This document shows, in pieces, positions 1-64,000 of a DNA stretch of 64,000 bases. The notes under the pieces were generated by a model. It was not told the DNA's origin. It saw only the letters and a list, made by a program, of their open reading frames with translations, and searched no databases. The number at the start of each line of letters is the position of its first letter. Positions within the stretch are counted from its first letter, which is position 1. Both the position numbers and the translations under genes were made by a program. This DNA is from Ylistrum balloti (taxonomy: Eukaryota), in assembly GCF_031769215.1 (NCBI RefSeq), contig NW_026782349.1, positions 367,634 to 431,633 on the forward strand, written 5' to 3'.

Positions 1-750
1 GATGTTCTGCAATTGTAAACACGTCCTGGTGATGTTCTGCAAGTGTAGACACATCCCTCTGATGTTCTGCAAGTGTAGACACATCTTGTTGATGTTCTCC
101 AAGTGTAAACACATCCTGTTGATGTTCTGCAATTGTAGACACATGGTACTGATGTTCTGCAAGTGTAGACACATCCCTCTAATGTTCTGCAGTGTAGACA
201 CATCCTTCTTATGTTCTGCAAGTGTAGACACATCCTACTGATGTTCTGCAAGTGTAGAGACATCCTGCAGATGTTCTGCAATTGTAGACACATCCTGCAG
301 ATGTTCTGCAATTGTAGACACATCCTGCTGATGTTCTGCAAGTGTAAACACATCCTGCTGATGTTCTGCAAGTGTAGACACATCCCTCTGATGTTCTGCA
401 GTGTAGACACATTCTTCTTATGTTCTGCAAGTGTAGACACATCCTACTGATGTTCTGCAAGTGTAGAGACGTCCTGCAGATGTTCTGCAATTGTAGACAC
501 ATCCTGCTGATGTTCTGCAAGTGTAAACACATCCTGCTGATGTTCTGCAAGTGTAGACACATCCTACTGATGTTCTGCAAGTGTAAACACATCCTGCTGA
601 TGTTCTGCAAGTGTAGACACATCCCTCTGATGTTCTGCAAGTGTAGATACATCCTACTGATGTTATGCAAGTGTAGAGACATCTTGTTGATGTTCTGCAA
701 GTGTAGACACATCCTGCTGATGTTCTGCAAGTGTAGACAATCCTGCTGAT
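1..750. repeat. Minisatellite with a 30-bp unit (consensus gatgttctgcaagtgtagacacatcctgct), about 25 copies. The array is cut by the window start, so it continues upstream.
   Basis: The tandem periodicity is directly visible. Units vary at a few positions (aag/aat, agaca/aaaca, cctgct/cctact/ccctct/ttgtt). Two 29-bp units at about 181-209 and 391-419 shift the frame of the spurious ORFs. Confidence 0.95.
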
Positions 751-3700
751 GTTCTGAAAATGAAGATATGTTCTACAGAAGTTCTACATGTGAAAATTGG
801 TCATGCTGGTAATCAGCACATGTAAATGCACCCTTTTGATGTTCTGTAACTACAGACAAATCCAGTAGATAATCCATGCATCTTACTGTTAGACAAGTGC
901 AGAGGAATCCTGTTGATGGTCCTTAAGCATATGTAGGCTTGCATGCTAATAGTACACAAGCTTAAGCGCAGTGTTCTACAACTGTTGACAACCTGTTGAT
1001 ATTATGGAAGTGTAGTTCTGGTTTTAAACTACTAAAGGTAGAGACGACTATCCAGTTAAATTTATTAGAGATTTAAGTGTTGGAAAAAGTAGTCATTTTG
1101 TTACTGTAGATAATTGTAAATACATGTACATAAAGTCTAAACAGCTCTAGGATGCACAATATATATATAGTTATGATTTGAGAATTAAAAAAACAATTTG
1201 GAAAAATAAGGCAATCTTCATCAGCCTGCATCTCTCGAAACGATGCCATCGGAACCACCTGGTATACTAAAGAGCATCACATACCTCCAACTTCGTAGCG
1301 CACAAGGAAATATACACAGTAGGTTCGAGATGCACGAAGGAATACTGCTATCCAGAAATGGAACATTCACAATTGGGAAAATGAAATCATTATGATTATC
1401 ATCAAGCTTGGTGGAAAGCTGTCCCTATTGTTTTTTTTGCAGTAAGTAAAGATTGCGGTATGCAAGCTGCGGTGTCCTTGATATCCATTTCAGGTGGGTA
1501 TGCACGATGGTCAAGGAACTCTTGTTACAATAAAGTTAAGTTTATCAAAGTTATCTACCCATGCCTAAACAAAAAACTCTAAATCAAAATCGATGAAGGG
1601 GGGGCGAAATTTGAAAAATGGAAATGTTGACACAGCCACACATGAAAAGTAAAACGACTATCAATAGGTATTACAGATTGAAAACTGGTGAAGCAAATAT
1701 GCATCCCTTTTAATCTCAATTTTGAGTATGTATTGTGACTATATGACAGTTACCATGATTCAACAATATCAGGTATATGGCAGTACGAAGCTAGCACAGC
1801 CAGTAGTTAATAATCTATTAATTAAAATACCGATATCCCAACAGTATCCGAATTCAAACTCAAACTGGATCAAACGAGAGGAAAATATGAACACTGGAAT
1901 CGCTGAAACAGAAACCCGTGATCAGTGAAAGAAGAAAAATATTATGTTCCTGAATCATTTGATCTCACTTTTAGAATATATGCTTGATGTGGTTGAAAAG
2001 AACATCGTATATGGTAGTAAGTAGTAGGAATAAGGAATGAGTTTATCAATAGGCAGAGTCTATGATTGATAATTTTATGAGGTGTCATAATCGTGTACAA
2101 ATCAAAGTTTTGGTTTTTCAATCCTCGGATGATTATCTGAAACAATTAAAACACTAGGACTAGCCGATATTAATCTATCGAAACATTGGAAGATGTACTG
2201 ATAGAGTGCCATTGTTTACACGTAAAACCGGTACATATAATGATGCTATGCCGACATATTTTGTGTAGATCGTTGATATAGACTCTTGATTTGCGTTGTG
2301 GATTTCAAACCGATAACCGACTTTGATAGTTATTTAACAAGTTCTCGTTGAGCCCACTGTCTGTCCAATTAATCCCATCATGTTGGTACCTTATCAATGT
2401 GGATGTTTGTGCATGATATAAGCTCTAATGAACTGAACTACCAGTATTATCCTACCAGTACACAATATAATGATAATAGTTCACCTTAGTTTCATATGTT
2501 CGTGTGTACTAGGCTTGCTCTGCATTAGATTGGCGAATACTTTTACCTCTCCCACAAATTCTCTCGCCTCCAGTGTCTTCTTTGGGTTCAAAATGTCTTT
2601 CCTATAGATTTTCACTCGTTCTGAACTTGTTGGTGAAGATTTTTCAACCCAATAATGATCTCAAGGGAGAATCATTTGATTGTCTTACACGATATGAAGT
2701 TGAGGTGTGTAGATAATCATTGACATATCTAGTGGTTTCCAGAACAGGAACTTCTTGAACACCTTCTTATACTTTTTCTATTGACGGTATCCGTGTAAAT
2801 GTTTCTTTTTTCATTCATTTTTTGTCATTTCTTGGTTGATTTTTAGTTTGAATAAGAATTTGTTAACGGGTGATTACTGTTTTTTGATACCGAGTTAAGA
2901 TGACATACGGTGTTCAATAGTTTCCATTTCACTTAGTGATTTCTAAACCAAGAAGTGTGTTAAATGACAAATGAATTTTGTGAAGTATTGTTTCGACACA
3001 ATACACATCAAAGGACTATCCATGTCACATTTCATTTGACAACCACATATTTTGATTAATATGTCTACACACACCTACCTTGTCACACGTCTTGTGACGA
3101 TGGAGTTTCCTGTCCATTTCCGCGTTTATCAAGTATAGAAAAAGCTTTAACGACGAAACCAGTCAACGAGTACATTGTATTTCCTTATAAGTCGCTATAT
3201 TAACCAATATGCGCATTTCAGTTCTAACTTATACACATAAATTTTGGCGTTAAAATATTACTATGGAAACACCTTTTGGATTACTCCTCTGTTTTCAACA
3301 ATACAGACGATATCCGGTATACAACGAGTAAGTTTATTCAAATTTGAACATCTAAGTGTATTTCAGTCGAATACTATCTTGATTTGCCAGTTTGCAATTC
3401 GAATCGTTCTTTAATAAAAAATTTCATTGACATATAGCTGTAAGGTTAATGGCCATATAGAACCGTTCAACGTGATACGTGTATTATTGTCCGACAATCT
3501 GGTTAGACATTATTTACAATTAAACACCATCTACATATACGTACGGAACTATTTTTATCTCGCATTATGAGAACATATAGTTCAACACTACAGTGAGAGC
3601 GAAAATCGCCCGGAGGCTGTAAACCAGGAATAACACTAAATCTACACTTTTCTTTCACTATAAAAATCTTGTACCAAACATAAAATAACAAGAGTTCTTA

Positions 3701-4020
3701 TTTTCAAGGGAATACATTGAGTTTATTAATTCAGGTATACTATACTTTCTAACTGATAAAGAATACAAAAATACCAGATGTTAATGAATTTTTAATGAGT
3801 TATTAGTATACTTTATTTATAATGCAATTCATTCGTCCATGAACACACATAAATACATAACTGGAAATCATGTCAAAAGAAACGCAATAATTTTAATACC
3901 TAATCATCACGGTTTGTCACTGCGTTTACAATACTTGGAAATGTTAAGTGTTTGTACATAAACAGATACCGGATCTCAAATATATGATTAAGTATATGTA
4001 AGTTATGAGGTTATCTTGAG

Positions 4021-4076
4021 CACACACACACACACACCCTCACCCTCACTCACACACACACACGCAACACACACAA
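4021..4076. repeat. Imperfect (CA)n microsatellite
   Basis: The sequence reads cacacacacacacacaccctcaccctcactcacacacacacacgcaacacacacaac. Confidence 0.9.
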
Positions 4077-7000
4077 CAAAACAAAAAAGAAACCGCTAAT
4101 AATCATATCGTGCAAGGATAAAAAAACGTTTTTCAATGAGATCATTTTGGTGAGAATCAAGTCTTTACCAAACTGGAAACCAGTTGTTGAAAGTTATTTT
4201 ACATCAATTAAAAATTCACAAACTTATGTTAATGACCATAAGAACACCGTGGAAATGAAGCTCGGTTGCCATTGATCTAGTGAATTGTAATAAACGTCGA
4301 GACTGCCATATCGGATGACGAATTAGTTTGAAAATAAAATCATCAGGTCAAGGTCATGGGAATGACTATATATGCAAATCGACAACATTTCAATTGCATA
4401 TGCTATGGTTACTATCCTCATCTCGACGTACTTTTGTCACATTTCTCCGGTCCCGGCATTTTACTGAATTGCTTGGCTAGGTATATCAGACGGCGGACAG
4501 ACGACAGGTGATGTACCATGACATGAAATTAGTTGAAACAGTGCATTCTTTATCTGATAGGCCATCATTATTGCCTGTACCGACAATATATTGCGGATGA
4601 GAAAACACGTGAAGCTCATATTTATTCATTCCTTTTCCAGACAACACTTTGGCCCTTTTTATTTATCCAATTATGGCATGTTGGAGACATCAGAAACTAT
4701 GTCATTGTCCAGACTGAAGTAACAAGAGAAGCAACATGCACTATTTACACTGGATAGAGAGAGAGTGAGAGCAATCCGGTTAATGCCATTTGACCTACTT
4801 GATCACCAATGCACAGGAATCAGTTCTTCAAACAAAGGTCTTCACGATAGCAACAATCAATACAGTTAACCTTCTTCTGTCCTCTACAAGACATTCATAT
4901 TGTACGGTATGACTGCGGTCGACAACCGTTCCATCACTCTGGGTATATCTACGATGTATTTCTTTGATACGATTCATTCTGTTCTTAGCTTTCATGTTAC
5001 GACAGTTTCTGATAGGAGTAGTATGAATAAAATGAAACAGAAGTAACAAAGATACAGCGAAATGATTCAGATTTCCATGGGTTCACTACCACGCAGTATT
5101 GGTAATATGTCTACAACGGCACCAGTAGGTGACTAACGGGAACCATGAGTAATGAACGTAGGCGGTGAAACTAATCAATTGAAAAGATGAAATCACAGCA
5201 ATCCAACAAATCCTACATATAACTATTTTGCAACTCGTATAACGGGTCAAATCGCTCTTCATCAGAAACCCCAGTGAGAATAACTTTATCTAAGACCGAG
5301 ACGTGACAATGAAAATCGATCAGTTAAGTTGTCAGACCTTTTACCACACTATCTTCTACAAGAAGAAAATGTACACACAATGCAATCATATATTTTACAG
5401 AGATGTGTTAATATTGAGTAGAAGCCAAATCGAATGCCTTTTTTTCCAAAGTCAATGTACGAAGCATTTATTGTTATTGGGTTGCATTGGGGTATTAGAA
5501 CGTTTACTGCATACTCTACGACAGATCTCTTTAAAATTTCTTTCAGAAGCATGTATGATACGTGACGATTTGTGAAATGAAATGGAGTACAATAACTCGT
5601 CAATCTCTTTATTCGGGATAAACAAAGGGGACACCCATTCTTAAAATCTCAAAACGAAACTAGAATTAGGATATGAAATGAAATTATGATGACGATATCA
5701 TTTAGTCTTCTTGTATGTGCTCCCTATCACTTTCTCTGCGTCATGGAAATGACATACATTAAGAAAGCATGAATGTTACGGTCTGGAAAATGGGAGGTCG
5801 AACTGAACAAGATGCCAATAGACCTTAGTGATAGACTATCATTTTTAATTTTCATGGGGTCACGATATTTGGTTAAAGTGTTGGCCTACACAACCTCAGT
5901 TAACGATCCGAGGTGCGTGGTTCGACATTTCTTATACGTGGTGGTTTGTGTTTAGAAACGAATCGGTTTGTGATGTCTTGAGTTGTCTCCTTTGGCATGA
6001 CACTTTATCCTAATTGCTCTGGACTGTATGCGACGTGTCTCACGTATGTTGTTCAGTAAGGTAGCCACTAGCTACTTCAAAGCCTCAAGCGATCCGGCTT
6101 TTCATTGGGAGATAAATTCAACAAACAAAGACAAACAAACAAGTGAAGAACAAATGTCAGTGGTGTCTTTGATTTCAAGTTCCCGTGTGTTTATCTTATC
6201 AACCTGGTTGATATATGTAGCATGTTTTCTTTCGTTTTAATTGGAATATTGGAATACAAAGGTATGATTAGATAACACTTTGGTTCAGTTTACAGGCCTG
6301 TCAAGACTATATAAAGCAGTTCCCCGTAATTAAGGGTCTGGAGATATAAAAAAAATATCGCTATAAAAAATAATGCTAACAAGAGAATTCTGATTTACAT
6401 AAATATTTGTAAGTTTTATTTATCGTGTCTTCTGAGCAAGAGACAATTAATATAGAAGTATTCATGGTCGAAACATCGCCAATAAACAGTATGTCAGTGT
6501 TAAATGGTCTGTGTATGATTTTGACTGCCAATACATACAATTTTTTAATGTTGTACACATATACAGTTAAATCTAAAATATCTATTCGATCAGAACCGCA
6601 TACAGTTTTTCTATCTTAGAAAGGGAGCCCATTAGGCTTAATATAGACAATATCTACGTTGTGAATATGACTAAGTGAATCCCGTTAAGTTATGTCCTTT
6701 TATCCATATCAATGTGAAAATGTGAAAAGAAGTATGATATTTTCAAGATGGCGGCTACAGCGGCCATATTGGATTTCGGACCGATCTCCCAAAATAATCA
6801 GACTTAGGATTATCTCATGGTCATTTCTGGCTAGTTTCAACTGAATCCCATTTTTGAAATTTCAATGGATTTAAAAATATGAAAAGAATAGGAAAAGCGG
6901 ATGTGCAAGACGCCAGACACGATGACTATACATGTTGGTCATCCTAACTCTTCGGTTCAAGCGACCTAAAAAGCATGACAATATAAAAAATGATTCACAA

Positions 7001-10000
7001 TTTAAATCATTATCAAATCTTTGATGTTTTCTCATCGTGTACCAAAATTAGAGGATGAATGATCAGATCAGTATTATGTTACATTTGAGCCAAGAAAATA
7101 TCACGAAACTACAAAGTTTTCACACTGTAACAACATTTATTAATTTCAAGTATACAATAATATAACAACAATATTATGTTTACATCTGGTAAATATACGT
7201 ACAACAAAATAATGCAAAGTTTGTGTAAATCGTAACAGGGTAATGACATAAGAGCAACACATACATTGTAAACAAGCATAACGACAAAAGTATTACAGTG
7301 TGCAACAGATGTCTTGTAAGTAATCAACATCGTGAAATATACATTACCAAGAGAGTAAGAATACAAGGAATGTCCTATATGACTTTGAATAGTTTACTTA
7401 CTGTAGAAATTGATCGTGTTAGGTCATCAATGACGAAGGCAACAGTGGTTTACCTGTTATATTAACGTAATACTACGGAAAGAGATTTCGATTTAGGTCT
7501 AGTTTTTTCCCCATCACGTTTGTCTTTATGATCTTGGAAACCTTCCATATATAACATGAAACATCTATGAAGGTCATTCTTCTTGCTTTTCTGGTGCTTT
7601 GTGTTGTTTGTCTGTAATAACAAAACAGTAAGATAACATGGATATCCTCCAGCCGACAAAGTTAACCACATGGAAACATTGTTAACACGCATTACAGGAT
7701 AGCTGTTCACTTCTATAGAAGCTAAACACAGGTGGTCTGTATATATGTCAGGAATGCACGCGTTTTACAAAGTTAATACTCCCTTCAACCATTCTTTGTA
7801 TGTACCTTTATCATTTTTGTATAGTATACCAAGTTCAAGGAAGAACAATATCATGAACAATTCTTGGTTGTTAGGGTTCTGCATTCAGTTACAATTCAGG
7901 TACCATCTTGTAACCTTTATGCAAATGCTAGACATTAAATACAGAAAAAAGGTTTGTTTGGGTGTGACAATATCATGAAGCAGTTTGTAATTCAGGGATA
8001 TGATTTTAATACACATTGTTATCATCCCAAACTGCTGGTCGTTAGAGGCGACTAGTTATGCGGCCGACAAAATCAGGAGTATTCTTCTTTACCTTCTTTA
8101 AAGGAGACATTGAAGAGACCAAAACTGATTTGCTGTCCTCATTGTTCCTCCCCTACCTGTCTATTCTAGCTTTCTCTCCGAAGACATCCATCCATATATG
8201 ATAATGCATGACAATGGCTGTTGCGAGGATGCAAGACCAAACAAACAAAAATGTCGTTTTTCTGCGACTTATGGTTTTCAAATGGTTGAAAAATCGTTAT
8301 ACATATGAATGAGTATGACAATATGAATACCTTTAAAAGGCGATTATCGGGATGCTAAGGTAGTATTATTGTAAAGGTCACTTTGACTATTTCTATAAAC
8401 CAGGTGTCATTGCTGTAATGGTTTTCATTGATATAATAGAACTAGGATTTGATATCACTTAAAATAGGTCTCCGTTTCAATGTCCTGTGATTTAAGAACA
8501 ATGTCTAAACCACCACGGCTCTATCATGTCTTAACTAATTGATAGTAAACAAAACAAATTTAAAAGGAATCGTCATGATTCTGTCAATTAAACCTCTTCA
8601 AAAACATAGATGTACCGATCTGACACATCATCATTAAGCTCGTCATCCAATCATTGATGATATTATAACTTGATCATTGCAAACCCATTACTAGTACAAC
8701 CACAATGAAAAATATCTAACGATTAATAATGAATACTAACGTTATTGAAGGCCAATATCTAAACACCGATCATAGCAGTCACTGATGTGAAGCCTGTCCC
8801 GATGGATTTCGTGGTGCATATTTCATTATTCTGTCCAGCAATCGAATGGCATTTCCCACTTCGGTGTCAGTCTTTTTTGCTTTTCTTTTCATTTCAAGGT
8901 CGCGATTTAGCAACACGGATTAAGGATGAAAAAATATAATTGTCTGATATCTTTACTTTATGCACATTTTCAGGGCAAAAAAAAACTTATTGTTACTTTT
9001 AGCAAAACTATCCCTAGAGGTGGCAAAGGTAATAGTTATTTATCTGTTTCTGATCAGTCTGATGTTACATAAATGGTATGGTACCTGTAAAATTGGAAGA
9101 CTGTAAACAAGGACACTGTAATCACTTACTTGCCAAATTTAGTCTGCGTTGTCGTATGATGTCTAACTCATGTTTCATCTTGAAAATAGTTCCGAGAACC
9201 TTTAGCTGCATCTGCAAGAATAAAGCAGTGTGCAGATACTAAAATCTGGTCAGCAGTTAATGATACCGGAGTGAACTCACCAAGGGATCATCACTTAAAG
9301 CTAAACCAGTGAAATATATTTATCATCAATTTAACATTCTGGCGAAATCTCATATCTTATACATGAACCTATCTCATATTTCTGATAAGACCGGTTATAT
9401 TTGGATAAGCTCTAAATAATTAATTGGAGATTTCGAGTTTAGTTCGCCTAGAACAGGCTGTCTTGGTTTTTGTGCCGTCAAGAACAAAAGAAAATAAATC
9501 TAATGACGTGAGCTTAAAATGAAACCATGCACAATGCACAATTAATGAAGTGCATATTTTCATTGATAGAAGAACAACCCTTACTTTGACATTCAGAACC
9601 TCTCGGGATTCCACGTCCACCACGATAATGACATCTTCACGTAGCCCGTGATTAACTATTCGGTGATGACAAAGTCCATACACAAACCATTTTTATTCCC
9701 AATACTAGCAGACTACGCATTTTCAGTAGCAGAATCATTGATCAGCAATGAATATCCATCATGTTCAGTTCTTGTCAATAATAGCATTAAGAAACACTTC
9801 AAGTCCATTTTATTTAATATAACGATATCCATAATTATAATAATTAAAACAAACATGCTCATGACAATTATGTTCTGTTTTCTTCTTGATACTAAAGAGG
9901 TGTTTTGACTAATTAGTATGACTATCCTTCACATAAAATTCTGAGTTCCCTCTGTCGTCTCCTGGATTTAACAATACAGCAGCACTGCTCTGTGATGTCG

Positions 10001-11936
10001 TTAAATTAGTTATTCTGTTATACCCATGTTCGTGCTTTGTACAGTCTTGTACAGAGCAAAATAAAGCAACTTTGACAATATCATAATCCTGATTAAGCAA
10101 AAATGAGTGTCTTTAAGGACATCTGTGATAGAAGTATATTACAGGACAGGCAAACATGTAATTAAAATCTACATGTATTAATGTAAAGAGTTATCACGAA
10201 GTTTAAATTAAGTGACAATATTAGCACATCTCATAAAGAACTATATTGCATCTCCGCATCAATCAAAAATATTCAATCAGTAAGTTTTGGATGCTAGCAT
10301 ATATATGTTATACAAAGTGCTTGACTAGATTTATCCCCTCTGAAGCAAATTATCTTACGTCATTATTTACTGCAAGATGTTCTAAATCCTGTCAGAAAAA
10401 TATTGCAAAAGGAAATATGATTTCCGCTATACAGAGAGATCGTGTTATCATAAAGTTTCCTGATTGTCTGTGTAAGTCTTGTTCATACTTTGCTCCCGTT
10501 TCATTGAGTTTGAATTAAGATTCTGTTGAACTGTCGGTATTTTGTTGTGTAAAATAAATCATCTACGATCGATACAGCCAGACTAATCGATGAACATCAA
10601 GTTAATTGCAACGTAATTCCGTAGCAACAAAATGAATTAAAAGGAATTATATAAATCACCCAAATCAGATCATTGGGATTGCTGAATCGACCAGTGCAAT
10701 GCGATTTAAGGTAAGGAGGAGACCGTGTAGGAAAAATACAGTTACCTAATTAATTATACGGGACTAGCTTTAAAATTGTTACTTCGACCTGTTTATTCCA
10801 CGGCAGAGTTTCAGTTTACATCATCGATGAAAATATGTTCAACGTATCTGAAGTAATTGCTAAACTTTACACTTTTCTTTGTTTTATTCTACGTAAACAT
10901 CATTTTATTGTTGACTTGGGTAGTTGTAACTAAATATTTATCCCAGCTTCCACTAATAATGTCATAGATTTAGTATTATTAAATCATGGTTGCAGTTAAC
11001 TTATACTTTAAGAACTGAATAAAAGAAGGAGAATTCCAAACAATTTTTAACGATTTTGATTATATACCCTCCTGAAAACTGTGCCTTCTAAAAAGCATTT
11101 TATTGTTCCCCACTGTAAACGACCGCTTTCATTTCCTTTTCATGGCAGCTTTCGTGTCAAAGGTTGTACAAAAGACACACAAGTGAATGACGAATGGTGG
11201 CACAATTGTATGGCTATTAACTATAACTGAGCTCTGGTTGGCGATACTTCCTTCATCAAATGTTGACTTAACCTTAAAACGTCCAGTAACCAGCTAACGT
11301 TAATGGTAACCTTCTTAACAAACCAGGATAGGTCCATATTGTTAATTATTAAGCAGAATGGAACTAGGGCGTTTTTATCATGGCCAAAATCGTCCATGAA
11401 GGGTTGTTTTCAATCAGGAAAAATAATGTTCATCATAAAGAAGGGATTTCGCCTATATAATTAAAACGTTGAAATTATTATATATATGTGTGTGTGTTTT
11501 CGTGACGAGTTTGACTTGTGTTGTTTCTGTTAAAATTTGAGATCCGATTTACCATACTTCGATATTCGTTATACCACTGTGTTGTTTCCATTTCTTACAG
11601 TTATTTTGCTACCTTTTCAGATCAGGATAAGAAGTGCTGAGTGAGGCGAGGTGTTTGTGTAAGGTATGCAATGCAATAATGCAAAATCATTACCAGTCCT
11701 CGACTGACATTGAAGTATGATGTCATAAAAACATATAAAATAATTATCGATTCATTATTGGTATTGTTTTATTTGATAATTCTATTGAGTGTTAAAATGG
11801 GTTTTTTCTGATTTAGAAAATCAGAAAATCAAGAGAATTTTGCTTGCTGTTGGCAGCAAAGATACTGTTGAATATTACATAAATATCGAAATTGCATTTT
11901 TTCAACCATTTGATAGAGGTCTTGTAACATCTATTA

Positions 11937-12009
11937 GCCGAAATAGCTCAGTTGGGAGAGCGTTAGACTGAAGATCTAAAGGTCCCTGGTTCGATCCCGG
12001 GTTTCGGCA
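11937..12009 (+). tRNA. tRNA-Phe-GAA: tRNA-Phe (anticodon GAA), 73 nt
   Basis: The sequence gccgaaatagctcagttgggagagcgttagactgaagatctaaaggtccctggttcgatcccgggtttcggca is the canonical metazoan cytosolic tRNA-Phe. The anticodon GAA sits at nt 34-36. The A box is TAGCTCAGTTGG and the B box is GGTTCGATCC. No CCA is encoded, which is the eukaryotic arrangement. Confidence 0.95.
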
Positions 12010-12028
12010 TTTGTATTTGCTTTTATTT
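12010..12028 (+). terminator. Pol III terminator T-run downstream of tRNA-Phe
   Basis: The sequence tttgtatttgcttttattt immediately follows the acceptor stem. A run of four or more T lies at 12021-12024. Confidence 0.6.
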
Positions 12029-14280
12029 CAAGTTAATTATTATGTACCACTTACATTCATTGGGCGTGAATACAAAGAAAAAATATAACATACTCCTTAA
12101 AGATTTTCTCCGCTATATTTGCACTGTTAAATGTCAAACAAAACGGAAAATTATACCATGAACTGGAGGACAATAAAAATAATCCACAAAATATAATACA
12201 TAATTCCATTGCTTCGTAAACTGGACAGACCATGTGTTTTGGCAACATATCCTCTCTGACGCATAAACTGCGTTCATGTAACACTTTATCTCCTGGCATC
12301 AAAAACGGTCAATATCAAATTTAGCGAGAATTTCATCAAAGACTCTGAGAAAGCCCACACAGGGCTTCTTTTGAAAAATATTGACGATCTACCGACGACA
12401 AACTTCATTGTGTAAACATACTAATTACTTCAGACAGAAAAGAACAAAAGTCATATCAAAAGTCATCTTCGATTACACTGATGGGAAACGGCAAACAGAT
12501 AATTAATAATGAAAATCGTATTGTGGGATTTTTTTCAAATAAACGATATTGTGTAACCAGTTACTAAAACTGTGACATTAACTGGTCGATGCTAAGTGAC
12601 ATTGCGACCTTGAATGACCATATGACGTTTGAATAAATAGTGTAACAATTCCATCTCATCAAAGCATACAGGTGGTTCACAAGAAACAAAAGATGACAAT
12701 TCACACGTGTAAGGATATCATTACGACACTTAACTAACTTACCATTCTTTTGTCTTTTCTTACAGCCATCTTCTTTTTCGATGATTGCTGTATGGTTACA
12801 GAACTTACTTTCTGGTGAACAGCTATTCCCAATCCGTCTACAATCATTGCCGATGCCGATGTCGTCATTTTCCGTTTTTCGCATTCATTTTTTGTCCTTT
12901 TATCTTTTGTAGTTTTCATTTGCAATCGAGCGTGTTTGTTTTGTAGCGACGTTGAATCGACCTGTCTGTCAGTAATTGTAGTTACACCCAATGAATCGCA
13001 CGTGTCAAGGAAATATCCCATGTCATTTTCCTGTGTCCGTGTTTGTTGACCTGGGTTTGACGTTATAGACGGATTTATCATGGACTGGCTGTATGGTGTA
13101 GAAAATGTGTACAGCTTCCTTACTTCTCTTTTACCCATGTTGACCATCATCTGTTTAGTCTTATTCAAATTCCCCTTGGTCGATGTGCTGAAAAAGAAGA
13201 GAGAAAAAGTAGAGTATTACTTGAAGATTCAAGTACTTCTGATAAATCTCTTTAGATTTGTTTTAGTTTCGCGAAGAATTAGGTCATCATTACAACCCTC
13301 GAAACAGTCCGTTTCTCGACACATATCACTAACATGCGATTAAAAAAAGGAGGACCATTAATATTCAAGTCTTAATGTTGATATCCAGAGCGAGATGAAA
13401 ATAGTACAGCATGCCAATTGATTGTATATTTTTGTCAAAACATTGCACCTTAGAACTGACAATTTCTCGGCATGTAACTATTTGACGTCTTTAAAATCTT
13501 TGATTTTTTTTCTCTCTAATATTCGTGTAGATTCCGGGTGAATTTAAATATAAGCGTTAATCTCCAAAATGAGAAAAATCCGTTTAGCAATTGCCTGTTA
13601 CGGTACCATCGTCTTCTAATGTTAATATTACAGTATTTAAATTCAAGTTAACCAATCAACATTTCCCCCTAATTCAGTCGTGGAAAAGGAAGTATTACGT
13701 TAGCTTTCGGGAATTATCAACAGATTAAGTATCATGTACATATATCTTAACATAATAGGTCAATATATCCCTGGTCACTAAGAGTGGTTGACAAATGTTT
13801 AATGTTTTATGTGAAATTTTCCATTACGTAAATTTCTAGATAACTGTAAATTTTAGCATAGTAATGATTTTAAAGGTGACGTCACTTTCCCTGAAATTTA
13901 ATTCGCGCAAACCGGGTGTATGCGTGTTTCTTGATCTGCTGGACTATGAACTGATTTGAAGTATAGGACGTTTAACATGCATGTGTTAATATAAATGATT
14001 TTGTTATATTATGAGTGTGTTGACAGAATAGGCTAGTTTTTTTTCGTATACAACTCAATGTGTGGTTCCAGCGACTGTGTATGATAGCTTGATAAATATA
14101 TCGTCAGTTTTATTCACAGGAAATGTTAAGAAACAAGTTGTGTTTATGAAACACTATTCCCTCGGTTGCAACCAAATTCTGAAGTGGGACATTAAAAATC
14201 GTACTGTGTTAAGCATGTGCTAATTGCTTGCACACCTTGTTAACTTTGTGTATTAAAGCCTACCTCTTGCATTGCAATAG

Positions 14281-14660
14281 TTAAGGTCAATGTTCAAGTT
14301 TTTCAAGTGTATGTCAAAGGCCACGGTCAAGATCACGTGGTCAAACATTCTAGTGCCACCAGAACGGACTTGTCACAAGGAATAAATATCCAAATATGAA
14401 AACCAAACCTCATATGATGCAATAGTTATAGCCAATGTTATTTTCTTTCAAATGTAGGTCAAAGGTCATCGTCAATGACACATGGTTAAACATTTTGGTA
14501 CCACCGGCAAGGTCTTGTCACAAGGAACACACATGCCAAGTATGAAAGCACTATCTCTTACAGTACAATAGCTAAAATTGACAACAAACAAAACAGACAG
14601 ACAAACAAACAGACAGCACAAAAACAATTTGACCCCGATCTTTCGATCTGGGAGCATAAA
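14281..14660 (+). mobile_element. Dispersed repeat family, copy 1. It has two internal subunits of about 170 bp rich in AGGTCA half-sites, a (GACA)n-like tract, and a cccgatctttcgatc tail.
   Basis: It shares about 75-80% identity, after reverse complementation, with 57790-58075. It contains a perfect AGGTCAAAGGTCA at 14456-14468, TGTCAAAGGCCA at 14312-14323 and a CACGTG E-box at about 14335. Confidence 0.75.
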
Positions 14661-15214
14661 GAATAGTCAGTCACATAAATATCCAGTTGGCCTCTCACTG
14701 CATGTTTATGAAATTCGACATCATCTTCTGCATTGTTTATTTTGCGCATTACAAACTGTACATGGAAGACCTATCCGTTAAGTCTCCTTCTCAACGTTTT
14801 TAACATTCAAATTTGAACATATTACGACCAGATAGTTGTGCAATGCAATCTATTTGGCTGAAAATTCAGTTCTTTTGTCATAGTATATTCCCTTCTATTA
14901 GAGCATTTTCTTCGGGTTGTCAACAGAATAAAAGTTCTTATAATACAACAAGTAGAAGATTTGAGCGTACGAGATGATAAAGAATCGGCTCTATTATAAT
15001 CCTATGTACACCATTTCCCGTTTATTTCCATACCTACCCTAATGATCCTGACGTTCTATCAATGTTGGCGAGAGAAGGCGATAGAACATAGAATAATTCG
15101 GACGAGTTGTCCATCGACAATAGACCGTTAAGTCTAGAACGTCCGACTAAACCGTTCCCTCGTAACACTTGTATTGATTTGTGCTGTTGAACATGTAGAA
15201 ATTAGAAATTCGCG

Positions 15215-15330
15215 GACACCATCCCCTACTTCTTTGTTTCACCCCTCCTATGTCTTCATTGTTTCATCTCTCCCTTGCTTCACTGTTTCATACCCCAACC
15301 ATTCCCCTCCATATTGTTTATTTTCAACCC
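15215..15330. repeat. Short degenerate CT-rich tandem repeat of about 25 bp (…ccct…tgtttcat)
   Basis: Four or five decayed copies ending in tgtttca[t] are visible. Confidence 0.35.
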
Positions 15331-17099
15331 TTCCCCGCCTAATTGCTTGAAAATATGTTGTCCCTTTCATTGTAAATTAGTATGGACAATATGAAAAATA
15401 AAACGGACATTTTCGAAATCCAAACAGTTTGGCCTATAATCTGTCCGAAAATATCGCTGGAGTCATTCAACTATAATGGTAAACATTTTATACACTCGTC
15501 TGAGTTACGGTAGAAAATAGATAATTTACGTACTGTTGTCAGTCTCAAAATGCATCGCTATTAACTTGTACTGTTGCAACTGTTATTTGCCTTCGTGTTA
15601 CATTGTAACAACTTAAAACCACAATTGCCCTGGAGGGCATACAACAGGCCCCCTGTATGTTGTTCAGTGAAGTAACAACCAGCTGCTAAAAGGAGACTTC
15701 GCCTTGCAATGATCCTGGCAGATGACGGAGCAATAAACACAGAAAAGTATAACAACAAACTTGCAAGTAAGACTGAATTTGTGTCACCTGTTATCATAGT
15801 CATATCTTGGTAATTAAATGTTATCATTTATATCACTTCACAACAAAACTCGACTGTCTTTTTTTTATAAAGCTTTCAGACTAATTGAGTCCGTAATACA
15901 TTCCTATGAATAAATGAATAAAAATAAAGAATGTGTCTCTCGGCAATAAATGCAAATCAAATGTAAATCAAAATAAAACAAAATGTAAAACAAATCTAAA
16001 TAGAGTACGTAACCCGAACATACAGCTGTCACTATGACGTCAGCAACGGGATTACAATTCAAAGAACTACTAAAATGAATAATGAAGTGTGTTACGGTGA
16101 TAACACTATACGTACATCCTAGTAGTCAGGCCACCTTAAAAATAAACTACAACGTGTTATAATCCACGTGATCATCACATATACAGGTCTTTAGATATCA
16201 GAGAAGAAATGCATGTAAATGCATCACAAGCCAGCGTAAAATGCAAGAAAAAATATCTAAATTTTCATATGCTCCCATCGTGATTTTAAGAATATGTCCT
16301 TGTCACAAATACACATGAATCATATAATCCATTCTTTATGTCATTATCGGGGATTTATCAATCAATCTCGTGTTGTAATTCTATGTGATGGGATCCGTAG
16401 AAAATACATAAAATTCGTGACAAAACATCAAAAGATATTCCATCATGTTATACTATGCATGTGCTGTTAAAACATGGCCACTTTTGCATGACCCTGCATA
16501 GTCCCGGGGGAGAAACATATGATTTTCGAACAAATCCTAGAATCATTTATACCAACATTATAGACATTCATAAACGTGTCTTTCTTTAAAGAATTTTACT
16601 TTTCCACCTTGTTCACCATATTTCACTGAAATGTGATATAAAACAATGCATCAAGTGTCACGATTGGTTTTAGACTTCTGTTGTGTTTACGTCCTATCAA
16701 CAGAGTTCTCCCGATGTATGCAAGGTGTTCGGGAAGCTGTAATATTTTTGTGTGTAAGTCTCCATAGTGTTATCACACTGAAGTATACCAGAAAGTCGCT
16801 CAGCTTGACACTACACCTGGTCAGTGTACTGGTGACTGGCAAATCAGTCGTTACATCACTATATTCTGAGTGATATGCAGTGGGTACTAACTGGTTTAGA
16901 AAGAAGAGAGCACGTAAGGGAGACAACAGGTATATAATTATTATGCCCTACCTGCAGTTCCACGAATGCTACGTAAATGACCACTGTACATTTGCTAATG
17001 GAAAAAGCCGTACCTAGAAGTCCGATATCCTTTGAATTCCGCGTCTGCTTCGTCATCCTAGATCGTAACCATTAGCTACATTCTGAGCTTCAACTGAAT

Positions 17100-17900
17100 G
17101 GTTGAATTCCAGGTCAAAAAATGTTTCGAGTTTGGTGGCAAGCTCCTCTAACGGATGACTGGTGTATAATTTTCTCCCGTCTATGTCTTTGTGGGATACA
17201 TGTATTCCTTGCGGGATAATTCTATTCTGATATACCATCAGGTGGAAGAATTCATATCCCTTGTACCTACATAGAGTTGATATCTACCCTTGTTTTACCT
17301 GCTAAAATTGTTCTTCCTTCTTCCTTACTATGCTGATTCTATCGAACAGCTTGTCAACATATACCATTATCATTTCATTTTCCCTATTGTGTACATCTTG
17401 GTGTTATATTATGGACTTTACAAAGGCATTTGATAAGGTTCCTCGTTGTCATTTCATACACAAACTTCGCAAATTTGAAAACTTTTTTAAGCAATAGATA
17501 CAAAAAAGTATTATAAATGGCTCATATAAAAAAATATCAGTGGCATTCCACAAGGAAGTGTGCTAGGGAAAATTATATTAGTCATTTATATTAACGATAT
17601 GACAGGGAATAAAACATCGCCTTGTCCCCTGATGACATGGAATAAAACCGTTGAATCGGAAAGCATTATGACAAAGACATTTTGTAAATGGAATTTGGAT
17701 CAACGGCGGAAACGGTTGAATATCTTATCAAAATTTCACCCCAATAAATGTATCGCACTTCATATAATGAAATTATGACAAAATGAAATAAAATACCAAT
17801 TAAAAGGATATAGTGGTGAAACGAAATTTGTTAAAAAGTTTTAAAACTCAAAAAGGCCTGACCGTTGTTGATTAATGATAAATTTAACTTCCAAACTTAT
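17100..17900 (+). mobile_element. Decayed non-LTR (LINE) retrotransposon reverse-transcriptase fragment
   Basis: Conceptual translation gives the RT motifs LLSNS…MDFTKAFDKVPR.HFIHKLRKF, GIPQGSVLGKIILVIYINDMTG, and a frameshifted …LQ.DLD.L..W…KFNPNKCIALHIM followed by K.LGV.IDDKLNF. Several frameshifts and stops show it is a fossil copy. Confidence 0.7.
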
Positions 17901-18064
17901 ATTCATTTTTTTGGAATACGCAGTATGCACGTGAAACCTCTACAAATGTGCGGTTAAAAACAACCAAATTAATCCCAGGTTTTACTGAAATTTCATGTAA
18001 TGAGCGACTACAACAAGTACAGTTAACTGTTTATAACAAGAAACAGTTCTCATTTCAGAACGTG

Positions 18065-18240
18065 ACATTACTTACTTGGATTGACCAAGTAACATTGCGG
18101 GTGTCGTTGATGAAGTAGAAGACGCTTACTCTTCCGGAACAAATGGTCTTATTCTACTTGTGCTTTTTCAGGAGTCTCCCTGTAAATATTTCTTTTGTTC
18201 ATGTTTTGTGGAATTTGAGTTTTAATTATGATTATGTTGC
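18065..18240 (-). repeat. Dispersed repeat copy that serves as the uninterrupted (empty-site) paralog of the repeat at 49575-49990
   Basis: The reverse complement of 18065-18240 aligns with 49600-49668 joined to 49931-49975 across a junction …gaataagaccat|ttgttccggaagagta…. It lacks the roughly 260 bp present at 49669-49930. Confidence 0.75.
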
Positions 18241-19117
18241 TATCTTGGTATTTTCTTAATGTTTTTTTTTTTAATGAAAGAGTCACCACGAATCTGCTTT
18301 TAGTAATGATTGTACAAAAGCAGTTGTAACACGTGCGAAACTCTTCGTTATATTTTACATTCATTTATGTATCTATGAAAAGAGTTGTTGATATAAGGGA
18401 TAGTCTGACTGTTCAAGTCGTAAGTAATATGTCATCGTTCTATACTGTAGAGATAAGCGCTTACTTTTTTCATTTACATATATTCATCTTTCATCTTCAT
18501 GACACATTTCAGTGTCATTTATTTTTTTCCTCGTGACTATTGCCTGTTTTTAGATTAATAGATAAATAGTCTTAAATATAGTTACAATACACTATACTGT
18601 ACGAAGGATATTACTCAAGCAGACGACATAAGGTCTAGTACAAGTGTGTACAACTACGACATTACTGTGGACTTTTAAATACACATCTTCCTTAATCTCA
18701 TACGGATATTGGTTGTATTTGAATATGTTAGATACCATCAAACTTTCGTTTGGTAAACATACTTATCCTTTCCATCGTGTCCCTCAATGCCTGTCATATT
18801 AGAAAATATGTAGCCTACGTCTCAATGTGAACTTTTACCTTTGACCTCATCTGGAGGCCACACCTTTTGACGTCATCAAAATATGTGCTGTGAAAACGCT
18901 CCAGTTGTGAAACAAACCTTGTCGCAGTCGATCTGGGAAGATGTTCATGAACCAGTGGAGTTATATCTCGAAATATTGTGGACTTGTATGTGAGGAGAGT
19001 AGGACTGTGTTTGACTGGTTTTTATAACACACAACTATATTATTTAATACCCGTCTATAGATATATTTCCATTCAACAACTGCTGACGTTCTTGGTCAGC
19101 TGGTCTGAAACTGTTGC

Positions 19118-19307
19118 ATGAATATGGATGCGACTGTGCCGGAAAAAGAAACTACAAATGAAAAACGAAATTGTAAAGTATTAATTATAGGTGCCGGTAT
19201 AGCAGGAATAGCTGCCGGGAACCATCTTATAGAGTCCGGGTTCAAAGACTTCAAAATAATTGAAGCCTCTGATCGAACTGGAGGGCGAATTTGGACCATA
19301 GACGTCG
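19118..19307 (+). CDS. Polyamine oxidase exon 1 (start codon plus FAD-binding Rossmann motif). Phase-1 donor G|gtaagt at 19308.
   Basis: It translates to [63 protein letters not shown](G). GAGIAG is the GxGxxG motif, and [10 protein letters not shown] is typical of flavin amine oxidases. Confidence 0.8.
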
Positions 19308-21221
19308 GTAAGTTTGATGACCTACTGAGCTTTCTATCAGCTGTCATGTTATCTCTGCGTGATTGGGCGCTTCAGATAGGTTTCAGATATATATAAAGCA
19401 GTTATAAAACTGAAAATGTTTATTAAAGTGTGTACGATAGCAGATTGTATTCATAATGTTGATCGTATGGCGTGTTTGCTTTGTGTGTGTTGTTCTTTGT
19501 CAGCGACTATGACGTTTAAATTTTGTGAATGACTGCCCCCGGTGTGAAGGTCACGCAAGGACGCAGACGTATACGTAGTACACTCTTACGTGACGAATAA
19601 GGGGCACCCAATGGCGGGTCAATATAATATACATTGAGAATCGTTTCTTTCCCTGATATAAATCTTCACGAAAAGCATTGTGTTTGTGACTAAACAAAGA
19701 CATGTACTACTGCCCGTCATTGGTTATCATTTTGATGTCGTTTACTTATGATAACTCGACTTTGTGTTCATGTGCACGTGTGGCATGTTTGAAAATGAAA
19801 GTAGATAGTACAGCTTACAATTTGTATAATTCATGTCCTGGTACAGTCAGTTCGAGTTTTAACATTCAGTCCTAGGTCGCATGGTTTAAAAAGTTTGAAA
19901 CTCTCAAATATGGAGAAAAAATATACAATTTATATTTTTTAACATATTGAGGATTTACAATTTGATATTCGAAACATTCCACTTGCCCCACATAAGTTGA
20001 AGAGATAGATTAAATGAACTGATCTCTGTCTGTCCTCAAGTTAGTTATTTAATCATACATTAAACAATTCCCGTATAATACATATTTATGGCCTGTCACA
20101 GGTTAAGGTAGAAAATATGGATGTACTTTGAATGTTATACCAAAACACATTTTTACTGGAGTAAACATGTGAAGAAAACCCTAAATCTACACTTTTTTGT
20201 ACTTTTCCATGTTCTATTATTAGAAATCAGTTGAGCTTGCTTCATCCCAACAAACCCTCTGTTCATCAAATCTTCAGAAATATATGATTATCTGTTACAT
20301 TTTCATAGTATTTTGATGCAATATGATAAATTTGTGAGAGTTTATTTATTGTATACCATGTGACAAATTGAAGTTTATGCTTTAACTGAGAAAATAACTT
20401 TTCTCCAAACTTTTGTTGATTATTCTCCAAATTTCATTTGATGCAAATTCTGATTAACAATATAGTTGAGAATTTATAGAGTCTGTATGCTTGGACTGTT
20501 TCTTCTATTCCAAGGTTAAGAGAGATGACTTGGACACTGCAACATATTGTGAGGGCTTAAAGCAGTTGCTAGAAAGAAGTAGACTGATTTTGGAAAAAAA
20601 CATAAGATTTTTAACCACAAATTTCACGTTAGATCAGTGACTGGCCCAAAGCTCATGGCTGTGTATTGTATATGTATACACAAAGTAATGTTTACCTACA
20701 AGTTGGTAATACAGTATTGGAAGAAGAACTAATGTTGTCACTTTGGTGTAGGTGTTGTGTTTTTATTAAGATTTTCGTGCAAGTAATGGAAGACATCAGA
20801 ACTTATCACTTTATAATTATAGCAGGATATATGTACTGATGTTTCAAGTCATGGTTCCTGTGGTATTCACTGTATGTAGTTAAACCAGACGTGGACTAAA
20901 AGAATTTGGGGAGAAACCCAGCTTTTTAACATGTTTTGAATTAAAATTTTGTTGAATAAAATGTTTATAGTTTGCTGCAAGTGTTGAAAGACATTAGTAT
21001 ATCACTTTGATACTGATATTTGGAATCAGGGCTTCTGTCAAATTCAACTTTCACTTCGCCAAGTCTGACCAAAGAAATTTAAAAGGAAAACTCTGAACTT
21101 TGTGGCAAAAAAGAAAGTTAAGATTTTGATTTTGATTAAGATTTTGATGCAAGTAGTGAAAGACCAGGTGCATCAGAATTGTTTATATCAAAGCAAGAGC
21201 AGCTGCAGAATAGAATAGCTG

Positions 21222-21405
21222 AACTCAAAAGTGTTTGTCAATAACATTTGCTTATTATCTATTTAAATCCCTACCAATAGATATATACGTACTATGGAAC
21301 TGTAGTACATACAAACATCATTTGCAATCTATTACAGTTCCATTGTATGTATATATCTATAGGAGGGAATTAAGTAGATAATAAGCAAATGTTGTTGTCA
21401 AATAT
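21222..21405. mobile_element. Near-perfect palindrome / foldback (MITE-like) element of about 185 bp in intron 1
   Basis: The arms ttgtcaataacatttgcttattatctatttaaatccctaccaatagatatata and tatatatctataggagggaattaagtagataataagcaaatgttgttgtcaa are reverse complements. A nested inner inverted repeat atggaactgta…tacagttccat is also present. Confidence 0.6.
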
Positions 21406-23801
21406 TTTGTGAGGTGAGCTATGCTGTTCCTAAGCTGCTTTTATTTTGATATAAAAAATCTGATGTGGCTCATACATGTATTTGAACAAAACAGTGATAT
21501 ACTGCAAGTTTAGATCTTTTTAGCACAATTACTAATTTCAAAGCTATGTGGCATAGTCATTGCCATGAGAACATCTAATTAATTGTTGAAGAAATCTTGA
21601 GATACAAATCAATACTACTGAACTGAGCTACAAGTTTCAGACACAGCTATACATGTTGCCCGAGTTGGTCATGCACAGGTAACTTGATTGGCCCGAATCG
21701 ATAAAGTGAACCAAAGTCATAAGATTCTGGATAGGTATGAGACTCAATTTCAATTTTGGTGTATTTTGTCTTTTTAACATTGGAAAATAGTATGTTTAAG
21801 TGAAACTGTGTCGCATATGCCATCATCAATTAAGTTGGAAGCCACGATTACTTAACAGTATGCTTACAATCTTGAATGGGCCCAACATTAGCAATGAAAA
21901 TAAACTAAATTACAAACACTGAAATACATACACATAGACATACATTTGTGTTTGAAGTTCAGATGTTATAATCCAGTGTTTTGGTTGTGCTTTGACAGGC
22001 ACTAGTCGATGTGTATTCTACCTGTAGATGTAGAGATTTGGTCACAGACTAAGGATACGTTCATTAGGCTTGTTAGCCAAGGTTCTCTCTCACCCATCAA
22101 CTGTTGATCAGCATTCCACATACATAACAAGTCTTTTCCCCATCTCTTACCAAATATTTTGGTTAGTCATAACATCTACAGAGCAAACCAAAGGTAATTG
22201 ATATGTTTAAATATAAAAAAAATTCAGTAAACATAAACTGAAGCCATACAAATATAAGGGTAGCAGAAAGCATGTTCAGGGTACCCGGAAGCACCTTCAT
22301 TGTGAGTTTTTAATACATCTACAAGATGTATACATGTTCTGATGTGCAGAAAGTGGTTTTGTTAAGCGTTGCCACTTTCAGGATCCCTTTGAGATGTCAT
22401 TTTTGATTCCACACCAGCTATCATTAGCTTGTTATATCATTACAACTGCAATGATACACCTAAGCTGTAATACAATACATATCATAGTATGATGTGTACA
22501 ATTCAATACACATGATACAAGCATGTGAGTAAATGTTCAACTTTATAATGCTTGAGTGCATAGTGTCATTTAGTAAAGTTATATACTTCAATAGTAAACT
22601 ATACTCATAATATCTTTTTGTATAATTTCTGATACTTTCTGGGTATACTTGGGCAGTTGACCTTATCTTTGCTGAAGGATTGAAAATATTGCCCCAGTTA
22701 TTTTTAAAGTTTGATAAAAATTAACTGAATAAAGAACTTGTAGAATATTGCAATACAGGTAAACAAAACGCATTGATTTGATATACAAGAAAGTATCATG
22801 ATAGGATACAACACAGTATATCATTTCAGCCCTAGAAATCATGGTAGTAAAGGTCAATGATTGAGTGCACATTTGTTAGATGAAGAGATCTGAAGTGTGG
22901 ACAAGATTCATCCACATGGGCTGAGTGTTCCATACATATGGAACAAACAGTATACATGTGTCTTACCTGAACTAGGACAAATGGTTCTTACTTGTATATA
23001 CAGAGATTGGAGAATTAATGTTACTAGTGGTGGGAAAGTGAGTTAACTATCACAATTAATAATTAATGATGATGGCAATAAATTCATATTTCTCTGGGAA
23101 GCTATATAATAATTGATTACAATTTAACATTGACAAAGCTGTTGTGGTGCCACAGTGGTTTTTTTTTTCTATATACTGGCTTCCCATCATCTGAAATAAT
23201 AGCAAATTCAGGTTTTTGTACACTGAAGTGGTGTACTGAATTATCTTCTTTGTGCTCCCACAATAAAATGGATGGTTAGGGAATGGAAGGCAGGGCACAT
23301 AGTGTCCCATGTGTGTCCTGTCCCATCCCAATTCAGTGTTATAAGCACTTAGTAACTTCATTCTTTGACCGATTTTGGTCAAAATTTGTACATTTGAGAT
23401 GGATTATGAGTATACTTTCGACATTGCTGTGTTTCAAGGTCCAAAGGTCAAGGCGAAGGTCAGCTTTGCTATGTATAGACCTTGTATTAGTGCATGTTTC
23501 ATCGCATCAAGATCAAAGTGGTTGTATAATTATATAGAACACTGAGACTAATTTTTGCTTAGTGACGGGAGCATTTATGTCTTGCAGATATTTACTAGTA
23601 TTTTATGACAGTTGATTCTTTTTTGCTTTCAATCAACTGATCAATCATGAATCAGGGACTGGCAAAAACTTTCAAAACCACTTGTCAGTCAGACTGTTGA
23701 CCTGGTCAAAAATAGTCTTCCAAACAATGAATTCGCTAGTCTAGAAAATTTACGTCAGAAAGTTTCAAAACTGTGTGTAAAGCGTTCACACATTGTGTAT
23801 T

Positions 23802-24008
23802 AGGTAAGAGTTCCTTTTGAACCCCCCAACCAAACTGGCTACCAATGGGTTATTATACCTGGTAAATATAATACAAGTGTCTGAAAGGGTTAATTTTAAG
23901 ACCAAGCCCCAAGTTTTCTTGGTACCCCTTAAAATAAACCCTTTTAGATACTTATTATAGCCTACTAGTAGTCATTTTGGGTGGGGGGTTCAAAAGGAAC
24001 TCTTTACG
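23802..24008. mobile_element. MITE-like element of about 205 bp with terminal inverted repeats of about 30 bp, about 380 bp upstream of the exon 2 acceptor
   Basis: The left end is taggtaagagttccttttgaaccccccaacc and the right end is ggtggggggttcaaaaggaactctttacg, its reverse complement. A possible gtgtat direct repeat flanks both ends. Confidence 0.65.
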
Positions 24009-24387
24009 TGTATCATGCTTTAATTCAGTCAAGATCATATGTTGGGCAATTGTTGAATGTTTTGCTAAACGTTTTACCAACAGTAAGTACTCAACTAGAC
24101 ATAATTCAAATCTTGTGCAATGATCAGGCTAGTGTAAACTTGGCTGACTAGGCAATATTTCATGGCTAATCTAATTAATGGTTAATTCTAAGAACTTGCA
24201 TATAGAAAAAATTGTAAGTCTGAAGGTTAATGTCTTTGTTATTTCTTTGGTTGATCAATGGTAATTTGATGAGTTTTGAAGGAACAATAACAGATGTACA
24301 GCAACACTATTTTTACAGTCCAATATAAAATTTATTTTCAATATATGTTGTGTTTTGCTTTTAAGTATGACAACTGGTGTGTTGTAG

Positions 24388-25296
24388 ATGACGACCATAA
24401 CAAAGTGGAGTTAGGTGCCAACTGGATCCATGGCATCGAGAGAAATCCCATATTTAAGATAGCTTATGACAACAATCTGTTGGAACTGCGGCATGGTGAC
24501 AAAGGTCTACGTCACAAGAACATGTTTCTTACTGAGGATGGGGAGGAAATCAATGAGCGGACTGTGAACCAAATCAACCTCATGTATGGGCAACTTATTA
24601 TCCAGGCCGAGGATTATTATCAGAGCAACATTCCCACTCCAGAGGAAAATGACAGTGTTGGTGCATTCTTAGAACGGGAATTTTCAGCAATGATTGAAAG
24701 GTATTCCAATGGAGACCGTCATATACGGGAAATTTTATTTGACCAAAGGAAACTGCTGGAGTGCTGTATATCTGGTTGTGACACGCTACACGAGGTGTCA
24801 CTGAGTGAGTTTGGGGGTTACCAAGAACTGCCAGGAGTTCACTACTCCATTCCCAATGGCTTCAGATCAGTGTTAAACATTCTCAAGAAAAACATCCCCA
24901 CAGAAAACATACTGCTCAACACCCCAGTCAAATGTGTGCACTGGAATCGCAAGCATTCCGATGACAACCAGTATGAGGTCAAAGTTGAATGCGAGAATGG
25001 AGAGGTGTTCTATGCAAATCATGTGATAGTGACTGTCTCACTGGGTGTTTTGAAAGCAGCCTGTGATCGCATGTTTGACCCACCGCTGCCACCAGACAAG
25101 CTGCAGTCCATTGACCGTGTGGGATTTGGCATTGTGGACAAGGTGATAGTTCAGTTTGATGAGCCAGTCACACCTCCAGAATTATTTCATGTTGAAATGT
25201 TATGGGATAAGACTAAAGTTGAAATTCCAGATCTCAGGCATACCTGGTATCGCAAAATTTACTCCTTAGAGGTTACTGCAGGCAATATTCTTGTTG
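24388..25296 (+). CDS. Polyamine oxidase exon 2 (909 nt, substrate-binding domain). The acceptor is tgtgttgtag|, and the phase-1 donor G|gtaagt is at 25297.
   Basis: It translates to (D)DDHNKVELGANWIHG…VTVSLGVLKAACDRMFDPPLPPDKLQSIDRVGFG…WYRKIYSLEVTAGNILV(G). The ELGA.WIHG and LGVLK…F.PPLP motifs align with human SMOX/PAOX. The join with exon 1 gives [25 protein letters not shown]. Confidence 0.88.
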
Positions 25297-27339
25297 GTAA
25301 GTATAAGTAGCACATTAATACATATGTTGTGTGAATGAACTAAAATGGAATTCTTGTCAGACTGTGTGACATTAGACTGTTACTAAGTTTGTGGTAAGTT
25401 TGGTAACGTAACTTATACGAAAGTTGCAAGATGACATTATTTAACTGGAAATTGACTAATTTTAAAAATATTTTTATTTCCTTTTTCTCTATTGAAGTAA
25501 GAAGAATTCTTCCGATGGCTTAATAGGTTTGCTGAAGAAGGATTACCGAATGAAGTGTACTGACACAAACCATATTCACCATTAAAATTATATGATGAGA
25601 AAATTGATTGAATGATAAAATTCTAACTTGAGTTTCAAGAACACATGTACCTTCATTTCCTACCGTTTGTTTGTCTGCCAAAGCTGCCATTATGGCCACC
25701 ATACACCAACATTGCAACACTTACCAGAGATGTTTCAGGAAATGGATGATTACCAAATCCGTAGAAGCCAGCTAAAATCTAAATAAGTAATAATTGATTC
25801 TGTGTACCTTGGCCTACATGCTGCCATGCATCATCTCGAGCTCGAGATTTTATGCACATGCTGCTTTATCAAATACGTTAATCAGGACATTAAAAAGTCA
25901 AATCCAAAAATAACGACTTTACTGCTTCCAGGTGCTTCATGGTAGCAACTACCACTTGCATCTTAGAGCTAATCTGTACACAATATTCCTTGCAATTCTA
26001 CCACCCACATGATTGAGACATATACAAGTAGCTACCAAAATTGCCTCACATGCACATTTGATCTTTTCAAATTCAATCAGGTCAGTTCCTTAGATACATC
26101 CAGGTGGAGGTTGTACATTTGGGACACCTGCAGATGGCCCTTATAAGTGATACACAGAAATCAGGCCAAGAAACTGGGTTGTGTCAGGCACCTTCATCAT
26201 CATGGCTGCATGTTCTTCATCTGTAGCTACGACTGCTATGACTGTTATTAAACTATTGAAAAGGATGCATGACTTAATTCAATTTTATAGGTGCAAAGCT
26301 ATACAATAATGCACACAAGGTAACTTTATATATGCCAGAAATGTAACCTGCATCTATATAGCATGTCATAAAGACAGCAGAAAACCTTAATATATTCAAG
26401 GAAATGAATATTGTTTTTCAGTCCTGATATGCGAGCCTCCTGTATCGGTCACAAGGATGTGCATGTGGCACAGATTGCCAACTCCCATGATCTGTACAAT
26501 CATTTATATATATCAACCTGTTTCAAGGACAAAAGTCTCACAAGTCAGACAATCTGAACAAATGTGTACTTCAATTATTATATTTTTAACTTATAGGTAG
26601 TTAATCTCAATAAATTATACATTAATGTAAAAGAGGTCTGCAGAGTGTAGGGGTTGGTGATCACAGCAGAGTACATCATTGTGTACATTATTTTATGTCA
26701 TCTTATATTCTATATATACCTTGCTTGAAACTTATTGACATCTACCAAATTTTCCAGGTTTTAAGCCACACAAGTATAGCTACAGGGCAGTTGTTAGCGA
26801 TTTTTTTATTTGATCCAATCTTATTATGATGTGGTGACCACTATTGTTGATGTTTGATATACCGGTAACAGATAACAGAAGGCAGTTCATTGAGATCATG
26901 AGCTTAACATTTAATCAAGTTTACTGATGAATTTCTGCCTAAATAATCCTTTATTTTATGGATTTATTTTCAAATCATGCTCGTCATAAACTCTTTAAGA
27001 TATTGAACTTGCTTTGGGCTTTCAATGATTGCAAATGCACAGGTATGGCCTGACATTACATACAGTATTACAATCTCTTCACCAGTAACTGTATTAATGA
27101 AGGATATTGCATGTTGATAAAGATCCTATAATCCCATAATATTTTTTTATTAAGCTGCATCAAAGCCAGCGACATCGTAAACATGGCTGCTGTTCTAGAA
27201 TTTAACCTCTGCACTCCATGACCTAGCGATGACTTGTTATATAGTGTGGAGACATATGTTTAGAAACATGTCCTTTTCTCTCATGCCCATATATATGCAC
27301 ATGTGCTACCAAAAAGTTTCAGTAATATACACACATGAT

Positions 27340-27367
27340 TTTTTGTTTTGTTTTGTTTTGTTTTTTG
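27340..27367. repeat. (TTTTG)n microsatellite
   Basis: The sequence reads ttttgttttgttttgttttgttttttg. Confidence 0.85.
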
Positions 27368-30300
27368 TCACCCCTATTGGGGCTCTCAACCTATCGATCC
27401 CAGGGTGCAATAGTCTGCTCTACACATCCACTTCGCTTTCTTGCATATATTGCTGTAAAGAAGCCATGAAAGTCAAGAATATGTCATTGCAATTTATATT
27501 AACTGGTATGATTAATTTAATCCTTGGGAATGTTATTCGATTACAATCTTCAAATATAATTTAGTATACAATTGCAATTGATTTTATGCGATTTGTTTCA
27601 GTCACAAACATCTGGTACTTGTAAAAGTTTATGATGACATGTATTGGTATGTTAGGCCTACTTTTTTTTCCCCCATTCTGCTGATTTTCTTTTTTTTTTT
27701 CATCCACATATAAGCAGCACTGTTATATAAGCTCCATGTCAGACAACCAAGGAAAAAACCTGCAGCTTATAATCTGGAAAATATCGTACATGAAAGTATA
27801 GGATCCATGTATTTATGGGGAAAATGAGTATGATATAGGCTATTTTGACATGCTAACCTAATTTCAGATCTATTATTTATTCTATAATGTACTCAACATA
27901 ATCATTTATACACATATAGTTCTATTTAGTATAAGTTATGAAAGCTTACACTGATTGTCTAAGTTAATATTAGATTGTGAGGTATTGGTCAGGCATTGTC
28001 ATTCCCGAGATCTGATTAGTAATATAATCCCTTCATGAGTGTACATATTCATATACATACACATGCCAGGACATAGAACAGGTATTATCTAACATTTTAG
28101 CTGTTCACGATGATGCTAACTTCTGTAGTTATAGAAATACTTTCCAGGTTTAGCTAACTATCATTTTCAGTTCTTTCTTGTACCTGTATATTTGACCACA
28201 TTTGTATGTGTTGAGGGAATAAGAGTTTTATAATTTATGTCCACTTCACCTATATTTTGACATTCCTGACTTACTAGGGCAGCGTTGATTGATAATTTCC
28301 TTGATGAGAGAGGGATTTTTTTGTCTCGACAAAGGTTAAAAACACAGGAGCTAGTTGGACATTTTTCAATTACAACTGTCTTTTTGTGTGGTTGCAAGAG
28401 CAAGTGATGAACTGTTGTGGAGCAATTTAAAATGGTATAACAGTCAAAACATACGCTTAGAATATGGTGTACATATTAATGTTTTTTCATGTTTTTTTTT
28501 ACACCTGTAAGGTGTAGCTATTCACTATACTGATTATGTTGTGATAGTTAAAGTTATTGTGATGGTTTTATGTCATTTTAATGTTGACATTATGTTTAAA
28601 AAAAAGTACTTTTAGGCCATTTGAAAACAAAAGTAAAAAGTCATTGGAAAATGCAATAAAACACTTCTGGTTTATGGGCCAAAAATGCTAGCTCAAGATA
28701 CCTAGTTGTTTGTTGATTTCTGGTGTCTGACTTGACTTCAGGTTGTAATACGTTTTAATAGTACCTTTATTATTTGTTGGTATTTTTGTAACTGGAGTGT
28801 GAAATCAACATGGAAATAAAGTCTTCTGCTCCAAAATGTTCTGACTATCCACTTTGACCTGCTGATCATGACTTATTGCCTCAACATCACACAGATAGTA
28901 TTGAATGTGGTGGTTCTGCCATACTGGGCTTCTCTGTTTCATTGCCTATGAAATAAAATACATATATAGCTAGTTTTGACTCTAGCTGTAGCTTTGTTGT
29001 CTGTCTTTCTAAATTAAAAGTGTTGATGCTACATTGTTCTATGTGATGGTATGTTTAGGAACCTAATTAGTTTTCTGTACAGAACTTCAGTGACAACTTG
29101 AGGCTGCAGAAGTATGACTGTGATAAGGAGTACAGTCCTAATTAATCAGTAGCTATTGGACAGGTATGATGAATGAGGAATCGGGTTCTGGCATGTTTTT
29201 CACAAATAAGAAATAAAGTCTATAGTATTAAACATAAAGTAATTTGTGTGGGAAGATTTCTCTTCACAGACCAATGCAAAAGTTTTAAACCAAATATATC
29301 AAGGGAGTCAATACAACTAAATTAAGTAAAGGTGACACCCATTTCTATTAAAGTTTATATCATGTTCAGGTCTTAAATACATAGATATGACTAAACACCA
29401 TGAGGTGGTAACACTCGTACAAATAAACAAGGTCATGCTTGGGTATTTCTCAATAGAAATATAGGTTATTGAATGTTGATGATTAACTCTGAAAATATAG
29501 GTTATGTTTGTATTGGTTCAGTAAGAATTTGTAAGATTATCTGTTGTTGACGCAAGTGACCTCAATATTCTAGGCGTAATTTAGCATTTTATACACCCAC
29601 CATGGCTTTTCTGTACAAACACTCAGTACACAGGAGTGTGTATAATATGTAAACATGTCAAGAATTTTTGTCATGATTGCTTCCTATTATTTGAAAACTC
29701 ATGATTTTGGTATATTAGAATTTATGTTATCTCCAATATTTCTGAAATATCATTCTATTTGTATATGGCATAAATAACATTGGTACAGAATATTTACTGC
29801 TGTCACAAAATGAAGCAAGTTCTTGACCTCTTTAGCTTTGAAAGTAGGTTAGTAAGCTAAAGTCAATAACCCAGAAATTGCAGCAGTGCTAGTCATGTAA
29901 ATTCTTTATAGCAAAAACAGTATTGGTTTCAAGATAGTGAAGTAAACATACTTGTGTAGTTTTTTACAATGTTCTAATGTTAGAACACACACGTGCTAGC
30001 AGTTATCTCCTACTGATGTAGGAGTAATCTTATAACTTACATATCACAACTACTAAGACTTAACATCTCCAAGTCATTTAATTACTTTTCGTTGCTGTAG
30101 TATGCCTAGGAGTTGTTGGAAAATCAGAGAGCCTTTCCACTTGTAATCAGAGTAAGGTTTTGTGTTAGTTTTATGAGATATGCCAGACTTATTGCATTTT
30201 AACGGCTGCATTCTTAAGATTCCATAAACTTTATACTGATGCTTTTATTTGCAGAGATTGTGATGTAAATTGGAGAGGGGGAGATTATTTGTTTTATCTA

Positions 30301-31703
30301 TATTCCATCACTTAGAGATAATCTCTATGATAAAGTTAAGTCCATGTATCGTGCTGCAGAGATCAACTCTGTTACTGGAAATAATCTGCAGGTGAACTGT
30401 TTTGAATCTCTCAATGAGACACCAAGGGAATTCTGGATTCTGTTTGATTCAGACAGATTTACCAAATTCTGATAATACATGTACATTGTATATTGCTGAT
30501 CTAAATTCTTTTTATATAAATGTTTTTCTATTTTTGTGTGAAAATGTCCTGCATGTCATTGTATATATGTCCATGTGTATGTTTATGTGTATGTCTAGTG
30601 TCTTGTCAACACTACAGCTGAATAGCTTCAAAAGCAAATGACTCAATTAATATTAACCAATGGAGCAAGCCTAAATTTCCTTATTTTATAATTTACTAAT
30701 TTATAAGATGTTATCTGAAGCTTGCTCTTATTCCTGACATAAACATTTGAACTAATATTATCGTACTTTGATAGTCGAGTCATTTATACACTGCTACCAG
30801 ATTCAATGACCAGGATTGACTCACAGGTAACCTTGTAGCTATTCACTTAAATTTATGGTCAGTTTGATTAACCCAGCCACATTTTACATTATCTGGTACA
30901 CAAGTTCATAATCTCCGACCTTGGTCGACCTTAAGCCAGCAGGCATACACCTCGGTTTAAACTTCTCATACAATGTCTCAAATTTAAAAGTTTGAAATAA
31001 ATGAAGTTAGAAATAGTAACAGAGATTAAACTTAACAGCAGGTCTGAGATCCCAAGCTTTGGTGTAAGAACATTCAATTTAGTTTTGTTTTTATTTTCTG
31101 ATCAGATAATTGCAAAGAGATTCTGTGGTTATGTATGTTCAGAAATATTCTCTCATCATGTGACTTGCTGTAGAACCTTCTTTTATACTGGAAACAAGAC
31201 TCTCAAAACTGTAAATGAAAAATACAGTACATAAGGCATTTTAATTCTTGTTTTTGAATTTTTGGATGATGAAAGCATGTCTGATGTAGCAAAAAAAGGA
31301 TTGTGTAATTTAAGGGTTTATGTCCAAAATAGAATAAGTACCAGTTGTTTGCAGAAATTTGAAAATGTGGATTGTTTGACTTTCTTTCATAAGCTGTTCA
31401 GAAGACGAGTACTGGTGACAGACTGTCATTGCTAAGACAAAGACATCATCTCCATACTGTGGCCTAGGGCATTAGCTATATAATAGACTATGACCTCCAC
31501 TTTAATACACACTATGCTGACCTGGAAACAGGTCTGTCCTGTTTGATGGATCAGGTGATGGAACTTTTTTGGTCATAAATATGTATTTAATCCTTAGTGC
31601 AGGCACAGACATCCCTTATGTATGACATCACGAAGAATTTGGAAAACCTTTTGGCTTGATGTTTCTTATAATTAATAGTGAGAATTCTTTTTTTTTTTTT
31701 TAG

Positions 31704-31833
31704 GTTGGCTTAGCGGAAAAGAAGCCCTATACATGGAATCTTTGACAGAAGAACAAGTGGGACAAGACATTGTTTCATTCTTAAAGAAATTCCTCAAGAA
31801 AAAAGACATTCCTCAACCCAAGAAAGTCATCAG
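31704..31833 (+). CDS. Polyamine oxidase exon 3. The acceptor is tttttttttttttag|, and the phase-2 donor cag|gtaaca is at 31834.
   Basis: It translates to (G)WLSGKEALYMESLTEEQVGQDIVSFLKKFLKKKDIPQPKKVI(R). This is colinear with human SMOX GFICGEEALVMEK…NIPKPRRILR. Confidence 0.85.
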
Positions 31834-31869
31834 GTAACAGCCTCAGGCCTTGGCTTTAGATAAATGCTG

Positions 31870-31896
31870 CACACACACACACACACACACACACAC
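31870..31896. repeat. (CA)n microsatellite in intron 3, 40 bp past the exon 3 donor
   Basis: The sequence reads acacacacacacacacacacacacac. Confidence 0.9.
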
Positions 31897-34800
31897 TGCC
31901 CATGTAGGTCTAAAAATAAAGGTACAAAAAATTTTAATGTGTTCCATGCAATGAGAAACATCAACAAATTCTGAGAAGAAAATAGACTATTTGCTGCTAA
32001 AAAAAGTATTCTATGCTGTCCAGGGATGGTAGTATTGACCCTTTCCCAAATAGCTGCAGTATTGAATAACTTTTATTACTCAAAGTAGTACCATATAATA
32101 GGAGAAATTCAAGAACTATTCAGAGAAACATTCAAATATGAAGACTTTTGTTATCAAATTTACATTATTGTGTTGTAAAATAAACTGTCACACTTGCATA
32201 GTGTGACAACTGATTATGACTAGCTAGAATGATATTGTCACATACATAATTTTTTTTATCATGGTGTGACTATACCAGCTTACAGCAAACTTTTTTTTGA
32301 AACTCATTAATAGGAAATTAATTTTTGAAATTTGTATGCCTTTGACCTCAAAGTAAACATTCAATCCTAAGTACTGACAGGTGTTATTCATTCACTCATC
32401 TACATGCCTGGATTTCAGAGACATGTTTCAGATTTTTGGTTGATTTAAGCAATACTTTAGGGTTTCAGTCAATGAAAATGTTTTATAAGAACTACGTCAC
32501 AAATGAATTTATGTATCATTGGAAGAAAATATATCTTTTTCTCAGAAATGTTTGAATTACTTTAATTTGTTGTTCTGTTATCATAATCAGGTTTTAAGAT
32601 TTCTGTATCATCATATTTCACTACAGTATTTTTATAATCAAGCAATATGAAACATGTGAAGCTGACCCCAGTGTTTGACCTAGAACAGATTAGTGTTGAT
32701 ATCTTGAACTCAGATCTATGATATGTTATAAGGGGGATTGATATATAATGCTGAATGATTAGAGAAGACCCTTACTAGAGGCCTCAAAGTTCAAGTAGGA
32801 CATTCCTATGAGCTGGCCCTGTATTTACTCATACTGCATCAAGCTATGAAAAGTTGAAAGAGTAGTTTGGGTTGGATTTTCCCAACTATCTAACTGGCAC
32901 AGTTACACAGGATAATGGTGAATAATAAAGTGATTCAAACCACTAGCTTCCTGTGTCTGGCCACATTTACAGGAAGAAAGGGTAGGTATAGCATTAGGGT
33001 TCATGCCCACACATGGTTTTCAATAGAACTGTAATACAGATTATGAGTGAGGGGAGGGAGTAAGACCCAGGTGTCTGGTAACAATTTACACTCAGCGTGG
33101 TCCTTCTACAGAATTGTCCTTATAGGCTTGTCTTTAATGGGTTTATATAAAGGAAAAACACTGTGAAAAACATCAAAACAGTTTACAGTAATGGTTATTT
33201 TTTTAAAGAGCTTAGAAATAAAGGTAATTTTTTATCTAGGCTTTGAAACATTTGAAAGGGGATGACCTTATCTATGGTCTGAACATGACGGTGACCTGTT
33301 ATTAAGGAGTGAGTATGACAATCCAGTGAAACGCCACTCCTTTTATAGGTACAGGTGGGTGGTAGATGGTATCCAGGTTATCGATAGAGAAATGTTTACC
33401 CTGGCTTTAGGTCATTTTGATCAGACTTAAGTGTGACTTTAACATTGTGTAAATACCAACAAACATTGAACCAATAAAGGATTCTTGGTTCATGTACGTA
33501 TAGCAAGAAATAGTTTGCTTTTACATCTTGATTTAGATAACTGATGTTGATTAATGTTTAAAGTAAATGTTATATTGATAACTTATAATAGCAGTTGTAA
33601 TTCTTAAGGTGAAGATTAACAGAAAAAAATTTTCGTAACAGATCTTAAGGCCACCAAACTTGTCAGTTAGGATACAATTTACTTGTCAAACTAGAGGTCA
33701 TCCAGTGAATTCTCTGTCTTAATGTAAGATGTCTGATACTTGCGAAGGTAACTGTTTTATATACGTCATATATAAGTATTACGTGCTGGGGATTAGTGTA
33801 GGCGTGGAAACTTTCACAACAGCAGGCGGACAATTGTCATACTGTATTAGATATTTATGTCTAACTTTGTTCAATAATTAGAATTTTTGAACGGGTCATC
33901 ATTTTGTTGGGCTCATGTTTGCAGTTCCCTTTTACAGTCACCACAAAACCATCTAGACAGGGAGCATAATACTATTTTAGAGTGTTTCAGTCACTGAAAA
34001 TGAAAGCAACAATATAGTGTTCTCCAGTGGGATGGCAGTACCACAATCAGGAAGTAGGAAACACTACATACTCTCAAAGGACTGTAATCACAGTTTTTAT
34101 ACACCAGACAAGACAGTCTGCTAATGTACTTTATTCTAGGGAGGGGGAGAAAAAGGGAAGTTTGACATTTTATAAGGATGGGAGAAACCTGAAGTGTTGA
34201 ACAACAGTAACACATATGTTTTTCTGCAACCATTCACCTACTAAACCACATGGTGTTTACAGTTTTAATTTCCACTGGGGTCAACCAAGTGTGGACTGTT
34301 TCCTAGCTGTGTCACTTAATTTATCAATGAAAGCTGAAACGTTGTTATCATTGTACATGGAGTGTCAGAGGTGTTTACTGTTATTCTCACACTGCTAAGT
34401 CACATCTTCAGGTTTTCAAAATATTGGGATCCCTCACCCTCACCACTGATAGGCCTTTGTTATAAGTGTCGAGTACTGGTGAAACATCTACCTGGTATTT
34501 CAGAATGTTCAGTGAGGCATGAAAGGGTCAATATGAGATACATATATAATTGTGTAGTTATAAGAGCATAGAATATTTTCAAGTATCCCAATCAGATCAT
34601 GGCAAGATGACGCAGGTTGTGCAACTTTGTATCACCACATGGATTGTTTACGTCAATAGATAAATCCGCTAAAAAAATATGATTTTGTTTACTATACTGT
34701 CACTAACAACAATATCCAAGTATGGGAGAGAGACTGTACCACAACACAGTATGTATACCTGGATATACACACAACACAACTGTGCATGTAGGCAATGCTG

Positions 34801-36367
34801 CCAGTCACCACAACATATATAGAGACTGCATGGCTGGCTGGCAGGCGGCTGAAGACCTAAATACATTATAATGATGTATTCAGCTCCCAGGCCTAGAGTA
34901 TCTGAAAAGGAGAAATGTGTGCCACTCAGTCTAGCTTTTGGTAATGTCTGCAGTCAACAGCCTGGGTCACTTTTGAAAAATTTGAATCTCTCCCAGCCTG
35001 TTTGAATATTATGGTAGCCATGCTGGCCATGTCCTGTCACCTGTGGGTCAGTGGTCAAGTGTGTGTATCTATAAATAGCTTCAGAATCCTAGTTTCTGAC
35101 TGAGTTTGGGTTGTTGACTAGGAAAGTGTAATGCATGTTGTGTTATTGATTGGGTGGCCTAGATGAGACCTATAAACAAATAAACACTAAGTAAGTCACT
35201 AGGTACAGGTATGGGACAATGAGTGGGAGACTTAGTCATAATGAATTACCCAATGATATATTTCACTAACCTCACCATTCTATGATGTTGGGTTATTGGG
35301 TACAGGAGTCATCTCCAGCATTTTTTATAATCGTATGTACTCTGCCAAGGCTTGAAAATCTGTGGATAGACCCTTTTTAATTTAGTAGATAGAAATGAGA
35401 GTGTAATATAGAGGTGATGAGTCCTGTCCCAGCTGTACTGTTTCTGGGATGATGGGTTAACTTGATAGGAAAGTTCTAACATTCCTGTATCATAAGGGTA
35501 AAGTTAAAAATAGCTGCTCTCCAGGCCATAAGTAAATACAGACTGATGTTCAGTGCTACTGTAAGCATATTTTACTTGAAAACAAGTTTCCTATTGTCTT
35601 GCCTTGGTCCCTGTAAAGTGTGTTGTCCAAGACCTCCCACCACTTGTTGTCAGTAGTGTAAAAGGTTCATGCAGGTTAAGTGGTTTACTTTCCTTGTCAA
35701 ATCCATCATCTCAAAAAATGACTTACTAGCACTCTCATAGCTATCAGATCTTGATGTTTTCCCAGGCCTTTTTTCTGGTCAGAGATTACAGGTACATGTA
35801 CTATCAAATGTTATGAAACAAAAAACTGCATGTGAAATGTTAGCATGTTTGCAGTGATAGTCACTTGATGAGAAAACTCCAGAACACCTTAGACAGCTGC
35901 TCCACCTGTTTACACACTAACAGTTGTATCATACAGATATATGTCTGTGTATATCATATGTAGCTTCTGTTAAAGACACTTTCAGTGAGACATTCCACAG
36001 ACATAATATAAGAAGTTTGATACTTGTATTATGGGATGGAAGCCACAATGTGATATTGGGTTCAATATCAAAGGCCATACCTCCTTTGTGTAGACATTTA
36101 TTATTCATTGAGCACTTACTGTTCTATAATAGGGCAAGAGTTGAGCCTGTACAGCAGAGTGGATACACTGGAAAGGAGGAGAGTTGAACTTGTATTTTGA
36201 AATGTTTAGCATGTATGGTGACTATCGGTTTGTGATAGGGTGACGACAGTTGAACTATCTGTGCCTGTTACACCTGGAGGGCATTTTCCTCCTAGACAGT
36301 AGAACGAAACATTTCGTGTAAAGTGATCATGTATTTAGATAAAGATAATATTACAGTAAATAAAATT

Positions 36368-37240
36368 GGTACATTTATAGCTGTAGGCTCTCACTGTACA
36401 TTTGGTGTTTAGTGGTACAAAGCTGTAGGCTCTCACTGTACATTTGGTGTTTAGTGGTACAAAGCTGTAGACTCTCACTGTACATTTGGTGTTTAGTGGT
36501 ACAAAGCTGTAGACTCTCACTGTACATTTGGTGTTTAGTGGTACAAAGCTGTAGACTCTCACTGTACATTGGATGATTAGTGGTACAAAGCTGTAGACTC
36601 TCACTGTACATTTGGTGTTTAGTGGTACAAAGCTGTAGACTCTCACTGTACATTGGATGATTAGTGGTACAAAGCTGTAGACTCTCACTGTACATTGGAT
36701 GATTAGTGGTACAAAGCTGTAGACTCTCACTGTACATTTGGTGTTTAGTGGTACAAAGCTGTAGACTCTCACTGTACATTTGGTGTTTAGTGGTACAAAG
36801 CTGTAGACTCTCACTGTACATTTGGTGTTTATGGAGGCTCTCACTGTACATTGGATGATTAGTGGTACAAAGCTGTAGACTCTTACATTTGGTGTTTAGT
36901 GGTACAAAGCTGTAGACTCTCACTGTACATTTGGTGTTTAGTGGTACAAAGCTGTAGACTCTCACTGTACATTTGGTGTTTAGTGGTACAAAGCTGTAGA
37001 CTCTCACTGTACATTGGATGATTAGTGGTACAAAGCTGTAGACTCTCACTGTACATTTGGTGTTTAGTGGTACAAAGCTGTAGACTCTCACTGTACATTT
37101 GGTGTTTAGTGGTACAAAGCTGTAGACTCTCACTTTACATCGGATGATTAGTGGTACAAAGCTGTAGACTCTCACTGTACATTGGATGTTTAGTGGTACA
37201 AAGCTGTAGGCTCTCACTGTACACTGGCGATGGGTGTTTA
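36368..37240. repeat. Minisatellite with a 42-bp unit, about 20 copies, in intron 3. It has two monomer types.
   Basis: The unit is agctgtag[g/a]ctctcactgtacatttggtgtttagtggtacaa. The second monomer type carries cattggatgattag in place of catttggtgtttag, and the two types are interspersed. Confidence 0.95.
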
Positions 37241-39664
37241 ACTCTTTTCTCTCTAGCTAGCTTCTGGAGTTTATCCTAGATTTCCACTGAAAATATACCA
37301 AAATGCAATAGAACTAGAAAGCTGCAAAAAAAAATCAAGTCTACTACAACTATGTACAGGGATAAATACAGATAAATATAGATGTACAAACATTTGCATC
37401 GACTAGTAAAAGCAGGTTATTAAGAAATGTGTACATTGTTGATATACATTGGAAACATTCTAGTTCAGTGACATAAGTTCAGGGGGAACAGGTATGTAGA
37501 CCTAATAAGTCATTGATGCAGAACAGTCTGGTTTTCAATTGGTTGTGATTTGGATGATGTAATACACTAGAACACCTGACAATGTTGTCTAACTGTCAAT
37601 CATTACCATGGGCTATTTTCATAAATTCAAACCTTGACAATGAAGAGCTTTATGATAAAGAAAACACCAGTGGAATGGACACTTTGTGCAAAGGCTCTTT
37701 CTGCCTACCATATTTATTCAACGATAAGCCCATGTCTGAGAATGAAAAGCCCATCACTATTCATTGCTGTGAGGTAGAATTACAAACAAATGATATTCCA
37801 TTGTACTGCAGTAAGCCCACCCTCTAAGTAAGAATTTTTGTGTTTGCTAGCCCTAGGGCATACTGGAGTATGATAACAAGTACTTGATAGTATTCAATGT
37901 TCAGTAATGTGAACTCCCCTGCTAGCTACTTCTGCTACTGATCGACCATCTGCTGATCCAAGCTATATTTACAGTTATATAATTAGGGGACATCTTTTTG
38001 ACCTTGAAGCATTCACTCTGTGTAATTTAGTTGCCAAGAGAAATGTGTGTCATGAGTATATACCTTTGTTTATACATGTCTTAATTCTCACATAGGCCTA
38101 CCTTTCATAACCATTCTTGCCATATTTTCACACAAAGGGTCTACCTTTCATGTTTATGTATGTCATAATTCTCGCCTAGGCCTATGTTTGTCTATACATA
38201 TCTTAATTTTCCTATAGGCCTTTTGATATTGCTAAATGGTTGTGATTTTCTGATAACGTTTGATGCTGTTGAGACTTCTCATCTTGTCAGGTGTAGAATT
38301 CCCACCCAAAAGTTATTGTATATTGTACTTCATAAAGTTAATGAACATATGAACTGGAATCCTTCGTCTTGATTTTAAGAGAAATTTCCACTGCCATGGC
38401 ATACAACAGTAAATAATGGGTATATTACTACCTTTACTACCAGTATAGATCTATTATTTGAAATATTTCAAAACATTCAGAAAAGATAGATAAAGAGCCC
38501 CAAAAAGATGGCAGTAATCCAGAAAAAGGGACTGGAATACCAGGTCATCAAAGAGGGACAAAAGAATCCAGTCCCGAAAAAGGGGGCAAAAGATTCTTAG
38601 TCCCAAAGAGAGGGCGAGAGAACAAACATCCTGATTGTTATTGATCAGTAGTGTAGCACAAATCTGTATGTTTGGAAAAATAGTAATTGCTTCTCTGGTT
38701 ATAGTTAGATGAGATGTAGTAAACCTCCCAAAGATTTCAACCTTCTGAAGTGCCATGACGAAGTTAGGTTTGAGAAACTGCTTTTATCAGAACAAGTATG
38801 TATGAATGTAAATGTCAGACATATAGTCAATTGTTGCTTTTGTTCTTTTCTAAATAGATATGCTGCAAGTCTTCAATTATATTGTTGGATCTGACAGTAA
38901 AGGTGTCACTGATAATGGACTTGTTTTATATAGCCAGACAACGATAGCAGGTTGAACCTGTAGAGTTCATACCTGGCCAGCACTCTAGCTGTACAGCTAT
39001 GTATGTAGCCAGCTTACAACTTTCCCATGCACAGAGCATTGAGAAGATAAAACATTTTGATTTACATATTGCCATCAGCTATATATCATCACTGGGGTCA
39101 ATAACTCAGTTGACAGAGCGCAGTAAGATACATATATGGTCCTATAAAAATCCAATATATGGGGTGTTGCACTTAGGACTTCCATGTTGAAGATCTATTG
39201 ATTTAAAGGAAGCAGATTTAAAGTAGAGAGTTTTTGTTTTAATGAGGTATGACAGATTTATTGAAGATCAGCTTCATTCTGGGAGAGCTGCAAAATTGAA
39301 AAATGGTTAATGGCACTTAAAACACTCGCAGCAATATAGAGAAATTGTCTAGTAATTTATTGAGATTTGTGTTGATGAAATGAGGATATGCAACATAGCA
39401 GGGTTTGATGATGGTCAGCAAGTATGGAAGGATTTGAAGTAAAACTAGTTTATTGTTTGGTTTGATCCATGGTCAGTATAAAGTGTACAGTCACACGAGA
39501 ATAGTTTGATGTAATGCTGGTAATGTTTTGTTTGGTTTATAGCAAGTATGGTTGGATGTACAACCAATAAATACGGTATGACTGAAGGCAGGCGTGACTG
39601 AATGTATATAATTTGTGACACTGTTTTTGCGGGGTCAAATTTACTAAGATTTCAAGAATCTTTT

Positions 39665-40165
39665 CTCAACACCCAGATACAGTAGGATCAAATGCTCTTT
39701 AATGATGGAAGCATCATAGCTGTTTTACAAAAATTTGATGACCCCAGGGTCTCACATTTCCCCGTTGGGAGCAGGTAAAGTTTACTTTAATTCATATAGG
39801 AAAAATAGATTTTTGAGTATAATTTGTTTAATTATCATTGGAAATATTTTAAACTTGCTTAGAATTATAAGCAAAAGATGACAGCTTGACAGTATGCCCA
39901 TATTGATGCTGGTTGATACAAAGGGGTTGAAAGGGGTCCCTATACCCAGATATGGTAGTATCAAATGCTCTTCATGGATGGAAGTGCCTTAAGGTGCTGA
40001 CTCTCACTTTTCTTCCTGAAGAGGAGGTTAACTTTACTGTAATTTTTATAGAAAAATTGCGTTTTTGAGCATAGCTTTGTTTATCTCCCACTGGAAATAA
40101 CGTTGTAAGATTTATTAGTATAGGATGGCAGTTTTGATGGTATGCATATATTGACACTGGCTTAT
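39665..40165. repeat. Diverged tandem duplication of two units of about 250-265 bp, in intron 3
   Basis: The segment cacccagatacagtaggatcaaatgctctttaatgatggaagc…catattgatgctgg is followed by a copy at about 75% identity, cccagatatggtagtatcaaatgctcttcatggatggaagtgc…catatattgacactgg. Confidence 0.7.
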
Positions 40166-40622
40166 TATTATCAATGTTACAATTTCTTTTTCATGACACC
40201 CTACTTGAAAGCTGCTTTTCCTTTAACATTTATATTCAATATTGCTTATCTGAGGTGACTATCTAAGACACTAGGCCTCTTGTTAAAAACACAACACAAA
40301 TTGCAGTGATGAAGAATACTTCTATCCATATCTATCATGTGATTGAGTGTTATTAATTTAAAGTACTAATGCAGTTTTTTTGTGTGTTATATTGGTGTGG
40401 CTCATTGGAGTGAAAAATATCTTCAAACTTGTTTCATAAATAGCATATATGAAATGGGAATTGATGGGAGATCCTGTACATAAGAATTTTTCTGAAATAT
40501 CAAAATTTATGGTCCAGTTATATGAAAACAAATCAACAGTCCAGTTGTCTCTGAAGATTATTGTACATTGTATTAACTTGAGCAGGAGAGCTGTGTACTG
40601 AAACTTTCTAATTCTGTTTTAG

Positions 40623-40740
40623 GACCAGGTGGGGAAATAACCGTCACACCAGGGGGTCCTACAGCTTCATCCAAGTGGGAGCCAGTATGAGTGACACTGA
40701 GGTCCTTGCCGAGCCTGTATATGGATCCGCATCAGACAAG
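40623..40740 (+). CDS. Polyamine oxidase exon 4. The acceptor is ttctgttttag|, and the phase-0 donor aag|gtaagc is at 40741.
   Basis: It translates to (R)TRWGNNRHTRGSYSFIQVGASMSDTEVLAEPVYGSASDK. This is colinear with human SMOX [36 protein letters not shown]. Confidence 0.85.
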
Positions 40741-40998
40741 GTAAGCCTTAAGTACAGGTATCTTAGATTTGTTATAAAGATGAGCCTTTTTGCTTGATCA
40801 GGCATCTAAGCTTATTTTTGTGCTTGCGATAATAGTTTCTTAGCAATTTTTAAATCAGAAAAGTTTGAATTTCTGCATCATTCACATCACAATTCTTATA
40901 CCAAAGCTGAAAAATTGTCTTTTCATACAAATTGAAAAAGGTTATGAACCTTTAACAAATGTAACATGGACATGTGATATTTTATATTTTGTCACTGA

Positions 40999-41133
<135 letters not shown>

Positions 41134-41748
41134 GATACTTCATATCCAGTCAATGTTACCAGGGATCAGGGGACCTGTTAAATTTTCTTTTAGCCAAGAA
41201 TGTACTGGAATGGAACATTTTAATGCAAGGAATCTTTGATGACAGATATTGACTTCCATTCTGTGTACTCTGTCCAGTTTCTCATGATTGATATTTGCAA
41301 AGAAGATTGGGGAGTTACATTCATTCTTTGTGTCGTTGGAAATTGAGGATCATGTGATTTATGAAGATATTGCAAACCTGTGCAACTATTTCATGAAAAA
41401 TGACAATCATTCTGTCATTTTTTTTCTGTTCAACTGACAAATGCCAGGCTGACCATCAGTTTGTGATGGGAACATAACTTTGTGCGTATGGAGATATTTG
41501 TATGACGCTAAGATATATGCGACATGTATATTTGAATTGAAAGTGCTATCCTGACTGAGAGGACAGTTTTTGTAGAACTACTTCAATGTGTTTCGTGCAA
41601 AATTGTCTTTTTTCCAAGAGGAGATGAGACCCATGGATTACATTTTGTACGGTAACAGCAGATGTGTGGTTCAGACTTTTGTCACACATAAAGTAGGGTG
41701 CTTGGTTACACATGTGTTCAGCTCAAAGTTGGAAAGGAAGAACTGCCT

Positions 41749-41777
41749 GTATATATATATATATATATATATATATT
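41749..41777. repeat. (TA)n microsatellite in the presumed 3' UTR/flank
   Basis: The sequence reads tatatatatatatatatatatatatat. Confidence 0.9.
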
Positions 41778-43261
41778 CATGTATACCATAAGTGGATAGT
41801 GTTGTATAATCACCTATTGATCAGGAGACGGTAGTTGAGAAATTATATCCGTGATTGTGTGATTGATATCTACATCAAAGTGAATGAAGACAATAAAAGT
41901 TTGGATGTGTTAATTCCTTGTGTATGCCCTATTGTTGGTGAATATGTTGTAATGGATGAGTATAGATTTATGCAGGACCTTCAGTCTACCTGTAGGTCTT
42001 GTACTGTGGTGCTGAACCACACAATAATGTGTGTAAGGATTCCTTGTATAGACCAATGTCTGCATAAGTAAATACATTCAGGAACTGGAGGCTAGCACTA
42101 CTGCACCTGAAAAAAATGTCCACCCATTGGAAGTGAGTTTGAATCAGCTATGTCAAGTTTGACTGAAATGTGATACTTGTCATTATAATAATCGGTCCTA
42201 ATGTGTTGCTGTTTTAATTGTTTAATTATGGCTTTATTAGCAATGCAGGCCAAACTTGTCTTATTTACAAAATCTAGTCTTGGAGTTGGACAATGTATGG
42301 TCACTGTTAAAAATCATTATTGTATGTATCGATAGTTTGGTAGTTTTGGTCCTTTCCAGATCTTCAGTTGTCAGGAGTGAAAGAGGACTTTTATATCAGA
42401 TGTGTGGTCATCACTGTGTGATGTTTTATATACTTCCATTTCATTACTGCTCTCTTCATTCATATGTCTTAGTAACAAAATTTAAAATTTGAAATATTGA
42501 GGGAAAATGGTTATGCTACACTTATCACAGCTTTATGTAAAATTGTAAATTAGTTTAAATCAAATGACATCAGAAAAAAAACTGACTAATAGGTTGCCAT
42601 GGTGATGAGCATCCACTTAGCGTTTAAACGGAGTAGTTTTATGGATACAGATTTTTTTTTGCTTAAGTTCTCAGCAATGTAGACAAAACATTTACATACC
42701 TTGATCATAACAGTGAGTGTTCAATAATAAGGATTGCAGATTTTATTTATTTCAGTATTTTGCTATTTGAATTTGTATGTAGTGCATATATATTGATATT
42801 CTGAACTACAGTGGAAAGACAACAGTATTTAGGTATTTGTTTGATCAGTGGACGACTCATTAGGACAGGAATGTGAACTATACATTCATGTATTTCCACA
42901 GCTGTTTTTACCTCAGATCATATTGGATATTTGTCCATTGATACTATACATGGTGACACAGACAAGGAGTAGGATAATTGCTTGATATGTCAATTATTTA
43001 AGTATTAATCAGGTTTATGTGTAAATTTCTTGTCCCTTTATCTCCTGCTCTATACATTATTCTTGCCAGGTTTATATTTGCACAACATGCCTTTCTTTAG
43101 CATTGCATTCTACATAATCTATGGGTTTATACAAAAATTTTATCAGGCATCAGCTTCATATTTTCCACTTGAAATGAAGCGGAAATGTTGTCAGTGCAGT
43201 TACAAACCAATCAGTAATAAGTTTGTGAACTGTAAACTACATTATGCTACCCCAACATGTC

Positions 43262-44350
43262 ACCAAACTATGTCTGTGGTATCAAGCTGATGTTAGATTT
43301 CATCACCTTGTGCCCCTGTCTCCACTCTTAAATCCACTCCCTTCTCACTTCGTCAGTGAGCTATGTCTGTGGTATCAAGCTGATGTTAGATTTCATCACC
43401 TTGTGCCCCTGTCTCCACTCTTAAATCCACTCCCTTCTCACTTCGTCAGTGAGCTATGTCTGTGGTATCAAGCTGATGTTAGATTCCACCACCTTGTGCC
43501 CCTGTCTCCACTCTTAAATCCACTCCCTTCACACTTAGTTAGTGAGCTGTGTCAGTGGTATCAAGCTGATGTTAGATTCCATCACCTTGTGCCCCTGTCT
43601 CCACTCTTAAATCCACTCCCTTCTCACTTCGTCAGTGAGCTGTGCCAGTGGTATCAAGCTGATGTTCGATTCCATCACCTTGTGCCCCTGTCCCCACTCT
43701 CTTAAATCCACTCCCTTCTCACTTCGTCAGTGAGCTGTCTGTGGCATCAAGCTGATGTTAGATTTCATCACCTTGTGCCCCTGTCTCCACTCTTAAATCC
43801 ACTCCCTTCTCACTTCGTCAGTGAGCTATGTCTGTGGTATCAAGCTGATGTTAGATTCCACCACCTTGTGCCCCTGTCTCCACTCTTAAATCCACTCCCT
43901 TCACACTTAGTTAGTGAGCTGTGTCAGTGGTATCAAGCTGATGTTAGATTCCATCACCTTGTGCCCCTGTCTCCACTCTTAAATCCACTCCCTTCACACT
44001 TAGTTAGTGAGCTGTGTCAGTGGTATCAAGCTGATGTTAGATTCCATCACCTTGTGCCCCTGTCTCCACTCTTAAATCCACTCCCTTCTCACTTCGTCAG
44101 TGAGCTGTGTCTGTGGTATCAAGATTTCATTGACTTGTGTTTCTCTCCCCACTTTTAAGTCCACTCCCTCCGAACTTTGTCAGTGAGCAGATGCTGTGGT
44201 AAAAAGCTGATATTAAACTCATCACCTTGTGCCCTTGTCTCTACTTTTAAGTCTGATCCCTTCTCACTTTATCAGTGAGCCATGTCTGTGGTATGGAGCT
44301 GATGTTTGATTCCGTCACCTTGTGCCCCTGTCCCCACTCTCTTAAATCCA
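43262..44350. repeat. Satellite with a 93-bp unit, about 11-12 copies, with diverged copies at the 3' edge
   Basis: The unit is gtcagtgagctatgtctgtggtatcaagctgatgttagatttcatcaccttgtgcccctgtctccactcttaaatccactcccttctcacttc. Because 93 = 31 x 3, it yields a stop-free repeated 31-aa pseudo-peptide, LCLWYQADVRFHHLVPLSPLLNPLPSHFVSE. Confidence 0.95.
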
Positions 44351-45944
44351 CTCCCTCCCCACTTTCTCCATGGCATGCTCCAATTTCTGTCATTGAAAGA
44401 TTTTATTTCAGCTTGTCTCTTGATCATTCTGATGTAAATATGATTTTAACAATGTTTAATTTTTTTAAAGACTCTTGTCTTCGTCAATACACCAAATTCT
44501 AAACAAAAAATGATTTAAATTGTTGTGTTGGATAAGAAATGGAATATTGGTACAAAGTGAGAAAGTTATTTGAAAATCAAGTATACAATCATTTGAGAGT
44601 ATACTATTGTTCATATACATGTACTACTGAAAGTAAGTCTCATGATATTTAACATGATATAAGAATGTTTATCTAGGTATTGTTGGAAGTCATGTGAGGA
44701 AGAGCATTTTTTCCTAATTTTACTCTCACCTCAACCAAATCTGAATAGACTGACATTCTCTAATTGGTAAAATTTTATTATTGTTCTGTCAATATCTTTA
44801 TTGTCACAGAGGGTGGTCAATTATTGTGACCTACCATATTCAATGCAAGTAAAATTATGAATATTCAATATTTAAACACAATTGTGTTGATTGATATCCG
44901 ATTTCTTTCATGAAATTGGAGTTGGAACAACATTCGGAAACCGTCCAATGATATCCTAGCTTCAGTGTACATATATTTCTGACTTGTGTGTAGAATTTTT
45001 AGACCAGATTGTTCTAGACTTAGCGCAACAGTATATGTATTGAAGTTCTCAGGACTTACAAAAGTTACACAAGTTATGATCCAAATTGTTTCAACAGCAG
45101 TCATGAAAATGAATATTTCTCACATCTATATTCAAAGGCAATGTTAATCATGCGGCCAAAATATAGTTAGACCTGTGAACAATAATGCAGTTGTATAAAA
45201 GTGACTTTTAATTTGCTCAAACTAAGAACTAGTTGTGCTTGTGACTGCATTTTACCAGTTATGGATCTTTGCATTATCCTTATTTATATCCTATTTTTGT
45301 TACATTTTACTTTTTATGTATATTTTAGCAGAATTTAGAACAAGCCGTTTTAGTTGCATTCGAAACATAGGGATGAAATCGTTTCAAAGCCATGACATTG
45401 TTACACATGATTGTTGAGGAAGTGCCCTATACATCTACATGTTTGTTGAGAGTCAGTCATAGGACAGTTCATTACCAGTCCTCATTTCTGCTTCATAATT
45501 CACTCATATGAACACTGTACAGTGGTAATCCTCCTCTGGTAAGGCTGCTGAAAGTAATGGCTTTTTTCTCTCCTTTGTTTTTACAACACAGTGTTATGTC
45601 AAATCATTCCTTTAAGTTATGGCATATCCAGCAATAGAGCTAAACAGGGGAGGCTACGTTACCTACGATCCTGTACAGTGTGTGACGACAACAGGATGGT
45701 GACCAACAACTAAATATGAATAAAATGTTTGAAAACAGAAAACTTTCCCTTCTGTTTTTTATATTTCTGAATTAGTTACTAATATTTGATTTTCAAAAAG
45801 ATAATTTAATGCATACATTTAGATCATCAAATACAAAGATGTGTTTAACAGCACTGACTCTATAATTAAGTGTGGCAACGTTAAAAGTAGTATCCAGTTG
45901 TTGGGTATAAAATACCACAAAAGAAATTTAACAACCACTGGTGC

Positions 45945-48705
45945 CTCATTCCTGTTAATGATATCAGGAAGGAAGACATTGTACAGTAGATACAAGGGTC
46001 ACATTTCTGTTAATGGTATCAGGAAGAAAGACATTGTACAGTAGATACAAGGGTCACATTCCTGTTAATGGTATCAGGAAGGAAGACATTGTACAGTAGA
46101 TACAAGGGTCACACATTCAGGAAGGAAGACTGTTACATGGGTCACATTCTGTTAAGGAAGGAAGACATTGTACAGTAGATACAAGGGTCACATTCCTGTT
46201 AATGGTATCAGGAAGGAAGACATTGTACAGTAGATACAAGGGTCACATTCCTGTTAATGGTATCAGGAAGGAAGACATTGTACAGTAGATACAAAGATCA
46301 CATTCCTGTTAATGGTCTCAGGAAGGAAGACATTGTACAGTAGATACAAGGGTCACATTCCTGTTAATGGTATCAGGAAGGAAGACATTGTACAGTAGAT
46401 ACAAGGGTCACATTCCTGTTAATGGTATCAGGAAGGAAGACATTGTACAGTAGATACAAGGGTCACATTCCTGTTAATGGTATCAGGAAGGAAGACATTG
46501 TACAGTAGATACAAGGGTCACATTCCTGTTAATTGAAGAAGTAAGAAATACATTGACTATGGTCTCAGGAAGGAAGACATTGTACAGTAGATACTAGGGT
46601 CACATTCCTGTTAATGGTATCATTAAGAAAGACATTGTACAGTAGATACAAGGGTCACATTCCTGTTAATGGTATCAGGAAGGAAGACATTGTACAGTAG
46701 ATACAAAGATCACATTCCTGTTAATGGTATCATGAAGAAAGACATTGTACAGTAGATACAAGGGTCACATTCCTGTTAATGGTATCAGGAAGGAAGACAT
46801 TGTACAGTAGATACAAGGGTCACATTCCTGTTAATGGTATCAGGAAGGAAGACATTGTACAGTAGATACAAGGGTCACATTCCTGTTAATGGTCTCAGGA
46901 AGGAAGACATTGTACAGTAGATACAAGGGTCACATTCCTGTTAATGGTATCAGGAAGGAAGACATTGTACAGTAGATACAAGGATCACATTCCTGTTTAT
47001 GGTCTCAGGAAGGAAGACATTGTACAGTAGATACAAGGGTCACATTCCTGTTAATGGTATCAGGAAGGAAGACATTGTACAGTAGATACAAGGGTCACAT
47101 TCCTGTTAATGGTATCAGGAAGGAAGACATTGTACAGTAGATACAAGGGTCACATTCCTGTTAATGGTATCAGGAAGGAAGACATTGTACAGTAGATACA
47201 AGGGTCACATTCCTGTTAATGGTATCAGGAAGGAAGACATTGTACAGTAGATACAAGGGTCACATTCCTGTTAATGGTATCAGGAAGGAAGACATTGTAC
47301 AGTAGATACAAGGGTCACATTCCTGTTAATGGTATCAGGAAGGAAGACATTGTACAGTAGATACAAGGGTCACATTCCTGTTAATGGTATCAGGAAGGAA
47401 GACATTGTACAGTAGATACAAGGGTCACATTCCTGTTAATGGTATCAGGAAGGAAGACATTGTACAGTAGATACAAGGGTCACATTCCTGTTAATGGTAT
47501 CAGGAAGGAAGACATTGTACAGTAGATACAAGGGTCACATTCCTGTTAATGGTATCAGGAAGGAAGACATTGTACAGTAGATACAAAGATCACATTCCTG
47601 TTAATGGTCTCAGGAAGGAAGACATTGTACAGTAGATACAAGGGTCACATTCCTGTTAATGGTATCAGGAAGGAAGACATTGTACAGTAGATACAAGGGT
47701 CACATTCCTGTTAATGGTATCAGGAAGGAAGACATTGTACAGTAGATACAAGGGTCACATTCCTGTTAATGGTATCAGGAAGGAAGACATTGTACAGTAG
47801 ATACAAGGGTCACATTCCTGTTAATGGTATCAGGAAGGAAGACATTGTACAGTAGATACAAGGGTCACATTCCTGTTAATGGTATCAGGAAGGAAGACAT
47901 TGTACAGTAGATACAAGGGTCACATTCCTGTTAATGGTATCAGGAAGGAAGACATTGTACAGTAGATACAAGGGTCACATTCCTGTTTATGGTCTCAGAA
48001 AGGAAGACATTGTACAGTAGATACAAGGGTCACATTCCTGTTAATGGTATCAGGAAGGAAGACATTGTACAGTAGATACAAGGGTCACATTCCTGTTAAT
48101 GGTATCAGGAAGGAAGACATTGTACAGTAGATACAAGGGTCACATTCCTGTTAATGGTATCAGGAAGGAAGACATTGTACAGTAGATACAAGGGTCACAT
48201 TCCTGTTAATGGTATCAGGAAGGAAGACATTGTACAGTAGATACAAGGGTCACATTCCTGTTAATGGTATCAGGAAGGAAGACATTGTACAGTAGATACA
48301 AGGGTCACATTCCTGTTAATGGTATCAGGAAGGAAGACATTGTACAGTAGATACAAGGATCACATTCCTGTTAATGGTATCAGGAAGGAAGACATTGTAC
48401 AGTAGATACAAGGGCCACATTCCTGTTAATGGTATCAGGAAGGAAGACATTGTACAGTAGATACAAGGACCACATTTCTGTTAATATTATTAGGAAGGAA
48501 GACATTGTACAGTAGATACTAGGACCACATTCCTGTTAATGGTATCAGGAAGGAAGACATTGTACAGTAGATACTAGGACCACATTTCTGTTAATATTAT
48601 TAGGAAGGAAGACATTGTACAGTAGATACTAGGACCACATTCCTGTTAATGGTATCAGGAAGGAAGACATTGTACAGTAGATACTAGGACCACATTCCTG
48701 TTAAA
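45945..48705. repeat. Satellite with a 55-bp unit, about 50 copies (2.76 kb). The core is highly homogenised and the edges are divergent.
   Basis: The unit is ggaaggaagacattgtacagtagatacaagggtcacattcctgttaatggtatca. Central copies at about 46800-48300 are nearly identical. Flanking copies carry variants such as aaagatcacattcctgttaatggtctca and taggaccacatttctgttaatattatta, plus a 40-bp insertion at about 46530. Confidence 0.97.
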
Positions 48706-49574
48706 TGTAAGACATGAAGAAAAATTAAGAAAGTTAATGGTATGAGACAGGAAAGATAACTATTTTATTAAATTAACAAAATCGACATTTCTACATCAGT
48801 GATGTGCATCAATCTTTACTAATAGCACTACTAACACGGACAGTGTTCCCTAAGTTGTTATTTTGTAAATTTTCTTTTCTCAGAAGGTAACATGACTGTT
48901 TTTGAAATATATCACAGTTGATGCGGTATTGTACGACCTGTTTCCTTTATTCTGATTGCCATGAAAGATGAAACGACTGACATGATAACTTGTTTCGAGA
49001 GAAGCATGTTGGTGCTGATTATGGAGCTATGTTTTCGTTGCCATCCCATTTCATCCCACTGGCAGATAATCTTGCGTGATGTGAAAATGTGTGATGCTCG
49101 TTAGTATGTTTGAGGATATTGTTGGATTGACCTTGATTTTTATTTTTTTTCCATCGTTGTAGACGAAGATATGTATCCATCCAAAACACCTGATCACATT
49201 CGCCTTACACTGTGTGATAGGTCTTCTATTCATTCGTCTTTTTTGCCAATTTATTCAGTTTAGATAATTTTTGATGTGTCAATAGGCTTTCGTTGTTTTA
49301 TTGAAACTTGGCGATAGCTTGTGCTAGTGAATGTTTTGTTCTAAAGCAGTCTTCACTCTGGAGCTATCTTCCAACAGTGTCTGTGGCATCCAATGTACAA
49401 GTATGTGGTAGAGTTGGTGACAGTTGGGACAGTGAATTAACAATTATTGTTCTCCACTGATAAATGAAGAGCACCCATATTTGTATTAACATTTCAACCT
49501 CACTGACCAAGCGATACTGACCGACGCGGTCATGCTGGCAGTGTATTAAACAAAAACTACAACATGGCATCATA

Positions 49575-49990
49575 ATTCAAACTCCAATTCCATAAAACTA
49601 GGACAAAATATGAACAAAAGAAAGATTTACACGGAAACTCCTGAAAAAGTACAAGGAGAATAAGACCACTGCATGAAACCGTTCTCATGCTCAAGCATGA
49701 ATTTTGTACGCAAGCCATATGTCTTAAGTTAAAAATTAATTAATAAGACTGATTTTGCCAAAGATTTTTTTTTAATTTGAAAGGACTTCAAGTCAAAGTT
49801 ATATTCAATGTTTATATTTGAAATGTTTATTATTTTATATGATTTAGGCGAATTATAAAAAAGTTTGCTTAAGCACAAACTCTATGCTTGAGCATGAGAA
49901 TGGTTTCATGAATACGGGCCCGGGGCGGGTGTTCCGGAAGAGTAGGTGTCTTTTGCTTCATCGATGAGCATCAAATACACCGAACTTCAT
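49575..49990 (+). repeat. Dispersed repeat copy (filled site) interrupted by the MITE at 49669-49930
   Basis: The flanking sequences 49600-49668 and 49931-49975 match the reverse complement of 18065-18240. Confidence 0.7.
49669..49930. mobile_element. Non-autonomous foldback/MITE-like insertion of about 260 bp with inverted-repeat ends
   Basis: The left end is catgaaaccgttctcatgctcaagcatga and the right end is cttgagcatgagaatggtttcatg, its reverse complement. The interior is AT-rich. The segment is absent from the paralogous copy at about 18065-18240, which marks the empty site. Confidence 0.75.
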
Positions 49991-51160
49991 GTCATACAAA
50001 ACTATAGAATATCTCTTAATGAAATCACTATGACGACCATAAACTTTCCCAATAATTTTTATCAACCTGCATATTTTGTACCCGTATATTACGAGTATGT
50101 CAGTCAGTTGACGACTTCTTGCACGGAAATCCTGATTTTATATCCGACTCCTTAGTCCTGTCACACGGATACAATGACCCATAGATTCAGCACTTGTCCT
50201 GCCCGGGATGCTGTAAAACAATGACCTTTTTGGTTTTGTATTTGTTACATAAAGTTGTCGCTTTCGTAGTTCTGGGCAAAACATTGCAATATGTATACTG
50301 TATATTTCTTTCCATCACTTTTTCCTCAGTCGCCTTCATGGTGTCATGTTTTAGGTTCTTTGCATCACTGACGAATTCTAGAAGGACAGAACAGCTTTAG
50401 GATGCAGTTTTATCCATTGTTTGGTTCCACTGTATCTAATTCAAATTTTCAGCTCACTTGTGTCTTTTGTACAACCTATGATGACCGAAACTCCACTACA
50501 GCTAATAGTTCGATTCGCTTTCACTTACCGTAAAAAGGAATTGTCTCAGGCTAAAGCTTAACTTTGGAAAGTAACTTAGAGACTTCAATAAGACTACTTA
50601 AGCCTGCCTTTTGAATCAGCAACACTACTTATTAATTAAACCAGCAATTTGCCGATGCTTACATCCCACCGTACTTCTAATAAAGAAATAACCTTGCAAT
50701 TTACATCGGTTCAGTTTCACGCAAACTGGAGATCTAATTCTTATCGAAAATATTAAACTAGAGATTTTAAAACGCTCGAGGAAGACTTAGCAGAGAGTGG
50801 ATGGCACAAGATGCTGCTATTTTTACACTCAACGTGAATAGAATGCATTTCATTTCGTCAATCTGAAAGGATTTAGCTGCTAACAAAATAGGAATATCTT
50901 GATACCGATGGCAGCAACACGTTTATCGATCTTACATAAAAAGTACATGGTTGTGCCTGTCTGTAAGGTATTTGATAACTTGAACATTTGCTTACAATAG
51001 GAACCATGTGTGAAAAGACTTGCATGATAATCATGAAAACACTACATTTTCCAATCTACTGAATGACGACACAATAGATACAAATGCTCCCTCTACGTTA
51101 GTAAATTGTTGGGTTTGTTCACTTCCGGGTTGCACACATTTTGGATCTCTTACATCGTTG

Positions 51161-52187
51161 AAAATACTACAGAACACATACACCTCGGTGATAATACTAC
51201 AGAACACATACACCTCGGTGATATTACTACAGAACACATACACCTCGGTGATACTACAGAACATATACACCTTGGTGATATTACTACAGAACACATACAC
51301 CTCGGTGATACTACAGAACATATACACCTTGGTGATAATACCACAGAACACATACACATCGGTGATACTACAGAACACATACACCTTGGTGATATTACTA
51401 CAGAACACATACACCTTGGTGATATTACTACAGAACACATACACCTCGGTGATACTACAGAACACATACACCTCGGTGATACTACAGAACACATACACCT
51501 TGGTGATAATACTACAGAACACATACACATCGATAATACTACAGAACATATACACCTTGGTGATAATACTACAGAACACACACCTCGGTGATAATACTAC
51601 AGAACACATAAACCTCGGTGATACTACAGAACACATACACCTCGGTGATACTACAGAACATATACACCTTGGTGATAATACTACAGAACACATACACCTT
51701 GGTGATATTACTACAGAACACATACACCTTGGTGATATTACTACAGAACACATACACCTCGGTGATACTACAGAACACATACACCTCGGTGATACTACAG
51801 AACACATACACATCGATAATACTACAGAACATATACACCTCGGTGATAATACTACAGAACACACACCTCGGTGATAATACTACAGAACACATACACCTCG
51901 GTGATAATACTACAGAACACATACACCTCGGTGATATTACTACAGAACACATACACCTCGGTGATACTACAGAACACATACACCTCGATAATACCACAGA
52001 ACATATACACCTCGGTGATAATACTACAGAACACACACCTCGGTGATAATACTACAGAACACATACACCTCGGTGATATTACTACAGAACACATACACCT
52101 CGGTGATACTACAGAACACATACACCTCGATAATACCACAGAACATATACACCTCGGTGATAATACTACAGAACATATACATGTGTT
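51161..52187. repeat. Satellite with a 27-30-bp unit, about 35 copies, with higher-order repeat structure
   Basis: The unit is cacctcggtgata[at/tt/-]actacagaacacata. A sub-block acatcgataatactacagaacatatacacct[c/t]ggtgataatactacagaacacacacctcggtgataatac recurs at about 51520, 51810, 51980 and 52120. The array is stop-free on both strands. Confidence 0.95.
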
Positions 52188-52225
52188 CTGCTGTTATTCA
52201 CCTTTTTCCCATATCAACCATTTCT

Positions 52226-52662
52226 TTAATTTGTCGTCCTCGTTTCATGTGCCCTTTTCCGTGATGTCAGTGTAAACCTCTCCTTTGTTAATATTTTAAC
52301 CTCGTTTCATGTTACCTTTTCCGTGGTGTCCTTGTAAACCTTTCCTTTGTTAATTTTTTAACCTTGTTTCATGTTACCTTTTCCGTGGTGTTCGTGTAAA
52401 CCTCTCCTTTGTTAATATTTTAACCTCGTTTCATGTTACCTTTTCCGTGGTGTTCGTGTAAACCTCTCCTTTGTTAATATTTTAACCTCGTTTCATGTAC
52501 CCTCTTCCGTGGTGTCCGTGTAAACCTCTCCTTTGTTAATATTTTAACCTCGTTTCATGTTACCTTTTCCGCTGTGTCCATGTAAACCTCTCCTTTGTTA
52601 ATATTTTAACCTCGTTTCATGTTACCTCTTCCGTGGTGACCGTGTAAACCTCTCCTTTTTTG
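52226..52662. repeat. Satellite with a 61-62-bp unit, about 7 copies, directly abutting the 27-30-bp array
   Basis: The unit is tgtaaacctctcctttgttaatattttaacctcgtttcatgttaccttttccgtggtgt[tc]c. A relic monomer-like stretch (gtgtaaatattttaatctcatttcatgg) lies at about 56705-56740. Confidence 0.92.
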
Positions 52663-55600
52663 TTCCCATCGCTACATGTTAGCATTTCCTTATCATAACA
52701 TGCTTGTTAACATAAAATGTTCGTGGGTACTTACTTTCGTGGTTTAGGCCTGAGAGTGGACATGTGAAACATTTTCCTTAACATTGTACGTGAGACACAC
52801 AAGTGAAGAACTTTATATAATGAAGCTGTTTCGACCTTTCCGTCCTTCTAGGACTCGTCAGTGAAGCAAAATACTTCAATTTTGAACGCTAGGAGGAGAA
52901 TTAACAAAACCGAAATCGATAGATAGACATTTCTATATTTAGATGAGGAGGTCGCAGTAGTCGCATGTTACAATACGTTTCGTTAGAACCATGAGGCTCA
53001 GAAGTCTCGTTGTCAGTTTCCCGGACCAAAATTTGAGAACGTGACATGCCAAGGGGTTTACAAGGAGTATAAATGTTTTAAATCGCACGTTTATTCGTAG
53101 TGGGAACCACGTGATTATTTACACTCTGGTGATCTACTCTTGATTATTCCGTGTGTTTCTGATCTTAAAGAGTATTGTAAATCCAGGCTTCTTTATATAT
53201 GGTGCTTCAGCTTTTTATTTTTGTTTTCTAAATTTATGACTTATCCCCGTGAGTCTCTATCAGTCAGTACAACCGTTGTGCACGTATATCATTATGACTT
53301 TGTTACCTGGGGCACATGCGGATGTTCAGAGTGGCACGTAGTCCTAGCCAAATGTATCAGAGGCAAGGTCACCTATCTGTATGTCCTCTGATAGACAAAG
53401 AGGGTCAGTGTCGGGGTCACTTTACATATTGTCTTTATAGCTGTCCTTATAGCCGGATCACTCGACATTCAAAATAAGTATGTGTCCACCCAGTGTCAAT
53501 GAGGGCTGTTAAAATGTCTAAAACTCTATTTTCTAGATTTATAGTGTAATTTCATTTAATAGAGGGGTTCAATGTTTAGTTTATACTATAATGGGTTACA
53601 ACATTATATTACTGTCTCTTACAAATGTTACATTGGAACAGTGTAACATTCTGAGCAATTCCGTGCTCTTATATTTTTATTTTGGTCATGGGGCCAATTA
53701 ATTTGTCACACTCAACAACACTTGTTTTAAATGTTTCGTCTCGTTTGTTTGCGGTCATTTGATGTTGCACACATATTTATCATGCTACATAACAGTTGTG
53801 TCCCAAATACAAAAATATTAAATCACCAAATGCCCACCAAATGACACACAGATGAAAATTGACATGGATTATAGTAATAACGGATTTTTGAGCAAGATTT
53901 ATCCACGAAATTAAATGCTAGCAAAAACGTATATTTTTGCTTCAAGAAAATATATATGATTTTACATATAAAATTGTACCATGACATTAATTGGAAATAT
54001 AAAGGAGAATAAGATTAAGTGTTTTAAAAGGGTTTATTGCAGTAAACCTCAAGTATTGCTATGTTCTCAAAAATTAAAACCAAATAATTGACAGGAAAAA
54101 AATACAACTGTATATGCAGAATACCATCAACCAGAATATCTCAATCCTTGTGTTGTGCTTTGTCCGTTGGCAATCAATGTTCAAATTGGAGATCATGGGA
54201 AACGTGTGAAATATCGTAATTTAAATAAACAGGACCATATATCCTTTACCACACCGCTCGTTGAACTGACATTAATGCAACATGTCAACAAAATCGTAAT
54301 ACAGACTCGATAAAACAAAGGTCAAATAAAAAAAATAAGCCCCTGGGGAATCATTCCAGTCGTATCTACAGGGTAAGCGTTTTCTTCTTCATTGATAAGA
54401 ACATTTGTGTAAATCTAGTCCATTAAATTAAGTAATGTGACGTTCTCAAATAAGAAGTGAGTTAACAACAAACCGGATACATCTAACTTCCTCGATATTT
54501 CCCAGTGATGTCGTGATGGCAACATTTAAACTTTACATAGACTCATCAATCTACGCGAGGCTCTTTTATTTTGTCAGCTCTCAACATATATCACAGAAAT
54601 TTTGATATTTTGAACAAGTTATAGAATATTGCCTTTAATTAAAACATGGTCAACTTGCCAAGCCACCTATAAAAGGTTATGGGTGATGGTGAAGTTTAGA
54701 AATTCTTATATAAACGAGGAAGGTTTGTATGTTTAAGTGATAATCAGAAAGATTGTAATATCGGAGTATGATTAGATAGTGTTCTAACCTTGGATAAGAT
54801 AGATGGTGGTATGGCTTTACTGGTTATCAGCTTTATTTGTTGTTATTTTGTAAGCAGGAACATACGCGAGTACAGACAATGACCATGTTACCAGACGTAT
54901 TTTCTGCTGACATTGTTCTCTCCGTGCATATCGTTAAACGTGGTCTTTATATCAATAAGTACAGACTTGTGTTTGGAATTCATTCTAGACTTTGAGCTGG
55001 TAATTATTTGTAAATTATGAACCCATTCTGAAAACGAATCCAATAAATCATATTCCTGTTTCATCCACTCGCAGGCATAGCCTTCAAATGAGCCCATAAA
55101 TATTTAAAATTCAGATAAATGTAGGAGTCAGTCGATATTATTTCCTTTTCACGAGATTTTCTGTTGGTGTTTGGCTTAGATCGCCAGTATTGACTTGTTC
55201 AACTCGACAATGGTAATGAGGGAAATATAACAGGAAAATACTGAGTAAGGGTGCCCGATTTACGGTCGTGTATATCTACCAACCCAAAGACATTGCTGGT
55301 CAGGTTGTCAATGCTTATCATAAACAACTCTGTGCACTTCTTCAAAATCATCTGATCAATGGCCCAAATGCTGGGGTGTACATTATGACAATATTGAAGA
55401 CGGCTTTAAGATCAGATTTAAAAAAAATGACAGCTTAAACTCTAAATTTGCATCTTATATGTGATAACTTGACCATTGTCCAAAAACATTTCCTGCATAA
55501 AAAGGGGGATGGGGGTTGAGGTTTGGGAGTTTCGGGGTTGCTTATTAATGATGAAACATCTACTATACACTACCCAATTTTCCCACAACACAGACAAAGC

Positions 55601-57789
55601 ATACTTCATTTTTACTATTGTTGAAATTTATGATGCCAGTTAATAATAATGACACGGACCTGCCACATTCATGTTGGATTCCACAACTCCACAAGAATCA
55701 ATATAAACAATATTTTATAACTAGCTTGTCCAGTTGTTCTACTAAAGTTTTCTCAAAGATTCCTACTACAATTTCTTAGTACTGTCAAATCAAGGCCAGC
55801 CTTTTGTTTTACTGCTTACTCGAGAAGGGGAATTAATGGTATGACGATTAAAGAAACCCCAATGAGTTTTCACCAAACTTAAACATTCTCTCCGAAAAAA
55901 ATCTACTTTTAGAATATTTTATTTTTCCACTTAGCACAATTCCATGTCCGTGATGAGTTTGGTGGTCAGATTTTACTACAGGCTATTAGCATACCTACAA
56001 CAGGGCGCCTAATCTGGCCGACTTGTATCGAAGGCCTTATCGAATCAGGTCACCGTGACATTGCCACGTCCTTTAATCTTACTTTTAGATATAATGATAG
56101 TGTCTTGTCTCTAAATATCAAGAAATTTATAGACATATATACCACACAAGAATTGGAAATCAAGGACACGACACACTTTTATACCAGCCGCTCTTTATCG
56201 TCAATTTGTTGATAAAGTCCATCACATACCCATCAGTTTGAAATCAAAGACACGACAGAGTACAGCAACCGCTTATCTCGATGTTTTCACTACAAAAAGA
56301 AAAACAACAACAACAAGGACAGCTTTCCACCAAACTGAATTATAATCGTTATGAAGTCGGTTCCTCCGTTAATTTTCCGTTTCAGTATTCAGCGGATTGT
56401 TCTTAATATCACGATTTCCGTACAATTTGTCGACAGCAGATAAAGTCACAACACACGGTTTTGAAAGATACAAGTTGACGGAAAGTTTTACAATCGACAT
56501 AATGATTTCGTTTGGAAATATAAGTGTATCTTATTTTATTGTGCGATAAGAAGTTGGACGTGTTTGATGCTCATTTGCATACATGTACTTGGTGATTCCC
56601 TTGTTGTTTACCGTTTCTGATTTGGGAGCGTGGTGTTACTTAGATTGACCACGATGAAGCATAAGACGCCTGTTGTCTCGGAGATCCTGCTTTTATATGT
56701 ACTTTTAGGGATGTACGTGTAAATATTTTAATCTCATTTCATGGCTTTGAGCTTGCACTAAACCTCTGTGGACACGGTATTCCCTTGTTGTTTTAACCCT
56801 GGTTCAGTAATGCTAAGTCTTAGTTGTAGTGGAACTCTTCTGTATCTATCTGAACAGATATGCCTCTTTCCGTATAAAACATCCGCTCTCATTGTATTTC
56901 TTTCTTAAACACATTAATGATGGAGCAAATATCAGTTCCGAATTCACAAGAAAAATGGTGAATTTCAATATTCTTAAGTGGAGTTAAAGATTAGGACCAG
57001 TAATACATAAAGCAGAACATATTAGAGGAATCCGGTGTAGTTTGAGATTTCTGTAAGAATCACAGAGGTAGTATACGAGAAACCCATTTGTCATCAACGA
57101 AGTGTTCATATAACGTATGGGAGGTGCTAGAAGAAAAATGATATTTTGTTCGCCACTGATGAACAGTACGTGCATATGTGCACATTATTCGTTCTGTAGG
57201 TTATTCTTGTGTGTCCTCACATCAGAATCCATTTATCATTTGTTTCCGGATACAACAGCTTGATACAGAAGGGTAATTTGTTTAAGTTGTTATACCAAGG
57301 TAGATATTTTAAGACTGTTGTACGTTAAGGTGGGGCTGTGGGAGGTACCTATAAATGATCACTGAGACACTACAACGTATATAAGCCAATATTAATGAGC
57401 GTCACCACTTTGTAGCTCTGTTATTGATGACGCTCCACACTTAGGTCAAGACACTAATAATAAATTTGTTTTGTCTCTCGCCTAATATAGTAGGATAGTT
57501 TCTGCGTTATATACACCTACAAGAATAAAGGAAAAAAAAGTAAAAGCGATCTTTTACGGAATGGAATGACAAAAAAATCACCTATATAGTGTCCGCAATT
57601 CCAAAATATTTGACATAAATACGTAGCAATGGAATGGAAGTTTTTATAACACAATCAGTAGAAGGGCTGAGTGTTTCGATGACTACACGGTCACCTTCAT
57701 CAGACAAATGCCCAGTGTTAAGCGTACCAGCTGTTAGAGCGTAGCCGACTTGAGTACACCACACTGTTACCATCTTGTGTACTTTTTAA

Positions 57790-58075
57790 TGTTCCCGGAT
57801 CGAAAGATCGGGGATATATTGGTTTTGTGCTGTGTGTTTGTCTGTCTGTCAACTTTAACCTTGCCCATAACTGTTGTACCGTAAGAGGCAGGACTTCCAT
57901 GTCGTGACAAGACCTTTCCCGTTGTCCCAAAAATTTAACCATGTGACCTTGATCGCTATCTACATTGAAAAAATGAACATTGGCCATATCTATTGTTCTT
58001 GTGACAAGGCCTTTCTGGTAGCACCAATTTTTTTGACCATGTGACCTTAATCGTGACTTTTGGCCTACAATTTAA
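57790..58075 (-). mobile_element. Dispersed repeat family, copy 2, in inverted orientation relative to 14281-14660
   Basis: The reverse complement gives tgtaggccaaaagtcacgattaaggtcacatggtcaaa…cttgtcacaag…gatcaaggtcacatggttaaa…gacagacagacaaacacacagcacaaaaccaatatatccccgatctttcgatccgggaac. This is colinear with copy 1 and carries the same (GACA)n and cccgatctttcgatc tail. Confidence 0.75.
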
Positions 58076-61000
58076 AGTAAAAAAGATAACTATCACAATG
58101 AAAACATTAGTGTTCCTCAAAGTGTGTATGAAGTTAGCACTTGCCTTACAGTCTTAATGTTCCACTTTAGAACTTTGTCGCGACCGGGTGCATGGAGTTC
58201 CATAAGCGCATCTTGTTCTATAATCTGTTTACCATCTCGTCACACTATTTTCGACCTTGGTGTACAAAGGATTATAGAAGAGCCGAAGGAGTTGGTTGAT
58301 TCCTCACCATCCCGGACACTACATACGTCATTGTTGTAAGACCTTGTATTCTATTGACATTACCAACATGAAGAAAATGTTTCGAAACATCTAGTAACAA
58401 AAAGTAAAAAAAAAAAAAAAAAGGAAAAAAATCACACCGCACAAGGAACCTTATTGTACATGTATGTGAGGTTATCATTGCAGCCATCAAACTTTCCTGT
58501 AGCAACCTGTATCTTTAGTGTAACATTTTCAGTTAACTGTCGACGTCTGTCAGGAAAACTGCCATAACCGGAACAAGTTCTATAATGTTCAATCAATTGT
58601 AACTGTTAAGACCGTAGTATAGGGCAGCAGGAATGTTACTATCAAGACAGGAAAAGTCCACAGTATGGAAATTAAGATAAAAACTGTCCCTGTTGGTTAT
58701 CTGGTACTTGAAAGTGTAAGCTGCTAGTAATCGCACGGCAATACTCTGTCGGAATATATTGCCACTAAACACATGCTCATTTGGTTAAGGTCATTTATCG
58801 GATAAAGGTTTCTCTACACCAGCAGTCTATGTCACGTGTATTTGAATACTATAACTCCGAGTCTTTTGGTGCTATTTTACATTATATTTTAAACTTCACT
58901 TCAACAGTCTGTATGCAAAATATAATTTCTCCCGGCGAAATTGTTCGTAAGAAATTTTGAAGGTTTTATAAACTTGAACACGTTTGTTGGCATCATTCCT
59001 AGTATGGTACATGCTAAGTGACATCATTTTAGACCAAGGATAACAATAACTTCAGATATATGACGATGATTTAAAGATTTCGGCAGTTTTGCCTAAAGAC
59101 ACTGGATTAATAAAGATGACTAAGGTACGTCTTGTCAAGCTAAATCACAATTCCAAACCTTGGTTTTCTTTATATATATATATATTTTTTTATTCATTTA
59201 TTTATTTTTTTATTTTTTGTTAAGACAGTTGTGAACTCTTCGACCATAACTTTTCTCTAGCAAACTATACATACTGTCAAGTACTGCGGTTCTGGGTTGA
59301 ATGTGTCAGGTGGGCGAAAAACACTTGACAGACATACATAGATCATACATTTACGTACAAATGTACTTATTCTTGTGAACCTGATACAGACATAAATTTG
59401 TATAATAGGACAGTGGCCTCCGTCAAACAGTGACTACAAGCTTTAACAGGGATGATCAAAGTTCACGTCAATATGCATAGAATTGTATGTCAGATTTAAT
59501 ATGGTATTGAAAATATCGTTAGACTTACAGAATAACAAACAACAGATCTCATGGCGTTAGCTGAGAAAATAAGTGATAGCCCAATATCAATATTCCGTGT
59601 AAAGGTCATTGTGACAGGCCATTTTGGTCTGATTAATGCTTATCAGCACTTAATATTATATGCCAACAAAACGCCGCACTGTCTGGTGTCAGTTGGTACA
59701 TTACACCATAGATTTCGTGAATGAAGCACCACTATTACAATGTAGTGTGACAGTCCAAGGAGCGCAATTTCTTAATCAACATCAAACTAATTTAGGATTT
59801 CAATTAACTAGAAGCCTGCTCTTGGCTCCTGTTCATTAACAGCAGTTCCTTTACTTAGCAGTGCATTAATTAATGATTAATACCGATAATCTTTACAATC
59901 ACAGTGCTACACTATAAAGTAACGAGTCTAACATACATACGTGTGTAATAGGAGTCTTACATAATGTACACTGTATTGGATACAGCTCTTTATAAACACT
60001 GAAGAGGGTGTCATTTAACAGAATATTAATACCTTCTAAAACTTGTATAACAGACCAGGTGATGTCCATATTTACCACCAACTGTAACTAAATCCAGTGT
60101 CACTGTCATATATAGAGTACAGCTTTTCTTTTTTATGAACTAGTCATTTGTACAAATTCTTTGGATGTAAAAACTGTGATATTGTTTGAAACAGGCAAGT
60201 TCTCACGTTGTGCCTCAGTGGCCTTACAGCAAACAGTGGAAGGGGAGATAATTCTCGTATGTGACAATAATCTCTTATTGGAGATATTAACATTTTACTA
60301 CAAACAATTGTAAATTTACTTTGAATTCCTAATGATAGGAGAAGAACACCATACCACGCCACTCCACAGTAATTACAGACAACACAGAATCCTACATCAT
60401 GAGGTCCTAAAATGTCTGATGGCCCTTAACTTATCCATTGGGTCAGGTAAATAAAAAATGAAATCAAAATTGGAAAAAAAAAAAAAACACGCAACAACAT
60501 AAAAAAGTAGCTGATACAATTTATTTATACTGTAAATCATCAAAACAAAAATTTAACAATCAAAACTTTTTCAATGTTATCTGAAGAGTGAGGCAAGTAC
60601 AGAAGACATTCAGAAATTGCTTGCATGATGATGCACTCTTTTATCACAGAGATCAGCGATTTCACCGAAATATCTATAGCCGTCTGAACAGGATGATGTT
60701 TAAAACATGCTGACTGGATTGATGAGCATCTGAATATTTCTTCTTACCAGTCACAAAGATCATTGTAACATACTTAACATAAATTTAACCCTAAACAAAA
60801 CAAGACAAATATTGGTAAATTAATGCTTATATTCTTTACATAACTTTTCCTTTGGTTGTACAGAAACATTTGGCATTTCTTATACATTTATTGAAGTATT
60901 GATTTAAAAGTTTCAACATTCTTCTATGTTCAAGTCACTATTGTCAAAACATTTGAAAAAGACATCAAAATTTCACCAAACAATGCCGTTAAAACAACAC

Positions 61001-61142
61001 CAGTTAAACTACTCAGGTAAAATAATTTGCCCTATACTATGCTAGCAAAATTTTTATTGAACCATAGGAAATGGATCTATCTTTATGTACATTCTGACTG
61101 TTTCATAAATGTTGTATCATTGTCATCTTGGCATATTTCAAT

Positions 61143-61372
61143 TTAACCTTGGCTGACATTAATTCAACCTGACTTCAACCTTTAAGTCTAACCTTGTCTG
61201 ACATTAATTCATACCGACTTCAACATTTCAATCTAACCTTGTCCGACATTAATTCAAACTGACTTCAACCTTTCAGTCTAACCTCCGACATCAACATTTC
61301 AGTCTAACCTCCGACATCAACATTTCAGTCTAACTTCCCACATCAACATTTCAGTCTAACTTCCAACAAATC
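61143..61372. repeat. Small minisatellite: three units of about 57 bp, then four units of about 26 bp (tctaacctccgacatcaacatttcag)
   Basis: The sequence reads taaccttg[g/t]c[t/c]gacattaattca…gacttcaacctttcagtc three times, followed by shorter derived units. Confidence 0.8.
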
Positions 61373-63046
61373 AATGATTGGAATCACACATCTATCAAAC
61401 AAAACAACACTCAATAAAACCTGTATCAGTCACTGGAAAAGTAACGGGTCGCAGAGACACAAGTCCAAGTCACACAGGATCGATGTTGTAAACCTTCAAA
61501 CAGGCTACTTGATGGGGGTGGCATGGATTAGGAAAGTCTCTTTACTTAATGCTAATCCTAGACAACAATGATACTTATTCTAGATGTGTGCTGTTATGAG
61601 GATGGTCATTATACAGAGGTCTTATAACACAGTGTTGATTTTCCCATGTGTACTAGCAATCCAATTAAAATTGGATCCCTCATTTCACTTGTTGTGAGGT
61701 ACGTAGTAAAATGTACCTTGTGAAATGAGCGATATGATTTTAATTTGTTTGGTGTAAAATGATGAGATAATGATGCTAGCATCATATACAAATTCTAAAT
61801 CAGACAGGACTATGTAAAACTAGATCTAATTATGTACAGATAATGCACTTAACTTCAATTGCACACAGAAATATAAACAACTGCTTAATCACTAATCATT
61901 ATTGGTACATCTAATGTATTACAAATATCAGAACATCAAAAGTGAAGTCTTTATAATACTCACTAGATCTTTATACTCTCAGATCTTTTTATCAGTGTTA
62001 ATATGTTTCAATAACACATACAATGCTTTAGAAGCCTAAAAAATATATCATCATTTCAAAGTGATACCAGGTTCTATATAGCTATTTAAATTAAGACCAT
62101 AAAATTGATTTCTATAGTAATAGCTATGTTTTCAATACTAAATTTACATACGTTGAATGCATATCCAAGAGTATCACAGATATATGGCTACAAAACAGCA
62201 TATGTCTCAGCTACAAGTAGCTGTTTAGAACTGGCCTGAACCTGGAAAGTCTGAGACATATTCATATTGAGACAAACATGTACATGAATAACAGATCAAA
62301 CCTGAAAAAACACTAACATAGTCTGCCAATGTACTTATAAATATATATTGCATATACATGTACTCTAAAGCTTATAATCAGGTTGTTATTTCAAAGTTTA
62401 AAATATCACAGGTAATCACATTATGCTACTGTGCACTCTTATTATACTAAATTATATGTGGGTAAGCATGCATTTCCCAATTCTACATTCCTAATCACCA
62501 TTTTATGTGTGGCAGTGCTACATACATACATCTAACAATAAATACATGATTCCTTCTTTCTTGTTTTAAATCAGAACTTAGGTGGTTAAATTTCTTGATA
62601 TGATATTTATTTCCATCGTACCAAGATGAACTGTCTGGTGACCAATCTCCTATACCAGTATATACCTAGTACATATACCCACTGACAAAAGATATAGGAT
62701 AGGTTCTCTGTATGTTTATTTACTGGAATAGCTCCCCGAATAAAGTTACCAAGTTTGGTCATGTGCAAAGAATTGGTGAAACGCATATCAACATGGCACC
62801 AATATATTGTGTTAACATGTATGTATAGATATCTCTGTGTTCTAGAATGTATCCATAGATATCTATATGTAACCTAGAATGTATCTATACTCCTATGAAC
62901 ACCATCCAGATTAACACTGAAATAATGGGAGCTCATGAGGTGAAATATAAATACTGTGTGATGTTCGTTTTCAATATATATATTATTTTTTTGATTATAA
63001 CAACCATTGTCAAAAACTAAACAGTAAAAATGAAAAAAACAGACAA

Positions 63047-63367
63047 CTGCTGTATCCTATGTAATGGCAGACAACTGCTGTATCCTATGTAAGGACAGAC
63101 AACAGCTGTATCCTACGTTAAGGCAGACAACTGCTTCAACCAAAGGAAGAGCAGACAACAGTAACATCTAATGGAAGGGCAGACAACTGCTTCACACACC
63201 CGAAAAGCAGGTAACAGCAACATCCAATGGAAGGACAGAGAACTTCATACAACATAAGAACATCCAATGTAAGGGCAGATAACTGCTGCTCCAAACCAAA
63301 GAGCAGACAACTGCTGCACCCAACCAAAGCGCAGACAAAGGGCAGACAACTGTTGCATCCAATGAAA
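63047..63367. repeat. Degenerate 28-bp minisatellite, about 11 copies (gcagacaactgctgtatcctatgtaagg)
   Basis: The word gcagacaac[t/a]gct recurs every 27-30 bp with increasing decay. Confidence 0.8.
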
Positions 63368-64000
63368 GGGGAACTGTAATGTCTAAATATCAGAGAATAC
63401 TTTGAAAGCAAAAGCTGCCAATATGTAATGTATTTTCTGATTGAAAGCACTTCTTTGCTGGGATTTTTCATAATTCACACCATATAAAGAAAGTTTACAG
63501 AAATGTTGAAAAGGATACAACTTCTTGGAAGTATATTTATATATATAACTGAATTTCTAAGTCAAGACCTAAATGGAAAGACAAAACACTTCCACTGGAA
63601 TTTGCATTTAAAGACCATTTCAACTGTTTCCGGTAAAATTCACATAATGCAAAGCTTAAATCCTCCAGATTATAATAAACGGAATAAAACAATATCAATT
63701 TTTCATTGTTTGCTTTGTCAGTTAGTTAGGAAAAGTTACATTATGCACACAACACACAACTAAAATAGAACAGTAAAATAGGTAATCCAAATGTTCTCAG
63801 TATTAACAGGTTTTAATGAAGAACTGTACACACAATGGTGATGACATTTCAGCCCCAGGGCAATGAAACTGACTAGTATATATTTGTCTATCACAGGCCT
63901 AGCTTTAGAATTATTACCTGATACAGCCATTCAATGAACCTATCAGGTATATAACGATGGAAGAAATCTGCATTACCTTTACAGGAATAAAAAATAAATT

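What the first reader, a model, noticed from the sequence alone, without database searches (positions are those of the whole stretch)
49669..49930. Transposon insertion validated by an internal filled-site versus empty-site comparison
The reverse complement of 18065-18240 reads …aaaacatgaacaaaagaaatatttacagggagactcctgaaaaagcacaagtagaataagaccat|ttgttccggaagagtaagcgtcttctacttcatcaacgac…. Positions 49600-49990 read …aaaatatgaacaaaagaaagatttacacggaaactcctgaaaaagtacaaggagaataagaccac[about 260 bp]gtgttccggaagagtaggtgtcttttgcttcatcgatgag…. The extra segment has inverted-repeat ends of about 25 bp (catgaaaccgttctcatgctcaag / cttgagcatgagaatggtttcatg) and an AT-rich core. That is the structure of a MITE or foldback element that jumped into one copy of an older dispersed repeat. 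The right junction carries an extra GC-rich stretch (aatacgggcccggggcgg) not accounted for by the empty site. This may be filler DNA, or the true element boundary may lie slightly elsewhere.
Basis: seen in the sequence. Interest (0 to 1): 0.6.

Follow-up and report, generated by a model that had tools for sequence, protein, structure and literature searches.

The report
Rolling-circle-type transposon inserted in scallop repeat
A 259-base mobile element really did insert into one copy of an old scattered repeat in a scallop genome, and its end structure suggests a rolling-circle (Helentron-type) hitch-hiker rather than a classical MITE; this kind is already known in bivalves, so the finding is ordinary.

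Summary
Window 49671-49929 (259 bp) interrupts a ~180-bp dispersed repeat. The copy at 18100-18275 is contiguous across the same point. A profile of the repeat finds five more uninterrupted copies in the window, so this is an insertion, not a deletion elsewhere.

The window comes from the saucer scallop Ylistrum balloti. The host repeat is probably the 3' tail of a LINE.

The breakpoint is exact: GACCAyT|TGTTCC. The element lies between two T's, with nothing duplicated and nothing lost. This makes the "unexplained" GC-rich stretch (AATACGGGCCCGGGGCGGG) part of the element.

The resulting anatomy is:
- a 5' inverted repeat 1 nt from the end, containing its own small palindrome;
- a 3' inverted repeat set back 19 nt from the end;
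- a GC-rich palindrome (CGGGCCCG) after the 3' repeat;
- a TT target with no target-site duplication.

This matches published Helentron-derived non-autonomous elements (HINE/DINE-1/Pearl), which were often first mislabelled as MITEs.

The main weakness is that only this one copy could be examined. No second copy is in the window, and no scallop genome could be searched. Family membership and copy number are therefore untested.

Verdict: a real insertion, probably a new member of a known kind. Interest is low.

The parts
49671..49929 (+). Inserted 259-bp non-autonomous element. The proposed 5'->3' orientation is the + strand.
   Evidence: It is absent from the otherwise collinear copy at 18.1 kb and from five further copies of the host repeat. 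G+C is 31.7% overall and 19% in the core. It is single-copy in the window.
49672..49695 (+). 5' subterminal inverted repeat, starting 1 nt from the element's 5' end. Weaker complementarity continues to 49726.
   Evidence: CATGAAACCGTTCTCATGCTCAAG matches its partner 23/24, with no match in 100 shuffles. The 55-nt arms are 78% complementary. The outer part is better conserved than the inner, p = 0.007.
49685..49700 (+). Small palindrome nested in the 5' inverted repeat: TCATGCT-CA-AGCATGA.
   Evidence: Read directly from the sequence. An alternative hairpin, GCATGA/TCATGC, is predicted but is not significantly more stable than shuffles (z = -1.6).
49887..49910 (+). 3' subterminal inverted repeat, ending 19 nt before the element's 3' end.
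49911..49929 (+). GC-rich 3' terminal tail AATACGGGCCCGGGGCGGG, containing the 8-nt palindrome CGGGCCCG (49915-49922) or the alternative stem CCCG/CGGG.
   Evidence: It is 79% G+C in a 36% G+C window and unique in the window. It is absent from all empty sites. The predicted hairpin is no more stable than composition-matched shuffles.
49545..49670 (-). Host repeat, part left of the insert. This is the 3' portion of a LINE-tail-like dispersed repeat whose sense strand is the minus strand.
   Evidence: Aligned to 18275-18142.
49930..49981 (-). Host repeat, part right of the insert.
   Evidence: Aligned to 18141-18100, 25/29 at the junction. nhmmer gives E = 4e-14.
18100..18275 (+). Closest uninterrupted (empty-site) copy of the host repeat. 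The insertion point corresponds to 18142|18141, sequence ...GACCATT|TGTTCC... on the displayed strand.
17400..17900 (+). Decayed non-LTR reverse-transcriptase remnant directly upstream of the 18-kb copy, on the same strand.
   Evidence: A frame-stitched translation hits Pfam RVT_1 at E = 4.9e-5, 23.6 bits, below the curated cut-off of 29.6. It also finds 493 RT homologues, all carrying PF00078.
56646..56790 (+). Further diverged, uninterrupted copy of the host repeat (profile positions 15-187).
   Evidence: nhmmer E = 7e-7. The alignment is contiguous across the junction.
54271..54399 (-). Further diverged, uninterrupted copy of the host repeat (profile positions 30-186).
   Evidence: nhmmer E = 4e-5. 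Alignment.
1824..1954 (-). Further diverged copy of the host repeat (profile positions 22-157). It passes the junction by 10 nt.
   Evidence: nhmmer E = 1.2e-8. Alignment.
2738..2857 (+). Further diverged copy of the host repeat (profile positions 48-156). It passes the junction by 9 nt.
   Evidence: nhmmer E = 6.5e-7. Alignment.
49152..49222 (+). Short diverged copy of the host repeat (profile positions 114-184) that spans the junction. It lies 320 bp from the filled copy and is inverted relative to it.
   Evidence: nhmmer E = 5e-3. Alignment.

Best explanation
The 259-bp segment at 49671-49929 is a non-autonomous transposable element of the Helentron/Helitron2 type (a HINE, like DINE-1 of Drosophila or Pearl/Cg_HINE of oysters). 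It inserted into a 5'-truncated copy of a LINE-tail-like repeat in the scallop Ylistrum balloti.

Shown: the insertion, its exact breakpoints, the TT target, the absence of any target-site duplication, and the terminal anatomy. That anatomy is a 5' inverted repeat 1 nt from the end with a nested palindrome, a 3' inverted repeat 19 nt from the end, and then a GC-rich palindrome.

Inferred from published knowledge of the family: the element encodes nothing and is mobilised in trans by an autonomous Helentron elsewhere in the genome. That partner's Rep/helicase (plus endonuclease) protein recognises the subterminal repeats. It nicks at the T-rich boundary, copies or peels one strand up to the 3' palindrome, which acts as the end signal, and pastes it between two T's without duplicating the target.
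For: 1. Breakpoints. The alignment ends at 49670 = 18142 and resumes at 49930 = 18141. No base is duplicated or lost, and both flanking bases are T.

2. Polarity. Six other copies of the host repeat are uninterrupted at this point.

3. Asymmetric inverted repeats. The 5' arm starts 1 nt from the end and the 3' arm ends 19 nt from the end.

4. 3' tail. It contains the palindrome CGGGCCCG, is 79% G+C and is unique in the window. It needs no extra event if it belongs to the element.

5. 5' arm. It contains its own palindrome TCATGCT-CA-AGCATGA.

6. Conservation. The outer 24 nt of the arms are better conserved than the inner 31 nt (p = 0.007), as expected for functional termini.

7. Published definitions match these points:
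- 11-15-bp subTIRs 2-4 nt from the 5' end and set back from the 3' end;
- a TT target with no TSD;
- palindromic subTIRs or a 5' IR (PMC4067079; PMC7492417; PMC5148889).

8. Such elements are abundant in bivalves and were earlier called MITEs.

9. In-window contrast. A different foldback element at 23806-24004 is flanked by TA on both sides, as a Tc1/mariner-type MITE should be.
Against: Everything rests on one copy and one insertion event.
- TT makes up 10.6% of dinucleotides, so the target by itself is weak evidence.
- The nearest empty-site copy is 11% diverged, so the boundaries could be off by a base.
- The terminal hairpins are not more stable than shuffles of the same composition.
- The inverted repeat (24 nt, extendable to 55 nt) is longer than the 11-15 nt described for HINEs.
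- There is no central tandem repeat or microsatellite. These are common in bivalve HINEs but optional.
- No second copy and no autonomous partner could be found.
Confidence: 0.55

Rival explanations
1. A classical cut-and-paste MITE (49672-49910, symmetric 24-bp TIRs) made by a DDE transposase. Its target-site duplication has since mutated away. The 19 GC-rich bases next to it would be unrelated extra DNA, either filler or an earlier small insertion.
For: The inverted repeats are long and near-perfect, and the whole insert folds as a hairpin. This is the usual look of a MITE. A true TA-flanked MITE exists in the same window.
Against: The bases flanking the TIRs are TG and AA, so there is no duplication of any length. 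Getting TA/TA from them needs two substitutions in four bases. It also needs a separate 19-bp GC-rich insertion at exactly the same point of the host repeat, which none of six other copies has. DDE transposition does not normally add filler at insertion (established knowledge).
Confidence: 0.2
2. A mobile or once-mobile foldback element of no described superfamily. Its resemblance to Helentron termini would be coincidental.
For: There is only one copy, no partner and no sequence similarity to any described element. The TIR is longer than in described HINEs. The hairpin energetics are not significant.
Against: Four independent structural traits coincide with one known family: asymmetry of the repeats, the 3' palindrome, the TT target and the lack of a duplication.
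Confidence: 0.17
3. The 259 bp belonged to the ancestral repeat and was deleted from the 18-kb copy, so there was no insertion.
Against: Five further copies, of different ages, all lack the segment at the same point. The segment has its own inverted-repeat ends. No fragment of it occurs elsewhere in the window.
Confidence: 0.02
4. The insert is a spliceosomal intron (an introner-like element) in a coding exon on the minus strand. A GT...AG pair, GTATTC at 49912 down to CAG at 49669, would keep the reading frame of the ORF seen in the 18-kb copy.
For: On the minus strand, removing 49669-49912 joins ...GGC CC|T GGT CTT... in frame with the 46-codon ORF of the uninterrupted copy.
Against: Differences between the two copies fall evenly on codon positions (4, 5, 5), with 9 amino-acid-changing against 3 silent codon differences, so there is no sign of selection on coding. 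The sequence is a multi-copy, variously truncated repeat next to a decayed reverse transcriptase. No protein in 5.8 billion resembles it. The donor GTATTC is a poor match to the GTRAGT consensus (own knowledge).
Confidence: 0.01

Closest known systems
Cg_HINE elements of the Pacific oyster and Pearl elements of Crassostrea virginica / Anadara (Helentron-derived non-autonomous elements of bivalves; PMC7492417)
   Same: The host group is the same (bivalves) and the element is non-coding. It has a 5' subTIR with a nearby complementary IR and a 3' subTIR followed by a palindrome. It inserts at TT with no target-site duplication, and the empty site was recovered from a paralogous repeat copy.
   Different: There is no central satellite-like array and no microsatellite. 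The inverted repeat is 24 nt (up to 55 nt) rather than 11-12 nt. The element is only 259 bp long. Sequence similarity could not be tested because the published table of termini is illegible in the held copy.
DINE-1/INE-1 of Drosophila and HINE-Mo / HINE-Cq of mite and mosquito (PMC4067079)
   Same: The subTIRs lie close to the 5' end and set back from the 3' end. [quoted passage not shown]
   Different: The 3' subTIR here is 19 nt from the end, against 38-60 nt in the mite families. The arms are longer, and no core or microsatellite module is present.
Canonical Helitrons (Helitron1)
   Same: There is no target-site duplication and there is a short GC-rich palindrome close to the 3' end.
   Different: The ends are not 5'-TC / CTRR-3' on either strand and the target is not A|T (definition). 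Canonical Helitrons also lack terminal inverted repeats.
Tc1/mariner-, PIF- or hAT-derived MITEs
   Same: Small size, AT-rich core, inverted-repeat ends and foldback potential.
   Different: There is no target-site duplication and the 3' repeat is not terminal. The TA-flanked element at 23806-24004 in this window shows what such a MITE looks like here.

Membership tests
Helentron-derived non-autonomous elements (HINE / DINE-1-like; Helitron2-type termini) | Insertion within a TT dinucleotide | tested here: met
   The empty site is GACCATT|TGTTCC and the filled site is GACCACT[259 bp]TGTTCC. This is one event only, and TT is 10.6% of dinucleotides.
Helentron-derived non-autonomous elements (HINE / DINE-1-like; Helitron2-type termini) | No target-site duplication or other target modification | tested here: met
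   Positions 18142 and 18141 are adjacent. No base is repeated or missing at 49670/49930.
Helentron-derived non-autonomous elements (HINE / DINE-1-like; Helitron2-type termini) | Asymmetric (subterminal) inverted repeats: the 5' one within a few nt of the end, the 3' one set back from the end | tested here: met
   The 5' arm starts 1 nt from the end and the 3' arm ends 19 nt from the end. The arms are longer (24 nt) than the 11-15 nt described.
Helentron-derived non-autonomous elements (HINE / DINE-1-like; Helitron2-type termini) | Short palindrome / stem-loop downstream of the 3' subTIR | tested here: inconclusive
   CGGGCCCG at 49915-49922, or the stem CCCG/CGGG, is present. The predicted hairpin is no more stable than shuffles of the same GC-rich 19-mer.
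Helentron-derived non-autonomous elements (HINE / DINE-1-like; Helitron2-type termini) | Inverted repeat / hairpin at the 5' subTIR | tested here: met
   TCATGCT-CA-AGCATGA at 49685-49700. The energetics are not significant (z = -1.6).
Helentron-derived non-autonomous elements (HINE / DINE-1-like; Helitron2-type termini) | Central tandem repeats and/or microsatellite (frequent, not obligatory) | tested here: not met
   Tandem Repeats Finder finds nothing in 49600-50000 even at score 30.
Helentron-derived non-autonomous elements (HINE / DINE-1-like; Helitron2-type termini) | Multiple genomic copies sharing termini with an autonomous Rep/helicase/endonuclease-encoding Helentron | not testable with these tools
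   No scallop genome is searchable. The TIR scans of viral and metagenome contigs found nothing, or only a chance bacterial match. The ORF-based searches were empty.
Canonical Helitron (Helitron1) | 5'-TC and 3'-CTRR ends, inserted between A and T | tested here: not met
   The ends are G...GGG on the + strand and CCC...GC on the - strand, and the flanking bases are T/T.
Cut-and-paste (DDE) MITE | Inverted repeats at both extreme ends, flanked by a target-site duplication | tested here: not met
   The 3' repeat is 19 nt internal. The flanks of the repeats are TG and AA, and the flanks of the whole insert are T and T with no duplication.
LINE (non-LTR retrotransposon) 3' tail, as identity of the host repeat | Continuity with a reverse-transcriptase ORF, a shared 3' end and variable 5' truncation among copies | tested here: inconclusive
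   The 18-kb copy follows a decayed RT on the same strand. Copies start at different profile positions. However, a profile of ORF2 C-termini of related RTs does not score the tail above shuffles.

The most novel reading that the evidence does not exclude
The element is the first glimpse of an undescribed scallop transposon lineage that combines long MITE-like foldback arms with Helentron-like TT insertion, no target duplication and a GC-rich 3' terminator. It would be either an unusual Helentron derivative or a TSD-less element mobilised by something else.
Probability: 0.1. Interest if true: 0.4.

Novelty: new member of a known kind. Interest (0 to 1): 0.22.

Why it matters
The value is mainly annotation hygiene. 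Elements with this architecture are routinely filed as MITEs, and the "leftover" 3' bases are dismissed as filler. The exact empty-site comparison shows those bases belong to the element and point to rolling-circle rather than cut-and-paste transposition.

If confirmed genome-wide, it would add scallops (Pectinidae) to the bivalves known to carry Helentron derivatives. It would also give a short, repeat-free HINE variant to compare with the satellite-carrying ones of oysters. It does not open a new question.

Tried and rejected
1. Search for more copies of the insert. All attempts were empty or chance.
- A 24-mer search with 3 mismatches, blastn-short and nhmmer in the window found only the element itself.
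- TIR pattern scans of viral and metagenome contigs gave 0 hits.
- A looser structured pattern gave three hits, all the same 54%-GC bacterial sequence with no further similarity.
- A chimeric query of every open frame of the element against 5.8 billion predicted proteins gave no hit.

2. Retrieval of the same or orthologous locus from other assemblies by exact ORF or protein look-up. Nothing was on record.

3. Intron/introner reading. Rejected, because there is no codon-position bias and the host is a multi-copy decayed repeat.

4. Deletion-in-the-other-copy reading. Rejected by five additional empty copies.

5. Canonical Helitron. The ends and the target do not fit.

6. Test that the host repeat is the coding C-terminus of LINE ORF2, using the TRGHSLKL...SFF..R..WN.L motif. 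It looked suggestive by eye, but a profile built from 31 related RTs did not score it above shuffles. This is left as unproven.

7. Test that the large minisatellite arrays near the element are carried by HINEs. No convincing subterminal inverted repeats flank them.

8. Rfam. No family matched in or around the insert.

9. Comparison with published oyster HINE termini. The supplementary table is illegible in the held copy.

Full report
**Source and setting**

The window is animal DNA: 36% G+C, rich in minisatellites and with almost no long ORFs. The one long ORF, at 24294-25310, is an exon of a spermine-oxidase-like gene. It is 100% identical over 305 residues to XP_060076545.1 of the saucer scallop Ylistrum balloti. 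Identity is 97% to Pecten and Argopecten and 93% to Mizuhopecten. The window is therefore Y. balloti nuclear DNA.

**Checking the observation**

A local alignment of 49300-50400 against the reverse complement of 17600-18600 gives two collinear blocks:
- 49603-49670 with 18209-18142, 61/68 identical, with weaker extension back to about 49545/18275;
- 49930-49958 with 18141-18113, 25/29 identical, with extension to 49981/18100.

Positions 18142 and 18141 are adjacent, so the 18-kb copy is uninterrupted exactly where the 49.6-kb copy carries 259 extra bases (49671-49929). At a fixed register the two blocks have chance probabilities of about 3e-27 and 5e-11.

- 49672-49695 and 49887-49910 match 23/24, with no match in 100 shuffles.
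- Complementarity continues to 55 nt at 78%.
- The insert folds as one long hairpin, z = -6.1.
- The core is 19-24% G+C.

**The host repeat and the direction of the event**

With two copies, insertion and deletion cannot be told apart. I built a profile from the two copies, with the insert removed, and searched the window. It finds further diverged copies at:
- 1824-1954
- 2738-2857
- 10457-10544
- 54271-54399
- 56646-56790
- 49152-49222

It also matches every unit of the 62-bp minisatellite at 52238-52658. Five of the extra copies span the junction, and all are contiguous there. One filled site against six empty sites means an insertion.

The 18-kb copy lies directly downstream of a decayed reverse-transcriptase remnant at 17400-17900, on the same strand:
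- RT motifs are visible.
- A stitched translation hits Pfam RVT_1 at E = 4.9e-5, below the curated cut-off.
- It finds 493 RT homologues.
- Copies begin at different profile positions.

This pattern is what 5'-truncated LINE copies look like. A profile of ORF2 C-termini from 31 related RTs does not score the tail above shuffles. "LINE 3' tail" is therefore probable but not shown.

**Exact breakpoints**

- Empty site: ...AATAAGACCATT|TGTTCCGGAAGAG...
- Filled site...AATAAGACCACT[GCATGAAACC...GGTTTCATGAATACGGGCCCGGGGCGGG]TGTTCCGGAAGAG....

The only difference near the junction is one C/T substitution two bases to the left. The element sits between two T's. Nothing is duplicated and nothing is lost. 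Alternative placements that would create a TG or TTG duplication need an extra gap or extra mismatches.

They are 79% G+C in a 36% G+C window, unique in the window, and absent from every empty site.

**Anatomy of the element (+ strand)**

- One base (G).
- The 5' inverted repeat at 49672-49695. It contains a small palindrome, TCATGCT-CA-AGCATGA, at 49685-49700.
- An AT-rich core with no tandem repeat.
- The 3' inverted repeat at 49887-49910.
- AATA.
- The palindrome CGGGCCCG at 49915-49922.
- GGGCGGG.

The outer 24 nt of the arms (23/24) are significantly better conserved than the inner 31 nt (20/31; p = 0.007). This suggests functional ends rather than an in-situ foldback duplication.

The small terminal hairpins are present as sequence. 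They are not more stable than shuffles of the same composition, so I do not claim energetic support for them.

**What it most likely is**

The combination is the published definition of Helentron/Helitron2-type termini and of their non-autonomous derivatives (HINEs, DINE-1):
- inverted repeats that are nearly terminal at the 5' end but set back at the 3' end;
- a short palindrome after the 3' repeat;
- a hairpin at the 5' repeat;
- a TT target;
- no target-site duplication.

The supporting papers:
- Thomas et al. [quoted passage not shown]
- Vojvoda Zeljko et al. 2020 describe the same modules and TT/no-TSD behaviour in 11 oyster HINEs. They note that Pearl, DTC84 and MgE of other bivalves belong here (PMC7492417).
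- Chellapan et al. 2016 summarise asymmetric terminal inverted repeats plus hairpins, with Helentrons inserting in a TT dinucleotide (PMC5148889).

Canonical Helitron ends (TC...CTRR, A|T target) do not fit on either strand.

A cut-and-paste MITE does not fit either. There is no duplication, and a separate 19-bp GC-rich insertion at the same nucleotide would have to be assumed. As an in-window contrast, the unrelated foldback element at 23806-24004 is flanked by TA on both sides, as a Tc1/mariner-type MITE should be.

**Mechanism (inferred, not shown)**

The element has no coding capacity. It would be mobilised in trans by an autonomous Helentron whose Rep/helicase(-endonuclease) recognises the subterminal repeats. 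The 3' palindrome would serve as the end signal of strand transfer, and integration would occur at a nick between two T's. This comes from the cited literature and general knowledge of rolling-circle transposons, not from this window.

**Limits**

All of this rests on one copy. I could not reach any scallop genome.
- Scans of viral and metagenome contigs with the inverted-repeat pattern found nothing.
- A looser structured pattern found only one bacterial sequence sampled three times.
- A protein-space trick using all open frames of the element found nothing.
- Exact look-ups of local ORFs and of the scallop spermine oxidases were not on record.

The element also departs from described HINEs in two ways. 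Its arms are longer (24-55 nt), and it lacks the satellite or microsatellite modules.

**Readings considered and dropped**

On the minus strand a GT...AG pair (49912...49669) would splice the insert out in frame with a 46-codon ORF of the empty copy. I dropped this reading for three reasons:
- The two copies differ evenly at the three codon positions (4, 5, 5), with 9 replacement against 3 silent codon changes.
- The sequence is a multi-copy decayed repeat.
- No protein resembles it.

Rfam has nothing here.

**Verdict**

This is a real, cleanly delimited transposon insertion into an old LINE-like repeat. It is most likely a Helentron-type non-autonomous element (confidence about 0.55) rather than a classical MITE. 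It is a new member of a known kind and of low general interest. It is useful mainly as a worked example of how the empty site reassigns the supposed filler DNA to the element.

Noticed in passing
window 23806-24004: An unrelated ~200-bp foldback element with 52-nt arms (85% complementary). It is flanked by TA on both sides (ggTA|AGAGTTCC...GGAACTCT|TAcg) and looks like a Tc1/mariner-type MITE. It lies about 290 bp upstream of the spermine-oxidase exon.
   Followed up: partly
window 21171-21465: A ~295-bp imperfect palindrome whose nested arms are 77-87% complementary over almost its whole length. It is another foldback or MITE-like sequence, unrelated to the one studied. Ends and flanks were not analysed.
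   Followed up: partly
window 52238-52658: A 62-bp minisatellite (6.8 units). Each unit matches positions 68-128 of the host-repeat profile (nhmmer E about 1e-4 per unit). The array therefore seems to have grown out of a piece of the same LINE-tail-like repeat.
   Followed up: partly
window 45947-48704; 43268-44364; 36379-37223; 51155-52181; 1-756: Five large minisatellite arrays: 55 bp x ~50, 93 bp x 12, 42 bp x 20, 30/57 bp x 18-36, and 30 bp x 25. Several give long spurious ORFs. I looked for HINE-like subterminal inverted repeats in their flanks and found none above noise.
   Followed up: partly
window 24294-25310: A large exon of a spermine-oxidase-like gene, 100% identical over 305 aa to Ylistrum balloti XP_060076545.1. 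This identifies the source species.
   Followed up: yes
window 11937-12009: A tRNA-Phe(GAA) gene (ARAGORN, and Rfam at 69.8 bits). Whether it is a true gene or a SINE head was not examined.
   Followed up: no
window 18037-18051: A 15-mer, CAAGAAACAGTTCTC, matches the element's terminal repeat at 13/15 and lies only 90 bp from the empty site. About 0.09 such matches are expected per window. There is no extended similarity, so it is probably chance, but the location is odd.
   Followed up: partly
window 14132-14663 and 57783-58217: Another dispersed repeat. A 145-bp unit present 1.9 times at 14273-14547 has a 65-76% identical, inverted counterpart at 57783-58217.
   Followed up: no
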